Shown here piece by piece: positions 1 through 64,000 of a DNA stretch of 64,000 nt. The translations under genes and the position numbers were made by a program. Position 1 is the stretch's first letter; each line of letters begins with the position of its first letter. The notes below the pieces were generated by a model that saw nothing but the letters and a program-made list of their open reading frames with translations, did not search any database and was not told the origin of the DNA. The stretch comes from an uncultured Gammaproteobacteria bacterium. GTDB lineage: Bacteria > Pseudomonadota > Gammaproteobacteria > Steroidobacterales > Steroidobacteraceae. Where the stretch lies: the NCBI GenBank assembly GCA_963762315.1, contig CAVXKO010000004.1, positions 1,305,707-1,369,706 of the forward strand. The letters run 5' to 3'.

Positions 1-1392
1 ACGGGCAAAGTGGTGGCCGACTGGATCCGGGATCGCCGTCCGCCCATGGACCTCGCCGACGTCGATGTCAGGCGGGTGATGCCATTCCAGGCCAATCGAC
101 GCTACTTGCGCGATCGCACGGTCGAGACACTCGGCCTGCTGTACGCGATGCACTGGCCCTACTACCAGTACCAGTCGGCTCGCGGGGCGCGACGCACGCC
201 GCTGCACGACCGGCTGGTGGCCGCCGGCGCCTGCATGGGCGAGACCGCGGGCTGGGAGCGCCCCAACTGGTTCGCCGAGCCCGGCTCGAACCCGGCCTAC
301 GAGTACTCTTACGGTCGCCAGAACTGGTTCGATGCGTGCAAGCGCGAGTGCGAAGCCGTGCGGGACGCCGTCGGCCTGTTCGACCAGACCTGCTTCGCGA
401 AATTCCTGGTGCAGGGCGCCGATGCATGCTCGCTCCTGAACCACCTGTCGACGGCAAACGTCGACGTGGCGCCGGGCCGCATCGTCTATACGCAGTGGCT
501 CAACGAGCGCGGCGGCATCGAGGCGGATCTCACCATCACGCGGCTGGCGCCCAATGAGTTCATGGTCGTCACGTCCGCCATTTGCCAGACCCGCGACCTG
601 GCGTGGCTCAGGCGCGCCATCGAGGCCCGGCCGAACACGCACTGCACGGTGACCGACGTCACCGCCGGCATCGCGATGCTGGGCGTCATGGGACCGCGCA
701 GCCGCGAGTTGCTGCAGACACTGTCCGGCGCGGACCTGTCGAACGAAGCTCATCCGTTCGGCTGGTCGCGAGAGATCGAGATCGGCTACGCCAGGGTGCG
801 CGCGAGCCGCATCACGTACGTCGGCGAACTCGGCTGGGAGTTGTATTTCTCCGCCGAGCATTGTCTTGACGTGTACGAGCAGATTCTGGCCGCCGGCGCT
901 CCGCTGGGCCTGCGGCACGCCGGCTACCACGCGATGGGCGCCTGCCGCGTCGAAAAGGGTTACCGGCACTGGAGCCACGATATCGGGGACGAGGACACGC
1001 CGCTCGAAGGCGGCCTCGGCTTCACGGTGGCCTGGGACAAGCCCGGCGGTTTCGTCGGACGCGACGCGCTCGTGGCACAAAAAGCGCGCGGTGTACTCAC
1101 CAAGCGCCTCGTGCAGGTGATGCTCGACGATGGGTCGGAGTCAGCACCCCTGCTCTATCACGAGGAACCGATCCTGCGCGACGGCGTGATCGTCGGCTCG
1201 ATTCGTTCCGGCGCCTGGGGCCACCGCCTCGGCCGCTCGATCGGCATGGGGTACGTGAGCTGCGAGTCCGGTGTCACGCCCGAGTGGCTCTCGACGGGCC
1301 AGTGGGCCGTCGAAGTCGCGTGCAGGCCCTATCCCGGCCGGGTACAGCTGCAGCCGTGGTACGACCCCGCCAATTCACGCATCAAGCTGTGA
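1..1392 (+). CDS. C-terminal part of a dimethylglycine/sarcosine dehydrogenase-family protein (GcvT-like folate-binding domain); 5' end lies outside the window
   Basis: Frame 1 is open from base 1. GcvT-type motif YVGELGWELY is present, and the tail PWYDPANSRIKL resembles the C-termini of the paralogs at 1400..3823 and 19371..21786. Confidence 0.8.
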   Translation, partial: TGKVVADWIRDRRPPMDLADVDVRRVMPFQANRRYLRDRTVETLGLLYAMHWPYYQYQSARGARRTPLHDRLVAAGACMGETAGWERPNWFAEPGSNPAYEYSYGRQNWFDACKRECEAVRDAVGLFDQTCFAKFLVQGADACSLLNHLSTANVDVAPGRIVYTQWLNERGGIEADLTITRLAPNEFMVVTSAICQTRDLAWLRRAIEARPNTHCTVTDVTAGIAMLGVMGPRSRELLQTLSGADLSNEAHPFGWSREIEIGYARVRASRITYVGELGWELYFSAEHCLDVYEQILAAGAPLGLRHAGYHAMGACRVEKGYRHWSHDIGDEDTPLEGGLGFTVAWDKPGGFVGRDALVAQKARGVLTKRLVQVMLDDGSESAPLLYHEEPILRDGVIVGSIRSGAWGHRLGRSIGMGYVSCESGVTPEWLSTGQWAVEVACRPYPGRVQLQPWYDPANSRIKL

Positions 1393-1399
1393 GGTCCGC

Positions 1400-3823
1400 A
1401 TGAAGACGCATGCCCGTGTGGTCGTGATCGGCGGCGGCGCCGTCGGTTGCAGCGCCCTGTATCACCTCACGCAGCTCGGCGTCACCGATGCGGTGCTGAT
1501 CGAGCGCGACGAACTCACGGCAGGCTCGACCTGGCATGCGGCGGGCAACTGCCCGAACTTCTCGACGTCCTGGAACGTCATCAAGCTGCAGCGGTACAGC
1601 ACCAAGCTCTTTGCCGGGCTCGCCGAGAAAGTGGGCTACGACATCAATTACCACATCACGGGCAGCGTCCGGCTCGCGCACACGCGCGACCGCGTGGACG
1701 AATTCAGGCACGTCGTCTCGCAGGCGCACGCGCAGGGCATCGAGTTCGAGATGCTGAGCCCTGCGGAAATTCGGGAACGTCATCCGTTCGTCACCACCGA
1801 CGACATCCTGGCGGGCCTGTATGACCCGCACGACGGCGACATCGATCCGGCGCAGATGACGCAGGCGCTGGCCAAGGGCGCGCGGGACGGCGGCGCGCAG
1901 ATCTACCGCAATACCAAGGTGACCGGCATCCAGCGCATGCCCTCGGGCGAGTGGCGCGTCGAGACCAGCAAGGGCGCGATTACTTGCGAGAAGGTGATCA
2001 ACGCGGCCGGCTATCGCGGCGGCGAGGTGGCGGCGATGGTCGGCGAGTACCTGCCGATCGTGACCCTGTCGCACCAGTACCTGATCACGGAAGACATCCC
2101 GGCGCTGGTCGAGCGCGGTGCGGCGCGGCTGCCGCTGCTGCGCGACCCGGACGTCAGCTACTACATGCGCCAGGAGCGCCACGGCCTGATTCTCGGCCCT
2201 TACGAATGGAAAGCCACGGCGCATTGGCTCGACCGGATTCCCGATGAGTTTGCGAACCAGCTGTTCGACGACGACCTCGGACGGCTCGAGAAGTACATCG
2301 AAGCCGCGTGCGAGCGCGTGCCGATACTCGGCACGGCCGGAGTCAAGAAAGTGATCAACGGGCCGATCCCCTATGCGCCCGACGGCAATCCGCTGATCGG
2401 TCCTGCGCCTGGACTGCCGGGGTTCTTTCACGCCTGTGCCTTCACTTTCGGAATTGCGCAAGCCGGCGGCGCCGGCAAGATCATCGCCGAGTGGGTCGCC
2501 CACGGGCAGCCCGAATGGGACGTGTGGCCGCTTGACTCGCGGCGCTATCTCGATTTCGCCAATGACAAGTTCGTGCTCGCGAAAGCCATCGAGACGTACC
2601 AGCACGAATACGGCATCGGCTATCCGGCCGAGGAACGCCCTGCGGGCCGGCCGGCGAAATGTTCGCCGGTGTACCTGCGCCTCGCGGCGAAGGGCGCGAA
2701 ATTCGGCGCCCGCGGTGGCTGGGAGCGCGCGGTCTATTTCCCGCAGCCTTCGGACCCCAAGGGACCCGAGGTCTCGTTCCGCCGCCCCGCCTGGCACGCG
2801 GCGATTGCGCGTGAATGCGAGGCGGCGCACGAGCGCGTGGCGATCCTCGACCTGCCGGGCTTCACCAAGTTCGAGGTCACCGGGCCTGGCGCGGCCGCCT
2901 GGCTTGACCACATGGTAGCCGGCGTGGTGCCGAAAGCCGGCCGCACGGCGCTCAACTATTTCCTCAACGACAAGGGCGGCATCGTCACCGAGATGACGAT
3001 CACCAACCTGGGCGAAGGACGGTACTGGCTCATCAGCGCCGCCGCCGGCGAGCGTCACGACGAGCATTGGCTGCGCGAACACCTGCCGGCCGACGGCTCG
3101 GTCCGCGTGGAGAATCTCTCGGCACGCTACGGCTCGCTGATTGTCGTGGGGCCGAAGTCACGGGAACTGCTGGCGAAGCTGACGTCGGCGGATCTTTCGA
3201 ACGAAGCGTTCCCCTGGCTCTCCGTGCGCACGATCGCGATCGGCTACACGAAGGCGATTGCGCTGCGCGTCAACTACGTCGGCGAGCTGGGCTGGGAACT
3301 ACACATCCCCGCCGAGCACTTGCTGTCGATTTACGACCTGATCTGGGCTGCGGGCGAGCCGCTCGGCATCCACGACTACGGCCTGTACGCGATGGACAGC
3401 CTGCGCCTCGAGAAATGCTATCGCGGGTGGAAGGGCGACCTGACGACCGAGTACACGCCGTACATGGCTTCGCTCGATCGGTTCGTGAAGCTCGAGAAGC
3501 CGGGCGGCTTCATCGGCCAGGACGCGCTGCGCAAGGAAGCCGCGGCTGGACCGAAAGAACGCTTCGTGCCTCTGATCGTCGATGCGACGGATGCCGACGC
3601 GGCGGCGGTCTCGATCGTCTACGACGGCAAGACCCAGGTGGGGCTCGTCACTTCTGGCGGCTACGGCTATCGCCTCAAGCAGAGCATCGCCCTCGCCTAC
3701 TTGCGCACCGATTTCGCGGTGCCCGGCAAGGTGCTGGAGATCGAAATCCTCGGTGAGCGTCGCCGCGCCGTTGTCGGCCGCGAACCGCTCTTCGATCCCG
3801 ACAACACCCGCCTCCGCTCCTGA
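1400..3823 (+). CDS. FAD-dependent dimethylglycine/sarcosine dehydrogenase-family oxidoreductase (DAO domain plus GcvT aminomethyltransferase domain), intact copy
   Basis: ATG at 1400 (MKTHARVVVIGGGAVGCS Rossmann motif) lies 8 nt after the upstream stop. C-terminal NYVGELGWELH and FDPDNTRLRS are present. The ORF is uninterrupted, about 807 aa. Confidence 0.85.
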   Translation: MKTHARVVVIGGGAVGCSALYHLTQLGVTDAVLIERDELTAGSTWHAAGNCPNFSTSWNVIKLQRYSTKLFAGLAEKVGYDINYHITGSVRLAHTRDRVDEFRHVVSQAHAQGIEFEMLSPAEIRERHPFVTTDDILAGLYDPHDGDIDPAQMTQALAKGARDGGAQIYRNTKVTGIQRMPSGEWRVETSKGAITCEKVINAAGYRGGEVAAMVGEYLPIVTLSHQYLITEDIPALVERGAARLPLLRDPDVSYYMRQERHGLILGPYEWKATAHWLDRIPDEFANQLFDDDLGRLEKYIEAACERVPILGTAGVKKVINGPIPYAPDGNPLIGPAPGLPGFFHACAFTFGIAQAGGAGKIIAEWVAHGQPEWDVWPLDSRRYLDFANDKFVLAKAIETYQHEYGIGYPAEERPAGRPAKCSPVYLRLAAKGAKFGARGGWERAVYFPQPSDPKGPEVSFRRPAWHAAIARECEAAHERVAILDLPGFTKFEVTGPGAAAWLDHMVAGVVPKAGRTALNYFLNDKGGIVTEMTITNLGEGRYWLISAAAGERHDEHWLREHLPADGSVRVENLSARYGSLIVVGPKSRELLAKLTSADLSNEAFPWLSVRTIAIGYTKAIALRVNYVGELGWELHIPAEHLLSIYDLIWAAGEPLGIHDYGLYAMDSLRLEKCYRGWKGDLTTEYTPYMASLDRFVKLEKPGGFIGQDALRKEAAAGPKERFVPLIVDATDADAAAVSIVYDGKTQVGLVTSGGYGYRLKQSIALAYLRTDFAVPGKVLEIEILGERRRAVVGREPLFDPDNTRLRS

Positions 3824-3825
3824 AA

Positions 3826-3937
3826 ATAGGGGACATTCTTCGTTTTCTAAAAAATTGGGGACATTCTCGGTTTTCGGCAGAGTCTCCGAAAACCGAGAAT
3901 GTCCCCAATTTTTTAGAAAACGAAGAATGTCCCCTAT
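3826..3937. repeat. Composite perfect palindrome (two 52-nt arms, 8-nt loop); each arm carries two copies of a GGGGACATTCT(C/T)(G/C)GTTTT core; copy 1 of 2
   Basis: Left arm 3826..3877 is the exact reverse complement of right arm 3886..3937. A near-identical element lies at 39725..39840. It sits 3 nt after the stop of the upstream CDS. Confidence 0.9.
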
Positions 3938-3982
3938 ATTCAGAATCGTGTATAGATACCCGCACGAAGTGGTGATCGGTAT

Positions 3983-5128
3983 GTGATGCGCTGGGAGCGG
4001 CTGGTGATCAAGTCATTGGGCAGAAGACCGGACGGCCTGCGACAGGAGCGCATCGAGGCATCTCCGCTCTGGGGCGGCACTTCGTTCCGCAACATGCATC
4101 CACTGCTGTCGCGGCTGGTCAAGCCCGACATCGCAGGGCCGACGCTGAGCGCGTTCCTGTTCGAGGGCAACCGCCGGACTCCGAGCGCACCCCTGCCGGC
4201 AATGGATCCGAAGGGTCGGTGGGCCAGGAAGCCACGCAGCGGACTGCGCGCCACATGGCTCGGGCATTCCACGGTGCTGCTCGAGATCGACGGCGTTCGA
4301 GTGCTGACGGATCCGGTGTGGGGCATGCGCGCCTCGCCGTCACAATGGGCAGGACCGAAACGCTTTCAGCCGGTGTCGGTCCCGATCCGTGCCCTGCCAC
4401 CCCTCGACGCGGTCGTGATCTCCCACGATCACTACGATCACCTCGACCACAAGACCATCCTGGCGCTCGCGAAGCGCGATGTGCCGTTCGTGACGTCGCT
4501 CGGCGTCGGGGCACATCTCGAAGCATGGGGCGTGCCCTCCGAGCGGATCATCGAACTCGACTGGTGGGAGTCGTACGCGCTCCCGAAGGTGGATCTCACG
4601 GTGACCGCCGCGCCGTCGCAGCATTTCTCCGGTCGTGGCCTGCGTACGCGAAACTCCACGCTCTGGTCCTCCATGGTGCTGCGATCGCAGCGACACTCGG
4701 TGTTCTTCAGCGGCGATACGGGCCTGACGACCGAGTACGCGGCCATCCGCGAGCGCCTTGGGCCGTTCGACCTGGTGATGCTCGAGGTCGGCGCCTTCCA
4801 TCCTGCCTGGGGGCACATCCACCTCGGTCCGGAGAATGCGCTCGAGGCGTGGGCGCTGCTCGGCAAGGGCGCGTTCCTGCCGGTGCATTGGGGCACGTTC
4901 AGCCTGGCGATGCACGCCTGGGACGAGCCCGCCGAGACCCTGGTTGCGCTCGGCCCGAAGCACGGCGTGCCCCTCGTGATGCCGCGGCTCGGGGAGCCCG
5001 TGGAACCGAGCCATGTCGAGCGGGTCGCGCCCTGGTGGCGCGAGGTCGAGCGGCAACGGCCCCACGCGAAGGTCCCGCAGCCACGTGAGACGAACATACC
5101 GGCCAGCCCGCCCTGGCCGGTGGACTGA
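3983..5128 (+). CDS. MBL-fold metallo-hydrolase (NAPE-PLD-like beta-lactamase-fold family)
   Basis: Metal-binding motif ISHDHYDHLD; later FFSGDTG and HWGTF motifs typical of this fold. Start is either GTG 3983 or ATG 3986. Confidence 0.7.
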   Translation: MMRWERLVIKSLGRRPDGLRQERIEASPLWGGTSFRNMHPLLSRLVKPDIAGPTLSAFLFEGNRRTPSAPLPAMDPKGRWARKPRSGLRATWLGHSTVLLEIDGVRVLTDPVWGMRASPSQWAGPKRFQPVSVPIRALPPLDAVVISHDHYDHLDHKTILALAKRDVPFVTSLGVGAHLEAWGVPSERIIELDWWESYALPKVDLTVTAAPSQHFSGRGLRTRNSTLWSSMVLRSQRHSVFFSGDTGLTTEYAAIRERLGPFDLVMLEVGAFHPAWGHIHLGPENALEAWALLGKGAFLPVHWGTFSLAMHAWDEPAETLVALGPKHGVPLVMPRLGEPVEPSHVERVAPWWREVERQRPHAKVPQPRETNIPASPPWPVD

Positions 5129-5133
5129 GGGCG

Positions 5134-6561
5134 ATGGAACTGCCGGATGCGTTGACGCTCGCACGTTTCCAGTTCGCCTTCACGGTGAGCTTCCACATCA
5201 TCTTCCCGGCGATCTCGATCGGGCTGGCGAGCTACCTCGCCGTGCTCGAGGGACTCTGGCTCGTCACCGGCCGCGCCGTGTTCCACGACCTGTTCAACTA
5301 CTGGAAGAAGATCTTCGCCGTAGCCTTCGGCATGGGCGTGGTCTCGGGGCTCGTCATGAGCTACCAGTTCGGCACCAACTGGAGCGTTTTCTCCGACAAG
5401 GCCGGCCCCGTGATCGGCCCGTTGATGGGTTACGAAGTGCTGTCCGCGTTCTTCCTCGAGGCCGGCTTCCTGGGCGTCATGCTGTTCGGGCTGAAGCGCG
5501 TCGGCCCGAAGCTGCACTTCGTAGCCACGCTGATGGTCGCGCTCGGCACCTTCATGTCGGCGTTCTGGATCCTCTCCGTCAACAGCTGGATGCAGACGCC
5601 CGCAGGGTATGGGTTGAACGCCGCCGGGCAGTTCGTGCCGCGCGACTGGTGGGCGGTGATCTTCAATCCGTCCTTCCCGTATCGCCTGCTGCACATGCTG
5701 CTGGCCGCGTACCTGACGACGGCCTTCATCGTCGGCGGCACCGGCGCGTTGCACTTGCTGCGCGACGCGACACAACCCGCCTCGCGCATCATGTTCTCGA
5801 TGGCGATGTGGATGGCTGCGCTCGTCGCGCCGCTGCAGATCGTTGCCGGCGACCTGCACGGCCTCAACACGCTCGAACACCAGCCGGCCAAGATCGCAGC
5901 GATGGAAGGCCATTTCGAGACCCGGACGGGCGCGCCCCTGCTGATCTTCGGCCTGCCCGACATGGTCGAGGAGCGCACCAGGTTCGCGCTCGAGATCCCG
6001 AAGCTCGGCAGCCTGATTCTGACGCGCGACTTGAACGGCAAGGTGCGCGGCCTCAAGGAATGGCCGCCCGCCGAGCGGCCCAACGCGCTGCTGCTGTTCT
6101 GGAGTTTTCGCGTCATGGTCGGCCTCGGTGTCGCCATGTTCCTCATGGGCGTGTGGAGCCTGGCGCTGCGCCTGCGCCAGCGGCTCTTCGCGACTCCGCT
6201 GCTGCTCAAAGCCACGATCCTGATGAGCCCCGCAGGCTTGCTCGCCGTCATTGCCGGCTGGATCACCACCGAAGCGGGACGCCAGCCCTACACCGTCTAC
6301 GGACTGCTGACGACGGCCGACTCCGCCTCGCCCGTCGGGGCCGCTGCGGTAGGCGCCTCGCTCGCGGCGTTCGTGGTCGTGTACTTCCTCGTGTTCGGGG
6401 CCGGCGCCTTCTACATGCTACGGCTGATGAATGCACCGCCGCGCGCTTCCGAGGACGACCTGTCGCCGGGTGAGCCCCTGCGCGCCGGCGGCCTGATGCC
6501 GGCGCCGATCCTCGCCGGGGTCACAGGAGCAGCAAGACCGCAGCGGGGATCGCCATCATGA
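5134..6561 (+). CDS. cydA: Cytochrome bd-type ubiquinol oxidase subunit I (short Q-loop, CIO-like length)
   Basis: N-terminus LARFQFAFTVSFHIIFPAISIGL is characteristic of CydA. 475 aa, multi-TM, followed by an overlapping cydB. Confidence 0.9.
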   Translation: MELPDALTLARFQFAFTVSFHIIFPAISIGLASYLAVLEGLWLVTGRAVFHDLFNYWKKIFAVAFGMGVVSGLVMSYQFGTNWSVFSDKAGPVIGPLMGYEVLSAFFLEAGFLGVMLFGLKRVGPKLHFVATLMVALGTFMSAFWILSVNSWMQTPAGYGLNAAGQFVPRDWWAVIFNPSFPYRLLHMLLAAYLTTAFIVGGTGALHLLRDATQPASRIMFSMAMWMAALVAPLQIVAGDLHGLNTLEHQPAKIAAMEGHFETRTGAPLLIFGLPDMVEERTRFALEIPKLGSLILTRDLNGKVRGLKEWPPAERPNALLLFWSFRVMVGLGVAMFLMGVWSLALRLRQRLFATPLLLKATILMSPAGLLAVIAGWITTEAGRQPYTVYGLLTTADSASPVGAAAVGASLAAFVVVYFLVFGAGAFYMLRLMNAPPRASEDDLSPGEPLRAGGLMPAPILAGVTGAARPQRGSPS

Positions 6562-7562
6562 ACCTCGACCTCCCACTCGTCTGGGCGGGACTGATCGCCT
6601 TCGCGGTGCTCGCCTACGTCCTGCTCGACGGCTTCGACCTCGGCGTCGGCATGCTCTTTCCCTTCGTGCAGGGCGAGGCGAATCGCGACGAGATGATGAA
6701 CTCGGTCGCACCGGTCTGGGATGGCAACGAAACCTGGCTGGTGCTGGGCGGCGGCGGGCTGTTCGCGGTGTTTCCGCTCGCCTACGCGATCATCATGCCC
6801 GCGTTGTACGCACCGGTGATCGCGATGCTGCTCGGCCTGGTCTTGCGCGGGGTCGCGTTCGAGTTTCGCTGGAAGACCCGGCGCGGCAAGTTCCTGTGGG
6901 ACGGCGCATTCGCCATCGGCTCGACGATTGCGACGTTCGCGCAAGGCATCGCCCTCGGCGCGCTCGTGCAGGGAATACCGGTCGCCGGCCGGGCCTATGC
7001 CGGCGGATGGTGGGACTGGCTCACACCTTTCAGCCTCCTGACCGGGATCGCGCTGATCATCGGCTACACGTTGCTTGGTGCGACCTGGCTCATCCACAAG
7101 ACCGAGGGGCCGGTACGGGACAGGGCCTTCGTATTCGCCCGCATCGCGGCCATCGCGACGCTCAGCCTCATTTTCGTCGTCAGTCTCTGGACGCCGTTCC
7201 TGAGCGACGTCTTCATGAAGCGCTGGTTCGCGTGGCCCCAGGTCCTGTTCGTCGCACCTGTGCCGCTGCTGGTCGGCCTGGCAGGATTCGTCCTGCTCAA
7301 GGGCCTCGAGCAGCGCAACGAGCGCCGGCCTTTCCTCGCCTCGCTCGCGTTGTTCGTGCTGTGCTTCGTCGGCCTGCTGATCAGCTTCTATCCGTATCTC
7401 GTGCCGACTTCCGTGACGATCTGGCAGGCCGCCGCACCCGACGCCAGCCTCGAATTCCTGCTGGCGGGAGCTGCGGTCCTGCTGCCGATCATCCTCGCCT
7501 ATACGGGCTACTCGTACTGGGTCTTCCGCGGCAAGGTGAACAGCATGGGCGGTTACCACTGA
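6558..7562 (+). CDS. cydB: Cytochrome bd-type ubiquinol oxidase subunit II
   Basis: MNLDLPLVWAGLIAFAVLAYVLLDGFDLGVG is a CydB-type N-terminus. There is a 4-nt overlap with cydA. Confidence 0.9.
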   Translation: MNLDLPLVWAGLIAFAVLAYVLLDGFDLGVGMLFPFVQGEANRDEMMNSVAPVWDGNETWLVLGGGGLFAVFPLAYAIIMPALYAPVIAMLLGLVLRGVAFEFRWKTRRGKFLWDGAFAIGSTIATFAQGIALGALVQGIPVAGRAYAGGWWDWLTPFSLLTGIALIIGYTLLGATWLIHKTEGPVRDRAFVFARIAAIATLSLIFVVSLWTPFLSDVFMKRWFAWPQVLFVAPVPLLVGLAGFVLLKGLEQRNERRPFLASLALFVLCFVGLLISFYPYLVPTSVTIWQAAAPDASLEFLLAGAAVLLPIILAYTGYSYWVFRGKVNSMGGYH

Positions 7563-7684
7563 TGAACGCGCACCCGCGCCCGTCCGTCTGGACACGCCTC
7601 GCGTGGTTCGCGGCCATCTGGGCCTGCAGCGTCGCCGCGCTCGGACTGGTCGCTTTGGTGATCCGCAGCATCCTGCGCGCGTGA
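7562..7684 (+). CDS. Small (40 aa) single-TM protein of the cyd operon (DUF2474-like)
   Basis: The ATG shares one base (7562) with the cydB TGA stop. Sequence MNAHPRPSVWTRLAWFAAIWACSVAALGLVALVIRSILRA has one hydrophobic helix. The position is typical of cyd-associated micro-proteins. Confidence 0.5.
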   Translation: MNAHPRPSVWTRLAWFAAIWACSVAALGLVALVIRSILRA

Positions 7685-7694
7685 CGCGCGCGAA

Positions 7695-9587
7695 TCACTC
7701 GAACTCGATCGCCAGCGGCAGGCGAGCCAAAGCCTCGGCCGCCGAGGCGCGAGACGCCGGGTCCGCCAGTCGAATCGCCGCCACGGTGCCGAGACGCTTG
7801 TCGTCGCGCACAGTGACCGCCGCCTCGATGCCGGAAGCATGCAGCATTTCTCGGCAGACTCGCTCGATGGCCAGGTGGCGCAGTCGTGGCTTGAAGATCT
7901 TGCCGACGGCGGTCATCGGCATCTGCGGCAGGATCTCGATGCGCACCGGCACCGCCGCACGTTCGGGAACGCGTTCGGCCGCGAATTCGCGCAGCGCCTG
8001 GGCGGAAGCACCGGAACCGTCCTTCAGCACGACGTACGCGATCGGAACCTCGCCGGCGTGCGCATCGAGCTGGCCGACAGCTGCCGCGAGCACCACGTCC
8101 GGGTGCTCGCACAGCCGCTCCTCGATCATCTGCGGGTCGATGTTGTGACCACCGCGGATGATGAGGTCCTTCGCTCGTCCGGCGAGCCACAGGTACCCGT
8201 CGTCGTCGTATCGGGCGAGGTCGCCGGAGTTGAACCAGCGCTTGCCATCGGCGTCCACGACCCAGGCGCGCGCGTCGTGTGATGGGTCCAGGTAACCCGG
8301 AAAAACGTTTGGACCGCGCATCAGCAGCACCCCGATCTCGCCCGTCTCGCAGAAGCGCTGCAGGGTGGTGTCCTCGACGATTCCCACCGCCAATTCGTTG
8401 TAGGGCAATGGGAGCCCGATCGAGCCGACCTTGCGCTCGCCGCCGCCGGGATTCAGCGACGAGACCGCCGTGCCTTCGGTCATGCCGTAGCCTTCGAGCA
8501 TCCGGACGCCCGTGGTGCGCTCGAACCGGTTGAAGACCTCGATCGGCATCGGCGCCGCGCCGACGAGGCAATGGCGCAAGTTCGACAGGTCGTGCTCGCC
8601 GCGAGGCACGTCGAGCAGCGATGCATAGACCGTCGGGACGGCCATCATGGCAAAGACGTGGTGCCGGGCCAGCAGCCCCCAGAGGTTGGCCAACAGCCCC
8701 GGTGTCCGGTAACCGCCTGGGGTGGCGAGGACGACGTTGCCGCCGGCGGCCCAGACCGCCAGTCCGGTGGCGAGCGGCGCGTTGACGTGAAACAGCGGCA
8801 GGCCGCAGAACACGGCCTGTCCGGGCTCCGTGCCCAGCGTGGCCGCCACGGACCAGGCGAGAAACACCTCGTTCGCCTGAGTGTGCGGGGCGACCTTCGG
8901 CATGCCGGTGGTGCCGCCGGTGTGGAACAGGCTGGCAATGTCGCCCGGGTCGATCTGCCGAGTGAAGTCGAGGCGCGAATCAGGCTCGCGGTCCAGCAAC
9001 GTGTCGAAGTCGTGAACCGCCACTCGCCCTTGCGCTGCGTACACGCGCGGGGCGGCGGATGTAAGGAGACGCGACGGATCCACACACAACACGTGCTCGA
9101 GCGTCTCGATCTCGCCGAGGATCGGCGCGCATTTTGCCCACAGGTCGAGTCCCGGCGCGCCGGGCGCCAGCGTCACGAGCAGTCGCGCTCGCACGGTGCG
9201 CAGGATCTGCAGGATCTGCGAGGGCTCGAGCAGCGGGTTGATCGCCGCGACTCGACCCGCCGTCTCGCCGCCCCAGATTGAAAAATGCGTCTGCGGCAGG
9301 TTCGGCAGCAGGTAGGCCACGGTCTCGTGGGCGCCGAGTCCGAGGCGGTTGAAGGCGTTGGCCGCCTGGGTGATGCGCGCGAAGAATTCCCGGTAACGAT
9401 AGACGACGGGCTCCTCGTCCAGCGTGCCGCGCATCAGGAACGTCAGTGCCGGACGCTCGGCGTGAGCCGCGGCGCTCGCCTGCAGCAGGTCGTAGGTGCT
9501 GCGCTCCGTGTAGCGGCTTGCGAGCGGAATGGAATTCTGCGCGCGAACGTCCGCCGCGGAGCGAATGCTCAGTCGCTCAGGCTTCAT
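7695..9587 (-). CDS. AMP-forming acyl-CoA synthetase / AMP-acid ligase
   Basis: AMP-binding motifs LFHTGGTTGMPK and EGYGMTEGT. ATG at 9587 is preceded by a GGAGG SD. The upstream extension of the track ORF (to 9854) is Arg/Gly-rich and unlikely to be coding. Confidence 0.8.
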   Translation of the reverse strand: MKPERLSIRSAADVRAQNSIPLASRYTERSTYDLLQASAAAHAERPALTFLMRGTLDEEPVVYRYREFFARITQAANAFNRLGLGAHETVAYLLPNLPQTHFSIWGGETAGRVAAINPLLEPSQILQILRTVRARLLVTLAPGAPGLDLWAKCAPILGEIETLEHVLCVDPSRLLTSAAPRVYAAQGRVAVHDFDTLLDREPDSRLDFTRQIDPGDIASLFHTGGTTGMPKVAPHTQANEVFLAWSVAATLGTEPGQAVFCGLPLFHVNAPLATGLAVWAAGGNVVLATPGGYRTPGLLANLWGLLARHHVFAMMAVPTVYASLLDVPRGEHDLSNLRHCLVGAAPMPIEVFNRFERTTGVRMLEGYGMTEGTAVSSLNPGGGERKVGSIGLPLPYNELAVGIVEDTTLQRFCETGEIGVLLMRGPNVFPGYLDPSHDARAWVVDADGKRWFNSGDLARYDDDGYLWLAGRAKDLIIRGGHNIDPQMIEERLCEHPDVVLAAAVGQLDAHAGEVPIAYVVLKDGSGASAQALREFAAERVPERAAVPVRIEILPQMPMTAVGKIFKPRLRHLAIERVCREMLHASGIEAAVTVRDDKRLGTVAAIRLADPASRASAAEALARLPLAIEFE

Positions 9588-9658
9588 CTTCGCCTCCTCG
9601 CTGCCGCTTCTCAGTTCCCGTTCCGGTCGCGGCGCCGCGTGCGAGTGCCCACCGCCTG

Positions 9659-10198
9659 CTACGTCTCCCGCGCGATTTCCGCCAGAAGTTCGACGACGTA
9701 GCGGCTGAACGAGCGCCACACTTCCACGTGGAAGGTTTCGGGCGCCGTACGCCACAGCACGACTTCGGCCTTCGCGAAGATCGTACGCGTGCACATCCCG
9801 ACCGGGAAGGCCGTCGCATCGAGCGGCAGCGGACACTGCGCGGCCAGCAGCCATTCGGCGTGCGGACCGATGACCTCGAAGGCGACCTGCCGATGACTGA
9901 TGTCCACCAGCGAATGCGGTTGATCGCCGATCTCCCGGGCGTTGGCGGAAACGATCGCCGCCCCCTCGCCGTCCGGCGCGAGAAGCAGATACTCATCGGG
10001 CCCGAGCCACAACGCTGCGCGCGACCCATTTGTCGCGGCACGGCACGCTTCGGAAGGCAACGCCACGCCGAACGACGCTCCGGCCGCGGCCTGAACTGCA
10101 GGTGCACCCCGGAAAATGAATCGTGTCGCCGCGGGCAGCGTGCGCAGCCAGGGGGCCGGCACGAATTCCACGGAGCGTCGGGCTGCCGTCTCAACCAT
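9659..10198 (-). CDS. soxG: Sarcosine oxidase gamma subunit (operon 1)
   Basis: Size, position after soxA with an 8-nt overlap, and similarity to the second soxG at 55434..56042 (both end in W..F-rich helix). Confidence 0.8.
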   Translation of the reverse strand: MVETAARRSVEFVPAPWLRTLPAATRFIFRGAPAVQAAAGASFGVALPSEACRAATNGSRAALWLGPDEYLLLAPDGEGAAIVSANAREIGDQPHSLVDISHRQVAFEVIGPHAEWLLAAQCPLPLDATAFPVGMCTRTIFAKAEVVLWRTAPETFHVEVWRSFSRYVVELLAEIARET

Positions 10199-13178
10199 GG
10201 AGGCGCGCTCCTTCCGTGTCGTAGAACACCGGCGCAGCGACGGTCACGGCAATGTCGCGACCCGGCATCGGCACGTAAAGTGTCTGTCCGATGCGTGCAC
10301 GACCGCCCGACACCATCGCCAGCGCGATCGAGCGGCCCAGCGCCGGGCTCTCGTACGACGACGTGACGTGGCCGATCAGCTGCATCGGCGCCTTCTGGCC
10401 CGGAGTCGCGACGACCTGCGCGCCCTCTTCGAGCACCGTGCCCGCATCCACCGTGAGCAAACCCACGAGTTGCTTGCGGTCGGCGCGCTTCATTTCGACG
10501 CGATCGAGCGAGCGTTTGCCGACGAAGTCGGACTTGGTCTTGCCGATCGCCCAGGCCACGCCCGCGTCGTCCGGGGTCACCGTGCCGTCCGTTTCCTGTC
10601 CGACGATGATGTAACCCTTCTCGGCACGCATGACGTGCATGGACTCGGTACCGTACGGCGTGATGCCGAAGCGCTGGCCGGACGCATGGATGGCCTCCCA
10701 GATCGCCCGGCCGTAATCGGCAGGCACGTTGACCTCGAAACCCATCTCGCCGGTGAAGCTGACGCGGAACAGGCGCATCGGCACGCCGCAGATGCGGCCG
10801 GTCGTGACGGCAAGGTGCGGGAGCGCCTCCGCAGAGATGTCGCAATCGCTCACGAGCGGCGCGAGCACCTCGCGGGCCTTCGGGCCCTGCACCGCAACGA
10901 CCGACCACTGCTCGGTGGTCGACGTGATCCAGACCTTCAGGTCCGGCCATTCCGTCTGCAGGTAGTCTTCCATCAGCGCGAACACGCGGGCCGCGCCGCC
11001 CGTGGTGGTGGTCACGTGAAAGCAGTCGGTCGCCATGCGCGCGATCACGCCGTCGTCGTAGATGAAACCGTCGTCGCGGCACAGGATGCCGTAACGCGAG
11101 CGGCCCACGGCAAGGTTCGCGAAGTTGTTCACGTACATGCGCGAGAGGAACGTGGCCGCGTCGGCACCGACCACCTCGATCTTGCCCAGCGTAGAGGCGT
11201 CGAACATGCCGACACTGGCGCGCACCGCCTTGCACTCCCGTGCGACCGCGGCGTGCATGTCCTCCCCCCTCTGCGGGAAGTACCGGGCTCGCTTCCACTG
11301 CCCGACGTCCTCGAATACCGCGCCCTGCGCCACGGCCCATTCGTGGGTCGGCGTCGTGCGAACGGGGTCGAACAGATCGCCGCGGTCGTAGCCCGCGAAG
11401 ATGCCGAACGTGACCGGCGTGTACGGCATTCGGAACGTCGTGAGGCCCACCTGCGGCACGGTCTTGCCGAGGTCGCCCGCCACGATCGCGAGCGCGTTCA
11501 GGTTCGACGTCTTGCCCTGGTCCGTCGCCATGCCCGTCGTCGTATAGCGCTTGATGTGCTCGATCGACTCGAAGCCTTCACGACGCGCGAGCGCAAGGTC
11601 CTTGCTCGTCACGTCGTTCTGGAAGTCGACGAACGCGCCCTTCGGCGCCTTGTCGCCCGGCTGGGGCAAAGCCCCGGGCGAACCGAGCATGCTGTAGTCG
11701 CGGCATTCGACTCGGTACTGGCGCGCGTCGCCGCCACGATTGGCCGCGGCGAGGCCCGCCTGCGAACCATCGTGCAGCGTATTGGCGAGCCCATCCACGC
11801 CGCGGCAGGCGCCGGCCGAGCGCTCCCGCTCCGCCGACGACGACGGCAGGAAGGCCTGGCGCCCGGCATCCCACGCCAGCTTCCCGCGCGACTGCGAGAA
11901 CAGGTGCACGGCCGGCGTGTAACCGCCGGAGACCAGCAGCGCATCGCAGGACACGCTGCGCTTGCCCTCGATCCGCCCGCCCTTGGCGACCGCGATCGTG
12001 ACACTACGCACGCCGAGCCGGCCACTCGTGCCGAGCACCGTGGCGCTGGTCAGCACGTCAATGCCCGCGGCTCGAGCGGCATTCACTGCGTCGCCTTGGG
12101 GCGCTTCGCGCACGTCCGCGATCAGGGGAATCGACGAGCCGGCCGCCTTCAGTTCGAATGCCGATGCGTAAGCAGCATCGCTGCCGGTTACGAGCACCAC
12201 TTTCGAGCCCACGGCCACGCCGTGGCGATGGAGGTAGGCGCGAGCCGCAGATGCGAGCATCACGCCCGGTCGGTCGTTGCCCGGGAACACGAGCGGACGC
12301 TCGATCGCGCCCGTCGCGAGGACGACTTCGCCTGCCCTCACCTGCCACAGCCGCTCGCGGGGCATGTCCTTCGGGGGCGCCGCAAGGTGATCGGTGAGCC
12401 GCTCGCACAGGCCGACGAGGTTGTGCGGGAAGTAGCCGAACGCCGTCGTGCGCTTGAGCACCGTCACGTTCGGCAGGCGCGCCAGCGCGGCCTCAGCCTC
12501 GGCAAGCCACGTGACGACCGGCTGACCGTCGATCGTCGCCCCGCCCTCATCGAGCAGCGATCCGCCCAAGCCCGGCTGCTCGTCGCAGAGCACGACGCGT
12601 GCGCCGGTCGAACCGGTGGACAACGCCGCCGCCAGTCCCGCCGGGCCCGCGCCCACGACGAGCACGTCGCAATGCGCAAAGCGCTGCGCATAGCGATCCG
12701 GATCGGGCGCTTCGGGCGCACGGCCCAGGCCCGCCGCCTTGCGGATCACCGGTTCGTACCAGCGGTGCCAGGCCTTCGGCGGCCACATGAACGTCTTGTA
12801 GTAGAAAGCGGCCGGGATCAGCGGGGCGACGAAGTCGTTCACCGCATTGACGTCGAACGACAGGCTCGGCCAGCGGTTCTGGCTTTCCGCGACGAGGCCG
12901 TCGTAGATCTCGACCTGAGTGGCACGCACGTTCGGCGTGCGCCGCCCCGCATCGCGGATCAGCGCGACGAGTGCATTGGGCTCTTCGGACCCGGCGGCGA
13001 TCACGCCGCGTGGGCGGTGGTACTTGAACGAGCGCCCAAACAGCTGAATGCCATTTGCAATCAATGCGGAAGCCAGCGTATCGCCGGCCAGGCCGGTGTA
13101 ACTGCGTCCGTCGAACGTGAAGCTCACGGGCTTCGAGCGATCGACCCGACCGCCGGCGCCAACCCGGCGGCCACTCAT
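10191..13178 (-). CDS. soxA: Sarcosine oxidase alpha subunit (operon 1), intact
   Basis: 995 aa. N-terminus FTFDGRSYTGLAGDTLASALIANGIQLFGRSFKYHRPRG; dinucleotide motif VLVVGAGPAGLAAAL; C-terminal GcvT-like FTGEMGFEVNVP. Confidence 0.9.
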   Translation of the reverse strand: MSGRRVGAGGRVDRSKPVSFTFDGRSYTGLAGDTLASALIANGIQLFGRSFKYHRPRGVIAAGSEEPNALVALIRDAGRRTPNVRATQVEIYDGLVAESQNRWPSLSFDVNAVNDFVAPLIPAAFYYKTFMWPPKAWHRWYEPVIRKAAGLGRAPEAPDPDRYAQRFAHCDVLVVGAGPAGLAAALSTGSTGARVVLCDEQPGLGGSLLDEGGATIDGQPVVTWLAEAEAALARLPNVTVLKRTTAFGYFPHNLVGLCERLTDHLAAPPKDMPRERLWQVRAGEVVLATGAIERPLVFPGNDRPGVMLASAARAYLHRHGVAVGSKVVLVTGSDAAYASAFELKAAGSSIPLIADVREAPQGDAVNAARAAGIDVLTSATVLGTSGRLGVRSVTIAVAKGGRIEGKRSVSCDALLVSGGYTPAVHLFSQSRGKLAWDAGRQAFLPSSSAERERSAGACRGVDGLANTLHDGSQAGLAAANRGGDARQYRVECRDYSMLGSPGALPQPGDKAPKGAFVDFQNDVTSKDLALARREGFESIEHIKRYTTTGMATDQGKTSNLNALAIVAGDLGKTVPQVGLTTFRMPYTPVTFGIFAGYDRGDLFDPVRTTPTHEWAVAQGAVFEDVGQWKRARYFPQRGEDMHAAVARECKAVRASVGMFDASTLGKIEVVGADAATFLSRMYVNNFANLAVGRSRYGILCRDDGFIYDDGVIARMATDCFHVTTTTGGAARVFALMEDYLQTEWPDLKVWITSTTEQWSVVAVQGPKAREVLAPLVSDCDISAEALPHLAVTTGRICGVPMRLFRVSFTGEMGFEVNVPADYGRAIWEAIHASGQRFGITPYGTESMHVMRAEKGYIIVGQETDGTVTPDDAGVAWAIGKTKSDFVGKRSLDRVEMKRADRKQLVGLLTVDAGTVLEEGAQVVATPGQKAPMQLIGHVTSSYESPALGRSIALAMVSGGRARIGQTLYVPMPGRDIAVTVAAPVFYDTEGARLHG

Positions 13179-13468
13179 TTCGCGCCTCCGGTCGGCAGGT
13201 TCGGCATCGTCTCGCCGACGCGATACGTCGCGATGAACTGGTCCGTGGTCGTGTCGCGCAGTGCGTTGAAGAACCGCGCGCAGCCGCGGACGTGACGCCA
13301 GCGTTCAGCGTGCACGCCGCGCGTGTTCTTGCGCAGGTACAGGAATTCACCCCAGTCGTCGGAGTTCACCTGCGACGGATCCGCAGGACGCGCGATGTGC
13401 GCCTGCCCGCCGTAGCTGAATTCCAGTTCGGGGCGCGGTCCGCAGTACGGGCAATGGATGACCAGCAT
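13175..13468 (-). CDS. soxD: Sarcosine oxidase delta subunit (operon 1)
   Basis: MLVIHCPYCGPRPELEFSYGG zinc-ribbon-type N-terminus. 97 aa. Lies between soxB and soxA with overlapping stop/start. Confidence 0.85.
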   Translation of the reverse strand: MLVIHCPYCGPRPELEFSYGGQAHIARPADPSQVNSDDWGEFLYLRKNTRGVHAERWRHVRGCARFFNALRDTTTDQFIATYRVGETMPNLPTGGAK

Positions 13469-13477
13469 GACCGGGCC

Positions 13478-14732
13478 TCAGTGCGCGACCGCCGCGGCGG
13501 CGGCCTCGTCGATCAGCAGGCCGTCGCGGAACCGCTCGATCGTGAACGGCGCGTTGATCCTGTGCGGCTCGTCGCGCGCCATGGTCCAGGCCAGCAGGTG
13601 ACCGGCGCCCGGCGTCGCCTTGAAGCCGCCGGTGCCCCAGCCGCAGTTGACGTACAGCCCGGGCACGGGGGTCTTGGCGATGATCGGCGAGCGATCCGGC
13701 GTCACGTCCACGATGCCGCCCCAGTTCCGCAGCATGCGCATGCGGCGGAACATCGGGAACAGTTCGCAGATGGCCGACAGCGTGTGCGAATTGACGTGCA
13801 GCGCGCCGCGCTGCGTATAGCTCGTGTAGGCGTCGGTGCCGGCGCCGATGACCAGCTCGCCCTTGTCGGACTGGCTGATGTACGCATGCACCGAGTTCGA
13901 CATGACGACGCAGGGCACAGCGGGCTTGACCGGCTCGGAGACCAGCGCCTGCAGCGGGAAGCTTTCGAGCGGCAGCTTCACGCCGGCGAGACCCAGCACC
14001 ACCGACGTATTGCCGGCGGCCGACACGCCCACGCGCTTGCAGCGGATCACGCCGCGCGTCGTCTCGAGCGCCTCGATGGCGCCCCTGGCATCACGGCGCA
14101 TGGCCGTCACTTCGCAGTTCTCGATGATGTCCACGCCGAGCGCATCGGCGCGCGCGTGCGTAGCCCCAGGCCACCGCGTCGTGACGCGCCGTGCCGCCGC
14201 GCCGCTGCAGCGCGGCGCCCATCACCGGGTAGCGGATGTTCGACTCGATGTTGAGCGGCGGGCAGAAGGCCTTCGCCTCCTCCGGCGACAGCCACTCGTT
14301 GTCGACGCCGTTGCAGCGGTTCGCATGGATGTGGCGCTTCAGCACCTGCACGTCGTGCACCTTGTGGGCCAGCATCATGACGCCGCGCGGCGAGAACATG
14401 ACGTTGTAGTTGAGGACCTGCGAGAGGTCCTCCCAGAGCTTCACGGCGTGGTCGTAGAGTGCCGCGCTCTCGCTGAACAGGTAGTTGGAGCGGATGATCG
14501 TGGTGTTGCGGCCCGTGTTGCCGCCGCCGATCCAGCCTTTCTCGAGCACCGCCACGCGCGTGATGCCGTGCTCATCCGCGAGGTAATACGCCGCGGCGAG
14601 CCCGTGGCCGCCGCCGCCCACGATGATCGCGTCGTACTCCGCCTGCGGCGCAGCGCGACGCCATTGCGGTGTCCAGCCCTGCTGGCCGCCAAAGGCTTCC
14701 TTGAGCAGCCGGAAGGCCGAGAACTTCGACAT
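13478..14732 (-). pseudogene. soxB: Sarcosine oxidase beta subunit (operon 1) interrupted by a +1 nt frameshift near 14148-14158
   Basis: The N-terminal half ([14 protein letters not shown]...[16 protein letters not shown]...[11 protein letters not shown]) is in one frame. The C-terminal half ([11 protein letters not shown]...CGWGTGGFKATP) is in another. Removing one base from the CGCGCGCGC run restores [17 protein letters not shown]. Length is 1255 nt (3n+1). Confidence 0.8.
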
Positions 14733-17193
14733 CAGGCCCTCAGGTCGGCGTTCGGCACTGTCGTAGGGCGAATCAACGAGGACCGTGGCCTTCCTGCGTT
14801 CGCCGAGCACCTCGACCTCTAGCTCGGTGCCGACGGCCGAGTTCGCCGGGTCCACGTAGCCGATGATGAGGCTCTTCTTCAGGCAGTGGCCGTAGTAGCC
14901 GGACGTGGCGCGCCCGACCAGCTTGCCGGACTTGTCGAAGATCGGCTCGTTGCCGAGCGGATCCGCGTCCGTCACGCCGTGGACTTCGAGCGTAACGAAG
15001 TCGTGCGGCACGCCCGCCGCCAGCTGCTTCTCCAGCGCCTCGCGGCCCGTGAACGGACCCTTGTCCATGCGCACGAAGCGCTTCAGGCCCGCCTCGAACG
15101 GCGTGTAGTCGCGCGTGAGGTCGCTGCCCCACATGCGGTACGACTTCTCCATGCGGAGCGACTCCATCGCGCGCATGCCCGCCATGCCGATGCCGTACTC
15201 GGCGCCGGCCGCGAAGATCGCGTCGAACAGGTGGTGCGCGTACTCGATCGGGAAATGCAGCTCCCAGCCCAGCGCGCCGACGAAGTTCACGCGCAGCGCG
15301 TACACGTCGGTGGCGAGTCCCGCTTCGATCACCTGCCCGGTCAGCCACGGGAAGGAGGCGTTGTCGAGCGGCACGTCGGTGAGCTTGGCCATCACGTCGC
15401 GCGCGCGCGGACCGGCGACCACGAAGCAACCGCGCGCGCCGGTGATGTTGCGCAGCGCGACGGAACCGTCGGCCGGCAGGCGCTTATGCAGGAAGTCGCT
15501 GTCGTACCGCTCGGCCGCGCCGGCGCTGACGACGTAGAAATGCCCGTCGGCCAGCTTGGTGATCGTGAACTCGGAGCGGATGCCGCCACGCTTCGTGAGC
15601 GCATGGCACAGCGCGATGCGCCCGACCTTGGTCGGCACCTTGTTGGCGACCAGGCTGTCGAGCCAGGCTTCGGAGCCCGGGCCCGTCACCTCGAACTTGG
15701 TGAACGGCGTGAGGTCGATGACGCCGACCTTCTTGCGCAGGCGCCGGCACTCGTTGCCGACGTGCTTGAAGTAATTCGTGCGGCGGAAGCTCCAGGCGTC
15801 CTCGGCTTTCACGCGTTTCGGCGCGAACCAGTTCGCCCGCTCCCAACCGTAGCGCTGGCCGAACACCGCACCCATGCGCTTCAACTTGTCGTAGACGGGG
15901 CTCGTCTTGGCCGGACGCGCGTCGTGACGCTCTTCGTCGGGGAAGTGGATCGTGAAAACGTTGCGATACGTCTCCTCGTTCTTCGTCACGGTGTAGCGCT
16001 TGCTCGTGTAAGGGCCGAAGCGCCGCGGGTCGACCGCAAGCATGTCGATGCCCGGCTCGCCTTCGACGATCCATTCCGCGAGCTGCCAGCCCGCGCCGCC
16101 CGCGGCCGTGATGCCGAAGCTGTGACCTTCGTTGAGCCAAAGGCCGTGCTTGCCCCAGGCCGGACCGATCAGCGGCGTGCCGTCCGGCGTGTAGGAAATC
16201 GGACCGTTGACGATGTCCTTGATGCCGCAGTGCTCGAGCGCGGGCACGCGACGCTGTGCCGCTTCGACGTGCGGGAGCAGGCGATCGAGGTCGCCCGGAA
16301 ACAGGTTCTTGCCGAACCAATCGGGCACGCCGTCCGCGAAGCGCGCCGGGGCGCCGGCCTCGTAGGGCCCCAGGATCCAGCCCATGCGCTCTTCGCGCAG
16401 GTAGTACGACTTGTCGGACTCGCGCAGCACGGCAAGCTCGCGGCCGCCCGCGGCGCGGTACGCCTTCAGCTCGGGCGACTCGTCGTACACGATGTACTGG
16501 TGCTCGACCGGAATGGCCGGCACGTTGAGGCCGAACATGCGGCCCGTCTGGCGCGCGTAGTTGCCGGTGGCGCACACGACGTGCTCGGCGGTGATGACGC
16601 CCTTCGTCGTCGTCAGCTTCCACTCGCCGCTCGCGGTGCGCTCGACGGCGGTGACCTCCGTCTGCTCGTGGATCTCGGCGCCCGCGCCGCGCGCCGCACG
16701 GCGCAAGGCCATCGTCAGGTCCGCCGGCGCGATGTGCCCGTCATCCGGGTGATAAAGCGCGCCGACGATCTTCGGCGTGTCGGCGCTCGCCGCCGAGTTC
16801 CACCAGCGGCCACAGCTCCTTCACTTCGGCGGGGCTGATGACGCGGAACGGCACGCCGATGGTGTTCGCCGTGCCGCAGTACTTGAGGTATTCGTCCATT
16901 CGCTCGCGGCAGGTCGCGAGACGCAGGTTGCCCGTGACGTGGAAGCTGACGTCCTGGCCGGTCTCCGCGGGCAGCCGCTTGTAGAGATCGACCGAGTACT
17001 TGTGCAACTGCCCGACGGTGTAGCTCATGTTGAAGAGCGGCAGCAGGCCGGCAGCGTGCCACGTCGAGCCGGCCGTCAGCTCGGTGCGCTCGAGCAGCAC
17101 CACGTCGGACCAGCCCTTCTTCGTCAGGTGATAGAGCGTACTGACGCCAACGACGCCACCGCCGATGACCACGACGCGAGCATGCGATTTCAT
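14732..17193 (-). pseudogene. Dimethylglycine/sarcosine dehydrogenase-family paralog 2, at least 3 frameshifts (near 16787, near 14760, plus loss of the stop so that the ORF runs into soxB)
   Basis: N-terminus MKSHARVVVIGGGVVGVS with a GGGGAGAA SD. The frame changes after PLVELGG and resumes as [29 protein letters not shown]. The expected tail PNADLRA-stop (TGATG overlap with the soxB ATG) is one frame off from SPYD. Confidence 0.8.
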
Positions 17194-17388
17194 TCGTCGG
17201 TTCTCCCCGCGCGGCCGGTAAGCGCCCGGCCCTGTCCCGTCAGGATGGTTTGAAGCATCGCGCGAGTTTAGCAACGAGGCGCGACCCGACCACTCTGATT
17301 GCGACAAAAGCTTACGCGAATGCGTCAGCGGCGCTTATACTTTTGGACGCCCGCCCGATGCCGACCATGCCTGCCCGGAGGCACTCGA

Positions 17389-18358
17389 TTGAAGCCCGCC
17401 GACGGCCACCGCAAGACCCGGTACGCGTTCCTGACGCTGCCCGATTACTCGATGATCGCGGTGACGAACGCCGTCGAGCCGTTGCGCATGGCCAATCGCG
17501 TCTCGGGGCAGGCCGCCTACGAATGGGTGATCGTGAGCCTCGACGGCGCACCCGGTTCCCGCCAGCAACGGCCTGACATTGACGCCGACACAGCGCCTCG
17601 GCGATGGCGAACCCGTCGACCTCGTGTTCGTGTGCGGCGGCGTCAACGTGCGCGAGGCCGTCTCGCCTGCCCTCCTCTCGACCCTGCGTCGCCTGGCCGC
17701 CAAGCAGATGCCGCTCGGCGCACTCTGCACCGGCGGTTACGCGCTGGCGCAGGCCGGATTGCTCGACGGCTATCGCGCCACGATCCACTGGGAAAATCTA
17801 TCGGCGCTGCGCGAACAGTTCCCGCGCGTGCTGATCTCGGACCACCTGTTCTCGATCGATCGCAATCGCTACACGTGCTCCGGCGGCGTCGCGCCGCTCG
17901 AGCTGATGCTGAACCTGATCGAGGAAAAGATGGGTCCGGCGGTTTCGCGCCTCGTGTCGGAGCAGTTCATCGTCGACCGCATCCGCGACAGCAGCGACCG
18001 GCAGTACGTCCCGCTGCGCGCGCAGGTGGGGCCGGTGCATCGCAGCGTGCTCGCGGTGGCTTCCCTCATGGAGGCCCACATCGAGAACCCGCTGCCCCTC
18101 GAGGAAATCGCGCACCGGTCCGGACTGTCGCGCCGGCAGATCGAGCGGCTCTTCAAGCGGCACGTGCACTGCGTGCCGAAGCGCTACTACCTCGAGCTGC
18201 GCCTGAAGCGCGCCCGCGAGCTGCTCTTGCAGACATCGATGCCGATCATGGCGATCAGCACGGCCTGCGGATTCCAGTCGCCGCCGCATTTTTCGAAGTG
18301 CTACCGCGGCCACTTCGGACGACCGCCGACGGCCGAGCGCCAGCCACGACGCGCGTGA
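17389..18358 (+). pseudogene. GbdR/SouR/CdhR-like AraC-family regulator (DJ-1/PfpI-like N-domain plus HTH_AraC), one frameshift near 17550
   Basis: TTG at 17389 lies 8 nt after GGAGG. The N-terminal part RYAFLTLPDYSMIAVTNAVEPLRMANRVSG is in one frame. VPASNGLTLTPTQRLGDGEPVDLVFVCGG...HTH (PLPLEEIAHRSGLSRRQIERLFK) is in the next frame. Length is 3n+1. Confidence 0.7.
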
Positions 18359-18448
18359 GGACGGTCGGACCGTCAGGCGAATCCGAGGAAGACTGCGAGC
18401 GCGCGGTTGACGGAGACTGGAGCGCAGCCGTGGCGAGGTCGCCGCGCT

Positions 18449-18640
18449 TCATGGGGCCCAGCCATCCCGGTCGGCGACCCGGTCGAGCCAGTCGATTGTT
18501 TCGCCTTCGGCGGCATCGCCCGTCAGGCTCGACGACTGACGCCGGCACTCGACCGCGAATCCGCGCCGCCGCGTGTCCGGCACCCAGATCTGCACGGGCC
18601 GCAGTCCGGCCGCCCGCAGCGCCGCACGGTACTTCTGCAC
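18449..18640 (-). CDS. DUF3018 / MazE-like small antitoxin-family protein, apparently orphan
   Basis: ERVQKYRAALRAAGLRPVQIWVPDTRRRGFAVECRRQS matches my recollection of the DUF3018 signature. GTG start. An ATG 30 nt upstream is in another frame (possible further frameshift). No toxin ORF is adjacent. Confidence 0.5.
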   Translation of the reverse strand: MQKYRAALRAAGLRPVQIWVPDTRRRGFAVECRRQSSSLTGDAAEGETIDWLDRVADRDGWAP

Positions 18641-18698
18641 CCGTTCCGATGCACGGCTCGTTGTCGCTCATGCGTTGGCCCCCGGCGCGTTACGTTTA

Positions 18699-18862
18699 TC
18701 AAATTGGATCGGGCTTTCGTGACATGCAATATGCGCAGAAAGCACTCGATGAAGTTTCAATAACTCTCTGTTTAATATGATTATTAGTCGCCTTTGCGAA
18801 TGCTGCCGAGTTCGCGCCATCGGCGACGTACTCGGGCCAGCCGGACGAGTCGACGACGTCAT
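18699..18862 (-). pseudogene. Remnant of a PIN-domain (VapC-like) toxin gene; only about 25 N-terminal residues recognisable
   Basis: VVDSSGWPEYVADGANSAAFAKA follows the antitoxin stop directly, but one frame off from the overlapping ATG. Similarity ends where the sequence turns AT-rich (about 18700-18790). Confidence 0.35.
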
Positions 18863-19065
18863 GCGCGGTCGTCGTCGCGGGCCACCTCGGTGCCGATGCC
18901 TTTGAGGAACTCGCGTGCGGCCCTGATGGAGCGGACCGGGACGAGAGCGATGTGTCCGCAGCAGGGCATCGCATCGAATTTCTGGCCGGCCTTGATGCCG
19001 AAGGCCTGCCTGACATCCTTCGGGATCACGATCTGGTACTTGGGCGAGACGGTTACGATTGTCAT
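18859..19065 (-). CDS. AbrB/MazE/SpoVT-family antitoxin (VapB-like)
   Basis: MTIVTVSPKYQIVIPKDVRQAFGIKAGQKF is the swapped-hairpin SpoVT/AbrB motif. 68 aa. GGAGAA SD upstream of ATG 19065. Confidence 0.7.
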   Translation of the reverse strand: MTIVTVSPKYQIVIPKDVRQAFGIKAGQKFDAMPCCGHIALVPVRSIRAAREFLKGIGTEVARDDDRA

Positions 19066-19320
19066 ACGCTTCTCCGATCGATCGTAGGTATTTCTGGAAC
19101 TGCCGCAGCGCCACGACGCGGCGTACAAAGAAAGCGAGTCCCGCGTGTCGATGCCTGCTGGCGGTCGGCGACACGGGGCCGAGTGGGCCAGGGCCGCAGA
19201 CATCCTCCCTTGCAGTCCGCCCCTCGAATCCGCGGCGTGCGTACGCGGCGGATTGCCTCCCCTGACGGGCGATTGACTATGTCCGCCCGGCAGCGAGGCT
19301 CGGGAAACCGGTGCCAGCAA

Positions 19321-19359
19321 GGCCGAGCGCGCTCATTCGACGCTCGGCCTTTCTTTTCC
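19321..19359. terminator. GC-rich hairpin (9-bp stem) followed by a T-rich tract on the + strand, 12 nt beyond the stop of the minus-strand gene at 19371
   Basis: GGCCGAGCG-11 nt-CGCTCGGCC then TTTCTTTTCC. The orientation of the T tract does not match the adjacent gene, so the function is uncertain. Confidence 0.35.
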
Positions 19360-19370
19360 GCCGCATCGAA

Positions 19371-21786
19371 TCACGCGCGCATGCGCAGTCCCTTCGGATC
19401 GTAAAGCGCTTCCGCAGATCGGACGGCCGCCCGCTTCTCGCCCATCAGCTCGACGGCGAAGCCGCTCGGTCTCGTTCGCCACCGCGTTGTCGACATACCC
19501 GAGTGCGATCGACTTGCCGACGCAGTGGCCGTAGCCGCCCGACGTCACCCAGCCAACCACCTTGTCGCCGTGCCAGATCGGCTCGTCGCCGATGGCGTCC
19601 GCGTCATTGGCATCGACGGCCAGCGTGATGAGCTTGCGCACACCGCCGCTCGCCTTCTCCGCGGCCACAGCCGCGCGACCGATGAACTCGCCCTTGTCGA
19701 GGTGCACGAAGCGGCCGAGGCCCGGCCTCGTACGGCCCGTAGATGGGACGGAACTCGCGCGCCCAGTTGCCGAAGCTCTTCTCGAGGCGCAGCGAGTTGA
19801 GCGCACGCCCGCCGAAATTCCGCAGCCCGTGACCCTTGCCCGCTTCGTGCAGCAGGTCGTACAGCGAGCGCAGGTACTCCGACGTCACCCAGATCTCGTA
19901 ACCCATCTCGCCGGTGAACGACACGCGGCCGACGAGCGCCGGGATCATGCCCACGTCCATCTGCGCGAACGACATGAACGGGAACGCGGCGGTCGAGAGG
20001 TCGTGGTCCACGAGCTTCTGCAGGACATCCCGCGACTTCGGGCCGGCGACGGACAGGCCCAGGTATTCCATCGCGCACGGCCGCACGTGTGACGCCGGAC
20101 GGCGGCAGGTGCTTCTCGAACCAGCGCAGGTAGAAGACTTCAGCCGCATAGGTGCCGACGACGAAGAAGCGGTCTTCGCGGACGCGGCACATCGTGAAGT
20201 CGCCGATCAGGCGGCCCCGCTCGTTCAACATCGGCGAAAGCGCGATGCGGCCGACCGCCGGAACCTTGCACGCCATGATCTTCGAAAGCCACTCGGCTGC
20301 CTTCGGCCCGGTGATCTCGAACTTGCCGTAGTTGGAAATCTCGATCAGTCCGCAGCCTTCGCGGACGGCGCGGCACTCGCCGGCGACGTGCGGATGCGCA
20401 TTCGAGCGGCGGAACGTCGCATCCTCGCGGGCCGGCGAGCCCTTCGGCGCGAACCACAGCGGGTGCTCGAGCGTGCAGTAGTCGCCGAACACGGCATTCT
20501 CGGCCTGCAGCTTCTCGTAGATCGGCGTCGTGCGCAGCGGGCGGGCGGCCTCGAGTTCCTCGTTCGGGAAACGGATGCGGAAGCGCCGCGAGTAGTTCTC
20601 GCGCACTTTCGCGTTCGTGTAGGGCCGATTGGCCCAGTCGCCGTAGCGCGCGACGTCCATCGCCCAGATGTCCGCGCCCGGGTCGCCGTCGACCATCCAG
20701 TTCGCGAGCGAGAGGCCGACACCGCCGCCCTGGCTGAGGCCCGCCATGACGCCACAGGCCACCCAGTAGTTCTTCAGGCCCTTGACCGGGCCGATGAGCG
20801 GATTGCCGTCGGGCGCGAACGTGAACGGGCCGTTGACGACCTTCTTGATGCCGGCGCTCTCGAGGCGCGGGAAATGCTCGAATGCCACGCTGACACTCGG
20901 CGCGATGCGCTCGAGGTCGTTCGGCAGCAGGTCCTGGCCGAAGTCCCAGGGCGTCGTCTTCGGCGACCACGGCACGCCCGCGCGCTCATACGTGCCGAGC
21001 AGCATGCCGCCGCGCTCCTGGCGCATGTAGATCTCGGCTTCGAAGTCGATGACGTGCAGCAGTTCCTTCTGGCCTTTCAGTTCCGGCAGGTCTTCGGTGA
21101 TGAAGTACTGGTGCTCCATCGCGAGGATCGGCAGCTCGAGCCCGACGAAGCGCCCGACCTCGCGCGCCCACAGGCCGCCCGCGTTGACGACGTGCTCCGC
21201 ATGCACCGTGCCCTTTTCGGTGACGACGTCCCAGGTGCCGTCGGCGCGCTGCTTCGTGTCGACGCACGCGGTTCTGGCGCACGACCTCGGCGCCGCCGAT
21301 CTGCGCCGACTTGGCATAGGCATGCGTCACGCCGTAGGGATCGACGTGGCCTTCGATCGGATCGTAGATCGCCCCGAGGAAATGCTTTTCCTCGAGCAGC
21401 GGATATATTTTCTTGGCTTCGGCCGGCGTGATCAGCTGCAGGTCCATGCCGAGATAGCGGCCGCGCGCCTGCGCCATGCGCAGCCAGTCCACGCGCTCGG
21501 GCGTGCCGGCCAGCATGAGGCCGCCGGTGATGTGCACGCCGCAGGAGACGCCGGAGATCTGCTCGATCTCCTTGTACAGGTTGATCGTGTACTGCTGCAG
21601 CTTGGCGACGTTGGGGTCGCCGTTGACCGTGTGCATGCCGCCCGCGGCATGCCAGGTCGAGCCCGAAGTGAGCTCCGCTCGCTCGATGAGCAGCACGTCT
21701 TTCCAGCCGGCCTTGGTGAGGTGATACAGCACGCTCGCGCCGACGACGCCGCCACCGATCACCGCCACCTGCACATGGTTCCGCAT
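19371..21786 (-). pseudogene. Dimethylglycine/sarcosine dehydrogenase-family paralog 3, at least 4 frameshifts (near 21264, 20090, 19722, 19463)
   Basis: The protein can be followed through four frames: MRNHVQVAVIGGGVVGAS...GGAEVVRQNRV | VDTKQRADGTWDVV...WFEKHLPPSGV | HVRPCAMEYLGLSVAGPKSRDV...FRPIYGPYEAG | LGRFVHLDKGEF...GYVDNAVANE | GFAVELMGEKRAAVRSAEALYDPKGLRMRA-stop. Confidence 0.8.
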
Positions 21787-21845
21787 ATCCGCTCCCGCTG
21801 AATTGCCTTTGCTGTGATCGAGTGTTTCGATGCCGGCATGCCGGA

Positions 21846-23402
21846 TCAGGTCACCGGCGGCGCTCCGCCCTCTTCCGTGCGGCGCGCAATGAAGGCGCTC
21901 ATCGCCTCGACCACGGCTGGGTCGCGCTCGGGCGCCACGTAGCGCGCCAGTGTTTCCTGGTACACGGTGTTGGCGCGTTCGGTGGCCGTCTTCGCGCCGT
22001 CGTTCGACCAGGTGCCGTAGTTGCGCCAGTCGGAGATGAGCGGCGAATAGAACGCCGTCCTGTACCGCTCCATCGTGTGCGCGCAGGCGAAGAAGTGCCC
22101 GCCGTAGCCGACTTCCGCAATCGCGTCGAGCGCGAGGTCCGCGACTTCCGCCCCGACGGGCTGGAACAGTTCGGCGAACATCTGCAGCATCTCGATGTCC
22201 ATGATGAATTTCTCATAGGACGTCGAGAGGCCACCCTCGAGCCAGCCGGCCGCGTGCAGCATGAAATTGGCGCCGCCCATCAGCGCGCCCCACAGGCTCA
22301 TCTGCGCCTCGTACGCGGCCTGCGCATCCGGCGCGTTCGACGCGGTGGCGTTCGACGAGCGCCAGGGCAGCTTGATGTGACGAGCGAGCTGCCCGGCGCC
22401 GAAGGACGCCTTGGAATACTCGGGCGTGCCGAATGCAGGCGATCCGGATTTCATGTCCACATTGGACGTGAAGCTGCCGTAGATGATCGGCGTGCCCGGG
22501 CGGACCATCTGCGCCAGCGTGATGCCGGCCAACGCCTCCGCATGCGCAAGCAACAGCGCACCGGTGATCGTCACCGGAGCCATCGCGCCCGCGAGCGTGA
22601 ACGGCGTGATGATCAGCACCTGCCCCGCTTCGGCGAAGTCGATGATGCCCTCGGCCATCGGGATGTCGAGCTGCAGCGGCGAATTCGTGTTGATGACCGT
22701 CCAGACGTACGGCTTCTTCCTGAAGTCGTCGGCGCTGACGCCGTGCGCGAGGCGAATCAGCTCGAACGAGTCCGCGATCTGCTTCGAGCCGCGCGAAAAG
22801 ATGAACGGCACCTTGTCCGAGAGCAGCAGCATCGAGCGCGTGGTCTCGTAGTGGCGCAGGTGCACGGGCACGTCCTGCGGCTCCACGGCTCCGCCGAGCG
22901 AATGGATCACGTCGAAGCTCTGGCACAGCTTGATGAGGTTGCAGAAGTCCTCGAACGTGCCCGCGCGACGCCCGTGGTGGATGTCCATGATGTTCGGCGG
23001 ACCCGACGTCGGCGCGAGGCAGACGTGCCGGCCGCCGACCGGCACGTGCAGTTCCGGGTTCAGCGCCTGGAAGGTGAACTGGCTCGGGGTCGTCGCGAGC
23101 GCCTTGGCGACCAGCGCGCGATCGAGGCGCACCACCTGGGTGGCCTCGTCGACGGTGGCGCCGCCCTCGCGCGTACCGCTTGCGGGCCAGGGCCGACAGC
23201 ACCTTCATGCCCTGGGTTTCGAGCACGCCGAGCGCGGCCTCGTGGATCGCCGCCACCTGGTCGTCCGAGTAGATCCGCGGGCGGCTCGAACGGATTGACC
23301 AGGCGGCGATAGGCGCGCGAGCGCTCGACTGTCGGCGCGCGTCACCGGAGCCGGGCGGCGCCGACCCGCACGCCGGGCGCTGTTCGTTTCGGGCTCGCTC
23401 AT
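21846..23402 (-). pseudogene. MttB-superfamily (trimethylamine methyltransferase family, non-Pyl) protein, copy 1, about 3 frameshifts in the first 250 nt
   Basis: The C-terminal 429 aa are uninterrupted and collinear with the intact copy at 39840..41423 (e.g. LVRPGTPIIYGSFTSNVDMKSGSPAFGTPE versus LVRPGAPVVLGSFASSMSMQSGAPTFGTPE). The N-terminus is spread over frames: MSEPETNSARRAGRRR... / YRRLVNPFEPP / RIYSDDQVAAIHEAALGVLETQGMKV / GGATVDEATQVVRLDRALV. The ATG at 23402 overlaps the lysR stop. Confidence 0.75.
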
Positions 23403-24385
23403 TCTTCTGCCACTCCCGGGGTACTGGCCGCCGTGCTGCGTCCCGCGACCAACCCGCGGACGGCGCGCGGACCGACTTGCTCGATGAGCCACGAGCGGAA
23501 CAGGGCGGTGGCCGTGTCGCTCAGCGCCTCGGGATCGGTGACGAGGTAGTACCCAAAGCCCTCGTCGAGGGTCTCCTCGAAGGGACAGACCAGCCGGCCC
23601 GCATCGAGGTGATCGCGGAACAGCGCCAGGTCCACCAGTGCCAGCCCCGAGCCGCTCAGGATGTACTGGACGGTGAGTATTTCGGTATCGAAGACGAGGC
23701 CGCGCTCGACTTCGAGGCCCGGCAGCCCGTGATGACGCACGAACTGCGACCAGAAATGGCGACGCGGGAGTCCTTCCACGCGCATGTGCACGAGTTCGTT
23801 GTCACGGATGAAGGTCTCGAGGTTCTTGCCGGCGTGGCGTGCCGCGAGGTCCGGGTGACAGAGGATGCCCAGCTTCGCAGGCCACAAGAGGTCGCTCACG
23901 CGGTCGGTCACGGACGGACGCGAATACAGCACCGCCACGTCGACGTCGCTCGCGGGCGGGCCGATGCCGTAGGGGCTGACGACGTCGATCTCGACCTCGG
24001 GATTGGCGCAACGGAAGTCCTGCAGGATCGGCACCATCAGGTGCGCTGCAAAACTGGGCGGCATCTGCACCCGCAGCGTGCGCAGGCGCGGCGCCTTGGC
24101 GTCGCGAATCTCGTCGATGGCGTGCTCGAGGCGGTCGAAGGAGCGCGACACGACCGGCAGCAGGTGCTGGCCCGCCGCCGTGAGCACCAGCGAATGCGGG
24201 CGCCGCTCGAACAACTTCACTCCGATCAGGTTCTCGAGGGCGATGACATGGCGCGAGAGCGCGCTCTGGGCGATGTTGAGCGCGCTGGCGGCGCTGGTGA
24301 AGCTGCCATAGCGGGCCACGCCCTCGAAGGCCCGCAGCGCGTTGAGCGGCAGCCAGCGACGGTCGATGCGCACCTTGTCCATCAT
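23399..24385 (-). CDS. LysR-family transcriptional regulator (GcvA-like N-terminus)
   Basis: MMDKVRIDRRWLPLNALRAFEGVARYGSFTSAASALNIAQSALSRHV is an HTH_1-type motif. 328 aa. The stop overlaps the start of mttB copy 1 (ATGA). Confidence 0.85.
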   Translation of the reverse strand: MMDKVRIDRRWLPLNALRAFEGVARYGSFTSAASALNIAQSALSRHVIALENLIGVKLFERRPHSLVLTAAGQHLLPVVSRSFDRLEHAIDEIRDAKAPRLRTLRVQMPPSFAAHLMVPILQDFRCANPEVEIDVVSPYGIGPPASDVDVAVLYSRPSVTDRVSDLLWPAKLGILCHPDLAARHAGKNLETFIRDNELVHMRVEGLPRRHFWSQFVRHHGLPGLEVERGLVFDTEILTVQYILSGSGLALVDLALFRDHLDAGRLVCPFEETLDEGFGYYLVTDPEALSDTATALFRSWLIEQVGPRAVRGLVAGRSTAASTPGVAEE

Positions 24386-24465
24386 TGGATTCCTCGCCCC
24401 GCGAAACGCCGTCCGAGGTGCCCCACGCCCCTCACCGGGCAGATCGGGTGCTTCCCCCAGACTTG

Positions 24466-24484
24466 TTGCGCAAGCGTGGCGCAA
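24466..24484. promoter_or_regulatory. Candidate LysR-type operator: TTGCGC-N7-GCGCAA palindrome in the divergent lysR / TonB-receptor intergenic region
   Basis: Perfect 6-bp inverted repeat ttgcgcaagcgtggcgcaa, 81 nt upstream of the lysR ATG. It resembles the T-N11-A style dyads of LTTR sites. There is no experimental support. Confidence 0.3.
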
Positions 24485-24695
24485 TCGCCACACGCCGGGC
24501 AATGCCTTTTTTTCGATCCGGTTAATGCTTTTTTCAGATGCGGCAAGTGTGGACTTCTACGTATTTAGCTTGATATCTTCGGGCCGCAGTGCGATTGGCC
24601 GGGCGGCGAGCCGCACGGTCTCGAGAAAGCGGCAACATCCAGCCGGTAGCCGGAGTTGCATCAGAAACACAGCGAATGTCAGGGGGCCTCCACGC

Positions 24696-27338
24696 ATGAA
24701 CTACAGACTCGCATCCACCGTTGGCGCCATTCTTGCGGCCAGCGCGGCGCAATCCGCATATGCACAGCAGGCGGCATCCGGCGGAGGTCTCGAGGAAGTC
24801 GTCGTCACGGCCCAGCGCCGTTCCGAGAACCTGCAGGACGTGCCGATCTCGATCCAGGCCCTGACCGGCGACACGCTCAGCCAACTCAACGTATCGACGA
24901 TCGAGGAGTTCGTCAGGTTCCTGCCCAGCGTCACGACGGCGAGCATCGGACCGGGCCAGAGCAACATCTACATGCGCGGTCTCAACACCGGCACGCTGGG
25001 CACTCAAGGTTCCGGCACCAACGGTCCGTGGCCGAACGTAGCCGTCTACCTTGACGAACAGTCTACGCAGGTTCCAGGCCGCAACCTCGACGTCTACGCG
25101 GCCGACTTCGAGCGCATCGAAGTCCTGACGGGCCCTCAGGGCACACTTTTCGGCGCCGGCGCCCAGGCGGGCGTGCTGCGTTACATCACGAACAAGCCCG
25201 TGATGAACGAGTTCCAGTCCAACGTGAAGGCCGGCGTCGCGTCGACGGCCCATGGGTCTGAAAGCTATAACGTCGAAGGCGTCGTCAACCTGCCGATCAT
25301 CGACGACAAGCTGTCGGCACGACTCGTCGCGTATTACGACAAGCGTGGCGGCTACATCGACAACGTCTACAGCACGTTCACGAGGCAACCCACAGACCTT
25401 TCCTTCGCAGTACTGACGGGCGGCGTGGTTCCGACAGACTCAGTCGTGATCAACAATGGCGCGATCGTCAAGGACGACATCAACGAGGTCGAGTACACCG
25501 GCGCACGCGGGAGCCTGAAGTGGCAGATCACCGACGACTGGGATGCCCTGCTGGCCATCGCGTACCAGAAGATCGACGGCGAGGGCGTGTTTTACGAGAC
25601 CCCGAATGGCTCCGACTCCGGTTGCGGCGTCGTCGTTGGCGGAGTTCTCCCCCAGAACTGCCCACAGTCCACCCAACGGCTCAAGCCGCTCGAGGTGACG
25701 GTCTTTAACAACGCGTACACCGAAGACGAGTTCGTCAACACTGCGCTGACCATCAACGGCAAGGTGGGCGCGCTCGACCTGGTCTACGCCGGCGCCTACC
25801 TGACGCGCGACGCCGAGACCGTCTCCGATTACACCAACTATGCACGCGGCTTGTACGGTGCTTACTACCAGTGCGATGGGTATGCCGGGACCTCTGTCGA
25901 CAAGTGCTACACGCCGTCGAGCGTGTGGAACGATAAGAACGACAACACCAACATGAGCCATGAAATCCGCCTGAGCAGCCCGACGGACTGGCGCATGCGC
26001 TTCGTTGGTGGCGTGTTCTATGAAGATCGCGAAGTTCAGGCGACGACCGATTGGCTTTACAAGTCCGTCCCCGAGTGCCCGGCGGGCACCACCCCGTCGG
26101 CCAGCGACTGCTTCTATTATCTCGATCCTGTGAATACGGCGAAGTTCGCGTCGGCAACCTTCAACAATCGCAATCGACGCTCCCCGACCACGGGATTCAT
26201 CAATGACTTCACCCGCGAATATTCGCAGTTTGCCGCGTTTGCGTCCGTTGATTTCGACATCCTCGAGAATCTGACCCTGACGCTTGGCACACGGTATTAC
26301 GACATCGAAAACTCGATGCGGGGCGCGAACGTCGGTAGCTTTAACTGCAAGGCCTATGGCGGCGGCGTGGAGGCGCGCTGCGCGGTCCCGTACGGACAAA
26401 ACGTCAACGAGCAGCCCATCAACGATCTCCAGGACGACGGGTTCAAGAGCCGGGCCAACCTGACCTGGCGCGTGAATACCGACGTGCTGTTGTACGCAAC
26501 CTGGTCCGAAGGCTATCGCCCTGGTGGCTTCAACCGCGGCACATCGCTGGTCGCCTATGATCCCGAAACGCTTCGGCCCCAGTATCAAAGGCCCTACGCC
26601 TACGAGGGAGACGACCTGACCAACATCGAGCTGGGCTGGAAGACGACATTCTGGGACGGGCGGGCGCAGTTCAACGGCGCGATCTACCAGGTCTCTTGGA
26701 AAGACGCGCAGACAGGATTTTTTGCGCCGCAGCTCGGCTTTGGCAACCTGCAGTTCTTCACGAACGGCCCTGACTATGAAGTCAATGGCATTGAGTTCGA
26801 TCTCGCCCTGGCACCGATCGACGGCCTGACGGTGAATCTGGCCGGCTCCTACAACAAGGGCGAACTGACGAACTCGCCGCAGTTGATCAACAACATCCCG
26901 GGCGACCCGAAGGAAGGTCAGCCGATCACCGATTCGTGCATCAACTCCGCCTGCTCGGCAAGCGTGCCGCTCGTAGATGTGTTTGGTGCGGAAGGTACCG
27001 AACTGGCGAACTCGCCCAAACTGCAGTTCAACATTCGTGCGCGCTACGAGTGGGCGTGGGGCGACTTCCAGCCCTACGTCGGAACCGCCGTGCAGTACCA
27101 GGACGAGTCATACTCCTCGGCCAATACGGTCAATCGATACTTGATGCCTTCCTGGACCACCTGGGATGCCTCGTTTGGCGTGAGCAAGGACGCGTGGAAC
27201 GCCGAGTTCTACGTCGTCAATCTGACGGACGAGGATGCAAGCCTGTACACGACGGCTTCGCAGTTCATCATTGCCGAGGTACCGATTCGGCCGCGTACGA
27301 TGGGCCTGCGGGTCGCCTACAGTTTCGGCGGCAACTGA
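24696..27338 (+). CDS. TonB-dependent outer-membrane receptor
   Basis: Signal peptide MNYRLASTVGAILAASAAQSAYAQQ; plug motif LEEVVVTAQRRSENLQDVPISIQAL; about 880 aa of beta-barrel-like sequence rich in Y/G/N/D; ends in a YSF-type terminal strand. Confidence 0.9.
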   Translation: MNYRLASTVGAILAASAAQSAYAQQAASGGGLEEVVVTAQRRSENLQDVPISIQALTGDTLSQLNVSTIEEFVRFLPSVTTASIGPGQSNIYMRGLNTGTLGTQGSGTNGPWPNVAVYLDEQSTQVPGRNLDVYAADFERIEVLTGPQGTLFGAGAQAGVLRYITNKPVMNEFQSNVKAGVASTAHGSESYNVEGVVNLPIIDDKLSARLVAYYDKRGGYIDNVYSTFTRQPTDLSFAVLTGGVVPTDSVVINNGAIVKDDINEVEYTGARGSLKWQITDDWDALLAIAYQKIDGEGVFYETPNGSDSGCGVVVGGVLPQNCPQSTQRLKPLEVTVFNNAYTEDEFVNTALTINGKVGALDLVYAGAYLTRDAETVSDYTNYARGLYGAYYQCDGYAGTSVDKCYTPSSVWNDKNDNTNMSHEIRLSSPTDWRMRFVGGVFYEDREVQATTDWLYKSVPECPAGTTPSASDCFYYLDPVNTAKFASATFNNRNRRSPTTGFINDFTREYSQFAAFASVDFDILENLTLTLGTRYYDIENSMRGANVGSFNCKAYGGGVEARCAVPYGQNVNEQPINDLQDDGFKSRANLTWRVNTDVLLYATWSEGYRPGGFNRGTSLVAYDPETLRPQYQRPYAYEGDDLTNIELGWKTTFWDGRAQFNGAIYQVSWKDAQTGFFAPQLGFGNLQFFTNGPDYEVNGIEFDLALAPIDGLTVNLAGSYNKGELTNSPQLINNIPGDPKEGQPITDSCINSACSASVPLVDVFGAEGTELANSPKLQFNIRARYEWAWGDFQPYVGTAVQYQDESYSSANTVNRYLMPSWTTWDASFGVSKDAWNAEFYVVNLTDEDASLYTTASQFIIAEVPIRPRTMGLRVAYSFGGN

Positions 27339-27355
27339 TCGCTCCTTGTCTTGAA

Positions 27356-27393
27356 GCAGGCCGGTGGAGTGATCCACCGGCCTGTTTTGCTTT
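27356..27393 (+). terminator. Rho-independent terminator after the TonB receptor gene
   Basis: CAGGCCGGTGGA-GTGA-TCCACCGGCCTG (12-bp perfect stem) followed by TTTTGCTTTT, 18 nt after the stop. Confidence 0.7.
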
Positions 27394-27419
27394 TGCGGCA
27401 GATCGGTCATCATCGCGGC

Positions 27420-29426
27420 ATGCAGCCCGCCACCACGCCGAGCAACCCACCGATTTCGCCCGACCTGGATCAGGCGTTGCTCGATCTGCGGCAACAGATC
27501 GAACAGCGCCAGTTTGACGACGCATTGCACGCGACCGACCGCCTGCTTGCAAGCTCCCCGGGACATCGCGACCTGCTTTACATGCGCGCCGTGGCTTTAC
27601 GGCACCTAGGCCGAGTGCCGGAGGCGCTCGCGACGCTGAACACCCTGGAAGACATGCATCCGACCTACCCTCGGCTGTTCCAGGAGCGCGGACATTGCCA
27701 TGTGTTTCTGCGCCAGGCACCGGAGGCAATCCAGGCGTTCACCAAGGCAGTTGAATTGAATCCGGCCCTGCCGGCGAGCTGGCGAATGCTCGCATCGCTC
27801 TATGCGCTCACGGGCCGCCGGTCCGAGGCAGAAAATGCCGCTCAACACGTCGCCAAGCTCGCCACCCTCGCCACCGAGGTAGTCACCGCCCGCAGCATGC
27901 TCGATGACGGCAACCTGCTGGAGGCTGAGGCGCTGATCCGGCCTTACGTCAAGCGCGCACCCCATGACATCGAAGGCTTGCGTGTGTTTGCGCTCATCGC
28001 GCAGCGGAGCGGATTCTCGAGGGATGCCGCGACCGTCCTCGAGGAGGTCGTGGCGATGGACCCCGAGTATCACGCTGCGCGCCAGGACCTGGTGGATGCG
28101 CTGCTGTTGACCCGCCAGCACGCCCGCGCGCGGGAACACATAGCGATACTGATGCGAGCTCAGCCGGACGAGTCGAGGCATCGACGCACGCTGGCGAGCA
28201 TCCTCGTCAGCCAGGGTTTGACGACCGAGGCCATCGACCTGTTCCGCGAACTCCTTGGCGAGCACCCAGATGACCCGGATTTGCACATGTACTTCGGACA
28301 CGCATTGAAGACGAATGGAAGCCGCGCCGAGGCCGAGCATCATTACCAGGAGGCGGTGCGACTTCGTCCAAGTTTCGGAGAGGCCTACTGGAGCCTGGCG
28401 AATCTGAAGACATATCGGTTCTCGACGCAGCAGATTGCCGCTATGCGCGGCCAGGTCGACGCGCCGCGAGTTCCCCTGGCGGACCGGTATCACCTGTGTT
28501 TTGCGCTGGGCAAGGCCTACGAAGACATTGGCAGTTACGAGGACTCCTTTCACTTCTATGCGCGTGGCAACGCATTCAAGAAAGCGGAGTCCACCTACCG
28601 GCTCGAATCGCTGGAGCGAACGGCGCAGAAGCAGATCGAACTCTGCACCCCTGAGTTCTTCCGGCAGCGTGAAGGTTACGGCTTCGCCGACCCCGCGCCG
28701 ATATTCATCGTGGGACTGCCTCGCGCCGGCTCGACCCTGCTGGAACAGATCCTCGCGTCGCACTCGCAGGTCGAAGGCACGATGGAACTTGCCAATGTTC
28801 CGCGACTCGTCAGCTCGATCGCTCTGCATCCGAGTGGCGCGCGCTACCCAGGCGCGCTGGAGCTACTGTCGGCCGAGGAATACCGTGGCTTCGGCGAGGC
28901 CTACATCCGCGACACAGGCATCTATCGTGTAACCAACAAGCCCTTCTTCATCGACAAGTTGCCGAACAATTTCCGGCACATCAGCCTGATCCACTTGATG
29001 CTGCCGAATGCAAAGATCATAGACGCGCGGCGCGAGCCGATGGCGTGCTGCTTCAGCAACTTCAAGCAGCTGTTCGCGTCTGGGCAGCAGTTCACGTACC
29101 AGCTCGAAGACATCGGCCGCTATTACGCGCTGTATGTCAGCCTGATGAACCACTGGGACTCGGTTCTGCCGGGACGGGTCCTGCGCGTGCAGCACGAGGA
29201 CGTCATCGACGATCTGGAAGGCAGCGTACGCCGTATCTTGGATTACTGCGGCCTGCCCTTCGAACAATCCTGCGTCGAGTTCCACAAGAACGAGCGCGGC
29301 GTGCACACCGCCAGCTCCGAGCAGGTTCGGCGCCCGATCAACCGCGAAGGCGTCGACCAGTGGAAGAACTTCGAGCCGTGGCTCGGCCCGCTGCGCGAGG
29401 CGCTCGGACCGCTCGCTACGACCTGA
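27420..29426 (+). CDS. TPR-repeat protein with C-terminal PAPS-dependent sulfotransferase domain
   Basis: The N-terminal about 400 aa form repeated TPR-like helices. The C-terminal part has IFIVGLPRAGSTLLEQILASHS (5'-PSB loop) and a RRPINREGVDQWKNF tail. ATG 27420 was chosen because the terminator occupies 27356-27393. Confidence 0.75.
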   Translation: MQPATTPSNPPISPDLDQALLDLRQQIEQRQFDDALHATDRLLASSPGHRDLLYMRAVALRHLGRVPEALATLNTLEDMHPTYPRLFQERGHCHVFLRQAPEAIQAFTKAVELNPALPASWRMLASLYALTGRRSEAENAAQHVAKLATLATEVVTARSMLDDGNLLEAEALIRPYVKRAPHDIEGLRVFALIAQRSGFSRDAATVLEEVVAMDPEYHAARQDLVDALLLTRQHARAREHIAILMRAQPDESRHRRTLASILVSQGLTTEAIDLFRELLGEHPDDPDLHMYFGHALKTNGSRAEAEHHYQEAVRLRPSFGEAYWSLANLKTYRFSTQQIAAMRGQVDAPRVPLADRYHLCFALGKAYEDIGSYEDSFHFYARGNAFKKAESTYRLESLERTAQKQIELCTPEFFRQREGYGFADPAPIFIVGLPRAGSTLLEQILASHSQVEGTMELANVPRLVSSIALHPSGARYPGALELLSAEEYRGFGEAYIRDTGIYRVTNKPFFIDKLPNNFRHISLIHLMLPNAKIIDARREPMACCFSNFKQLFASGQQFTYQLEDIGRYYALYVSLMNHWDSVLPGRVLRVQHEDVIDDLEGSVRRILDYCGLPFEQSCVEFHKNERGVHTASSEQVRRPINREGVDQWKNFEPWLGPLREALGPLATT

Positions 29427-29444
29427 ACCGGAGTACGCGACTCG

Positions 29445-30761
29445 CTACGCGGGACGGATCCCCGTCGCCCGCTCCTCGTCCTGGACGATGCGCTTCGCGC
29501 TGCGGAAGTAGTGCCACGTCGCCCACGCGCCAACGGGCACCAGGCAGAGCATCGCGAGGCGCAGCGACTCACCGTTCGCGACGTGATTCGGCGCGAACGC
29601 GTCGCTCAGGAAGCCCACCAGCTGCGGCGCGACGATAAGGTTGCCCACGTTCGCGACGAATAGCGTCGCGGCGCAGAACTGCGCGCGCATGCGCGGCTCG
29701 CAGAGGTTGTTGAGCAGGCCGAAGCACGGCCCAATGTAGAAGTAGATCGCCGGGATGAAGATCCAGAACAGCCACTGCGCCAGCACCAGCGAGTGCGTCC
29801 AGTAGATGATGCCCGACACGACCGTCGCGATACCGACGCCCCAGCCCATCATGCGCACGATCTTGCGCGGATCCTTCATCGACGGCTGGGCCAGCCACCA
29901 GCTAGTGGCGAGCGTCGCGAGGCCGCCGCCGATCAGGTGGACCGGCCCGAGGATCGAACCTGCCTCGCCCGGCGTCAGCCCGAAATTGCGGATCAGGTAG
30001 GTCGGCGTCCACCACATCAGGCCCCAGCCCCAAAGCGCGGTGAGCGCGCTGGCCACCATCACGTGCACGGCGGAACGCTGCGTCCAGAGAAAACGCATGC
30101 TCTCGGGGAAGGACGCGCCTTCGTGGTCGCCGCCTTTCTTGTCGAGCTGGCCCCGCCGCGGCTCCCGCACCGTGAAGAAGATCAACAGGCCCACGATCAC
30201 GCCGGGAATGCCCAGCACCAGGAACACCGTGCGCCAGTTGTAATGGTCGTTGACGATGCCGGCGATGTCCGCGCCGATCCACGCGCCGATCGGCGCGCCG
30301 AGCGAGAAGACGGTGAGCGCCATCGGGCGTTTCGACTGCGGGAAATAGTCCGAGATGATGGAGTTGGCGCCGGGCGTACCGCCTGCCTCGCCGATGCCCA
30401 CGCCGATGCGGGAGAGCAGCAGCTGGATGTAGTTCTTCGAGAGGCCGCAGAACGCGGTCATCACCGACCACGCGACGAGGCAGAACGCGATGATGTTGCG
30501 CCGGTTGCCACGGTCGATGAGCCAGGAAATCGGAAATCCCAGCACCACGTAGAACAAGGCCAGCGACACGCCGGTGAGGAAGGCAATGCCCGAGTCGGTG
30601 AGCTGCAACTCGAGCCGGATCGGTTCGAGTACGGTCGAGATCACGTAGCGGTCGGCGATGCTGAGCGTGTAGACGAGCACCATCATGATCAGCACGTACC
30701 AGCGCTGCATCGTGGTGCCGACACCCCCGTCCGCCGCCTCAACCTGCGCTTTGGCAGTCAT
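29445..30761 (-). CDS. MFS transporter (spinster-like family)
   Basis: 438 aa, about 12 hydrophobic segments. MFS signature-like DRGNRRNIIAF after TM2. Confidence 0.8.
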   Translation of the reverse strand: MTAKAQVEAADGGVGTTMQRWYVLIMMVLVYTLSIADRYVISTVLEPIRLELQLTDSGIAFLTGVSLALFYVVLGFPISWLIDRGNRRNIIAFCLVAWSVMTAFCGLSKNYIQLLLSRIGVGIGEAGGTPGANSIISDYFPQSKRPMALTVFSLGAPIGAWIGADIAGIVNDHYNWRTVFLVLGIPGVIVGLLIFFTVREPRRGQLDKKGGDHEGASFPESMRFLWTQRSAVHVMVASALTALWGWGLMWWTPTYLIRNFGLTPGEAGSILGPVHLIGGGLATLATSWWLAQPSMKDPRKIVRMMGWGVGIATVVSGIIYWTHSLVLAQWLFWIFIPAIYFYIGPCFGLLNNLCEPRMRAQFCAATLFVANVGNLIVAPQLVGFLSDAFAPNHVANGESLRLAMLCLVPVGAWATWHYFRSAKRIVQDEERATGIRPA

Positions 30762-31041
30762 TCGCTCTCCCCCAGGTCGTTGTTTCTATTCGCCTGTCAC
30801 CGGGATGGAGGGACTTGCCCGCCGGGCGCACGCGATGAGATCTCTTGTACTGAAAATCTGCAGCGGATACCAGCAGTTCCTGCGGTCGCCGGCGCCTTGC
30901 CCGGGCCTCGATTTACCAATATTCCTTTCGGGTCCCGTGATTTTTTTTGCTTGTTCGGGCCGCCAGAGAGCCTTTAGCCTCGCGGCACGATCGATCCGGG
31001 CCGCACAGCGCGAACCCGGCTATTTTCAGGGAGAAGGGCTC

Positions 31042-32007
31042 GTGACGACGGCACGCATCGGCTTCATCGGTCTCGGCAACGTCGGCGCCTCGCTGGCCGG
31101 CAACCTCCTGCGCCACGGCGTCGACCTGACCGTACGAGACATCAACGAGGATGCGGTGGCCTCGTTCGTCGCCAAGGGTGCCAAGCGTGGCACGTCCCCG
31201 AAGGCGATGATGGAGGCCTGCGACATCGTCATCACGTGCCTGCCCTCGCCCGCCATCTCGGCCGAGGTCGTCGAAGGCAAGGATGGGCTGCTCGACGGCA
31301 TCGGCCCGGGCAAGCTCTGGCTCGAGATGAGCACGACCGACTCAGACGAGATCAAGCGCCTCGCGCCGAAGGTCGAGGCCAGGGGCGGCACGGCCATGGA
31401 CTGCCCGGTGTCCGGTGGCTGCCACCGCGCGGCGACGGGCAACATTTCCATTTTCGCGGGCGGCACGCGCGAGGCGTTCGAAAAGGCATTTCCCGTACTG
31501 ACGATCCTCGGGCACCAGATCCTGCACACGGGGCCGATCGGCTCCGCCTCGATGCTGAAGGTCATGACCAACTACCTGTGCACGGTGCACCTGGTGGCGC
31601 TGGCCGAGGCGCTCACGACCTGCAAGGTCATGGGGTTCGACATGAACACGACCTACGAGGCGATCCGCATCTCGTCGGGCAATTCGTTCGTGCACGAGAC
31701 GGAGTCGCAGGTGATCCTGAACGGCAGCCGCGACATCGGCTTCACGATGGACCTCGTGATCAAGGACGTGGGACTGTTCGATGAGCTGGCCACCGAATAC
31801 AAGGTGCCGCTCGAACTGTCGCCGCTGATAGTGAAGATCTTCAAGGACGCCGCGGCCAAGTACGGCCCGCGCGAGAACTCGCCGAACATCATCCGGCGCT
31901 ACGAGGAGCCCTGCGGCGTGAAGGTGCTGGGCACCGGATTCCCCGCGACAATGGTCGACAACAACCCGAAGGAACCGGGCATCGAAGTCGTCCCGACCAA
32001 TCGCTGA
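31042..32007 (+). CDS. NAD(P)-dependent 3-hydroxyisobutyrate dehydrogenase-family oxidoreductase
   Basis: GTG 31042 is preceded by GGAGAAGGG. N-terminus RIGFIGLGNVGASLAGNLLRHG (GxGxxG). Central GGTAMDCPVSGG is typical of the HIBADH/6PGDH NAD-binding family. Confidence 0.75.
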   Translation: MTTARIGFIGLGNVGASLAGNLLRHGVDLTVRDINEDAVASFVAKGAKRGTSPKAMMEACDIVITCLPSPAISAEVVEGKDGLLDGIGPGKLWLEMSTTDSDEIKRLAPKVEARGGTAMDCPVSGGCHRAATGNISIFAGGTREAFEKAFPVLTILGHQILHTGPIGSASMLKVMTNYLCTVHLVALAEALTTCKVMGFDMNTTYEAIRISSGNSFVHETESQVILNGSRDIGFTMDLVIKDVGLFDELATEYKVPLELSPLIVKIFKDAAAKYGPRENSPNIIRRYEEPCGVKVLGTGFPATMVDNNPKEPGIEVVPTNR

Positions 32008-32013
32008 GGTTCG

Positions 32014-32340
32014 GCTCCCTCTCCCGTTTACGGGAGAGGGCACGAGCATCGACGCGAGAGCGGCGATGCGAGGGGTGAGGGTCCGGAGCCCTCACCCGCG
32101 CTACGCGCGACCTCTCCCGCAAGCGGGAGAGGTGAAAGATTCCCTCTCCCGTTTACGGGAGAGGGCACGAGCATCGACGCGAGAGCGGCGATGCGAAGGG
32201 TGAGGGTCCGGAGCCCTCACCCGCGCCACGCGCGACCTCTCCCGCAAGCGGGAGAGGTAAAGATACCCTCACCCGCGCTACGCCCGACCTCTCCCGCAAG
32301 CGGGAGAGGTGAGGAAGCTCTCCCGCAAGCGGGAGAGGTG
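32014..32340. repeat. REP/BIME-like array: two full 125-bp units plus partial units, built from three hairpin types
   Basis: Units start at 32017 and 32142 and are nearly identical. Hairpins are CCCTCTCCCG-TTTA-CGGGAGAGGG, GTGAGGG-N7-CCCTCAC and CCTCTCCCGC-AA-GCGGGAGAGG (the last occurs 4 times). The array fills the gap between two convergent genes. Confidence 0.85.
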
Positions 32341-32349
32341 AAGACGCTC

Positions 32350-33219
32350 TTACCGGAAGATCACCGTCCGGCTGCCGTTGAGGAACACGCGATGTTCCGT
32401 GTCCAGCCGCACCGCCCGCGACAACGCTCGGCGCTCCGAATCCCGGCCCGCGGCCACCAGCATGTCCGGCGTATACGCATGATCCACGTGCTCGACGATC
32501 TGCTCGATGATCGGGCCTTCGTCGAGATCCGCCGTCACGTAGTGCGCCGTGGCGCCGATGACCTTCACGCCGCGGTCGTACGCCTGGTGGTACGGCTTGG
32601 CGCCCTTGAAGCCCGGCAGGAACGAATGGTGGATGTTGATCGCGCGGCCGCGCAGCTTGCCGCACAGGTCGTCCGAGAGGATCTGCATGTAGCGCGCCAG
32701 CACCACGAGATCCGTCTTCGTGGAGTCGATCAGTTCGAGCAGCTTCTGCTCCTGCTGGGGCTTCGTCTGCGGCGTGACCGGCAGGTGGAAGAACGGGATG
32801 CGATGCTGCGCCGCCGTCGGCTGCAGCGTGACGTGGTTCGAAACGATGGCCGTGATGTCCATCTTCAGCTCGCCGATGCGGTGGCGGTAAAGCAGGTCCT
32901 CGAGGCAGTGGTCGTAGTTCGACACCATGATCAGCACGCGGGCGCGCTGGCTGGAATCGTGGATCTGCCACTCCATGTCCTCGGCGTCCGCGACGGCCTG
33001 GAACTCGGCGCGCAGCTTCGCGAGATCGACCGGCTCGCCCACCACGCCGCAGAACGTGACGCGGACGAAGAAGCGCTGGGAGATCGTGTCGTCGAACTGC
33101 TGCATCTCGACGATGTAGAAACGCCGGCTGGCGAGGAACGCCGTGACGCGGGCCGTGGTGCCCATGCGGCTGGCGCAGGTGGCGGTCAGGACGTACGGGT
33201 GCTCGATGTTGAAACTCAT
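32350..33219 (-). CDS. purU: Formyltetrahydrofolate deformylase
   Basis: ACT-like N-domain, then ARYMQILSDDLCGKLRGRAINIHHSFLPGFKGAKPYHQAYDRGVKVIGATAHYVTADLDEGPII (formyl-transferase core). ATG at 33219. Confidence 0.9.
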   Translation of the reverse strand: MSFNIEHPYVLTATCASRMGTTARVTAFLASRRFYIVEMQQFDDTISQRFFVRVTFCGVVGEPVDLAKLRAEFQAVADAEDMEWQIHDSSQRARVLIMVSNYDHCLEDLLYRHRIGELKMDITAIVSNHVTLQPTAAQHRIPFFHLPVTPQTKPQQEQKLLELIDSTKTDLVVLARYMQILSDDLCGKLRGRAINIHHSFLPGFKGAKPYHQAYDRGVKVIGATAHYVTADLDEGPIIEQIVEHVDHAYTPDMLVAAGRDSERRALSRAVRLDTEHRVFLNGSRTVIFR

Positions 33220-33601
33220 GCCTCGCGCTCCAGCGGGCCCCAGCGGGGTCCGGTCGATTGTGCTGGGCGCGGAGATTGTCAGAATGCGACGCGTGGGCGC
33301 AAGCAACTTCGCGACGGAATCTTCTCCGCACGCGACGTGCCCGGGCTCCGGTAGAAAGCATGGACCCAGCGAAAAAAACGATTTGCGCCATGCCTCTCGC
33401 AGGCGCGCGGCCTTGCGGCGCGCCGACCGGCATCCGCAGCGATCCGGCCCCCTTTACAGTACCGGGCAAATGTCGCAAGGTGACAAGTGCATGTCGCCGC
33501 GGCACCACTTGTGGCCGTGGCGTGACCGTAACATCGCGCAACATCCCGGGGTTCGTCCCGGTACCTGCGCGCGACCGATCAGAGCCCGGAGTAAACGAGC
33601 G

Positions 33602-34303
33602 ATGAGTGACGAGCAATCGGAAGCATTCGACCTCAACAGCCTGAACGACCAGGAACTGACCGAGCAGGTCCACGACGACCTCTACAACGGCCTGAAGGAC
33701 GAGGTCGTCGAGGCGACGAACCTGTTCCTGCAGCGCGGCTGGGGGCCCGACAAGGTCCTCAACGACGCTCTGGTCGAAGGCATGCGCATCGTCGGCATCG
33801 ACTTCCGTGACGGCATCCTGTTCGTCCCCGAGGTGCTGCTCGCCGCCAACGCCATGAAGGCGGGCATGGAGATCCTGCGCCCCCTCCTCGCCGAGACCGG
33901 CGCGGAACCCATCGGCAAGGTCGTGATCGGCACCGTCAAGGGCGACATCCACGACATCGGCAAGAACCTCGTCTCGATGATGCTCGAGGGCGCCGGCTTC
34001 GAAGTGATCAACATCGGCATCAACAACCCGGTCGAGAACTACCTCGCAGCGCTCGAAGAGCACCAGCCGGACATCCTCGGCATGTCCGCGCTGCTCACGA
34101 CGACGATGCCGTACATGAAGGTCGTCATCGACACGCTCAAGCAGAAGGGCCTGCGCGACAAATACATCGTGCTCGTCGGCGGAGCCCCTCTCAACGAGGA
34201 GTTCGCCACGGCCGTCGGCGCGGACGCCTATTGCCGCGACGCTGCCGTCGCCGTGGAGACCGCCAAGGCACTGATTGCCGCGCGTCGCGCCGCGGCGCGC
34301 TGA
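33602..34303 (+). CDS. Cobalamin-binding corrinoid protein (MtbC/MtgC-like: B12-binding_2 cap plus Rossmann B12-binding domain)
   Basis: DxHxxG motif in GTVKGDIHDIGKNLV; downstream MSALLTTT and VLVGGAPL motifs. 233 aa. Confidence 0.85.
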   Translation: MSDEQSEAFDLNSLNDQELTEQVHDDLYNGLKDEVVEATNLFLQRGWGPDKVLNDALVEGMRIVGIDFRDGILFVPEVLLAANAMKAGMEILRPLLAETGAEPIGKVVIGTVKGDIHDIGKNLVSMMLEGAGFEVINIGINNPVENYLAALEEHQPDILGMSALLTTTMPYMKVVIDTLKQKGLRDKYIVLVGGAPLNEEFATAVGADAYCRDAAVAVETAKALIAARRAAAR

Positions 34304-34311
34304 CGTGGTCG

Positions 34312-34959
34312 ATGTCGAGTGACGCGCCCGTCCTGATCATCGCCTGCGGAGCACTCGCCCGCGAGATCGTGGCGTTGAAGCGCGTCAACGGCTGGTCGGG
34401 GATGGACGTGCAGTGCCTACCGCCGGAGTTGCACAACCGTCCCGAACAGATTCCAGCGGCCGTGCAGCAAGCGATCGACGAAGCGCGCGGCCGTCATGCC
34501 CGCATCTTCGTTGCGTACGCGGACTGCGGCACAGGCGGCAGGCTGGACGCCGTGCTGCAGGCCGAAGGCATCGAACGGCTGCCGGGCGCGCACTGCTACG
34601 AGTTCTACGCCTCGTCCGCGGCGTTCGAGAAGCTGGCCGACGAGGAACCCGGCACGTTCTACCTGACGGACTTCCTGGTGCGCCACTTCGACCGCCTAGT
34701 GATCGAGGGCCTCGGGATCGACAGGCACCCGGAGCTGACCGGCGAGTACTTCCGCAACTACCGGCGGCTCGTCTACCTCGTGCAATCGCAAGACGCGGAA
34801 CTGTCCGCAGCGGCGCGAGTCGCGGCGGGAAAACTCGGACTGGCCTATGAAGAACGCCACACCGGCTACGGTGAACTCGCGACGGGCCTCGAGTCCGCCG
34901 TGCGTCCGTCGAACGGGCCGTCCACGGGCACTGAAAAGAGGGTTGCATGGCATCGTTGA
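34312..34959 (+). CDS. DUF1638-like protein (family that co-occurs with corrinoid methyltransferase systems)
   Basis: VLIIACGALAREI...VQCLPPELHNRPEQIP...YADCGTGG...PGAHCYEF pattern as I recall for DUF1638. Starts 9 nt after the corrinoid gene stop. Confidence 0.6.
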   Translation: MSSDAPVLIIACGALAREIVALKRVNGWSGMDVQCLPPELHNRPEQIPAAVQQAIDEARGRHARIFVAYADCGTGGRLDAVLQAEGIERLPGAHCYEFYASSAAFEKLADEEPGTFYLTDFLVRHFDRLVIEGLGIDRHPELTGEYFRNYRRLVYLVQSQDAELSAAARVAAGKLGLAYEERHTGYGELATGLESAVRPSNGPSTGTEKRVAWHR

Positions 34960-35297
34960 TCATCATTTCCTGGCGTGACGTCCCGGCCCAGGTCATCGTG
35001 AAGCGCGGCCGGGAGGTTGCGAAAGTGCAGCTCTCGATGCGCTTCCAGGAAGCAGTCGATCGCGCCGCCATGCGCGCCGGCCGCGGCAGCTCCGACGCCT
35101 ATCTCGAGGATTGGCAGCGCAGCCCGCCGACCCCCTGTGGCGACGACCTCCGGGCCGAGGCCGACAAGGCCGCGGCGGACATCGAAGCCCGGTACACGGA
35201 TGACGACCTCCTGCGCCTGATCCGCGCCAAGGGCATCGACGAGAACAAGGCGCAGGGGGCACCTGCGAGCCCCGCCACGGACAGCGGGTCGCCCTGA
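34947..35297 (+). CDS. Small conserved protein of unknown function (resembles the family often auto-annotated 'virulence factor' next to MetV/MetF)
   Basis: 116 aa, MASLIIISWRDVPAQVIVKRGREVAKVQLSMRFQEAVDRAAMRAG. Overlaps the upstream gene by 13 nt and shares one base (TGATG) with the downstream gene, which implies translation within the operon. Confidence 0.4.
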   Translation: MASLIIISWRDVPAQVIVKRGREVAKVQLSMRFQEAVDRAAMRAGRGSSDAYLEDWQRSPPTPCGDDLRAEADKAAADIEARYTDDDLLRLIRAKGIDENKAQGAPASPATDSGSP

Positions 35298-35755
35298 TGT
35301 ACGCGGTGCGCCTCTGGTCCGTGCGCCATGCGCGAGGCCTCTCGCGCGTCTACGCGGGATTCGAATCCGTGCTGATGAAGCTCGCCCCGTTGTTCGAGAA
35401 GATCGGCTACCAGCGCATGGAGCGCCCGGTGGCGGCGGTCGAGCATGCGGTCAAGGGCCTGCTGTTCGACTGCAAGATGTGCGGTCGCTGCGTGCTCAGC
35501 TCGACCGGCCTCTCCTGCCCGATGAACTGCCCCAAGCAGCTGCGCAACGGCCCTTGCGGCGGTGTGCGCGCCAACGGCAACTGCGAAGTGAAGCCCGAGA
35601 TGCGCTGCGTGTGGGTCGAGGCGTGGCAAGGCGCCGAGAGGATCCCGGGCGGCCTCGAGGCGATCAGCGTCGTGCAGGCGCCGGTCGACCGGCGGCTCGA
35701 AGGCACGTCTGCGTGGCTGCGCGTCGCTCGCGAGAAGAGCGGAGCCGCCAAGTGA
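35297..35755 (+). CDS. Methylenetetrahydrofolate reductase C-terminal-domain protein (MetV-like, Cys-rich)
   Basis: CKMCGRCVLSSTGLSCPMNCPKQLRNGPCGGV cysteine cluster typical of MTHFR_C / MetV. 152 aa. Confidence 0.7.
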   Translation: MYAVRLWSVRHARGLSRVYAGFESVLMKLAPLFEKIGYQRMERPVAAVEHAVKGLLFDCKMCGRCVLSSTGLSCPMNCPKQLRNGPCGGVRANGNCEVKPEMRCVWVEAWQGAERIPGGLEAISVVQAPVDRRLEGTSAWLRVAREKSGAAK

Positions 35756-35833
35756 TCTTCGAAGACGAGCCGGTACCGGGCTACCCGCTGCCGATCCTGC
35801 CCGGGCACACCTCGCCCGGGCCGGTTCGAGCGC

Positions 35834-36772
35834 GTGTTGCGCGCCGGTGCGTTCGCCATCACGGCGGAACTCGCGCCGCCGGACTCCGCCGATCCCGACG
35901 AAGTCTACAAGCGGGCTCGGGTATTCGACGGCTACGTCGACGCCATCAATGCGACGGACGGCAGCGGCGCGAACTGCCACATGTCGAGCATGGCCGTGTG
36001 CGCCCTGCTCACCCGCGTCGGCTACGCGCCGGTGATGCAGATCTCCTGCCGCGACAAGAACCGCATCGCCATCCAGGGCGACATCCTCGGTGGGGCCGCG
36101 ATGGGTGTCTGCAACATGCTTTGCCTGACGGGCGACGGCGTGCAGGCCGGCGACCACCCGCAGGCCAAGGCCGTGTTCGACCTCGATTCGGTGTCGCTGC
36201 TCGGCATCGCGCGCGGCCTGCGCGACGACCACCATTTCGAAAGCGGGCGCAAAGTCACTTTCGCGCCGCGCGTGTTCTTCGGCGCGGCCGAGAATCCGAG
36301 TGTGCCGCCCGTCGAGCACCGCATGCGCCGACTGGCCAAGAAGGTGGCGGCCGGCGCGCAGTTCATCCAGACGCAGTACTGCTACGACATGGACCTGCTG
36401 CGCGCGTTCATGAAAGGCGTCGAGGATGCCGGGTTGCTCGACAAGGTGTTCATCCTGATCGGCGTCGGGCCGCTGCGCTCCGCCAAGGCCGCCGACTGGA
36501 TGCGCACCAACGTCCCGGGCATCCACATTCCGGACGCCATCGTAAACCGCCTGAAAGGCGCGCAGGACCAGGCCCGCGAAGGCCGCGACCTCTGCGTCGA
36601 CCTCATCCAGGAAGCCCGCTCCATCAAGGGCGTGGCCGGCGTCCACGTCATGGCCTACCGGCAGGAGGAATCCGTCGCCGAGGTCATCGACCGCTCGGGC
36701 GTCCTCGGCGGCCGCGTGCCGTGGTACCCGGGCCGCGACGCACAGATCAACGAAGACAGGAAGACATCATGA
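35834..36772 (+). CDS. metF: Methylenetetrahydrofolate reductase (MetF-type catalytic subunit); the true start may be GTG 35752 if a frameshift near 35818 is corrected
   Basis: AFAITAELAPPDSADP...YVDAINATDGSGA...QISCRDKNRIA...LCLTGDG...AQFIQTQYCYD are MTHFR TIM-barrel motifs. The only in-frame start is GTG 35834, which would cut the conserved RFERVLRAG segment. Confidence 0.8.
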   Translation: MLRAGAFAITAELAPPDSADPDEVYKRARVFDGYVDAINATDGSGANCHMSSMAVCALLTRVGYAPVMQISCRDKNRIAIQGDILGGAAMGVCNMLCLTGDGVQAGDHPQAKAVFDLDSVSLLGIARGLRDDHHFESGRKVTFAPRVFFGAAENPSVPPVEHRMRRLAKKVAAGAQFIQTQYCYDMDLLRAFMKGVEDAGLLDKVFILIGVGPLRSAKAADWMRTNVPGIHIPDAIVNRLKGAQDQAREGRDLCVDLIQEARSIKGVAGVHVMAYRQEESVAEVIDRSGVLGGRVPWYPGRDAQINEDRKTS

Positions 36773-37695
36773 CCGACACCGTCATCAGCTCCGCGACCCG
36801 CGAGGTCGTCATCGGCTTCGATCGCCCGTTCGTCATCATCGGCGAGCGCATCAACCCGACCGGCCGCAAGCTGCTCGCCGCGGAAATGGCCGCCGGCGAC
36901 TTCAGCCGCGTCGAATCCGATGCGCTGGCGCAGGTTGCGGCCGGCGCCCACATGCTCGACGTCAATGCCGGCATCCCGCTCGCCGACGAGCCCGCCATCC
37001 TCGCCAAGGCCGTGCAGCTGGTGCAGTCGATCACCGACGTGCCGCTCTCGATCGACTCCTCGATCGTCGCCGCGCTCGCTGCCGGCCTCGCGGTCTACAA
37101 GGGCAAGGCGCTGGTGAACTCGGTGACGGGCGAAGAAGATCGCCTCGAGACGGTGCTGCCCCTGGTCAAGAAGTACGGCGCGGCGGTCGTCGCCATCTCG
37201 AACGACGAGACCGGCATCTCCGAAGACCCGGACGTGCGCTTCGAGGTGGCGAAGAAGATCGTGCACCGCGCGATGGACCACGGCATCCCGGCGTCCGACG
37301 TCGTCGTCGACCCGCTCGTGATGCCGATCGGCGCCATCAACCAGGCCGGCGTGCAGGTCATGCGCCTCGTGAAGCGGCTCAAGGACGAACTGAAGGTCAA
37401 CACGACCTGCGGCGCCTCGAACGTCAGCTTCGGCCTGCCCGCGCGCGACGGCATCAACAGCGGCTTCCTCACGATGGCCATCGCTTCGGGCCTGACGTCC
37501 GCGATCACCAACCCGCTGCACGGCGACATCGTCCGCGCCTGCATGGCCGCGGACGTGATGATGGGTCACGACCCGGACTGTGCGCGCTGGATCCGCCGGT
37601 TCCGCGAAGTCCCGGCTCCGGGTGCCCCGGGCGCAGGCGGCGACGCGCCGCGCGGCCGCCGCGAAGGCGGACACCGTCGCCGTCCCACCCCTTGA
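36769..37695 (+). CDS. Pterin-binding methyltetrahydrofolate:corrinoid methyltransferase (MtrH/AcsE/MetH-pterin-domain family)
   Basis: FVIIGERINPTGRKLL, LDVNAG, SIDSS, ALVNSVTGE and CGASNVSFGLP motifs. The ATG overlaps the metF stop (ATGA). Confidence 0.8.
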   Translation: MTDTVISSATREVVIGFDRPFVIIGERINPTGRKLLAAEMAAGDFSRVESDALAQVAAGAHMLDVNAGIPLADEPAILAKAVQLVQSITDVPLSIDSSIVAALAAGLAVYKGKALVNSVTGEEDRLETVLPLVKKYGAAVVAISNDETGISEDPDVRFEVAKKIVHRAMDHGIPASDVVVDPLVMPIGAINQAGVQVMRLVKRLKDELKVNTTCGASNVSFGLPARDGINSGFLTMAIASGLTSAITNPLHGDIVRACMAADVMMGHDPDCARWIRRFREVPAPGAPGAGGDAPRGRREGGHRRRPTP

Positions 37696-37711
37696 GCCTG
37701 AGGCAGATCGC

Positions 37712-39721
37712 TTGAGTCCGCAGGATCCGCTCGTCGTCTTCACGCCCTCCGGCAAGCGCGGACGCTTTGCCGTGGGCACGCCGCTGCTCACCGCCGCGCG
37801 CCTGCTCGGCGTCGACATCGATTCGGTGTGCGGCGGGCGTGCGATCTGCGGCCGCTGCCAGGTGCTGGTGGCGGAAGGCGAATTCGCCAAGCACGGCGTT
37901 CGCTCGAGCGCCGCGAGCCTGACGGAAGTCTCGGCGACGGAAAAGCGCTACGGCGAACGCAAGGGCCTCGCAGCAGGCTGCCGCTTGTCCTGCCAGGCGA
38001 AGGTCCAGGGCGACGTCGTGGTGGACGTGCCGCAGAACAGCCAGGTGCACCGCCAGGTCGTGCGCAAGGAAGCCGAGGCGCGCGACATCGAGCTGTATCC
38101 GCTCGTGAAGCTCCACTACGTCGAAGTCGCGGAGCCCGACATGCACGATCCTTCGGGGGACCTGCAGCGGCTCGAGCTGGCGCTGGCGCGCGAGTGGCAG
38201 CTGAAGAACCTCGAGTGCGACCTCACCACGTTGCAGCAGCTGCAGCCGATCCTGCGCGCCGGCGACTGGAAGGTCACCGTCGCCGTGCACGACGAGTCGC
38301 GCATCATCGCGGTGTGGCCGGGCTTCCACGAAACGGCGTTCGGCATGGCCGTGGACGTCGGCTCGACCACGATCGCGGCGCACCTGTGCGATCTCGTCAC
38401 CGGCGAAGTGGTGACCTCCGCGGGCCGCATGAACCCGCAGATCCGCTTCGGCGAAGACCTCATGAGCCGCGTGTCGTACTCGATGATGAACCCGGGCGGC
38501 GCGGCGCAGATGACTGCGGCCGTGCGCGAGGCGCTCAGCCAGTTGGCTGGCGAGGTGGCTGCGGCCGCCGGCGTCGAACGTGAATCGATCGTCGAGGCGA
38601 CGATCGTCGGTAACCCGATCATGCACCACCTCGTGCTCGGCATCGATCCGGTCGAGCTCGGCGGCGCGCCCTTTGCGCTGGCAATCGATCGTGCGGTGAC
38701 GGTGACGGCCGCCGAGATCGGCGTCGCCCTGCATCCGAATGCGCGGGTCTACGCCCTGCCCTGCATCGCCGGGCACGTGGGCGCGGACACGGCGGGGGTG
38801 ATCCTGGCCGAGCGGCCCGACCTCACCGACGAGATGACCCTGCTCGTGGACGTCGGCACCAACGCCGAAATCGTCCTTGGCAACCGGCAGAAGCTGGTGG
38901 CCTGCTCGAGCCCGACGGGGCCTGCGTTCGAAGGCGCGCAGATCAGCTGCGGCCAGCGCGCGGCGCCCGGCGCCATCGAGCGCGTACGGATCGATCGCGA
39001 GACGCTGGAGCCGCGCTTCAAGGTCATCGGGTCGGACCTGTGGTCCGACGATCCTGAATTTGCCGTCGCGACGGCGGGAACCGGCGTCACGGGCGTGTGC
39101 GGCTCCGGCATCATCGAAGTGATCGCCGAAATGTACCTCGCTGGCATCCTGACGCAGGACGGCGTGATCGACGGATCCCTGGCCGCCAAGTCACCCCGCG
39201 TCGTCGCGAACGGCCGCACGTTCTCCTACGTGCTGCACCATGGCGCGCAGATGCTCAGCATTACCCAGAACGACGTGCGCGCCATCCAGCTCGCCAAGGC
39301 GGCCCTGATGGCCGGCATCCGGCTGTTGATGGAACGCCTCGGCGTCGAGAAGGTGGATCGCATCCGCCTGGCGGGCGCGTTCGGAGCCCACATCGACGTC
39401 ATGTACGCCACGGTGCTCGGCATGATCCCGGACTGCGACCTGACGAAGGTCACGTCGGCGGGCAACGCCGCGGGGACAGGCGCACGTATCGCCCTGCTCG
39501 ATTCGCGCTCTCGCGAAACCATCGAGAACCTCGTGCGGCGCGTGGAGAAGATCGAGACTGCCATCGAGCCGCGCTTCCAGGAGCACTTCGTCGAGGCGAT
39601 GTCGATTCCGCACAAGACAGCGGACTACCCGAACCTGCGCAAGGTCGTGGAACTGCCGGCGCCGAAGGTGCTGGCTCAGTCGTCGCCTGACGGACGGGAA
39701 CGCCGCAACCGCCGGAAATAG
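37712..39721 (+). CDS. Corrinoid reductive-activation protein (RACo/RamA-like): N-terminal plant-type [2Fe-2S] ferredoxin plus ASKHA ATPase domain
   Basis: CGGRAICGRCQV ... CRLSCQ cysteine pattern. ASKHA-like segments GMAVDVGSTTIAAHL and LLVDVGTNAEIVLG. TTG 37712 lies 8 nt after GAGG. The track ORF start at 37580 overlaps the previous gene by 116 nt and is less likely. Confidence 0.8.
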   Translation: MSPQDPLVVFTPSGKRGRFAVGTPLLTAARLLGVDIDSVCGGRAICGRCQVLVAEGEFAKHGVRSSAASLTEVSATEKRYGERKGLAAGCRLSCQAKVQGDVVVDVPQNSQVHRQVVRKEAEARDIELYPLVKLHYVEVAEPDMHDPSGDLQRLELALAREWQLKNLECDLTTLQQLQPILRAGDWKVTVAVHDESRIIAVWPGFHETAFGMAVDVGSTTIAAHLCDLVTGEVVTSAGRMNPQIRFGEDLMSRVSYSMMNPGGAAQMTAAVREALSQLAGEVAAAAGVERESIVEATIVGNPIMHHLVLGIDPVELGGAPFALAIDRAVTVTAAEIGVALHPNARVYALPCIAGHVGADTAGVILAERPDLTDEMTLLVDVGTNAEIVLGNRQKLVACSSPTGPAFEGAQISCGQRAAPGAIERVRIDRETLEPRFKVIGSDLWSDDPEFAVATAGTGVTGVCGSGIIEVIAEMYLAGILTQDGVIDGSLAAKSPRVVANGRTFSYVLHHGAQMLSITQNDVRAIQLAKAALMAGIRLLMERLGVEKVDRIRLAGAFGAHIDVMYATVLGMIPDCDLTKVTSAGNAAGTGARIALLDSRSRETIENLVRRVEKIETAIEPRFQEHFVEAMSIPHKTADYPNLRKVVELPAPKVLAQSSPDGRERRNRRK

Positions 39722-39724
39722 GGA

Positions 39725-39840
39725 AAAATAGGGGACATTCTCGGTTTTCGAAAAAAGGGGGACATTCTCGGTTTTTGAAAGCAGGGAAGAAAACCGAGAA
39801 TGTCCCCCTTTTTTCGAAAACCGAGAATGTCCCCTATTTT
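39725..39840. repeat. Composite palindrome, copy 2 of 2 (same GGGGACATTCTCGGTTTT cores); fills the gap between two convergent stop codons
   Basis: Arms 39725..39776 and about 39790..39840 are reverse complements (one unpaired base next to the loop). It is flanked by TAG 39719-39721 (+ gene) and TGA 39840-39842 (minus gene). Confidence 0.9.
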
Positions 39841-41423
39841 CAGATGTTGGAGTCGGGAGCCGCGGCCTTGCGGCGGTCGATGAAGTCGACGAGCGCGTCG
39901 TCGATCGCCGGATCGAGCGGGGGCGCGACGTATTCCTCGAGCTGCTTCTTCCAGTACGCATTGGCGCGGTGCGCCATGTCGAGCGAGCCCTCGGCCTGCC
40001 ACTGCTCGAAGCTGTTGTTGTCCGCGAGCGGCGAGCGGTAGAACGCGCCCTCGAAATTGGCCTGCGTGTGCGCGCAACCGAGGAAGTGGTTGCCGTGGCC
40101 GACCTCGGCGATCGCGTCCATGGCCTGGCCGTTCTCCGACAGGTCCACGCCCGCCAGCAGCGTGTGCATCATCCCGGCCTGGTCCGCGTCCATCACGAAC
40201 TTCTCGTAACCCATCGCGAGGCCGCCCTCGAGCCAGCCCGCGGTGTGCAGCACGAAGTTCACGCCGGCGAGGCAGGTCGGGAGCAGCGTCTGAGCCGACT
40301 CGAAAGCCGCCTGCGCGTCCGGAATCTTGGCGGCACATAGACTGCCGCCCGAGCGGAACGGCACGCCGAGACGGCGCGCCAGCGCGGCCATGATGTAGAG
40401 CACCAGCGCGGGCTCGGGCGTGCCGAACGTCGGCGCGCCGGACTGCATCGACATCGACGAGGCGAAGCTGCCAAGCACGACCGGGGCGCCGGGGCGCACG
40501 AGCTGCGCGAAGGCCATGCCGGCGAGGGCCTCGGCCAGCGTCTGCGCCGCCGTGCCGGCCACGGTCACCGGCGACATCGCACCCGAGAGGATGAACGGCG
40601 TGATGATCGTGGCCTGGTTGGCGCGCGCATAGACCTTCAGCGCGCCGAGCATCGTCGCGTCGTAGATCAGCGGCGAGTTCACGTTGATCAGGCTGATCAA
40701 CAGCGTCTTCGGAAGGCCGGTGGCCGGGTCGTCCGCTTCGGCACCGAAGGCAAGGCGCGCCATCTCGACGCTGTCCTCGGCGCGCTCGGGGGCCGTCACG
40801 GAGCCCATGAACGGCTTGTCGCTGTACTTGACGTGCGTGTACACCATGTCGAGGTGACGCTTGTTCACCGGCAGGTCCACCGGCTCGCAGATCGTGCCGC
40901 CCGAGTGGTGCAGCGAGTTCGCCATGTAGGCGAGCTTCACGAAGTTGCGGAAGTCGTCGAGGCGCGCGTACCGGCGGCCTTCGTCGATGTTGTAGATGAA
41001 CGGCGAACCGTACGCCGGCGCGAACACGGTGGCGTCCCCGCCGATCCGCACGCTGCGAGCGGGATTGCGCGCGTGCTGCACGAACTCGCGCGGGGCGTTC
41101 TTCTGCACCAGCTCGCGGCACATGCCGCGCGGAAACTTGACGATCTCGCCGTTGACGTCGGCGCCCGCCCTCTTCCAGATCGCGAGGGCCTCGGGATCGT
41201 CGCGGAAGATGATGCCGGTCTCCGCGAGGATCGTCTCGGCGTTGCGCTCGATGAGGGCCAGGCCCTCCTCGTTCAGCACCTCGAATCGCGGGATGGCACG
41301 GACGATGTACGGCACGGAGGCCGAGGCTCGCGCCGCCCGCGCGGCCCGCTTGGCGTCACGGCCGTGGCGCAGCGCGCGCTTCTCCGCCGGCTGCCCGCCC
41401 GCGTTGGATTCCGTATCTGACAT
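39840..41423 (-). CDS. MttB-superfamily methyltransferase, non-pyrrolysine type, intact (candidate quaternary-amine:corrinoid methyltransferase)
   Basis: 527 aa uninterrupted with no in-frame TAG. Collinear with copy 1. Family-typical segments NSPLIYDATMLGAL, ITPFILSGAMSPVT, HTAGWLEGGL and GHGNHFLGCAHT. Confidence 0.85.
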   Translation of the reverse strand: MSDTESNAGGQPAEKRALRHGRDAKRAARAARASASVPYIVRAIPRFEVLNEEGLALIERNAETILAETGIIFRDDPEALAIWKRAGADVNGEIVKFPRGMCRELVQKNAPREFVQHARNPARSVRIGGDATVFAPAYGSPFIYNIDEGRRYARLDDFRNFVKLAYMANSLHHSGGTICEPVDLPVNKRHLDMVYTHVKYSDKPFMGSVTAPERAEDSVEMARLAFGAEADDPATGLPKTLLISLINVNSPLIYDATMLGALKVYARANQATIITPFILSGAMSPVTVAGTAAQTLAEALAGMAFAQLVRPGAPVVLGSFASSMSMQSGAPTFGTPEPALVLYIMAALARRLGVPFRSGGSLCAAKIPDAQAAFESAQTLLPTCLAGVNFVLHTAGWLEGGLAMGYEKFVMDADQAGMMHTLLAGVDLSENGQAMDAIAEVGHGNHFLGCAHTQANFEGAFYRSPLADNNSFEQWQAEGSLDMAHRANAYWKKQLEEYVAPPLDPAIDDALVDFIDRRKAAAPDSNI

Positions 41424-41546
41424 GGCGACCGTCTCCCGGCTGCTAGGAGATCAGTATGGTCAGCCCGCCCCAGGGGGGCTGATCAATTTGCGACAAAGAC
41501 ATGCCTGTGCGCGCCATGGCCCGGCGCGCACGGGCCTGCCGTGCGA

Positions 41547-43901
41547 TCAGGGCACGCCGAAGCGGTACGTCCCGCTCAGGCCATACCAGCGGGGCTTGGC
41601 ATACACGCCGGCCACCACGCCCGCGAACAGCGAGCTGTCGAACGCGTACAACCGGTACTTCTCTTCGAAAAGGTTGCTCACGAACGCCGCGACGCCCCAG
41701 CGGCCACTGCCGCTCTCGTAGCTCAGGCGGGCATTCGCCACGGTGTACGAATCCTCCTCTTCCACCGGCGCGCACAGCACCGTGAAGCAGAAGCTGCTCG
41801 AGTACTGGACGTCGCCCTGGATGCCGAACGTGCCACCCGCGACGCCGAACTCGTACCGGGCCAGCGCATTGCCGGAGAATTCCGGGGTCTGCGGCAGCTC
41901 GTGGTCCTCGACCGTCACGCCGTCCGGCAGCGGCACGTCCTTGACCGTCGAATCGAGGAACGACGCAGCGACCTGCAGCGTCAGCCCCTCGATCGGCCGC
42001 GACATGAGTTCCGCCTCGAGGCCGGTGATGTTCGCGTCGAGGTTGATCACGGTCTGCACCGGCCCGAACTGCGCGAAAGCCTGGTAATCGGAGTAGTCGT
42101 AGTAGAACGCCGCCAGGTTCAGCGTGGTCGTGCCGCCGAGCGTCGACTTGACGCCGATCTCGTAGGCATCCAGCGTCTCCTCGTCGAACGGAATGCCGTC
42201 GAGGAAGACGCGCGGATTGTCGCCGCTGCCATCGGGGTCGAACGGCGTGCCCGTCGAGAACGTATAGCCGCCGCTCTTGCTGCCGCGGTTGAAGCTTCCA
42301 TAGAGCAGCAGATTGTCGGTCGGCTTCCAGTCGAGCTGCACACGCGCGGTGATTCCGTCGAAGCTGTGGGTGGCATCGCCCGGAGTCAGGTCGCTGCCGA
42401 GCGGAAAGACCTCGTTCTTGTTGAAGATGATCGTGACGGGCGCCGACAGCGGCGGCGCGCCCTCGGACGGTGGAGGCACTTCCGGCGCGGTGCCGAAATA
42501 GCTGCCTTCGCGCTCGTCGCTCCAGTAGCGCGCGCCGACGATCAGCTTCCAGGCGTCGGCAAAGGCCCATTCGTCCTGCGCGAATACCGCGTAGGAGGTC
42601 GTCTTCTGGGTCATCTCGACCGTCGGGTCGTAGCCGTAGAACGGATCGGCAAACTTGCCGGTGTAGTCGCCGTCGACCTTCATGCCGTACACGCCCGCCA
42701 CCCACGTGTGTGCGCCGGATTGGCCCGACAGCCGGAATTCCTGCGAGTACTGGTCGAGGTCGCTGCCCTGGTAGAACAGTACGCCGTCGACCGGCGAGGC
42801 ATCGCCGCCTTCGAGGTAGAACTTCTCGCCGTGCTGCCAGTCGGTGATCGAGATCAGGTGCAGTGCATCGCCGATGTCCCAGTCGAAGTGCAGCGTGGCG
42901 CCGGTGATCTCGCGGTCCACGTAGGAGCGCTGCGTCTCCGCAGTCTTCCAGGGGTCGCCGCCCCATTGCGGCGTAATGGCGTCGTTGCGATATCCCGTGC
43001 CGGCCTCACCGGGCCCGGTGCCCCAGAACGCACAGGACTGGTCCTGCCGCGTGAATTCGCCCTGGAACCGGTCGTTCGGGCAGGCCGGCGCCATCGAGTA
43101 CAGGCCCGCCTGCGTCTCCTTGTTCGCCTTCATGTAGCGGACGATCAGGTTCAGGTCCGTGGCGTCCGAAGGCTGCCACGACAGCTGGCCGCGGACCGAG
43201 TACTGGTCGTTGCCTCCGCGGTCGCCGACGCCCGGGATGACGGACTCCATGTATCCATCGTCCTGGTTGCTGATCGCGGCGATGCGTGCCTGCACCTTGT
43301 CGCCGAGCGGGCCCGAGACCGCACCCTCGAGGATCCACTGGTTGTAGCTGCCGACGGTCGCGGTCGCGTAACCCGTGAAATAGTCGGTCGGCTTGTTCGA
43401 CACGAACTGGATTGCGCCGCCCGTCGCATTGCGGCCGAACAGCGTGCCCTGCGGACCGCGCAGCACTTCCACGCGCGCCAGGTCGAAGATCGGGAAGCTC
43501 GCCATGTTGATCGAGCTCGAGTAGCTGTCGTCCTGGTAGACGGCGACGGGCGGCTCCTGCTGGTCGCCGTAGTCGTTCTGCGATACGCCGCGGATGTTGA
43601 ACACCACCTGCGAAGACGAATACGCATTCATCTTGAGGCTGGGCACCGCGCGCGCGATGTCCGTGGCCGTCGTGATGTTGAGGTCGGTCAGCATCTGGTT
43701 TCCGAGCACCGTGACCGCAATGCCGACGTCCTGCAGCTTTTCTTCACGGCGTTGCGCGGTCACCACGACTTCCTCGATTCCCGTCGTCGCGGAGGCTTCC
43801 TGTGCCAGGGCCGCATGCGGCGCACAGGCGAGCGCCACGGCCGAGCCCACGAGGGAACCTGAAATACGACTCACTACGGATGGACAGCGTCGGACGACCA
43901 T
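41547..43901 (-). CDS. TonB-dependent outer-membrane receptor
   Basis: ATG 43901 after GGGAG. Signal peptide ...ALACAPHAALAQE. Plug motif IEEVVVTAQRREEKLQDVGIAVTVL. 784 aa, ending in a YRF-type strand. Confidence 0.9.
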   Translation of the reverse strand: MVVRRCPSVVSRISGSLVGSAVALACAPHAALAQEASATTGIEEVVVTAQRREEKLQDVGIAVTVLGNQMLTDLNITTATDIARAVPSLKMNAYSSSQVVFNIRGVSQNDYGDQQEPPVAVYQDDSYSSSINMASFPIFDLARVEVLRGPQGTLFGRNATGGAIQFVSNKPTDYFTGYATATVGSYNQWILEGAVSGPLGDKVQARIAAISNQDDGYMESVIPGVGDRGGNDQYSVRGQLSWQPSDATDLNLIVRYMKANKETQAGLYSMAPACPNDRFQGEFTRQDQSCAFWGTGPGEAGTGYRNDAITPQWGGDPWKTAETQRSYVDREITGATLHFDWDIGDALHLISITDWQHGEKFYLEGGDASPVDGVLFYQGSDLDQYSQEFRLSGQSGAHTWVAGVYGMKVDGDYTGKFADPFYGYDPTVEMTQKTTSYAVFAQDEWAFADAWKLIVGARYWSDEREGSYFGTAPEVPPPSEGAPPLSAPVTIIFNKNEVFPLGSDLTPGDATHSFDGITARVQLDWKPTDNLLLYGSFNRGSKSGGYTFSTGTPFDPDGSGDNPRVFLDGIPFDEETLDAYEIGVKSTLGGTTTLNLAAFYYDYSDYQAFAQFGPVQTVINLDANITGLEAELMSRPIEGLTLQVAASFLDSTVKDVPLPDGVTVEDHELPQTPEFSGNALARYEFGVAGGTFGIQGDVQYSSSFCFTVLCAPVEEEDSYTVANARLSYESGSGRWGVAAFVSNLFEEKYRLYAFDSSLFAGVVAGVYAKPRWYGLSGTYRFGVP

Positions 43902-43923
43902 GACGGACTCCCAGGGTGACGGA

Positions 43924-45132
43924 TCAGGTGAAAGCGTGGGCGCGGGCGTCGCTCGTGGCGAGCGCGCGCAGGACTTCAGTCGGGCCGCAGACACCGCGCA
44001 CGCTGCCGGACTCCGCGAGCAGCACGGGTTGGCCGGCTCGGCACCATTGGATCAGTTGGCGCAACGGCGTTTCGATGTCGGCGACGAGCATCCCCGTGCC
44101 GTCCTCGCCCGCCGAGCGCAGCGAAATCGACTCGCCATCGCGCGTGGCCGCGAGCGGGCGGCCTTGGGCATCGATCGTGGCGGAAAACTGGCGCGCCGGA
44201 TCGAGCCAGCGCCGCTCGCCGTCGGTCTGCAGATCGGACAGCGGCTTCATGACCATGCGACCGTTCAGCACCGACAGCGGGTTCATGTGCTGCACGAACT
44301 CGCCGACATACGCGTTGGCCGGTCGCAGCACGATGTCCTCGGGCGTGCCGGTCTGCACGATGCGCCCGCCTTCGAGGACGGACGTCTGGTTGCCGAGCTT
44401 CAACGCCTCGTCGAGATCGTGCGTCACGAACAGGATGGTCTTGCGCACGCGCGCCTGCAGCGCCAGCAGCTCGTCCTGCAGCTTGGTCCTGATCAGTGGA
44501 TCGAGCGCCGAGAACGGTTCGTCCATCAGCAGGATCGGTGCGTCGGTCGCAAAGGCTCGCGCCAGGCCCACGCGTTGCTGCATGCCGCCCGACAGCTCGT
44601 GTCCGTACCGATCCGCCCAGCGCTCCAGGCCGACGAGCTCGAGTTTCTCGTCCACGATGCGTTTGCGAGCATCCTCGGAGTCGCCGCGCAGCTCGAGGCC
44701 GAGCCCCACGTTCTCGCGCACGGTGCGCCAGGGCAGCAGGCCGAACTGCTGGAAGATCATCGCGATCGAGCCGCGGCGCAGCCGGCGCAGGTCGGCCGCG
44801 CTGCAACTGGCGACGTCGACGTGCTTCTCCCCGTCGTACACGAGCACGTGTCCGCGCGTGACGCGATTGAGGCCGTTGGCCGCGCGCAGCAGCGTCGACT
44901 TGCCGGAGCCGGATAACCCCATGAGCACGGAGATCTGCCCGCGCTGCACGGTGAGGCTCGCCTGGCTGACGCCGACGACGACGCCTGTCGCCGACTCGAT
45001 CTCGGTCCGGTTCTTGCCGCCGTCGAGCTGGCCGAGCGCCGTCCTGATCGAGGCATCGCGCTTCCTTCCCGACAGGCTCTTGCTCGGGAACAGGATGTCG
45101 ACCTTGTCGAACTCGACCGCCGCGGCGCTCAT
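43924..45132 (-). CDS. proV: Glycine betaine/proline betaine-type ABC transporter ATP-binding protein with C-terminal CBS-like region
   Basis: Walker A GLSGSGKST, signature LSGGMQQRVGLARA, Walker B ILLMDEPFSALD. About 130 aa C-terminal extension as in ProV/OpuAA. Confidence 0.9.
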   Translation of the reverse strand: MSAAAVEFDKVDILFPSKSLSGRKRDASIRTALGQLDGGKNRTEIESATGVVVGVSQASLTVQRGQISVLMGLSGSGKSTLLRAANGLNRVTRGHVLVYDGEKHVDVASCSAADLRRLRRGSIAMIFQQFGLLPWRTVRENVGLGLELRGDSEDARKRIVDEKLELVGLERWADRYGHELSGGMQQRVGLARAFATDAPILLMDEPFSALDPLIRTKLQDELLALQARVRKTILFVTHDLDEALKLGNQTSVLEGGRIVQTGTPEDIVLRPANAYVGEFVQHMNPLSVLNGRMVMKPLSDLQTDGERRWLDPARQFSATIDAQGRPLAATRDGESISLRSAGEDGTGMLVADIETPLRQLIQWCRAGQPVLLAESGSVRGVCGPTEVLRALATSDARAHAFT

Positions 45133-46989
45133 TCATCCCCCTTGCGATCCGGTGGCCGGCTGATCCGATCGAGCATGATCGCGAGCAGCACGATCGCGAG
45201 GCCAGCCTCGAAACCCATACCGACCTGCACGGTGTTGAGCGCCCGCACGACCGGCACACCGAGGCCTCCCGCGCCGACCAGCGCTGCAATGACGACCATC
45301 GACAGGCTCAGCATGATGCACTGGGTGACGCCGGCGAGGATCATCGGCCCCGCACTCGGCAGTTCGACCTTGAACAGCAACTGCAACGGCGTGGCGCCGA
45401 ACGCCTGTCCTGCCTCGCGCAGCGTCTTCGGCACCGACGAGATGCCGAGTTGCGTGAGGCGAATCGGCGCCGGCAACGCGAAGATGATCGTCGAGATCAG
45501 GCCCGGCACGACGCCGAGCCCGAACAGGACCAGCGTCGGCGTCAGGTAGACGAACGTCGGCAGCGTCTGCATCAGGTCGAGCACCGGTCGCATTGCGGCG
45601 TAGACCCTCGGGCGCTTGGCGCCCCAGATGCCGAGCGGCACGCCGATCACCGTCGCGATGAATGCCGCAACCAGCACCAGCGTAAGCGTCTCGAGCGTCG
45701 CATCCCAGTAGCCCTGGTTCATGATGAAGAGCAGCGACAGGATGACGAACACGACGAGCCCGATGGACCTGCGCACGGCGTAGGCGATGGCGGCCAGGGC
45801 CAGGATCAGCATCGGCGCCGGCATCGCGTTCAGCACCCATGCCACGGCCCGTGTACAGCCCGTGAGCACGCTCGCGACGCCGTCGAAGAAGCCGCGCGCG
45901 TGCTTCTTCGTGTATTCGACGAACCGCGTGGCCGTGTCGCCAACCGGGATCTTGTGCGCGGCCACCCAGTCGTCGAACCGCGGTCTGTGCCGCTTCGCTT
46001 TGGCCGTGCCGCGCAGCACGTCGAGCGCGGGCAGGCCGTCGTACGACTGCACGCCCTGCAACCACGGTTCCATGCGTGCGGGGCGCTTCGACACCCACTC
46101 GCGGGCCAGGTCCGCGGCGGACACCTTGTCCGTGAGGATACGATCCATGAAGCCGTTCTCGAGGTCGACGTCGAACTCGAGGTTCTTGAACAGTCGGCCA
46201 AGGTTGGGGCACTGTTCGACGTAACCCTTGCGCACCAGCGTGTTGACGGTCGCGGCGCCAAAGTCGGGGCCGAATGAATCGTCGCCGCCCGTCAGGTACT
46301 TGAGCGGGAAGTGCGTGTTCATCGGGTGCGGCGCCCAGGCGAGGAACACGATCGGCGACTTGCCCCGCACGGCCCGCTCGACCTGCGCCAGCATGCCCTG
46401 CTCGCTCGACTCCACGACCTTGAATCCAGCCGAGGCCGAACTCGTTCTTCTTGATCAGGTCGAGGATCAGTTCATTGCCGTCGTTGCCGGGCTCGATGCC
46501 ATAAATCGATGCCCCCAGCTCTTTTCTGAATTTGTTGATGTCGGCGAAATCCTTGAGGCCCTTCTCCCACAGGTAATCGGGCACCGCGAGGGTGTACTTC
46601 GCGCCGACGAGGTTCGGGCGCAGCGACTGGATCGAGCCGTCGTCGAGGTACGGCTGCAGCATCGGGCCCTGCGTGGGCATCCAGTTCGCGAGGAACACGT
46701 CCATGTCCCCGTTCTTCATGGACTGGAAGGTGACTGGCACGGACAGCACCGTGATCGACGGCTGGTAGCCGAGTTCCGTGAGGATCTGGGCCGTCACGGC
46801 GGTGGTGGCGGATTCGGCCGTCCAGCCCACGTCGGAGAGGCGGACCTTGCGGCAGCTCGGCGGATCCGCAGTCTCGGCCGAGGCCTGGCCGATGCCGACG
46901 ACGAACGCGCACACGAGAGCCGCAGCCGCAGCGTACGACCGCAATCCTCGGAGCAGCGTGGCCATGGCCGGCCGCCGGCTCGCATCCAT
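45129..46989 (-). pseudogene. Fused substrate-binding (ProX-like, N-terminal, signal peptide) and permease (ProW-like) ABC component; one frameshift near 46431
   Basis: The SBP part (VRLSDVGWTAESATTAVTAQILTELGY...KKNEFGL) is in one frame. AGFKVVESSEQGMLAQVERAVRGKSPIVFLAWAPHPMN continues without a stop into the permease (KIPVGDTATRFVEY..., EAA-like region TLREAGQAFGATPLQLLFKVELP) in the next frame. Confidence 0.75.
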
Positions 46990-47204
46990 TTTCGAGACCC
47001 CCTGATCTCCGCGTGTTATGGCGCATAGGTAACAGGCCCGGACGGGCCGCGTCAAACGTCGCCGCGAGAGACGCCTCGTTTAGCGCTGGCCGGGCTCGGG
47101 TTGCGTCGTATAATCTGCGCCGCTGCGCCACGGATTCGCGCATCCCATACCCACATGAAAGGCCGGATCGGCAGCGGCGTGATCCCGGCCCTGGAGCAGC
47201 TGCG

Positions 47205-47981
47205 ATGGAGATCAGGGATTTTGCGATGGACTTCTTCTCGCTCGCGGGCAAGAAGGCCATCGTCACGGGCGGCAACACCGGGCTCGGCCAGGCATTCACG
47301 CTGGCCCTCGCGAAAGCGGGCGCCGACGTGTTCGTGCCGAGCGTCATGGACGACGACGGCAAGACCGGGCCGCTCGTCGCGGAGACGGGACGCCGCTACG
47401 AGTACTTGAAGACCGACATCACGAAGCCCGGCGCGGCGGCCAGCGTGATCGACGAGTGCGTGAAGCGCTTCGGCAGCGTCGACATCCTCGTCAACAGCGC
47501 AGGCATCTGCCCGCTCGCCGAAGTCCTCGACTTCGGGCGGCCGCAATGGGACGCGACGGTTGCCGTGAATCTCACGGCCGCGTTCGAGCTCAGCTACGAA
47601 GCCGCGAAGAAGATGATTCCGCAGCAGAGCGGCAAGATCATCAACATCTGCTCGCTGTTTTCCTTCCTCGGCGGCCGCTGGTCGTCGGCCTATGCGGCGA
47701 CCAAGCACGGCCTCGCCGGCTTCACCAAGGCGTACTGCGACGAGCTCGCGATGCACAACATCCAGGTGAACGGCATCGCGCCCGGGTACTACGCGACCGA
47801 GATCACCCGCCAGACGCGCAGCAACCCGGAGACGAACCAGCGCGTGCTCGACCACATCCCGGCCGAGCGCTGGGGCGAGCCGGTCGACCTGATGGGAGCG
47901 CTCGTGTTCCTCGCGAGCCGTGCGTCGAACTACGTCAACGGCCACCTGCTCGTCGTCGACGGTGGCTATCTCGTTCGCTGA
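47205..47981 (+). CDS. SDR-family oxidoreductase (KduD / 2-deoxy-D-gluconate 3-dehydrogenase-like)
   Basis: AIVTGGNTGLGQA (TGxxxGxG), NSAG, and catalytic SSAYAATKHG (YxxxK). 258 aa. Confidence 0.85.
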   Translation: MEIRDFAMDFFSLAGKKAIVTGGNTGLGQAFTLALAKAGADVFVPSVMDDDGKTGPLVAETGRRYEYLKTDITKPGAAASVIDECVKRFGSVDILVNSAGICPLAEVLDFGRPQWDATVAVNLTAAFELSYEAAKKMIPQQSGKIINICSLFSFLGGRWSSAYAATKHGLAGFTKAYCDELAMHNIQVNGIAPGYYATEITRQTRSNPETNQRVLDHIPAERWGEPVDLMGALVFLASRASNYVNGHLLVVDGGYLVR

Positions 47982-47996
47982 GGCACGCATCCACGC

Positions 47997-49431
47997 ATGT
48001 CCGGCCGCTATCTCATCGGAATCGACAACGGCTCGCAGAGCACGAAGGTCGTCATCTACGACCTCGCCGGCAATCCCGTGGCGGAGGGTCGCCAGGTGCT
48101 GCGTCCGGCCCACCGGCCGCGGCCCGGCATCGTGCAGCATCCGGACGACGATCTCTGGGACTCGATCGTCGTCGCGAGCCGGCAGGCGCTGGCGAATTTC
48201 AAGGGCGATCCGCGCGAGATCGTCGGCGTCGGCCTCTGCACGATCCGCTGCTGCAAGGCGTTCCTGAAAGCCGACGGTTCGCTCGTCGAGCCGGTGATGA
48301 GCTGGATGGACTCGCGCGCGTACCAGCCGTGGCTGCCGGACGATCCGTCGCTGGCCTATGCGACCACTTCGTCGGGCTACATCACCCATCGCTTTACAGG
48401 CCAGTTCCGCGACACCGCGGCCAACAGCATCCTGCTGCAGTGGCCGATCGATACCGACGCCTGGCAGTGGAGCCGGGATCCGGCGCTGTTGAAGCAGTTC
48501 AATCTGCGCCGCGAGCAATTGTTCGAACTGGTCATGCCGGGCGCGATCGTCGGTCACGTCACCGCCGACGCATCCAGGGCCACCGGCATACCCGAAGGGC
48601 TGCCCGTCGTCGCCACGGCGAACGACAAGGCCGTCGAAGCGCTCGGCTCCGGCTCGCTCGACGAGCGCACTGCCCTGATCTCGCTCGGCACGTACATCGC
48701 CTCGATGGTGCACGGCCGCGAGAACCGGCAGGACGCGCAGCATTTCTGGACCAACTTCGGCTGCATCCCCGGCAAGTACCTCTACGAGAGCCACGGCATC
48801 CGCCGCGGCATGTGGACGCTGACGTGGTTCATGGATCTGCTCGGCCCGGAGTTCGCTGCGGCTGCTGCAGCGAACGGCGTGACGCGCGAGCACGTGCTCG
48901 AGCAGGAAGCGGCCACGGTCCATGCCGGCAGCGACGGCCTGATGACGGTGCTCGACTGGCTTGCGCCGACGGACAAGCCGTTCCGCAAGGGCCTCATGCT
49001 TGGGTTCGATGCCCGCCAGACGCGCGGCCACATCTATCGCTCCATCCTCGAAGCCATCGCGCTCACGATGAAGGACAACGTCGACGCGATGTGCCAGGGA
49101 ACTCGGGACCTCGCTGCAGGAAGTGGTGATCTCGGGAGGCGGCGCGCAGAGCCCGCTCTTCATGCAGATCTTCGCCGACGTCTTCGGCATCCCGACTTCA
49201 CGCGCCGTGGGGCCAAGCGGCGCCAGCCTTGGAGCCGCCGTCTGTGCTGCGGTCGCGACGGGCCTCTATCCTGACTTTGCGACGGCCGTGGCGACGATGG
49301 AAAAGCCGCGCCAGTCGTTCGCGCCGAACGCCGCGAACACCGAAACTTACCGTCGCATGAACACGGGCTACCGGACCATCCGCGACGCGACGGATCCGGT
49401 GCTCGAACGTTCCTTCGCCCTCTTCCACTGA
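47997..49431 (+). pseudogene. FGGY-family carbohydrate kinase (xylulokinase-like), one frameshift near 49098
   Basis: N-terminus YLIGIDNGSQSTKVVIYD. After ...KDNVDAMCQ the frame shifts, and ELGTSLQEVVISGGGAQSPLFMQIFADVFG (FGGY_C motif) continues in the next frame. Length is 3n+1. Confidence 0.75.
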
Positions 49432-49467
49432 CTCCGGCTCACGCCGCGACTTGAAAAGGATCGCACC

Positions 49468-50907
49468 ATGCCCTTGAGCAGAACCGCCATCGTCCAGGGA
49501 CTCCAGAAGATCGTCGGTCCCGCGAACGTCATCACGGACGAGCAGGAACTGAAGCAGAGCAGCATCGACCGCCTGCACCTGTACGAGGACGTGCACGGCG
49601 TGTTCACGCAGCCGTTGCCGGCCGCCGTCGTCATGGCGCGCAGCACGCAGCACGTGGTCGACGTGCTGAAGATGGCGAACGAGCATCGTATCAACGTCGT
49701 GGCGCGGACCGGCCGCACCGCTACCGAGGGCGGGCTGCAGACGATCGTGCCCGACTCGATCGTGCTCGACGGCTCGGGCATGAACAAGATCCTCAAGATC
49801 GACGCCTACAACATGCAGGCCACCGCGCAGTGCGGCGTGTGCCTGCAGACGCTCGAGGACGAGGTGCGCAAGCACGGCGTCACGACCGGCCATTCGCCGC
49901 AGTCGAAGCCGATCGCGCAGATGGGCGGCCTCGTGGCGACCCGCAGCATCGGCCAGTTCTCGACGCTGTACGGCGGCATCGAGGACATGGTCGTCGGCTG
50001 CGAGGCCGTGTTCCCCGACGGCACCATCACCCGCATCAAGAATGTGCCGCGCCGCGCGGTCGGCCCGGACATCCGCCACGTGGTGATCGGCAACGAAGGC
50101 GCGCTCTGCTACATCACGGAAGTGACGGTGAAACTCTTCCCGTACCTGCCGAAGAACAACACCTTCGTCGGCTGGACGCTCAAGAACATGCGCACCGGCT
50201 TCGAGGCCCTGCGCGAAGTGATGGTTGGCGGCTACAAGCCGTCCGTCGCCCGGCTCTACGATCCGCCGGACGGCGCCTTCCACTTCTCGAAATTCGCCGC
50301 CAAGGACGACTGCGTGCTGCTGTTCATGGCCGAAGGTCCGGCCGGCGTCGTGAAGGCGACGATCGAGGGCATCAAGGAACTGGTCGCGAAATTCCCGGAG
50401 TGCAGACCGGTGGATCCGCACCATCTCGAAGAGTGGTTCGCCGACCTCAACTGGGGGGCGGACAAGATTGCCAACGAGCGCAAGGAAATCGTTGCAACCA
50501 AGACGATGGGCCGCACGACGGAAGTGTCGGCCGACTGGAGCACGATCTGCGACATCTACGAGAACGCGTTGAAGCGCCTCAAGGTCGACGTGCCGGACAT
50601 CACCGTGGCGGGCGGGCATTCCTCGCACAGCTACGTCAACGGCACCAACATGTACTTCATCTACTACTACAACGTGAACTGCCCGCCGGAGCAGGAAGTC
50701 ACGAAGTACCGGCGCGAGATCAATCGCGTGATCTGCGAGGAGACGCTGAAGCTTGGCGGGTCGGTGGTGCACCACCATGGCATGGGCAAGGCGCGCACGC
50801 CGTGGGTGAAGGAAGAGTACGGCTCGTCGTACTACATCCTCGAGCGCCTGAAGCGGGCGTTCGACCCGAACGACGTCATGAACAAGGCCACGATCATTCC
50901 GGACTGA
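49468..50907 (+). CDS. FAD-linked oxidase (PCMH-type FAD-binding domain; GlcD / alkyl-DHAP-synthase-like)
   Basis: 479 aa. INVVARTGRTATEGG and ...GGSVVHHHGMGKAR (C-terminal HHHG motif typical of FAD-linked oxidases). Confidence 0.75.
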   Translation: MPLSRTAIVQGLQKIVGPANVITDEQELKQSSIDRLHLYEDVHGVFTQPLPAAVVMARSTQHVVDVLKMANEHRINVVARTGRTATEGGLQTIVPDSIVLDGSGMNKILKIDAYNMQATAQCGVCLQTLEDEVRKHGVTTGHSPQSKPIAQMGGLVATRSIGQFSTLYGGIEDMVVGCEAVFPDGTITRIKNVPRRAVGPDIRHVVIGNEGALCYITEVTVKLFPYLPKNNTFVGWTLKNMRTGFEALREVMVGGYKPSVARLYDPPDGAFHFSKFAAKDDCVLLFMAEGPAGVVKATIEGIKELVAKFPECRPVDPHHLEEWFADLNWGADKIANERKEIVATKTMGRTTEVSADWSTICDIYENALKRLKVDVPDITVAGGHSSHSYVNGTNMYFIYYYNVNCPPEQEVTKYRREINRVICEETLKLGGSVVHHHGMGKARTPWVKEEYGSSYYILERLKRAFDPNDVMNKATIIPD

Positions 50908-50911
50908 CCTC

Positions 50912-52168
50912 GTGCCCAAGCGCTACTCGATCTTCAGCCTGCTCCGGGAAACCTTCAGCGGGCATCGCGGCTGGCAACCCGCGTGGCGAGACGCGGCGCC
51001 GAAGCCGAACTACGACGTGATCATCGTCGGCGGCGGTGGACATGGTCTCGCCACGGCGTACTACCTCGCGAAGAACCATGGCATCCGCAACGTTGCGGTG
51101 GTCGAGAAGGGCTACATCGGCAGCGGTAACGTCGGTCGCAACACCACGATCGTCCGTTCGAACTACCTGATGCCCGGCAATGTGCCGTTCTACGAGTGGT
51201 CTTTGAAGCTCTGGGAGGGGCTCGAGCAGGACATCAACTACAACGCGATGGTCAGCCAGCGCGGCGTCCTGAACCTGTTCCACAGCGATTCGCAGCGCGA
51301 CGCATTCGTGCGCCGCGGCAACTCGATGCGGCTGCATGGCGTCGATGGCGAGATCCTGGGCGTCGAGGAGATCCGCAAGCTCCTGCCGATGGCCGACTTC
51401 GACAACGCCCGCTTCCCGATCCGCGGCGGCCTGCTGCAACGTCGCGGCGGCACGGTGCGGCACGACGCGGTGGCCTGGGGCTTTGCGCGCGCCGCCAGCC
51501 AGCTCGGCGTGGACGTGATTCAGAACTGCGAAGTCACCGGCATAAAGCGCGAGAACGGCTCAGTGGTCGGCGTCGAAACCACGCGCGGCTTCATCGGAAG
51601 CCGTCGAGTCGGGCTTGCTTGCGCGGGCAATACGTCGCGCGTCGGCGCGATGGCGGGATTGCGGCTGCCGATCGAGAGCCACGTACTGCAGGCCTTCATC
51701 TCCGAGGGCCTCAAGCCGATCGTGCCCTGCGTCGTGACATTCGGCGCCGGGCACTTTTACATCAGCCAGTCCGACAAGGGTGGGCTCGTGTTCGGCGGCA
51801 GCATCGACATGTACAACTCGTACGCCCAGCGCGGCAACCTGCCGACCGTCGAGGACGTGTGCGAGGAAGGCGTCGCCCTGATGCCGTGCCTCAGCCGCGT
51901 GCGCGTGCTTCGCTCGTGGGGCGGCACCTGCGACATGTCGATGGACGGTTCGCCGATCATCGATCGCACGCCGGTGGACGGGCTTTACCTGAACGCCGGG
52001 TGGAATTATGGCGGCTTCAAGGCGACACCCGCGTCTGGTTGGTGCTTCGCGCACCTGATCGCGACCGACGAGCCGCACGCGGTCGGCGCCGCGTATCGGC
52101 TGGACCGTTTCGCCACCGGCAAACTCATCGACGAGCGTGGCGCCGGCGCGTCCCCGAACAAGCACTGA
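50912..52168 (+). CDS. soxB: Sarcosine oxidase beta subunit (operon 2), intact
   Basis: GTG start. [61 protein letters not shown]. 418 aa and collinear with the interrupted copy at 13478..14732. Confidence 0.9.
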   Translation: MPKRYSIFSLLRETFSGHRGWQPAWRDAAPKPNYDVIIVGGGGHGLATAYYLAKNHGIRNVAVVEKGYIGSGNVGRNTTIVRSNYLMPGNVPFYEWSLKLWEGLEQDINYNAMVSQRGVLNLFHSDSQRDAFVRRGNSMRLHGVDGEILGVEEIRKLLPMADFDNARFPIRGGLLQRRGGTVRHDAVAWGFARAASQLGVDVIQNCEVTGIKRENGSVVGVETTRGFIGSRRVGLACAGNTSRVGAMAGLRLPIESHVLQAFISEGLKPIVPCVVTFGAGHFYISQSDKGGLVFGGSIDMYNSYAQRGNLPTVEDVCEEGVALMPCLSRVRVLRSWGGTCDMSMDGSPIIDRTPVDGLYLNAGWNYGGFKATPASGWCFAHLIATDEPHAVGAAYRLDRFATGKLIDERGAGASPNKH

Positions 52169-52174
52169 GCGACC

Positions 52175-52462
52175 ATGCGTATCCCATGCCCATACTGCGG
52201 CCTGCGTAGCCACGACGAGTTCGTCTATTACGGCGACGCCACGCTGCGCAGGCCGGACGCGTCCGTGGCCGATGCCGAACGCGCGTTCTTCGAGTACGTC
52301 TACATCCGCGACAACCCGGCCGGCCCGCATCGCGAGCTGTGGTTCCACGCGGGCGGTTGCCACGAATGGCTGGTCGTCTCGCGCGACACCCGCACCCACG
52401 AGATCTCGGGAGCGGAGCCGGCGCGCGCATCGAATGCCGCTGCGGCGGGAGGCGTCCGATGA
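52175..52462 (+). CDS. soxD: Sarcosine oxidase delta subunit (operon 2)
   Basis: MRIPCPYCGLRSHDEFVYYGDA; 95 aa. Confidence 0.85.
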   Translation: MRIPCPYCGLRSHDEFVYYGDATLRRPDASVADAERAFFEYVYIRDNPAGPHRELWFHAGGCHEWLVVSRDTRTHEISGAEPARASNAAAAGGVR

Positions 52463-55441
52463 GCGCATCCGGCAACGATTCACGTCTTGCAGACGGCGGC
52501 CTCATCGATCGCCGGAAGCCGCTGCGCTTTCGCTTCGACGAACGCGAATTCCAGGGATTCGCGGGAGACACGCTGGCGTCCGCCTTGCTCGCCAATGGCG
52601 TGCGGCTCGTGGCTCGCTCGTTCAAGTATCACCGGCCGCGCGGCATCCTGAGTGCAGGTTCCGAGGAGCCGAACGCCCTGGTGGAACTGCGCGGCGGCCC
52701 GCGACGCGAGCCGAACACGCGCGCCACGGTCATCGAGTTGTACGACGGACTCGAAGCCACCAGTCAGAACCGCTGGCCTTCGCTCGAGTTCGACGTACAG
52801 GCAATCAACGGCTGGTTCGCGCCGCTGTTCGTCGCCGGCTTCTATTACAAGACTTTCATGTGGCCGGCGAAGTTCTGGGAAAAGGTTTATGAGCCGCTGA
52901 TCCGCCGCGCCGCCGGCCTGGGCCGCGCATCGCTGGAAGCGGATCCCGACCACTGCGACAAATGCTGGACGCACTGCGACGTGCTGGTGATCGGTGGCGG
53001 ACCCGCCGGCCTTTCGGCCGCGCTCGCCGCGGCTCGCTCCGGTGCCCGGGTGGTGATCGCCGATGAAGACTTCGTCCTCGGCGGCCGCTGCATCGCGGAC
53101 CGGCGCTCGATCGACGGCAAGCCCTCGGCGGCCTGGGCTGCCGAAGCAGTGGAGGAATTGCGCTCGATGCCGCACGTCCGCGTTCTCCGGCGCACGACGG
53201 TGTTCGGCACATTCGACGACGGAGTGTACGGCGCGGTCGAGAAAGTCAACGATCACCTGCCCGTTCCGCCGGCGTTCGAGCCCCGCCAACGCCTCTGGCG
53301 CATCGTCGCGAAGCAGGCCGTGCTCGCGTCGGGATCGATCGAACGTCCGCTGGTGTTCGGCAACAACGACCTGCCGGGCGTCATGCTGGCCGGCGCGGTG
53401 CGCGCGTACGTGAATCGATACGCAGCGTGCCCGGGAAGGCGCGCCGTCGTCTTCACCGACAACGACGACGGCTGGACCACGGCCCGCGACCTCGTCGCTG
53501 CCGGCGTCGCAGTCGCTGCGGTCGTCGATCCGCGTGAGGAAGCCGTCGTCGCCGCGCTTGCCCGCCAGATCCCGGACGTCGAGGCCATTTCCGGCGAGAT
53601 CACCGGGGCCCGCGGCGGACGCGCCGTACAGGCGCGTCGAGGTGACCCATCGCAAGGGGTCGTCGCGTCGCATCGATTGCGACCTCGTCGCCGTCTCAGG
53701 CGGCTGGTCGCCGACGCTGCATCTCACGTCGCACCGCGGGCAGCGCCCGCGCTGGGACGAAGCGCGCTCGATTTTCGTGCCCGGGCAGCTGCCGGCAGGT
53801 ATGCACGTGGCCGGCGCGGCCAATGGGGATTTCACGCTGCGCGAGGCCTTGCAGCACGGGCAGCGGCTCGGACTCGAGTCGGCTGCGGCGGCGGGCTTCA
53901 AGGGATTGCCGTCGGCAGCACGCCAGGTCGATGACGAATCGACACGGCGCGAGCCCCTGTGGCGCGTCCGAAACCCCAGGGGCAAATGCTTCGTCGACCT
54001 GCAGAGCGACGTGACGGACTCGGACGTGGAACTGGCGGAGCGCGAGGGTTTCCGCTCGGTGGAGCTCCTTAAGCGCTACACGACGCTCGGCATGGCCACG
54101 GACCAGGGCAAGACCTCGAACGTCACGGCGATCGCGTTGATGGCCCGGCAGACGTCCCGTTCGATCACTGACACGGGCGTTACGACCTTCCGCCCGCCCT
54201 ACACGCCCGTTGCCCTGGGCGCGCTGGCCGGCCATCACCGCGGCAAGGACTTCCGTCCGACGCGGCTGCCGCCCTCCCACGCCTGGGCGAAGGAACAGGG
54301 GGCGGTATTCATCGAGGCCGGACCCTGGCTACGCGCGCAATGGTTCCCGCGCCCGGGTGAGTCCGGTTGGATGGAGCCCACGTGCCGTGAAGTGCGCGCC
54401 ACGCGCACGTCCGTGGGCATCTGCGACGTCTCGACGCTCGGCAAGATCGACGTGCAGGGACCCGACGCCGCAAGGTTTCTCGATCGCATCTATGCCAATG
54501 GCTACGCGTCGCTGGCGGTCGGCCGCGTGCGCTACGGCATCATGCTGCGCGAAGACGGCTTCGTGATGGACGACGGCACGGCCGCAAGGCTCAGTGAGCA
54601 GCGCTTCCTGATCACGACCACGACTGCCAATGCGGTGGCCGTCTACCAGCACATGCACTTCTGTCACCAGGTGCTGTGGCCGGAACTCGACGTGCAGTTC
54701 GTGTCGGTGACGGACCAATGGGCGCAGTTCTCGGTGGCGGGTCCGCGTTCGCGGGATCTGCTGCAGCGGGTCCTCGACCCACGCTCCGACATCGGCAACG
54801 AGGCGTTCCCCTACATGGCTTGCGGCCACGTGACCCTGGCCGATGGCGAGCCGGCGCGGCTGTTCCGCATCTCGTTCTCCGGGGAACTGGCCTACGAAAT
54901 CGCCGTGCCCGCCAAACGAGGTGACGCGCTGATCCGCAAGCTCTTCGCAGCCGGCGCCGATCTTGGCGTGACGCCCTACGGGCTCGAGGCACTCAACGTG
55001 ATGCGCATCGAGAAGGGGCACTGCACCGGCAACGAGTTGAACGGCCAGACGACGGCGTTCGACCTCGGGCTGGGCCGCATGGCTTCCACGCAGAAGGACT
55101 ACATCGGCTCCGTGATGGCGCGCCGTCCCGTCCTCCTCGATCCGGACCGGCCGAGACTGGTGGGCATTCGAACGGTGGATCCGAACGCGAAGCTTTGCGG
55201 CGGCATGCACTTTTTGGCGCAGGGCGCGGACCGCAAGGCTGCCAACGACCTGGGACACGTGTCCTCGGTCGGATACTCGCCCATCCTCAAACAGTGGATC
55301 GGCCTCGGCCTGCTGAAGCGGGGTCCGGAGCGCATCGGCGAGAAGCTGCTCGCGGTCGACCTGTTGCGCGGCGACGAGGCCCTGGTCGAAGTCTGCTCGC
55401 CCGTGTTCGTGGATCCCGAGGGAGCCCGCCTCCGTGTCTGA
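52459..55441 (+). pseudogene. soxA: Sarcosine oxidase alpha subunit (operon 2), one frameshift near 53634
   Basis: The ATG overlaps the soxD stop. FRFDEREFQGFAGDTLASALLANGVRLVARSFKYHRPRG ... EITGARGGRAVQA is in one frame. VEVTHRKGSSRRIDCDLVAVSGGWSPTLHL ... FSGELAYEIAVP to the stop at 55441 is in the next frame. Length is 3n+1. Confidence 0.85.
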
Positions 55442-56042
55442 TGCAGCCAGGATGGAATTCCGGCCCGGCCAGTTCGGGCGCAAGACGGGCGCTCCGGGTG
55501 TCTCGATCCGCGAGATCACCGGATTTGCGCTGGCCAGCGTGCTCGCACGGCGAGGACAGCGCGATGCGGCGGCGGACGCTGCCGAACGGGCCTTTGGCGT
55601 GCGCCTGCCGGATCGCCCCAAGGCCGTCACCGGCCGCGGCATGACATTCATCGGCACCGGACCGGGCCAGTGGCTCGCGCTCGCCGAGCCGCCGCAAGAC
55701 GGAATCGAAGCCTGGGTTTCGGGCGCGCTGGCCGGAGCCGTCTCGGTGTTCGAACAGAGCGACAGCCGCGTCATGCTGGAGTTGCGCGGCGACAAGGTGC
55801 GCGACATGCTCTCCAAGGGCGTGTCGGTCGACCTGCACCCTCGCGCCTTCAAGCCCGGCGACGCGGCGCTCACCACGGTCTCGCACCTGGCGGTGCAGAT
55901 CTGGCAGACCGACGCGGCCCCGGTGTACCGCCTGCTCGTTATCCGCACGTTTTTCGAAAGCTTCTGGAGTTGGCTCGCGTCGTCCGCGGCCGAATACGGA
56001 GCCGAGGTGCTCGAGCCGTCGCGGTATCCTGCCGCTGAGTAG
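55434..56042 (+). CDS. soxG: Sarcosine oxidase gamma subunit (operon 2)
   Basis: Position, size (202 aa from GTG 55434; alternative ATG 55452) and similarity of layout to the copy at 9659..10198. Confidence 0.8.
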   Translation: MSDAARMEFRPGQFGRKTGAPGVSIREITGFALASVLARRGQRDAAADAAERAFGVRLPDRPKAVTGRGMTFIGTGPGQWLALAEPPQDGIEAWVSGALAGAVSVFEQSDSRVMLELRGDKVRDMLSKGVSVDLHPRAFKPGDAALTTVSHLAVQIWQTDAAPVYRLLVIRTFFESFWSWLASSAAEYGAEVLEPSRYPAAE

Positions 56043-56082
56043 CGCCGCCCCGCGCGCAGGAGACCGAGGATTTCGAGGCCCC

Positions 56083-56946
56083 ATGCCCGAGGACGAGAAC
56101 CGCATCGAGCCGAGCCAGCGCGGCGTCCACGTGACGCGCGTCGGCGACGGGCAGGCGCAGGCTGCAAGCCCGGACTTCGTTGCCGTCGAGGAGCCGCTCG
56201 AAATCCGCATCGGACACTCCGAAGGCGGCCGTCCGAAACACCAGGCGGTGTCGATCACGATGCGCACGCCGGGGCACGATTTCGAGCTCGCCGCGGGATT
56301 CCTCTGCACGGAAGGCATCCTGAAATCCCGCGACCAGGTCGCCGGGATCGAGCACTGCGGCCATGGCCCGAGTCTCACGAACACGGTGCGCGTCGATCTC
56401 GTCGCGGGCGTCGCCGTGGACGTGAAGCGACTCGAGCGGAACTTCTATACGACTTCGAGTTGCGGCGTTTGCGGCAAGACGTCGCTCGAAGCACTTGCGA
56501 CCGGCGCCACCCGGGTCGTCACCGCCCCCGGATTCCAGGTCGAAGCGCGCGTGATCCACAGCCTGCCTGCGAAGCTGCGCGAGCGGCAGCGTACGTTCGA
56601 ACACACCGGCGGCCTGCATGCCGCGGCGTTTTTTTCGCACACGGGCGAACTGCTCGGCCTGCGCGAGGACGTGGGTCGGCACAATGCGGTCGACAAGCTG
56701 ATCGGGTCGCAGTTTCTCGCGGGGACGCTGCCAGCGCGCGAAAGCATCCTCTTCCTGAGCGGTCGCGCGAGCTTCGAACTGCTGCAGAAAGCAGTGATGG
56801 CCGGCGTCGCGATCGTCTGCGCCGTGGGCGCGCCCTCGAGCCTGGCGGTCGAGGCGGCGAACGAATTCGGCGTGACCCTGCTCGGCTTCGTGCGCGACAA
56901 CCGCTTCAACATCTACTCGGGTGCGGACCGCGTCTCCGGCTTTTGA
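56083..56946 (+). CDS. fdhD: Formate dehydrogenase accessory sulfurtransferase FdhD
   Basis: VAVEEPLEIRI, RTPGHDFELAAGFLCTEGI, TSSCGVCGKTSLEAL, GGLHAAAF, and the SGRASFELLQKAVMAGVAIVCAVGAPSSLAV family pattern. Confidence 0.85.
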   Translation: MPEDENRIEPSQRGVHVTRVGDGQAQAASPDFVAVEEPLEIRIGHSEGGRPKHQAVSITMRTPGHDFELAAGFLCTEGILKSRDQVAGIEHCGHGPSLTNTVRVDLVAGVAVDVKRLERNFYTTSSCGVCGKTSLEALATGATRVVTAPGFQVEARVIHSLPAKLRERQRTFEHTGGLHAAAFFSHTGELLGLREDVGRHNAVDKLIGSQFLAGTLPARESILFLSGRASFELLQKAVMAGVAIVCAVGAPSSLAVEAANEFGVTLLGFVRDNRFNIYSGADRVSGF

Positions 56947-56975
56947 CCGGCCAACGCACCCAAAGGATTCCACCG

Positions 56976-58415
56976 ATGTCCATCGATCGTCGCAGGTTCC
57001 TCCTCGGTACGGCCGCAGCCACCAGCCTCGCCTGGTTCCCGCGCACCAGGGCCGCATCGGTCACGGAGACCGCCGATGTCATCGTCATCGGGGCCGGGCT
57101 CTCCGGCCTGCAAGCGGCGCTCCAACTGGAACAAGCCGGACTGCGCGTGCTGGTGCTGGAGGGACGCGACCGCGTCGGCGGCAAGATCCTGACGTTCTCG
57201 AACGTGCAAGGCGTGCCGGAAGCCGGAGGCAACACCATCGGCGGGGATTACCAGCGCCTGATGGCGCTGGCGCCGCGCATAGGCATCACCCTCGAGGATC
57301 AAGTTCCTCGCATGGGAAAGCACGCGGATTTCACGCTCGTCCTCGATGGTGCGCCGATGTCGAAGGCCCAGTGGCACGACTCACCGCGCAATCCGTTCAA
57401 GGCTCCGCTGCGTGAATTGATGCCGTGGCAGTACGCTCCGACGGTGTTCAATCGCGCCAATCCCCTCAAGACGGTCGACGGCTGGTATTCGCCATCGAAC
57501 GCTCCCCTCGACATCTCGGTGGAGGACTTCCTGCGAGCGCAGGGAGCCGACGACGAGACGATCAAGATCGCGTACGACGCGTTGCCGACCTATGGGATGA
57601 ATGCGCGCGATGTCTCCGCGCTGCTGCTGGCGTGCGTGGCAAAGTTCACCGGCGTGCAACGCGACGCGAAACCGGCGCTGTACCAGGCGAAAGGGGGCAA
57701 CCAGCGCATTCCCGAAGCGATGGCCGGGCAACTCAAGCAAGGCGTGCGTTTCGGGAAGACGGTCAGGTCGATCGAAAACGGCAAGGGTGGCGTGCAGGTG
57801 CGCACTCGCAGCGGCGAGCGCTACACAGCCAAGGCAGCCGTCTGCGCCCTGCCCTTTGCGATCGTGCGCCAGCTCGACCTGAAGCCTTCGCTTTCGGGAG
57901 AACAGGCGCGCGCGGTCCGCACCCTGCCCCACCAGTTGATTCACCAGACCGCCCTGCACGTGTCACGTCCATTCTGGGAGACGGATGGCCTGGCGCCCTC
58001 CATGTGGACCAACTCGCCCATCGGGCGCGTCGCAGCCATCTACCACGGGCAGACGGATGACGAGGTCTCGAGCCTGCTGGTCACATCGTTCGGTCCCGGC
58101 GCCGCGCAGCTCGACCGCATGGATCGCGAGACGGCCGCGCGGTACGTGGTCTCGACGATCGAATCGATGCGGCCCGCCGCCCGGGGAACGCTGCAGGTGA
58201 TCGCCCAGCAGTCCTGGGCGCAGGACCCGTTCAGCCTGGGCGCCTGGAGCTACTTCCATCCCGGCACGGTGACGAAGTTCCTGCCCGCGATGAACCAGCC
58301 GAACGGCCGGATCCACTTCTGCGGCGAGCAGACGGCGCTGGGGGCACGAGGCATGGAAGGCGCGCTCGAGTCCGGCGCCCGGGCGGCGAAGGAAGTCTTG
58401 TCGGCGCTGTCCTGA
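56976..58415 (+). CDS. Flavin-containing amine oxidase-family protein with twin-arginine signal peptide
   Basis: MSIDRRRFLLGTAAATSLAW (Tat motif); DVIVIGAGLSGLQAALQLEQAGLRVLVLEGRDRVGGK dinucleotide fold; C-terminal IHFCGEQTA... typical of amine oxidases. Confidence 0.8.
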   Translation: MSIDRRRFLLGTAAATSLAWFPRTRAASVTETADVIVIGAGLSGLQAALQLEQAGLRVLVLEGRDRVGGKILTFSNVQGVPEAGGNTIGGDYQRLMALAPRIGITLEDQVPRMGKHADFTLVLDGAPMSKAQWHDSPRNPFKAPLRELMPWQYAPTVFNRANPLKTVDGWYSPSNAPLDISVEDFLRAQGADDETIKIAYDALPTYGMNARDVSALLLACVAKFTGVQRDAKPALYQAKGGNQRIPEAMAGQLKQGVRFGKTVRSIENGKGGVQVRTRSGERYTAKAAVCALPFAIVRQLDLKPSLSGEQARAVRTLPHQLIHQTALHVSRPFWETDGLAPSMWTNSPIGRVAAIYHGQTDDEVSSLLVTSFGPGAAQLDRMDRETAARYVVSTIESMRPAARGTLQVIAQQSWAQDPFSLGAWSYFHPGTVTKFLPAMNQPNGRIHFCGEQTALGARGMEGALESGARAAKEVLSALS

Positions 58416-58750
58416 ACTCGGCGAGACCCACCCCGAGGAGCGCGAGCGAGCCTGGCTCCGGCACCGAGCGGTATTGCAGGCGGACGACCATGTCGTCGTG
58501 GTCGTCGTCCATGTTCGCGCCCGAGTCGTCCCAAAACAGCCAGGCCGTGTTGGCGTCGGTGATACGCATGGCGATCGACTGAAACGAGCCGAGAACGGTC
58601 GTGTCGTTGCCCGCGTTCGTCAGGCTGCCGACGAATCTCTGACCGCTGTAAGCAATGAAAGCTGAACGACAGCGCGCCGGCCGAGGCCAGCAACAGAGCC
58701 CCTCCGAGGACGAACGCGCTCAACGAGTTCCTGCTCTTCACGATGCTCTC
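58416..58750 (-). pseudogene. Small secreted PEP-CTERM protein gene, frameshifted (near 58653) and lacking the end of its sorting signal
   Basis: GTG 58750: VKSRNSLSAFVLGGALLLASAGALSFSF (signal peptide), then a frame change to IAYSGQRFVGSLTNAGNDTT...DDSGANMDDDHDDMVVRLQYRSVPEPGSLALLGVGLA. The usual basic tail (RRR) is missing, and the reading frame runs antisense into the amine-oxidase gene. Confidence 0.5.
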
Positions 58751-59137
58751 TACCCATATGACCAAACGCCGGTGGCAGCAGTGGCCGGCTTGTGTGATTC
58801 CAGCGGTATGGGTACAGGAGCAGGAAATATTCCATCTGTCTTTCTGTATATTTTTCAATTGTTTATGGCACTGAAATAATGTATTTTGTGAGGTTTCCCG
58901 ACGCCAAGGCCCGGGTTATGTCTTGAACCCATTCGGGTACGAGCGTCGATGCGCGCGGCCACGCATTGCAGAACTTCTTCCAACCCGCCTGGGCAACCTT
59001 CGACTCCTCCCCAGCCCGACGCATGACGCGATTCAGGGCCCGAGTTCCTGCACACGCGGAAGGGGTCGGGAGGCCATCCGCTTTTCTTGTACCATCTTGC
59101 GAAATTCGCGATCCGATCCTGTTACCGGAGGCGCCCG

Positions 59138-59410
59138 ATGTCCCTGACGACGATGCTAGTGACGCTTGTCATCTTCGTCATCGGCGTTGCGATCGGGTGG
59201 CGCTTGCGCGTCGGAAGCCTCTACGCGCTCTTCTTCCTGATCCTCGCCTTTGCCGCGCTCGACTACGCCGTCGAGAAGATCACGCTGTGGCCGAGGACTC
59301 ATTGGGTGATCGTCGATCTGATCGCGGTCCAGATCGGGTATTTCATCGGCGCCGCGCTCGGATTCGTCATGGCAGAGCGCAAGGCTCGCAATCGCCGCGA
59401 GCCCGGCTGA
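59138..59410 (+). CDS. Small hypothetical membrane protein (about 3 TM segments)
   Basis: ATG 59138 lies 6 nt after GGAGG. MSLTTMLVTLVIFVIGVAIGW..LYALFFLILAFAAL..VIVDLIAVQIGYFIGAALGFV. No recognisable family. Confidence 0.45.
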   Translation: MSLTTMLVTLVIFVIGVAIGWRLRVGSLYALFFLILAFAALDYAVEKITLWPRTHWVIVDLIAVQIGYFIGAALGFVMAERKARNRREPG

Positions 59411-59670
59411 GGTCGCCGCAGCCGCACTTCCATCGCCGCTTCGGGGAACGGTCGAACGCTCCCGCGGCCGCTGTCGCAAATGGCCGCCGGGCCCGGGCAG
59501 GCACGACTCAGCAGGCATCCTCAGCGGCGCAGCGGGTGCGCTGGCCGATGTCTGCGTGCGCAATCAACGTCACATCCGGCATCACGTCCGGTATCACCGT
59601 GCCGAGAACAGTGCTCGCCGGCATCGACTGTGCCAGGAATCACGTTTTTCGGCGACGGATTGCGGATAGC

Positions 59671-60801
59671 ATGTTTGCCCGGCGCCTGCCGCGACAGCGG
59701 TCGATTGTGCCGAGGGAGAGTCCGCGATTGAACGACGATGGCGACAATTCGAACGCCGGGACACCGCAGGTCGGTTCGCGAGTCACCTTGGCGATCGTGC
59801 CTCGCGAACGCTTCAGCTATGCCATCCCCTCGCTGGAGAGCGTGCTTGCCAATACCGACCCGTCGGTGGCCACGGTTTACGTCGATGGTCGATCCCCGAG
59901 CGACGTTGAATTCTTCGTCCGTGATGTAGCGAGTGACCGCGCGGGATTCCAGCACCTGCGATTCGACCGCTATCTGACCCCGAATGAGGCGCGAAATGTC
60001 GCGCTCGACACGGTGGACACGGAGTTCGTGGCTTTCGTCGACAACGATCTCGTCGTCGAACCGGGCTGGCTCGAGGCACTGGTGAAATGTGCCGACGAGA
60101 CCGGTGCCTCAGTGGTCGGGCCGCTCTACCTCGAGGGTGGTGCGCACGATGCACGAATCCACATGGCCGGCGGCATTGCGCATATCGAGCAGCGAGGGCA
60201 CGACCGGTATCTGAAGGAGGGGCACACTTGCCCGCATGCTTCCCGGGCAGACGTTGTCGGGCAGTTGACGCGCACGCCCACGGAACTGCTCGAGTTTCAC
60301 TGCATGCTGGTCCGGACGAGTGTCTTTCACGCCCTGGGCAGGCTCGACCCTCGGCTCCTGAGTGTTCACGAACATGTGGATCTGTGCCTGAATGTCCGGG
60401 CGGCAGGGGGAAGCGTCTACCTCGAGCCGGCATCGGTCGTCCGCTACAGCTTCGAGGGGCCACTGCGCCTTTCTGACCTGCCTTACGTCGCGCTGCGCTG
60501 GAGCGATGACTGGACCGTGCGGGCGCTCGAGGCATTCCGGCAGAAGTGGGCACTCGCCGCGGACGACCCGAGCCTCGGCTATTCGTGGCAGTTTGGCCGG
60601 ACCCACCGCAAGGTCCTGATGAAGCAATTCCTGCCGCGCAAGCTCAGGCGTTCGCGACTGGGGGCAGCGATCGCCATGTGCATCGAACATGTCGCGTTGA
60701 TGGTCGGTCGCTCCCGGTACCGACGGTCCGCCGGGAACGAGCAGCTCGCGATGCGAACGGCCGATCCGCTGCGTGTCCTGGTCGATGCCGCGCCAAGCTA
60801 G
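59671..60801 (+). CDS. Glycosyltransferase family 2-like protein
   Basis: VTLAIVPRERFSYAIPSLESVLANTD and FVAFVDNDLVVEPGWL (DxD) fit a GT-A fold N-domain. ATG 59671 is a guess; the track ORF extends to 58966 through low-complexity sequence. Confidence 0.6.
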   Translation: MFARRLPRQRSIVPRESPRLNDDGDNSNAGTPQVGSRVTLAIVPRERFSYAIPSLESVLANTDPSVATVYVDGRSPSDVEFFVRDVASDRAGFQHLRFDRYLTPNEARNVALDTVDTEFVAFVDNDLVVEPGWLEALVKCADETGASVVGPLYLEGGAHDARIHMAGGIAHIEQRGHDRYLKEGHTCPHASRADVVGQLTRTPTELLEFHCMLVRTSVFHALGRLDPRLLSVHEHVDLCLNVRAAGGSVYLEPASVVRYSFEGPLRLSDLPYVALRWSDDWTVRALEAFRQKWALAADDPSLGYSWQFGRTHRKVLMKQFLPRKLRRSRLGAAIAMCIEHVALMVGRSRYRRSAGNEQLAMRTADPLRVLVDAAPS

Positions 60802-61305
60802 CTATCGGGCGCGGCCGCCCGATGCATGGGCCGGGCCACGGCTCGCGTTCACTGCGACTGGTCCGCGACGCCTGCGGACAGGTGGTGCTTGGAGGCTAGG
60901 GTCACGCCCCCAAAGTCGGTCTAAGCCACTGATTCTGCGAAAGCCACTGGATCTGACGTACACGACATACCCCCAAAGATACCCCCGCGTTGGTCTTGCT
61001 GCCCTCGGTTCAAGCAGGCTTTCTTCGGACGTCAACTCAGCCGCCCTCGCCCCTTCCCACGCTGCCTCAATCTCCGCGATCCACGCCTGCCGCTCATGAT
61101 CTGACAGGTTCATCCGGTTGATGCTGTCGATCGCCTGCCGGACCAGCCGCGCCAGCCCGTCCAGGTCGCCGACGTCGGGAACGTCATCATCCATGCCCCG
61201 GACCGTGCCGCGCCCCGTGGAGGGTGTCTCCGCGCATTTCTGCTGCGTTGGACCAAAGAGAAACCCCGGCGCCGGGCCGGGGCCGAGAGGACCATCAGTC
61301 GAGCA

Positions 61306-61887
61306 TCACTGGTGTGCGCCGATTGCCGACACCGCGAGGTTGCAGCCCTGATTGATGCGCCCTCCGCCCATCGTCACGTCGAGTCGCTGGACGACAGAGG
61401 AACCTGCCGGAATTTCAATCGGCACCGGAAATGGCAGCACGATCGATTGAAACTGCCCCGGCGACCAGGTCATCATGCCGATTCGTTGTGAGGTTGCGCC
61501 GCCGTTAATCGACAGCCAGTACATGGCAGAACAGCTCGCGGCCTTGTAATCATCGTCCATGGGAAATGCCGCGCTGGCCGGTTCGAAGATCACGTTCCAT
61601 ATCAGGAACCGGTCATTCAATGTGACCGGCGCCGTGTCGGTGCAAGTCTTCGATTCCGACCAATAGCTTGGCGGCTCTGTGGTTCGCCTGAGCAGACACC
61701 AGACGGGAGGTCTAAGACCGTCAAATTTCGCAAATGGGATCACTGCCTGCGTAGGTACCACCGGCACCGTATTTCCGACCGTCACCGGCAGCGGCACGTT
61801 CTGCACCGTCACCGGCGCACCACTCGGACCAGGACTTGCCGAAAACGATGCGAACGCAAGCGCGATACCAAAGAGCATCCTTCTCAT
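61306..61887 (-). CDS. Hypothetical secreted protein
   Basis: ATG 61887 after GGAGGGAG. Signal peptide MRRMLFGIALAFASFSASPG. Lower-GC codon usage than the core region. No recognisable domain. Confidence 0.5.
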   Translation of the reverse strand: MRRMLFGIALAFASFSASPGPSGAPVTVQNVPLPVTVGNTVPVVPTQAVIPFAKFDGLRPPVWCLLRRTTEPPSYWSESKTCTDTAPVTLNDRFLIWNVIFEPASAAFPMDDDYKAASCSAMYWLSINGGATSQRIGMMTWSPGQFQSIVLPFPVPIEIPAGSSVVQRLDVTMGGGRINQGCNLAVSAIGAHQ

Positions 61888-62211
61888 GGCTCCCTCCATC
61901 CTCCCTGAGGCTGGGCGCGCCACGAACGGCGCGTCGTCCGCCCTGTTCAGGGCCACGCTAGCGCGAGCCGTCGAACACTCACATTCGGACTGTCGGAAAC
62001 GGGGCAGGTATTAATCGGTGACCCGGCTCGTCCAGTGAGTCTTTTGCGCTTCGATCGATGGCGCGTCCTCCCTCGCCGACAATCGGTGGTCCGACACGGG
62101 TTCCAATCTTTCGTTTCAAGGTCCACGCGTAGGCTCCCCCGTCAAGTAGACAGTCGATAACCAGACTCCACCGGACGGTTGACGTTGGTCCCGTTCGTAG
62201 ACAGCGTCGAT

Positions 62212-63063
62212 CTAGAGTTCCGCCGATCTCTGGGCCCGATGCTCCTGACGGTTTCGAACGAACTCGCTGGGTGTCAGGTGCCCCAGTGAGCTATGGGGTC
62301 GTCGCTGATTGTAATCGACTCGCCAGGCCTCGATCTTTGCCCGTGCATCGTCCAGCGACAGGAACTGCATGACGTTCAGGCACTCGTCTCGTAGCCGACC
62401 ATTAAACGATTCGACATGCCCGTTTTCCATGGGTTTTCCGGGTCGGATGAAGTCGAGCTTCACGCCACGACGCCAAGCCCATTCCTCGAGTGCCTTGGAC
62501 GTGAACTCGGAGCCGTGATCGACGGTGATCGACAGCGGCGCCGGCATGTCAGTGGTGCGCGCCTCCAAGGCCCTGGCGACTCGCTGACCGGACATCGCAA
62601 AATCGACCTCAATCAACGGACTCTCGCGACTCAACTGATCGACCACCGTGAGGATGCGGAGCGGCCGGCCGTCGAACAGCTGATCGTGCACAAAATCCAT
62701 GCTCCAGCGCTCGTGCGGAGCGCTCGGCACGGGCACCGGACCACGGTGAAGGCACATGTGCTTGCGTCGGCGAATGCGGGTACGCAGCTGCAGCCCGTCC
62801 AGCCGGTAAAGACGTCGAACGCGCTTCTTGTTCACCGGCCAGCCCTCCCGTCGCAGCATCACGTGGATGCGTTGGTAGCCGAACCGCGGTCTGGCGTGGG
62901 CGATCTCGCGGATGCGCAGGCGCAAGGCCGACTGGTCCGTAGCGATGCTCTTGCGATAGAACCCCGCCCGAGAGAATCGCGCCAGCCGACAGGCCCGCAC
63001 CGTGCTCACCTGAAAGCGCTCTTTCATCCAGCCCGCCAGCACACGGCGCCGGGCGGGCTTCAA
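62212..63063 (-). CDS. IS3-family transposase OrfB (DDE integrase core)
   Basis: [67 protein letters not shown]. Confidence 0.9.
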
Positions 63064-63326
63064 AGCTTTTTTCGGATCACTTCCCCCAGGATGTGCTTGT
63101 CCAGGGTGAGATCGGCCACCAGGCGCTTCAGGCGGGCGTTCTCATCGCGCAGCTGGCGGAGCTCGCGGATCTCGGTGAGTCCGAGTTGGCCGTACTTCTT
63201 CTTCCAGACGTAGAAGCTCGCCTCGCTCACGCCCATCTGCCGGCAGACGTCGGCAACCGGCGAACCGCCCTCGGCCTGACGCAGCGCAAAGGCGATCTGC
63301 TCCTCGGTGTACCTCGACTTCTTCAT
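63060..63326 (-). CDS. IS3-family transposase OrfA (HTH)
   Basis: [49 protein letters not shown] plus a leucine-zipper-like [18 protein letters not shown]. Confidence 0.9.
63066..63072 (-). other. Programmed -1 ribosomal frameshift heptamer A AAA AAG at the orfA/orfB junction
   Basis: The minus-strand sequence CGAAAAAAGCTTTGAAG reads ..R K K L stop in the orfA frame. After a -1 slip it reads [10 protein letters not shown], which is the orfB frame. Confidence 0.7.
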
Positions 63327-63571
63327 GCCCTCATCTCCGTTGCTGAGGACCCGAGAAGCCAGCTTAGTCCAGTTCTAATCTGTCGTCGAAAAGTGGGGTG
63401 ACGTCACACGGATGGCGCAGAAAGCCGCCGCCGAATACGTCAATGTCACCAGGCTGCTAGCGAGGTAGCGCGTACGCTCTTCGGTCCATCGCCCGCCCCG
63501 CTTCGGTGGATAACCCAGAAATTGAAACCCCGGCGCGGGGCCGGGGTCCTGTTTCGCGTCAAGCGTGTCGC

Positions 63572-64000
63572 TTACGCTTTGCGTCGTCGGCTCAGCCCGA
63601 GACTCGCGAGCCCAAGTCCAAGCAGCGCAAGCGTGCCGGGTTCGGGGACGGTGGTGCCATTCGGGACACGCTCCATCACGTAGCCACGGGCAAATCCAAA
63701 CATCTCGCCGAGGTTGTTAGGCGCGTCGTTCCACGCCCAGCTGCCGGAATGCAGATCCATGGCGAGGTAGTCCTCATTGCCCGAATTGTTCGGTTCCCCG
63801 GCCCACCAGTCGGTGAACGAAAACGGGGTTCCATCGACCCAAACAAAAGTGCCTTCGCTCACCTGGTCGGTAGCGCCGAGCCAGAAGTGGGAACGAGAGG
63901 CCAGGCTCGAATTCAGTAGCGACTCGACGAAGTCATTCTCGTCAGATGATCCGATGGTCGCCGGATACCAACCCGATGACTGTGCCGCGGCATTTGCACT
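63572..64000 (-). CDS. C-type lectin-like domain protein with PEP-CTERM sorting signal; 5' end outside the window
   Basis: The frame is open to base 64000. WLGATDQVSEGTFVWVDGTPFSFTDWWAGEPNNSGNEDYLAMDLHSGSWAWNDAP is a CLECT-like WIGL / EPN / WND pattern. The C-terminus VPEPGTLALLGLGLASLGLSRRRKA is a complete PEP-CTERM signal. Confidence 0.7.
   Translation of the reverse strand, partial: SANAAAQSSGWYPATIGSSDENDFVESLLNSSLASRSHFWLGATDQVSEGTFVWVDGTPFSFTDWWAGEPNNSGNEDYLAMDLHSGSWAWNDAPNNLGEMFGFARGYVMERVPNGTTVPEPGTLALLGLGLASLGLSRRRKA

Follow-up and report, generated by a model that had tools for sequence, protein, structure and literature searches.

We conclude, with a probability of about 0.8, that the region described here encodes an MtgBCD-type cobalamin-dependent quaternary-amine demethylase, together with methyl-tetrahydrofolate (methyl-THF) oxidation and corrinoid repair, in an aerobic Steroidobacteraceae-like gammaproteobacterium. 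This reading draws on protein domains, motif conservation, synteny and orthology to S. meliloti and, by analogy, on published genetics and proteomics of R. pomeroyi and P. inhibens. An earlier note on this DNA, whose interpretation is partly supported overall, held that it is not established what such clusters do in aerobic proteobacteria. This is outdated, as MtgBCD has been shown in R. pomeroyi (PMC12478193) and P. inhibens (10.64898/2025.12.19.695462), and B12-dependent glycine betaine demethylation by the same system was already demonstrated in these marine bacteria in 2025.

In the proposed route, a ChoXWV-type ABC transporter would import the substrate, and MttB1 (MtgB) would move a single N-methyl group from its substrate, most likely glycine betaine, onto the Co(I) of MtgC, yielding dimethylglycine and CH3-Co(III). 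MtgD would pass the methyl group from MtgC to THF, a MetF/MetV reductase running oxidatively would give methylene-THF, and FolD (encoded elsewhere) together with the adjacent PurU would take this to formate. Should oxidation turn Co(I) into Co(II), the RACo-type activase, with its [2Fe-2S] and ASKHA domains, would spend ATP to reduce it again, aided by the DUF1638 and probably the PF13769 accessory proteins. Dimethylglycine and sarcosine would be broken down by DMGDH-like enzymes and SoxBDAG, whose genes also lie in the window (the whole 64,000-nucleotide stretch of DNA analysed). Which substrate MttB1 uses, which way MetF runs and what the two accessory proteins do are inferences. The sequence from quaternary amine through corrinoid, CH3-THF and MetF to PurU, with RACo re-reducing Co(II), is the one that the earlier note had put forward, and domains, substrate residues, neighbourhoods and published genetics of homologs all speak for it.

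A seven-gene operon facing a convergent MttB-family gene

The module consists of a seven-gene operon on the forward strand that faces a convergent MttB-family gene on the reverse strand (Table 1). The operon runs in the order corrinoid protein, DUF1638 protein, 116-aa protein, MetV-like protein, MetF, methyl-THF:corrinoid methyltransferase and RACo-type activase. The earlier note had named all eight genes from the sequence; Pfam and NCBIfam assigned each of them, the profile searches that it proposed returned matching domains throughout, and the overlapping stop/start codons at 34947, 35297 and 36769 are indeed present. The same gene order is repeated in an independent short-read contig of 97% DNA identity, and in about 33 of 80 related genomes, the majority from Steroidobacteraceae-like soil Gammaproteobacteria, the operon adjoins an MttB1 ortholog, so the arrangement is far from chance. 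Between the convergent stops lies an inverted repeat with 100% complementarity between its arms (39725-39775 and 39790-39840) and a fold of -92 kcal/mol (z -16.9). It is a probable terminator made from a repeated palindromic element, which occurs again at 3815-3948.

Table 1 Features of the module and its surroundings (positions in the window; + forward, - reverse strand)
Feature	Position	Strand	Evidence
GbdR-like AraC-family regulator, N-terminally short	17579..18358	+	DJ-1_PfpI + HTH_18
MttB2, second divergent MttB-family paralog	21846..23400	-	MTTB, 610 bits
purU, formyl-THF deformylase, divergent from operon	32350..33306	-	NF004684 391 bits, TIGR00655 319 bits
mtgC, stand-alone corrinoid (cobalamin-binding) protein, 233 aa	33602..34303	+	Pfam B12-binding_2 + B12-binding
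DUF1638 protein, 215 aa	34312..34959	+	PF07796, E 6.5e-30
116-aa protein, putative module accessory	34947..35297	+	PF13769 'Virulence_fact', E 7.8e-23
MetV-like Cys-rich small subunit of MetVF-type methylene-THF reductase, 152 aa	35297..35755	+	PF12225, E 3e-26
metF (MetF2-type MTHFR)	35752..36772	+	PF02219, E 2.4e-33, profile positions 7-287
mtgD, methyl-corrinoid:THF methyltransferase, pterin-binding, AcsE/MeTr-like, 308 aa	36769..37695	+	Pterin_bind
RACo-type ATP-dependent reductive activase, 669 aa	37712..39721	+	Fer2, RACo_linker, Raco_middle, RACo_C_ter
Probable bidirectional terminator between convergent stops	39725..39840	.	51-bp perfect inverted repeat
MttB1, mtgB-type non-pyrrolysine MttB, 527 aa; predicted glycine betaine:corrinoid methyltransferase	39840..41423	-	MTTB, 760 bits
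TonB-dependent receptor, between ABC transporter genes and mttB1	41547..43994	-	Plug + TonB_dep_Rec_b-barrel
choV-type ATPase, choline/betaine ABC transporter	43924..45132	-	TIGR03415, 486.7 bits vs cut-off 483.75
choW permease	about 45129-45960	-	TIGR03416, 386.7 bits vs cut-off 363
choX substrate-binding protein, frameshift near 46428	about 46023-46869	-	partial TIGR03414 match in one ORF

The mttB1 gene lies downstream of the ChoXWV-type transporter and TonB-dependent receptor genes, all on one strand. A tblastn search with Azoarcus ChoX splits the choX match over two frames. The receptor occurs at the same place in relatives L001, L056 and L083, and all its NCBIfam matches, the B12-receptor model included, fall far under their cut-offs. 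The transporter family is named for choline and not betaine, which was counted as a point against the main reading. Both purU profile scores exceed their cut-offs, and the L083 purU encodes 289 aa. The GbdR-like regulator reaches 328 bits against a cut-off of 480 with NF052371 (profile positions 73-326).

MttB2, 16 kb upstream, is 40% identical to the S. meliloti MttB protein; its N-terminus is broken by two frameshifts, with N-terminal pieces in three frames, while intact orthologs adjoin mtgC or mttB1 in other genomes. It carries Ser in place of the glycine betaine-binding Tyr and retains the Arg and His, and its substrate is predicted to differ from that of MttB1. MttB2, the ChoXWV and receptor genes upstream of mttB and a possible link to methionine synthesis had been overlooked in the earlier note. 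The context that it did name (purU, sarcosine oxidases, DMGDH-like genes, cytochrome bd and fdhD) was recovered in full, the window holding two sox operons (SoxBDAG) besides the DMGDH-like genes. Its statement that no gbcAB- or bhmt-like gene is visible in the window agrees with the scanned ORFs, in which Pfam found neither a Rieske (GbcA-like) nor a homocysteine S-methyltransferase match; tblastn of the window with S. meliloti bmt and a Steroidobacteraceae MtgE-like protein likewise gave no match. The window contains no folD, betAB, cob or mtgE, which was counted against the main reading.

Predicted functions of the operon products

The mtgC translation contains GDIHDIG (the DxHxxG, His-on motif), SALLTTT and LVGGAPL, and its top NCBIfam matches are the MtgC models, at scores below their cut-offs. 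It is 80% identical to the cobalamin-binding protein of the S. meliloti mtg locus, which also encodes MttB (PDB 4YYC), DUF1638, PF13769, MTHFR_C, MTHFR, MeTr and ASKHA proteins, with a bmt gene about 6 kb away. Identities between the proteins of the two loci range from 52 to 80% (63% for mtgD), and MtgBCDE, reactivation genes and a cob operon are co-localised in S. meliloti (Mausz et al., PMC12478193).

DUF1638 and a RamA/RACo-like protein were tied to B12 reactivation by fitness data in 2018 (Price et al., PMC5764234), and the DUF1638 protein here would act as an accessory in corrinoid repair. Its residues C12, C72, C95, H41 and H94 are kept across 32 sequences, relatives 50-76% identical to the window protein. 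AF2 gives it an alpha/beta model (pLDDT 80), for which the PDB held no significant fold match. The 116-aa protein, which the earlier note called unknown, belongs to the family PF13769, and it, too, is probably an accessory. The gene was detected in S. meliloti and in the majority of related operons, and in one lineage PF13769 is fused to the N-terminus of RACo-like proteins (P0306 and P0392). A search for conserved Cys among its homologues found none, and its AF2 model (pLDDT 79) had no PDB fold match.

The MetV-like protein corresponds to the MTHFR C-terminal domain (PF12225) and has seven conserved Cys; its ATG overlaps the TGA of the preceding gene. In metF, DNA alignment with relatives L083 and L070 reveals one inserted nucleotide within a run of C near 35813, which breaks the frame 20 codons in, whereas from GTG 35834 an in-frame product of 312 aa retains the whole catalytic domain; the L083 gene is called at 339 aa. 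In both relatives the metF start (GTG/ATG) overlaps the metV stop (GTGA/ATGA). Judged from this alignment, the 78-nt metV-metF gap is an artefact of the insertion. The apparent frameshift was counted against the main reading. MetVF-type reductases are known from strict anaerobes, with ferredoxin as the proposed redox partner, and this, too, was counted against the main reading.

The mtgD start overlaps the metF end (ATGA), and its product reaches 363 bits with PRK07535 (NF005719), whose cut-off is 259. The activase starts at TTG 37712, in agreement with the L083 call, and combines an N-terminal [2Fe-2S] ferredoxin with an ASKHA domain; CGGRAICGRC and DVGSTT are present in its translation, and the AcsV model gives 408 bits, under its cut-off of 800.

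The substrate of MttB1 and alternative readings

The top PDB match of MttB1 is 4YYC (67% identity to the S. meliloti protein by tblastn), and it shares 46% identity with MtgB of D. hafniense. In that enzyme four residues have been shown by experiment to bind glycine betaine; MttB1 retains three of them, Y138, R357 and H393 aligning with Y97, R312 and H348. Y138, R357, H393 and W397 are invariant in 82 MttB1 orthologs, and the Tyr marks this orthogroup off from its paralogs. The fourth residue, F356, is replaced by G401; an F356L mutant of D. hafniense MtgB has a Km raised several hundred-fold, and the binding pocket of MttB1 accordingly differs from that of MtgB, a point against the main reading.

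It is rather unlikely that MttB1, with the other parts of the module as described, acts on a different quaternary amine (proline betaine, carnitine, gamma-butyrobetaine, a choline ester or phosphocholine). Loss of one of the two aromatic binding residues points that way, as does the fit of the co-oriented transporter to choline-type models; specificity in the MttB family is diverse and hard to predict, MthB taking only phosphocholine, and genomes with the MtgBCD system hold up to seven MttB paralogs. However, the retained Tyr, Arg and His match the glycine betaine site, and MtcB, MtpB, MthB and MtyB do not conserve the aromatic pair of that site (Picking et al.). The 77% identical ortholog in Azoarcus sp. 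KH32C, flanked by folD and a choline ABC substrate-binding protein gene, has betA and betB, makers of glycine betaine, nearby, and the many dimethylglycine/sarcosine catabolic genes of the window fit the product of glycine betaine demethylation. These residues and neighbourhoods make glycine betaine the most likely substrate. That the gene encodes a trimethylamine methyltransferase, as automatic annotation would have it, is extremely improbable. Its product does fall in Pfam MTTB, and homologs are labelled 'trimethylamine methyltransferase family protein', but the gene is, as the earlier note stated, intact and without an in-frame TAG (UAG) for pyrrolysine, a single open frame of 527 codons with zero internal stops; the Pyl-type equivalog TIGR02369 gives 260 bits against a cut-off of 525, and the M. 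barkeri MttB match (141 bits) is far below that to MtgB (423 bits).

The operon might also serve mainly as the core of a methionine synthase of the split, cobalamin-dependent kind (MtgC, MtgD, reactivation and a reductive MetF), with the MttB neighbourhood secondary, which we regard as very unlikely. Methionine synthesis in P. inhibens requires homologous genes of the corrinoid, pterin-binding, RamA-like and DUF1638 types (Price et al., PMC5764234), loss of mtgC or mtgD makes R. pomeroyi auxotrophic for methionine (PMC12478193), and four related genomes have a gene for an MtgE-like homocysteine methyltransferase immediately upstream of their MttB1 ortholog. Against this, the window lacks a homocysteine-binding module, purU and MttB flank the operon inside a betaine/dimethylglycine/sarcosine catabolic island, and on glycine betaine R. 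pomeroyi MtgE goes down while MtgBCD and MetF2 go up (PMC12478193). A dual catabolic and methionine-synthesis role is likely, an exclusively anabolic one is not.

Comparison with known systems

The closest likeness is to MtgBCD(E) of marine alphaproteobacteria. In R. pomeroyi, proteomics and mtgC and mtgD knockouts identified MtgBCD as a glycine betaine demethylase, the mutants neither growing on nor consuming glycine betaine (Mausz et al. 2025, PNAS, PMC12478193), and MtgB-family proteins, MetF2, RamA and DUF1638 were up on glycine betaine, choline and carnitine (PMC12478193). In P. inhibens the role of MtgB1 is confirmed by mutants in mtgB1 and in mtgB1/gbcAB (2025 preprint, 10.64898/2025.12.19.695462). 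Shared with these systems are a pfam06253 MtgB (the likeness to MttB1 being at family level), MtgC, MtgD, MetF2, a RamA/RACo-like Fer2+DUF4445 activase and DUF1638, in an aerobe and beside dimethylglycine/sarcosine catabolism and THF-linked C1 oxidation. Here, in contrast, the host is a soil/freshwater Steroidobacteraceae-like gammaproteobacterium, and the genes form one tight operon, whereas those of R. pomeroyi are scattered; operonic versions, the S. meliloti locus among them, were noted by Mausz et al. (PMC12478193). The operon includes PF13769 and MetV-like genes, neither of which the R. pomeroyi paper mentions (PMC12478193). MttB here is encoded in the same direction as ChoXWV and a TonB-dependent receptor, and the window is without mtgE.

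The anaerobic systems of D. hafniense (MtgB/MtgC/MtgA with a RamA-family activase) and E. limosum (MtpB/MtcB/MtyB/MthB with RamQ) use the same three-component methyl transfer, with an MttB-family MT-I, a corrinoid protein, a methyl-corrinoid:THF MT-II and an ATP-dependent activase. The module differs in its aerobic host, in that methyl-THF would be oxidised and not fed into acetogenesis or respiration, in a corrinoid protein under the NCBIfam MtgC cut-offs, in the F356 to Gly change and in the additional DUF1638 and PF13769 proteins.

Downstream, the module resembles the chloromethane utilisation (cmu) pathway, in which corrinoid methyl transfer to THF reportedly leads through MetF2, FolD and PurU to formate. 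As described for Methylobacterium extorquens CM4 (CmuA, CmuB, MetF2, FolD, PurU; PMC3621897), this too is aerobic corrinoid-dependent methyl transfer to THF with a dedicated MetF2, and purU is adjacent in the window as well. CmuA is described as fusing the first methyltransferase to the corrinoid domain with CH3Cl as substrate, whereas in the module the MttB-family enzyme and the corrinoid protein are separate and would act on a quaternary amine. With MetVF of acetogens (Clostridium ljungdahlii; PMC8515935, PMC8760232) the module shares adjacent genes for a Cys-rich MetV (PF12225) and MetF (PF02219), which are translationally coupled in relatives; unlike in acetogens, the host is an aerobe and the reductase presumably works oxidatively.

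A probable cobalamin-dependent demethylase operon in a betaine catabolic island

Pfam and NCBIfam scans recovered the eight genes of the locus at the coordinates assigned to them in the earlier note, listed in the table with the other features of the window. The stop/start overlaps described at 34947, 35297 and 36769 are real in the sequence, and the MttB1 gene, described as intact and lacking an in-frame TAG, is a single open-reading frame. MttB1 was also considered as a pyrrolysine-dependent trimethylamine methyltransferase and rejected as such, since there is no internal stop and the TIGR02369 score is 260 bits against a cut-off of 525.

In gene content the set is an MtgBCD system, a predicted cobalamin-dependent glycine betaine demethylase; that it serves growth on glycine betaine and is induced by it is suggested here by genomic context. 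Profile scans found a non-pyrrolysine pfam06253 protein, a stand-alone MtgC of the proteobacterial type and a pterin-binding MtgD, together with the RamA/RACo-like (Fer2 + DUF4445), DUF1638 and MetF2 components, metF carrying a 1-nt insertion near its 5′ end. MtgC scored below the cut-offs of the NCBIfam models for anaerobe-type MtgC, in keeping with the separate clade in which the protein of aerobes has been placed. The RACo-type protein has all four RACo Pfam domains and scored below the AcsV and RamA equivalog cut-offs, and is therefore a protein of RACo architecture rather than an AcsV or RamA ortholog. Its start is most likely the TTG at 37712, as called in L083, giving 669 aa; L083 is the locus of a related strain on an independent short-read contig, with 97% DNA identity to the window and the same gene order and lengths. 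The Cys-rich MetV (PF12225) adjoins MetF (PF02219), the arrangement that defines a MetVF-type MTHFR.

Coordinates of features in the window and of related features in other loci
Feature	Position	Strand	Domains or remarks
mtgC, corrinoid protein	33602-34303	+	B12-binding_2 (PF02607) + B12-binding (PF02310); GDIHDIG (DxHxxG) motif
DUF1638	34312-34959	+	Pfam
116-aa protein	34947-35297	+	Pfam PF13769 'Virulence_fact', E 8e-23
MetV-like protein	35297-35755	+	PF12225 (MTHFR C-terminal)
metF	35834-36772	+	MTHFR (PF02219)
mtgD, MeTr	36769-37695	+	Pterin_bind (PF00809); PRK07535 (NF005719) 363 bits, cut-off 259
RACo-type activase	37712-39721	+	Fer2 + RACo_linker + Raco_middle + RACo_C_ter
MttB1	39840-41423	-	MTTB PF06253, 760 bits over residues 19-522; 527 codons, no internal stops
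MttB2	21846-23400	-	beside LysR regulator
GbdR-like AraC regulator	17579-18358		
TonB-dependent receptor	41547-43994	-	between transporter genes and mttB1
Second TonB-dependent receptor	24342-27338	+	
TPR-repeat protein + C-terminal sulfotransferase domain	27351-29426	+	also L026 11526-13556, L083 1471-3474
IS3-family transposase	62212-63063	-	HTH_21 + rve + rve_3
Interrupted or fused stretches	13478-17307, 19545-21323, 46023-46869, 52339-55441, ~35813		one truncated DMGDH-like gene among them
Palindromic element	39725-39840		51-bp hairpin
Palindromic element	3815-3948		63-bp hairpin
REP-like palindrome cluster	32017-32339		convergent gap, HIBADH-like gene / purU
MtgE-like gene (PF02574)	L026 8516-9439		upstream of MttB1 ortholog
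PF13769-RACo in-frame fusion	L084 8001-9320, L085 8001-9254, P0306		one lineage

The reading of metV and metF as separated by a 78-nt gap did not survive comparison with relatives. In two of these, metF starts at a GTG or ATG overlapping the metV stop and, relative to both, the window carries an additional base in a C-run near 35813; the gap is therefore an indel artefact and the whole operon is translationally coupled. A tblastn alignment with Sinorhizobium meliloti hinted at an N-terminally longer MetV, which was rejected because in the related locus L070 a stop codon immediately precedes the same Met. Besides metF, the frameshift-broken or fused genes include mttB2, choX, soxA, soxB and DMGDH-like genes. 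Given so many frameshifts, the window may come from an indel-prone (long-read) assembly, or there may be genuine pseudogenisation, and apparent pseudogenes should not be over-read.

The large open-reading frames around the operon form a catabolic island for betaine, dimethylglycine and sarcosine, with several DMGDH-like proteins (DAO-FAO_M-GCV_T), two soxBDA(G) sets, cytochrome bd, fdhD, the GbdR-like regulator and a purU gene divergent from the operon. The scans thus agree with the context reported earlier (sarcosine oxidases, DMG-dehydrogenase paralogs, cytochrome bd, purU and fdhD), and also with the statement that no gbcAB- or bhmt-like gene is visible in the window, as neither a Rieske (GbcA-like) nor a homocysteine S-methyltransferase gene was found in it. 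No folD, betAB or MtgE-like (homocysteine methyltransferase) gene was found within the window. ChoXWV-type ABC transporter genes lie upstream of mttB1 on the same strand (ChoV 486.7 bits, cut-off 483.75; ChoW 386.7 bits, cut-off 363). The intervening TonB-dependent receptor gene keeps its position in the related loci L001, L056 and L083; its identity as a B12 receptor is unsupported (BtuB model 66 bits, cut-off 600). With the second receptor gene, two receptors adjoin the two MttB genes. A gene for a TPR-repeat protein with a sulfotransferase domain recurs close to mtg genes across three related loci. Towards the right-hand end of the window, in a part with G+C down to ~0.62-0.64, lies an IS3-family transposase gene.

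The convergent stops of the operon and mttB1 enclose a 51-bp perfect inverted repeat (fold -92 kcal/mol, z -16.9). The same palindromic element, in which two direct copies of GGGGACATTCTCGGTTTT precede two inverted ones, occurs a second time in the window, and each hairpin lies just past gene ends. The element resembles REP or MITE sequences and probably acts as a bidirectional terminator; in L083 the intergenic region at the site beside mttB1 is much shorter. The cluster of short REP-like palindromes consists of CCTCTCCCG-N4-CGGGAGAGG and GGGTGAGGG...CCCTCACCC, with similar copies in L070. Rfam searches returned no cobalamin riboswitch or other RNA family in the whole window at gathering thresholds or in the leader (33250-33650) at E<=1. 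Between 32000 and 42000, no promoter-like sites were found, and terminator-like sites were fewer than in shuffled sequence.

Distribution of the operon and its published counterparts

MttB1 orthologs with 68-93% identity were found in at least 80 GTDB species representatives, mostly soil and freshwater Gammaproteobacteria MAGs labelled Steroidobacteraceae, with others in Comamonadaceae, Halieaceae, Halomonas lysinitropha, Motiliproteus, Stellaceae, Inquilinus and one Limnocylindrales. The full operon, mtgC-DUF1638-PF13769-metV-metF-mtgD-RACo, is present in ~33 of those 80 loci, usually adjoining MttB1. S. meliloti has a corresponding set (MttB, the protein of PDB 4YYC; a cobalamin-binding protein; DUF1638; a 'virulence factor'; MTHFR_C; MTHFR; MeTr; an ASKHA protein) at 52-80% identity to the window proteins, the cobalamin-binding protein being 80% identical to MtgC, and its bmt gene lies ~6 kb from this set. 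In Azoarcus sp. KH32C, the neighbours of the MttB1 ortholog (77% identical) are folD, ETF-QO, a choline-binding protein, betA and betB. In four Steroidobacteraceae-like genomes (loci L026, L034, L017 and L014), a gene for an MtgE-like homocysteine methyltransferase lies immediately upstream of the MttB1 ortholog, with cobT nearby in L026. This suggests a link of the system of this lineage to methionine synthesis and cobalamin biosynthesis, in which MtgC and MtgD may be shared with MtgE in a dual methionine synthase role.

Published mutants bear on the function of homologous genes. In Ruegeria pomeroyi, loss of mtgC or mtgD abolishes both growth on glycine betaine and its consumption and causes methionine auxotrophy (Mausz et al., PNAS 2025, PMC12478193), and the same study reports MtgBCD homologs, often operonic, in Alpha-, Gamma- and Deltaproteobacteria, with the S. 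meliloti genes co-localised. In Phaeobacter inhibens, mtgB1 and mtgB1/gbcAB mutants have the phenotype expected of a glycine betaine methyltransferase (preprint 10.64898/2025.12.19.695462), and the corrinoid, pterin-binding, RamA-like and DUF1638 genes are all required for methionine synthesis (Price et al. 2018, PMC5764234). A 2026 Rhizobiaceae preprint on glycine betaine and B12 does not mention mtg genes. The domains and the published mutants together support the mechanism proposed in the earlier note, MttB demethylation by way of corrinoid, THF, MetF and PurU; its statement that the role of such clusters in aerobic proteobacteria is not established has been overtaken by these mutant studies. 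The locus is thus a soil-gammaproteobacterial, operon-form representative of an already described system, the basic discovery of which is published.

Substrates of MttB1 and MttB2

The glycine betaine site of Desulfitobacterium hafniense MtgB is formed by Y97, R312, H348 and F356, and the aromatic pair of that site is not kept in MtcB, MtpB, MthB or MtyB (Picking et al. 2026, PMC13080624). In MttB1, which shares 46% identity with this MtgB, Y138, R357 and H393 correspond to Y97, R312 and H348; G401 replaces F356, and W397 lies one helical turn off. Y138, R357, H393 and W397 are common to 82/82 orthologs (>=65% identity), as is the G401 pattern, and the Tyr position is S, T or G in eight of nine paralogs. 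These residues and the genomic context (betAB, choXWV, GbdR-like, DMGDH-like and sox genes) make glycine betaine the most likely substrate of MttB1, an assignment we consider probable.

MttB2, which is 40% identical to the S. meliloti MttB of PDB 4YYC, has Ser at the glycine betaine-binding Tyr position and probably acts on a different substrate. Its N-terminus is spread over three reading frames by two frameshifts. Intact MttB2 orthologs adjoin mtgC or mttB1 in other genomes, suggesting that it is probably a second substrate-specific methyltransferase that also uses MtgC and MtgD.

DUF1638, PF13769 and MetV as candidate parts of an aerobic module

The 116-aa protein, previously described as unknown, belongs to the Pfam family PF13769. 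An exhaustive profile search retrieved 1135 cluster representatives, nearly all single-domain proteins of 100-120 aa. The protein lacks a conserved Cys, its conserved residues being W9, R10, D11, P13, R22, R32, F33, R39, W56 and E80; in the AF2 model (pLDDT 79) helices follow a sheet of three strands, and Foldseek gave no match to this fold in the PDB (best E 0.17). DUF1638, for which Price et al. 2018 (PMC5764234) proposed no function, conserves C12, C72, C95, H41 and H94 across 32 sequences (relatives 50-76% identical to the window protein), and a metal or redox centre is conceivable from this pattern. Its AF2 model (pLDDT 80) has an alpha/beta fold without a significant Foldseek match in the PDB (best E 0.015, TM <0.36; generic alpha/beta proteins such as transcarbamoylases and racemases). 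Sequence searches with DUF1638, PF13769 and the MetV-like protein gave no significant PDB match. MetV has seven conserved Cys; work on MetVF enzymes to date has been in acetogens, with reduced ferredoxin as the proposed electron donor (PMC8515935, PMC8760232).

PF13769 is joined to the N-terminus of a RACo-like protein in three proteins, 53% identical to one another, with clean junctions in two (P0306 and P0392), and the loci of these fusions also have mtgC-DUF1638, or metH and an MTTB gene. In L077, the Limnocylindrales locus, PF13769 lies between DUF1638 and mtgD, and metVF was not detected in the operon. The fusions and this gene order associate PF13769 with activation, not with the MetVF side of the module, albeit on thin evidence and with long-read contigs that are prone to errors. 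In L084 the open-reading frame before the fusion joins B12-binding domains to DUF1638, possibly through a frameshift artefact. Two apparent DUF1638-PF13769 fusions, P0265 and P0294, contain frameshifted stretches and were therefore dismissed as artefacts of read-through.

Taken together, we tentatively propose, at a probability of about 0.35, that PF13769 and DUF1638 serve the RACo-type activase as dedicated accessory subunits within an oxygen-adapted corrinoid repair complex, and that MetV and MetF form a reductase of MetVF type whose electron acceptor is new and aerobic. PF13769 and DUF1638 might deliver electrons or gate their flow, or anchor the activase to MtgC, and thereby keep Co(I) chemistry going in cells that respire oxygen; DUF1638 could carry a Cys3-His-type metal centre. 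Such a repair complex would be mechanistically unlike RamA, RamQ and RACo of anaerobes.

The locus carries the recently described aerobic B12-dependent route for demethylating glycine betaine beyond marine Alphaproteobacteria, into Gammaproteobacteria that are abundant in soil and freshwater (Steroidobacteraceae and relatives), and implies that osmolyte turnover in soils calls for cobalamin. The residual interest lies in paralog specificity and in PF13769, MetV and DUF1638, which pose the remaining questions on Co(I) chemistry and methyl-THF oxidation in aerobes. Compared with MtgBCD of marine Alphaproteobacteria, the version in the window is a compact operon in a soil gammaproteobacterium, and it reveals two conserved parts outside the published model, PF13769 and a MetV-like subunit, neither of which is named in the MtgBCD paper (PMC12478193).

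Follow-up and report, generated by a model that had tools for sequence, protein, structure and literature searches.

Our analysis of the window, a 64-kb stretch from the genome of a soil-dwelling member of the Steroidobacteraceae (Gammaproteobacteria), identified a TonB-dependent receptor gene embedded between a choline-type ABC importer and an mttB-superfamily methyltransferase gene, and on balance we regard this receptor as the probable outer-membrane entry of a choline/glycine betaine scavenging and catabolic system. We infer both the ligand and the TonB dependence of this step. Receptor conservation, synteny with one pathway despite changing operon partners, neighbouring enzymes that score past curated cut-offs, the short gap and ribosome-binding site ahead of the receptor, a sequence of neither BtuB nor siderophore type, the absence of a riboswitch from the window and six related loci and a single copy per genome in the best 80 species genomes all argue for this reading. 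Synteny in three bacterial orders points to an outer-membrane route for small methylated amines that is not yet described. The sequence-only reading was aware of no TonB-dependent route for quaternary amines, and none for choline or betaine was described in the literature on TonB receptors and quaternary amines that we searched.

The four co-oriented minus-strand genes described in the sequence-only reading were borne out by their coordinates and by domain and model matches (Table 1). Its gaps (a 4-nt overlap, 22 nt and 123 nt) were exact, and the same spacings were found in a public contig of 97% identity (L081). The choV ATG overlaps the choXW stop codon (ATGA), and the receptor is tightly embedded behind choV, as the 22-nt gap holds a GGGAG ribosome-binding site and leaves no space for a promoter or terminator; the corresponding gap measured 24-36 nt in related loci. 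Because this gap carries a ribosome-binding site, we argue that the receptor is translated from the cho transcript. Since the four-gene order was found again in 14 other genomes, it is not a product of chance. We infer co-transcription of the operon genes. Only tentatively does this extend to mttB, since the 123 nt between it and the receptor include a hairpin and an arrangement-specific box.

Table 1. Features of the receptor locus and of associated pathway genes (positions of the window).
Feature	Position	Strand	Basis
choXW (ChoX-ChoW fusion, two frames)	45129-46989	-	Pfam OpuAC and BPD_transp_1, NCBIfam
choV, ABC ATPase, 402 aa	43924-45132	-	TIGR03415
choV-receptor spacer, 22 nt	43902-43923	-	GGGAG 6 nt ahead of ATG
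TonB-dependent receptor, 784 aa	41547-43901	-	Plug and barrel
Receptor-mttB spacer, 123 nt	41424-41546	-	
mttB-superfamily methyltransferase, 527 aa, without pyrrolysine, predicted glycine betaine (MtgB) type	39840-41423	-	PF06253, 760 bits
Perfect palindrome, 51-bp stem, between convergent ramA and mttB	about 39724-39841		
Convergent partner operon: mtgC corrinoid protein, DUF1638, PF13769, MTHFR C-terminal protein, metF2-type MTHFR, mtgD, RamA/RACo	33143-39721	+	Pfam; MtgC models the best NCBIfam matches
mtgD pterin-binding methyltransferase	36769-37695	+	
RamA/RACo activase	37580-39721	+	
purU	32350-33306	-	
Downstream pathway block, several genes frameshifted	9659-18400		tblastn, ORF list
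DMGDH	~17193-14748	-	tblastn
soxB	14726-13481		tblastn
soxD	13468-13175		tblastn
soxA	13178-10191		tblastn
179-aa ORF at soxG position	10198-9659		ORF list
GbdR-like AraC regulator	~17401-18400	+	tblastn

Receptor orthologues of 54-97% identity were found in Steroidobacteraceae, Sphingomonadales and Caulobacteraceae, one carrier being the cultured Sphingomonas oligophenolica JCM 12082 (locus L055). At least one gene of the choline→betaine→dimethylglycine→sarcosine pathway (at least 50% identity) was present in 38 of the 44 loci whose flanks were complete (8-10 kb), the individual genes being betA (26 loci), betB (24), soxA (25), soxB (26), DMGDH (24), choW (23) and mttB (17). The choV→receptor→mttB arrangement occurred in the window and 14 loci, and MAGs that show it include CAWHCA01, JADJOO01 and CAWCBA01. 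Most other Steroidobacteraceae had DMGDH-soxBDAG→receptor followed by convergent betA-betB and then choXW-choV-mttB. In Sphingomonadales, betBA lay beside a receptor→APC permease pair ('TMAO permease' equivalog, score 781 versus a cut-off of 690) or, alternatively, an ethanolamine permease (578 versus 382) stood just upstream of the receptor. Neighbouring BetA (802 versus 732), BetB (738 versus 593) and choline sulfatase (840 versus 433) also exceeded curated cut-offs. Since the operon partner varies by lineage, the receptor is tied to the whole pathway and not to MttB alone, and on gene content its conserved partner is the predicted choline→glycine pathway as a whole (betA/betB, soxBDAG, DMGDH, choXWV). 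The earlier proposal of an outer-membrane step dedicated to the MttB substrate thus holds as a pathway-dedicated step, which is the best reading, but not as an MttB-specific one: the receptor is embedded, is not of BtuB type and has orthologues linked to quaternary-amine catabolism in three orders, yet mttB was less frequent than betA among the 44 loci. Six of these loci had no pathway partner, which counts against the choline/betaine reading; among them, a Sphingomonas locus (L050) adjoins a quinohemoprotein amine dehydrogenase.

An unlikely, though not negligible, alternative is that the receptor imports a larger choline compound (phosphocholine, glycerophosphocholine, choline-O-sulfate or acyl-/sinapoyl-choline), whose hydrolysis would deliver free choline to ChoXWV. 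TonB receptors usually handle ligands too large for porins. Moreover, six loci encode a choline sulfatase at a distance of 2-6 kb from the receptor, and four encode a secreted PLC/AcpA-family phosphoesterase near it. However, such hydrolases were found in a minority of loci and none in the window, and the choline sulfatase has no signal peptide and would therefore act after inner-membrane import. The consistent partners of the receptor are enzymes that act on choline and betaine in free form. Uptake of free choline or betaine by the receptor is the reading that we retain, against which it counts that these compounds (104-118 Da) pass through porins in enteric bacteria.

The ProXWV/OpuA label that the importer had first been given did not hold, as ProV (259 versus 444; NF007480), ProW (245.7 versus 439) and ProX (30.3 versus 215) scores all fell far below their cut-offs. 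On its model matches the importer is instead a ChoXWV-type (choline) ABC system with ChoX and ChoW fused, in which NCBIfam scores were 486.7 for ChoV (TIGR03415, cut-off 483.75), 386.8 for ChoW (TIGR03416, cut-off 363) and 391.8 for ChoX (TIGR03414, cut-off 379), the last being the sum of two halves (206.2 and 185.6) of a gene read in two frames; ChoX of an intact relative (L068) scored 433. The substrate-binding domain of choXW carries a signal peptide (...GQASA, followed by ETAD) and aligns end to end with ChoX (2REG) of Sinorhizobium meliloti ChoXWV (E 2e-100). An aromatic-cage check of this pocket had been proposed, and in the alignment with 2REG all four cage residues (Trp43, Trp90, Tyr119 and Trp205) and Asn156 are kept (residue list from PMC5643546). 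A second site, the one that includes Asp45, discriminates between choline and its analogues (PMC5643546). In 10 of 10 aligned operons of the window's arrangement Asp-Val at ChoX Asp45 is replaced by Ala-Glu, which was also read in both frames of the window choXW, whereas Asp45 is kept in all 18 other loci and, among the remaining top hits, in all 110 whose motif could be read. Asp45 reportedly contacts the choline hydroxyl, an observation attributed to Oswald and colleagues in 2008. The window system differs from that of S. meliloti in the replacement of an otherwise invariant Asp45, in the fusion of binding protein and permease, and in the TonB receptor encoded in the same operon.

The Asp45 replacement hints at a shifted ligand, and as no betA/betB homologue was found in the 64-kb window, the window system may act on a ligand other than choline. 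The Ala-Glu variant, sought in other taxa and contexts, was confined to the closest relatives, and so provides no independent ligand clue. Tentatively, and as a proposal that falls somewhat short of probable, the receptor family could be the first TonB-dependent outer-membrane transporter for quaternary/methylated amines (choline, glycine betaine and their relatives), for trace scavenging by porin-poor soil and freshwater bacteria. In operons of the window's arrangement, entry of the receptor into the cho operon together with Asp45→Ala would then have re-tuned the entire path across both membranes, away from choline and towards glycine betaine or a different betaine.

Against choline/betaine uptake also counts the frameshift in choXW, which spans 1861 nt (no multiple of 3) and is split into an N-terminal part (46989-46429) and a C-terminal part (46427-45129) by an extra T (+1) at position 46428 that L081 lacks; in L081 the gene is intact with 619 codons. 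Since the 97%-identical contig is unbroken, the frameshift is probably an assembly error. That it is real, and that the transporter is a pseudogene in a decaying operon of the window organism, is improbable: the insertion lies outside any homopolymer, but the window contains at least eight frameshifts in conserved genes (soxB, DMGDH, gbdR-like, MTHFR, choXW, FGGY kinase, soxA2 and mttB2), codon bias is intact on either side of 46428, and other long-read-style contigs (L082, L083) are equally fragmented.

The receptor itself was correctly recognized from sequence as TonB-dependent, with plug (PF07715, 57.5 bits versus 23.9) and barrel (PF00593, 140.5 bits versus 27) domains. A signal peptide and TonB box can be read straight from the sequence (...CAPHAALA, followed by QEASATTGIEEVVVTAQRR), with IEEVVVTAQRR as the TonB-box-like stretch, and the plug bears an acidic/aromatic motif (QNDYGDQQEPPVAVYQDDSY) and an invariant QNDYGDQQE loop. 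More than 120 receptor clusters were found at 65-97% identity, and 229 of the 784 positions were at least 97% identical in 67 sequences from the three orders. The peptide signature QNDYGDQQ/EPPVAVYQ retrieved 253 relatives among 185,579 species genomes, with one such receptor per genome in the best 80 species genomes. An AlphaFold2 model from a 14-sequence alignment was too poor for binding-site inspection (mean pLDDT 52.5, plug below 50). Non-iron TonB receptors include BtuB for cobalamin, SuxA for sucrose, MalA for maltodextrin, NagA for GlcNAc and DdvT for a lignin dimer. The window receptor shares with them the plug and 22-strand-barrel architecture, a position within the catabolic/uptake locus of its presumed substrate and an occurrence in receptor-rich clades (sphingomonads, caulobacters and Xanthomonas-like gammaproteobacteria), but differs in having no close sequence kinship to solved or curated receptors, with none of the NCBIfam equivalog models reached, and in a presumed ligand that is a small cationic/zwitterionic methylated amine. 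It is very unlikely that the receptor is of a generic kind, for iron/siderophores or for an unrelated nutrient, and occupies this locus by accident, even though automatic annotation gives 'iron complex outermembrane receptor protein' and siderophore receptors give the best of the weak matches, as TIGR01783 scored 163 versus 223.5 with matches mostly to the plug only, the protein has no N-terminal signalling domain or FecR/FecI-type domain, and linkage to a single pathway persists over three gene arrangements and three orders.

The mttB assignment of the sequence-only reading was likewise confirmed by the Pfam match (Table 1). PDB matches were 4YYC (742 bits), 2QNE (423) and 9YCE (422; 'glycine betaine methyltransferase') in comparison to 141 for the trimethylamine MttB 7XCL, TIGR02369 scored 260 versus a cut-off of 525, and the ORF is uninterrupted with no in-frame amber codon. 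The enzyme is accordingly predicted from homology to be an MtgB-type glycine betaine:corrinoid methyltransferase. Other family members act on proline betaine, carnitine or phosphocholine (PMC12155760). A corrinoid protein, a methyl-THF transferase and an activase are encoded near mttB, with mtgC, mtgD, ramA and DUF1638 in the convergent operon. This gene set matches aerobic MtgBCD of Ruegeria pomeroyi (PMC12478193) in that MtgB, MtgC, MtgD, RamA, DUF1638 and a second MetF are all present in the window, with dimethylglycine and sarcosine genes nearby. It differs in that a BCCT transporter is described there and no TonB receptor or outer-membrane step is mentioned (PMC12478193), whereas the window genes are clustered with an outer-membrane receptor in a Steroidobacteraceae genome. 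The suggestion that MtgC-dependent demethylation draws on cobalamin, or some other corrinoid, brought in by the receptor in a BtuB-like manner, which the receptor's position beside a corrinoid-dependent methyltransferase system and the higher cobalamin demand during growth on betaine (PMC12478193) would favour, is now highly improbable, since in the proposed comparison the receptor was not of BtuB type (TIGR01779, 66.3 versus 599.7; NF007926, 30.7 versus 836), the PDB BtuB match covers the plug only (E 1e-6), the protein is 784 aa long whereas mature E. coli BtuB has 594 aa in the solved structure, no cobalamin riboswitch was detected (in the window and six related loci nothing reached an Rfam gathering score), and many orthologues adjoin betAB, sox or permease genes with no mttB within 10 kb.

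The downstream block of the window is predicted to encode the remaining demethylation steps; a 719-aa ORF after the sox genes (7695-9854), considered as a second receptor of the family because other loci have a receptor linked to soxG, encodes an AMP-binding enzyme instead. The GbdR-controlled choline catabolon of Pseudomonas aeruginosa comprises betAB, gbcAB, dgcAB, soxBDAG and cbcXWV. The window follows the same pathway logic, with a GbdR-like AraC/DJ-1 regulator beside its genes, but betaine demethylation would proceed by the corrinoid MttB route with no gbcAB-type oxygenase among the annotated window genes, the regulator scored 318 versus the GbdR cut-off of 480, and a TonB receptor belongs to the gene set.

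In the proposed scheme for choline/betaine uptake, choline or glycine betaine would bind the receptor, TonB-ExbBD energy would open the plug, and the ligand would reach the periplasm, where the membrane-tethered ChoX domain of ChoXW would catch it for import driven by ChoV. In the cytoplasm, glycine betaine would arrive by direct uptake or, in genomes that encode BetA and BetB nearby, arise from choline through these two enzymes. The MttB-family enzyme would then move a methyl group from it to the corrinoid protein MtgC. MtgD would hand the methyl group to tetrahydrofolate for oxidation by MetF2/PurU, with RamA and DUF1638 holding the corrinoid reduced, and dimethylglycine would be converted to glycine by DMGDH and then SoxBDAG.

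Plants, algae and animals release choline and glycine betaine, both major nitrogen-rich osmolytes, and to our knowledge uptake of the two has been studied at the inner membrane only. If true, a dedicated and energized outer-membrane step would mean a new class of substrates for TonB-dependent transport. It would also explain how receptor-rich clades such as Steroidobacteraceae, sphingomonads and caulobacters manage to compete in soil and water for methylated amines present in trace amounts. The receptor would provide a metagenome marker gene through its peptide signature, and the recently described aerobic corrinoid betaine demethylation would extend to abundant soil gammaproteobacteria. The paired ChoX change would represent a natural experiment on ligand specificity.

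The receptor-mttB spacer contains a GC hairpin (41531-41507) and then a box (TTGTCGCAAATTGATCAG; 41496-41479) that is conserved only in operons of the window's arrangement. After the box come another hairpin, the sequence CCATACT and a further hairpin with the mttB ribosome-binding site GGGAGA (41437-41432). As the recurring hairpins stand in shifted registers, an RNA element in this spacer is unsupported; an Rfam search of the spacer gave chance-level matches only, and RNAalifold returned -10.6 kcal/mol, the covariation term being +0.48. The box was rejected as a sigma-70 promoter owing to its overlong spacing (22 nt), and a promoter/terminator scan gave nothing relevant. The large palindrome at which the run had been said to end is indeed present, with a fold energy of -91 kcal/mol (z -18.7), and is probably a bidirectional terminator, but it is a dispersed repeat that occurs again at 3829-3934 and does not belong to this operon alone.

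Proteins related to the receptor form more than 120 clusters at 65–97% identity, with Steroidobacteraceae, Woeseiaceae and unclassified Gammaproteobacteria as source names, and a species scan (one genome per species; plug signature QNDYGDQQ / EPPVAVYQ) returned 253 relatives. Among the 67 full-length members compared, identity was at least 97% at 229 of the 784 positions, which is high for this protein class. Gene neighbourhoods of the best 80 of the 253 relatives, each from a separate genome, were surveyed by tblastn and neighbour clustering, covering the 64-kb window and ±10 kb around the relatives. Arrangement 1, that of the window (14 loci at 77–84% identity, plus L047 at 62%, L081 and L083), has SDR, FGGY kinase and FAD oxidase genes divergent from choXW-choV-receptor-mttB, with the convergent ramA...mtgC operon next. 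Most other Steroidobacteraceae (57–71%) possess arrangement 2, where DMGDH-soxB-D-A-G-receptor share a strand, about 0–150 nt apart, and are followed by convergent betA-betB and lastly by choXW-choV-mttB. In arrangement 3, found in Sphingomonadales (54–61%), the receptor adjoins betB-betA and is directly followed by an APC permease ('TMAO permease' equivalog, 781 vs 690); variants have an ethanolamine permease (578 vs 382) before the receptor, or a receptor adjoining choXWV. One receptor locus, in Caulobacteraceae, lies near soxA and soxG. At receptor loci, BetA, BetB and choline sulfatase exceeded their equivalog cut-offs.

At least one gene of the choline to sarcosine pathway was present in 38 of the 44 loci with 8–10 kb on both sides, and in one exception, a Sphingomonas locus, the receptor gene lies facing an operon for quinohemoprotein amine dehydrogenase, again amine catabolism. 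Keeping the same pathway as neighbour while the operon partner changes is a classic signature of functional coupling, and by this signature the receptor appears to be coupled to the whole choline, betaine, dimethylglycine, sarcosine and glycine route and not to MttB in particular. The sequence-only reading had proposed an outer membrane step dedicated to the MttB substrate; its linkage to a quaternary amine pathway holds, but the partner is the route as a whole. Ligand identity is predicted from the neighbourhood alone, and larger choline esters are a possible rival cargo, as a choline sulfatase or secreted phosphoesterase occurs in some loci.

The transporter had been read as a ProXWV-type importer, but NCBIfam ProV, ProW and ProX models scored far under their cut-offs, and the choline ChoXWV equivalogs indicate a choline-type system instead (choV product 486.7, cut-off 483.75; permease 386.8, cut-off 363). 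Halves of the binding domain scored 206.2 and 185.6 with the ChoX model (cut-off 379), and the domain aligned end-to-end with Sinorhizobium meliloti ChoX (2REG; E 2e-100). The ChoX aromatic cage consists of Trp43, Trp90, Tyr119 and Trp205, and Asp45 is part of a second site that discriminates choline from analogues (PMC5643546). All four cage residues, together with Asn156, were conserved everywhere among the ChoX domains compared. Positions 45–46 were Asp-Val in 18 of 18 loci of other arrangements (Val or Ile at 46 across L016–L070) and Ala-Glu in each of the 10 loci aligned from arrangement 1 (L047 included), as well as in the window itself (~46860–46850). Every operon with the receptor directly after choV has Ala-Glu (L002–L012, L047 and L077). 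In the best 120 database matches to the binding domain, two of which lacked a readable motif, Asp was kept in 110 of 118, and all eight Ala-Glu matches (62–98% identity) were within the eleven best. We take Asp45 to be the choline hydroxyl contact (Oswald et al. 2008). The lineage whose cho operon includes the receptor, and which shows no betAB nearby, thus appears also to have changed an otherwise invariant ligand contact, from which a ligand shift, such as one from choline to glycine betaine, may reasonably be inferred.

The MttB homologue, whose gene has no internal stop, scored 742 bits against 4YYC, about 422 against the betaine-type structures 2QNE and 9YCE (the latter titled 'glycine betaine methyltransferase'), and 141 against the true trimethylamine enzyme 7XCL, placing it by sequence much closer to betaine-type enzymes. 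The operon convergent with mttB, with purU upstream, encodes a corrinoid protein (best NCBIfam matches, MtgC models), DUF1638 and PF13769 proteins, an MTHFR C-terminal protein, MTHFR, a pterin-binding methyltransferase and a RamA/RACo activase. This component set is that of aerobic MtgBCD betaine demethylation in Ruegeria pomeroyi, a system tested genetically in a paper that makes no reference to TonB or to the outer membrane (PMC12478193). No betA or betB homologue (≥35% identity, at least half length) was found in the 64-kb window. In the proposed mechanism, the receptor would bind the amine and TonB energy would let it into the periplasm, where the tethered ChoX domain, of tested family membership, would pass its presumed ligand to ChoW/ChoV. 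By homology to the R. pomeroyi system, MttB/MtgC/MtgD would demethylate betaine, with RamA and DUF1638 serving reactivation and MetF2/PurU oxidising the methyl group, and by homology DMGDH and SoxBDAG would complete the route to glycine.

The four co-oriented genes were all recovered and are the same in L081, a public contig 97% identical over 10.3 kb, as are the ATGA overlap of choXW and choV and the 22-nt and 123-nt gaps on either side of the receptor. The transporter fusion does not stand as a single gene in the window, its 1861 nt being spread over two frames with one extra T relative to L081, where the 619-aa product is intact. Conserved window genes have at least eight single-base frameshifts, this one included. 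A truly pseudogenised operon would be one explanation; however, codon bias is intact on either side of the breaks and long-read-style contigs of relatives show the same fragmentation, so the frameshifts look like long-read assembly indel errors and not gene decay. The 97%-identical short-read contig is unbroken at both frameshift sites within its span.

Features of the window (G+C ~67%)
Feature	Position	Strand	Remark
choXW	46989-45129	-	OpuAC + BPD_transp_1 fusion (domain search); frameshift at 46428
choV	45132-43924	-	ABC ATPase
TonB-dependent receptor	43901-41547	-	784 aa; Plug + barrel domains
Box TTGTCGCAAATTGATCAG	41479-41496	-	~57 nt ahead of mttB start
mttB	41423-39840	-	MttB family
Palindrome	~39724-39841		between two convergent stop codons
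Palindrome, second copy	3829-3934
DMGDH, soxB, soxD, soxA, ORF; GbdR-like regulator	~9.7-18.4 kb		unannotated 179-aa ORF at soxG position
Frameshift, soxB	near 14160-14203
Frameshift, DMGDH	near 16787
Frameshift, GbdR-like regulator	near 17552
Frameshift, second mttB	near 23200-23300
Frameshift, MTHFR	near 35810
Frameshift, FGGY kinase	49095
Frameshift, second soxA	near 53635
DMGDH-like gene	19545-21323		broken
Second mttB	21846-23135	-	42% identical to first
LysR regulator	23399-24502
Second TonB receptor	24342-27338		998 aa
TPR-sulfotransferase	27351-29426
Trio divergent from choXW and genes past it	47013-58415		KduD-like SDR, FGGY kinase, GlcD-like FAD oxidase
soxB family	50912-52168
soxA-like	~52339-55441		frameshift
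Flavin amine oxidase	56460-58415
Transposase	62212-63326		rve integrase core, 283 aa; small upstream ORF

With GGGAG 6 nt ahead of the ATG, the choV-receptor gap is too short for a terminator or promoter; it measures 24–36 nt in related loci, and the two genes are very likely co-transcribed. In the receptor-mttB spacer, a GC hairpin without a U-tract lies right past the stop codon, and of two further hairpins one covers the mttB ribosome-binding site; a conserved RNA fold was unsupported by RNAalifold and the spacer had no Rfam match. Box TTGTCGCAAATTGATCAG is nearly invariant and in the same place in L001–L013, L047, L077 and L081, while flanking hairpins differ in sequence between genomes. 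Absent upstream of mttB in other arrangements and from the rest of the window, it is confined to operons with the receptor ahead of mttB and is a candidate operator or promoter element. Because the spacer holds these hairpins and the box, mttB may be under its own control, and transcription could plausibly continue into it from the receptor gene. The large palindrome at the operon end is real (perfect 51-bp stem, −91 kcal/mol, z −18.7), but is a dispersed REP/MITE-like element. Its copies of about 110 nt, each directly past a gene end, consist of the 18-mer GGGGACATTCTCGGTTTT repeated twice in direct and twice in inverted orientation; it probably acts as a terminator.

The receptor has a signal peptide and a TonB-box-like IEEVVVTAQRR, lacks an N-terminal signalling domain and reached no curated NCBIfam receptor model. 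Corrinoid supply, the other option of the sequence-only reading, is disfavoured: the receptor does not cluster firmly with BtuB, since BtuB models scored far under cut-off (66 vs 599.7; 31 vs 836), solved structures matched the plug only (FyuA best; BtuB E 1e-6) and no Rfam family, the cobalamin riboswitch included, reached threshold in the window or six related loci. When a family profile was used (E 1e-8), no BtuB match remained. A bystander iron receptor (siderophore subfamily model 163, cut-off 223.5) is likewise disfavoured, as synteny speaks against it. Each component is of a known kind (ABC system, corrinoid betaine pathway, TonB receptor), and the receptor family is predicted, with good comparative support, to serve a new substrate class. 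As the earlier reading had supposed, the literature searched yielded no TonB-dependent outer membrane step for quaternary amines such as choline and betaine; it was thin on subscription journals, so a prior report is possible.

At 16 Steroidobacteraceae loci (the L017–L046, L060 set; e.g. L027, 12326–14182) a same-strand fusion of Asp/Arg beta-hydroxylase and sulfotransferase domains (~620 aa) follows the receptor, and in four (L022, L023, L037 and L040) a choline sulfatase comes next. The receptor also occurs in L052 (NZ_QDFQ01000005.1, 'Arthrobacter sp. TPD3018'), together with sphingomonad-like betAB and soxB, and in L053 (CAJCHR010000226.1, 'Actinobacteria bacterium 21-64-8'); because no such outer membrane receptor is expected in Gram-positive bacteria, both contigs look mislabelled or contaminated. 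Within the window, the second TonB receptor, unrelated to the first (25% identical) and alongside the TPR-sulfotransferase, is divergent from the second mttB set, in which mttB lies upstream of the broken DMGDH-like gene and next to the LysR regulator; this pairing (19545–29426) may serve another methylated amine. Past the conserved trio divergent from choXW lies a second sarcosine-oxidase-like set, followed by the flavin amine oxidase, and near the window end G+C falls to ~62% around the insertion-sequence transposase.
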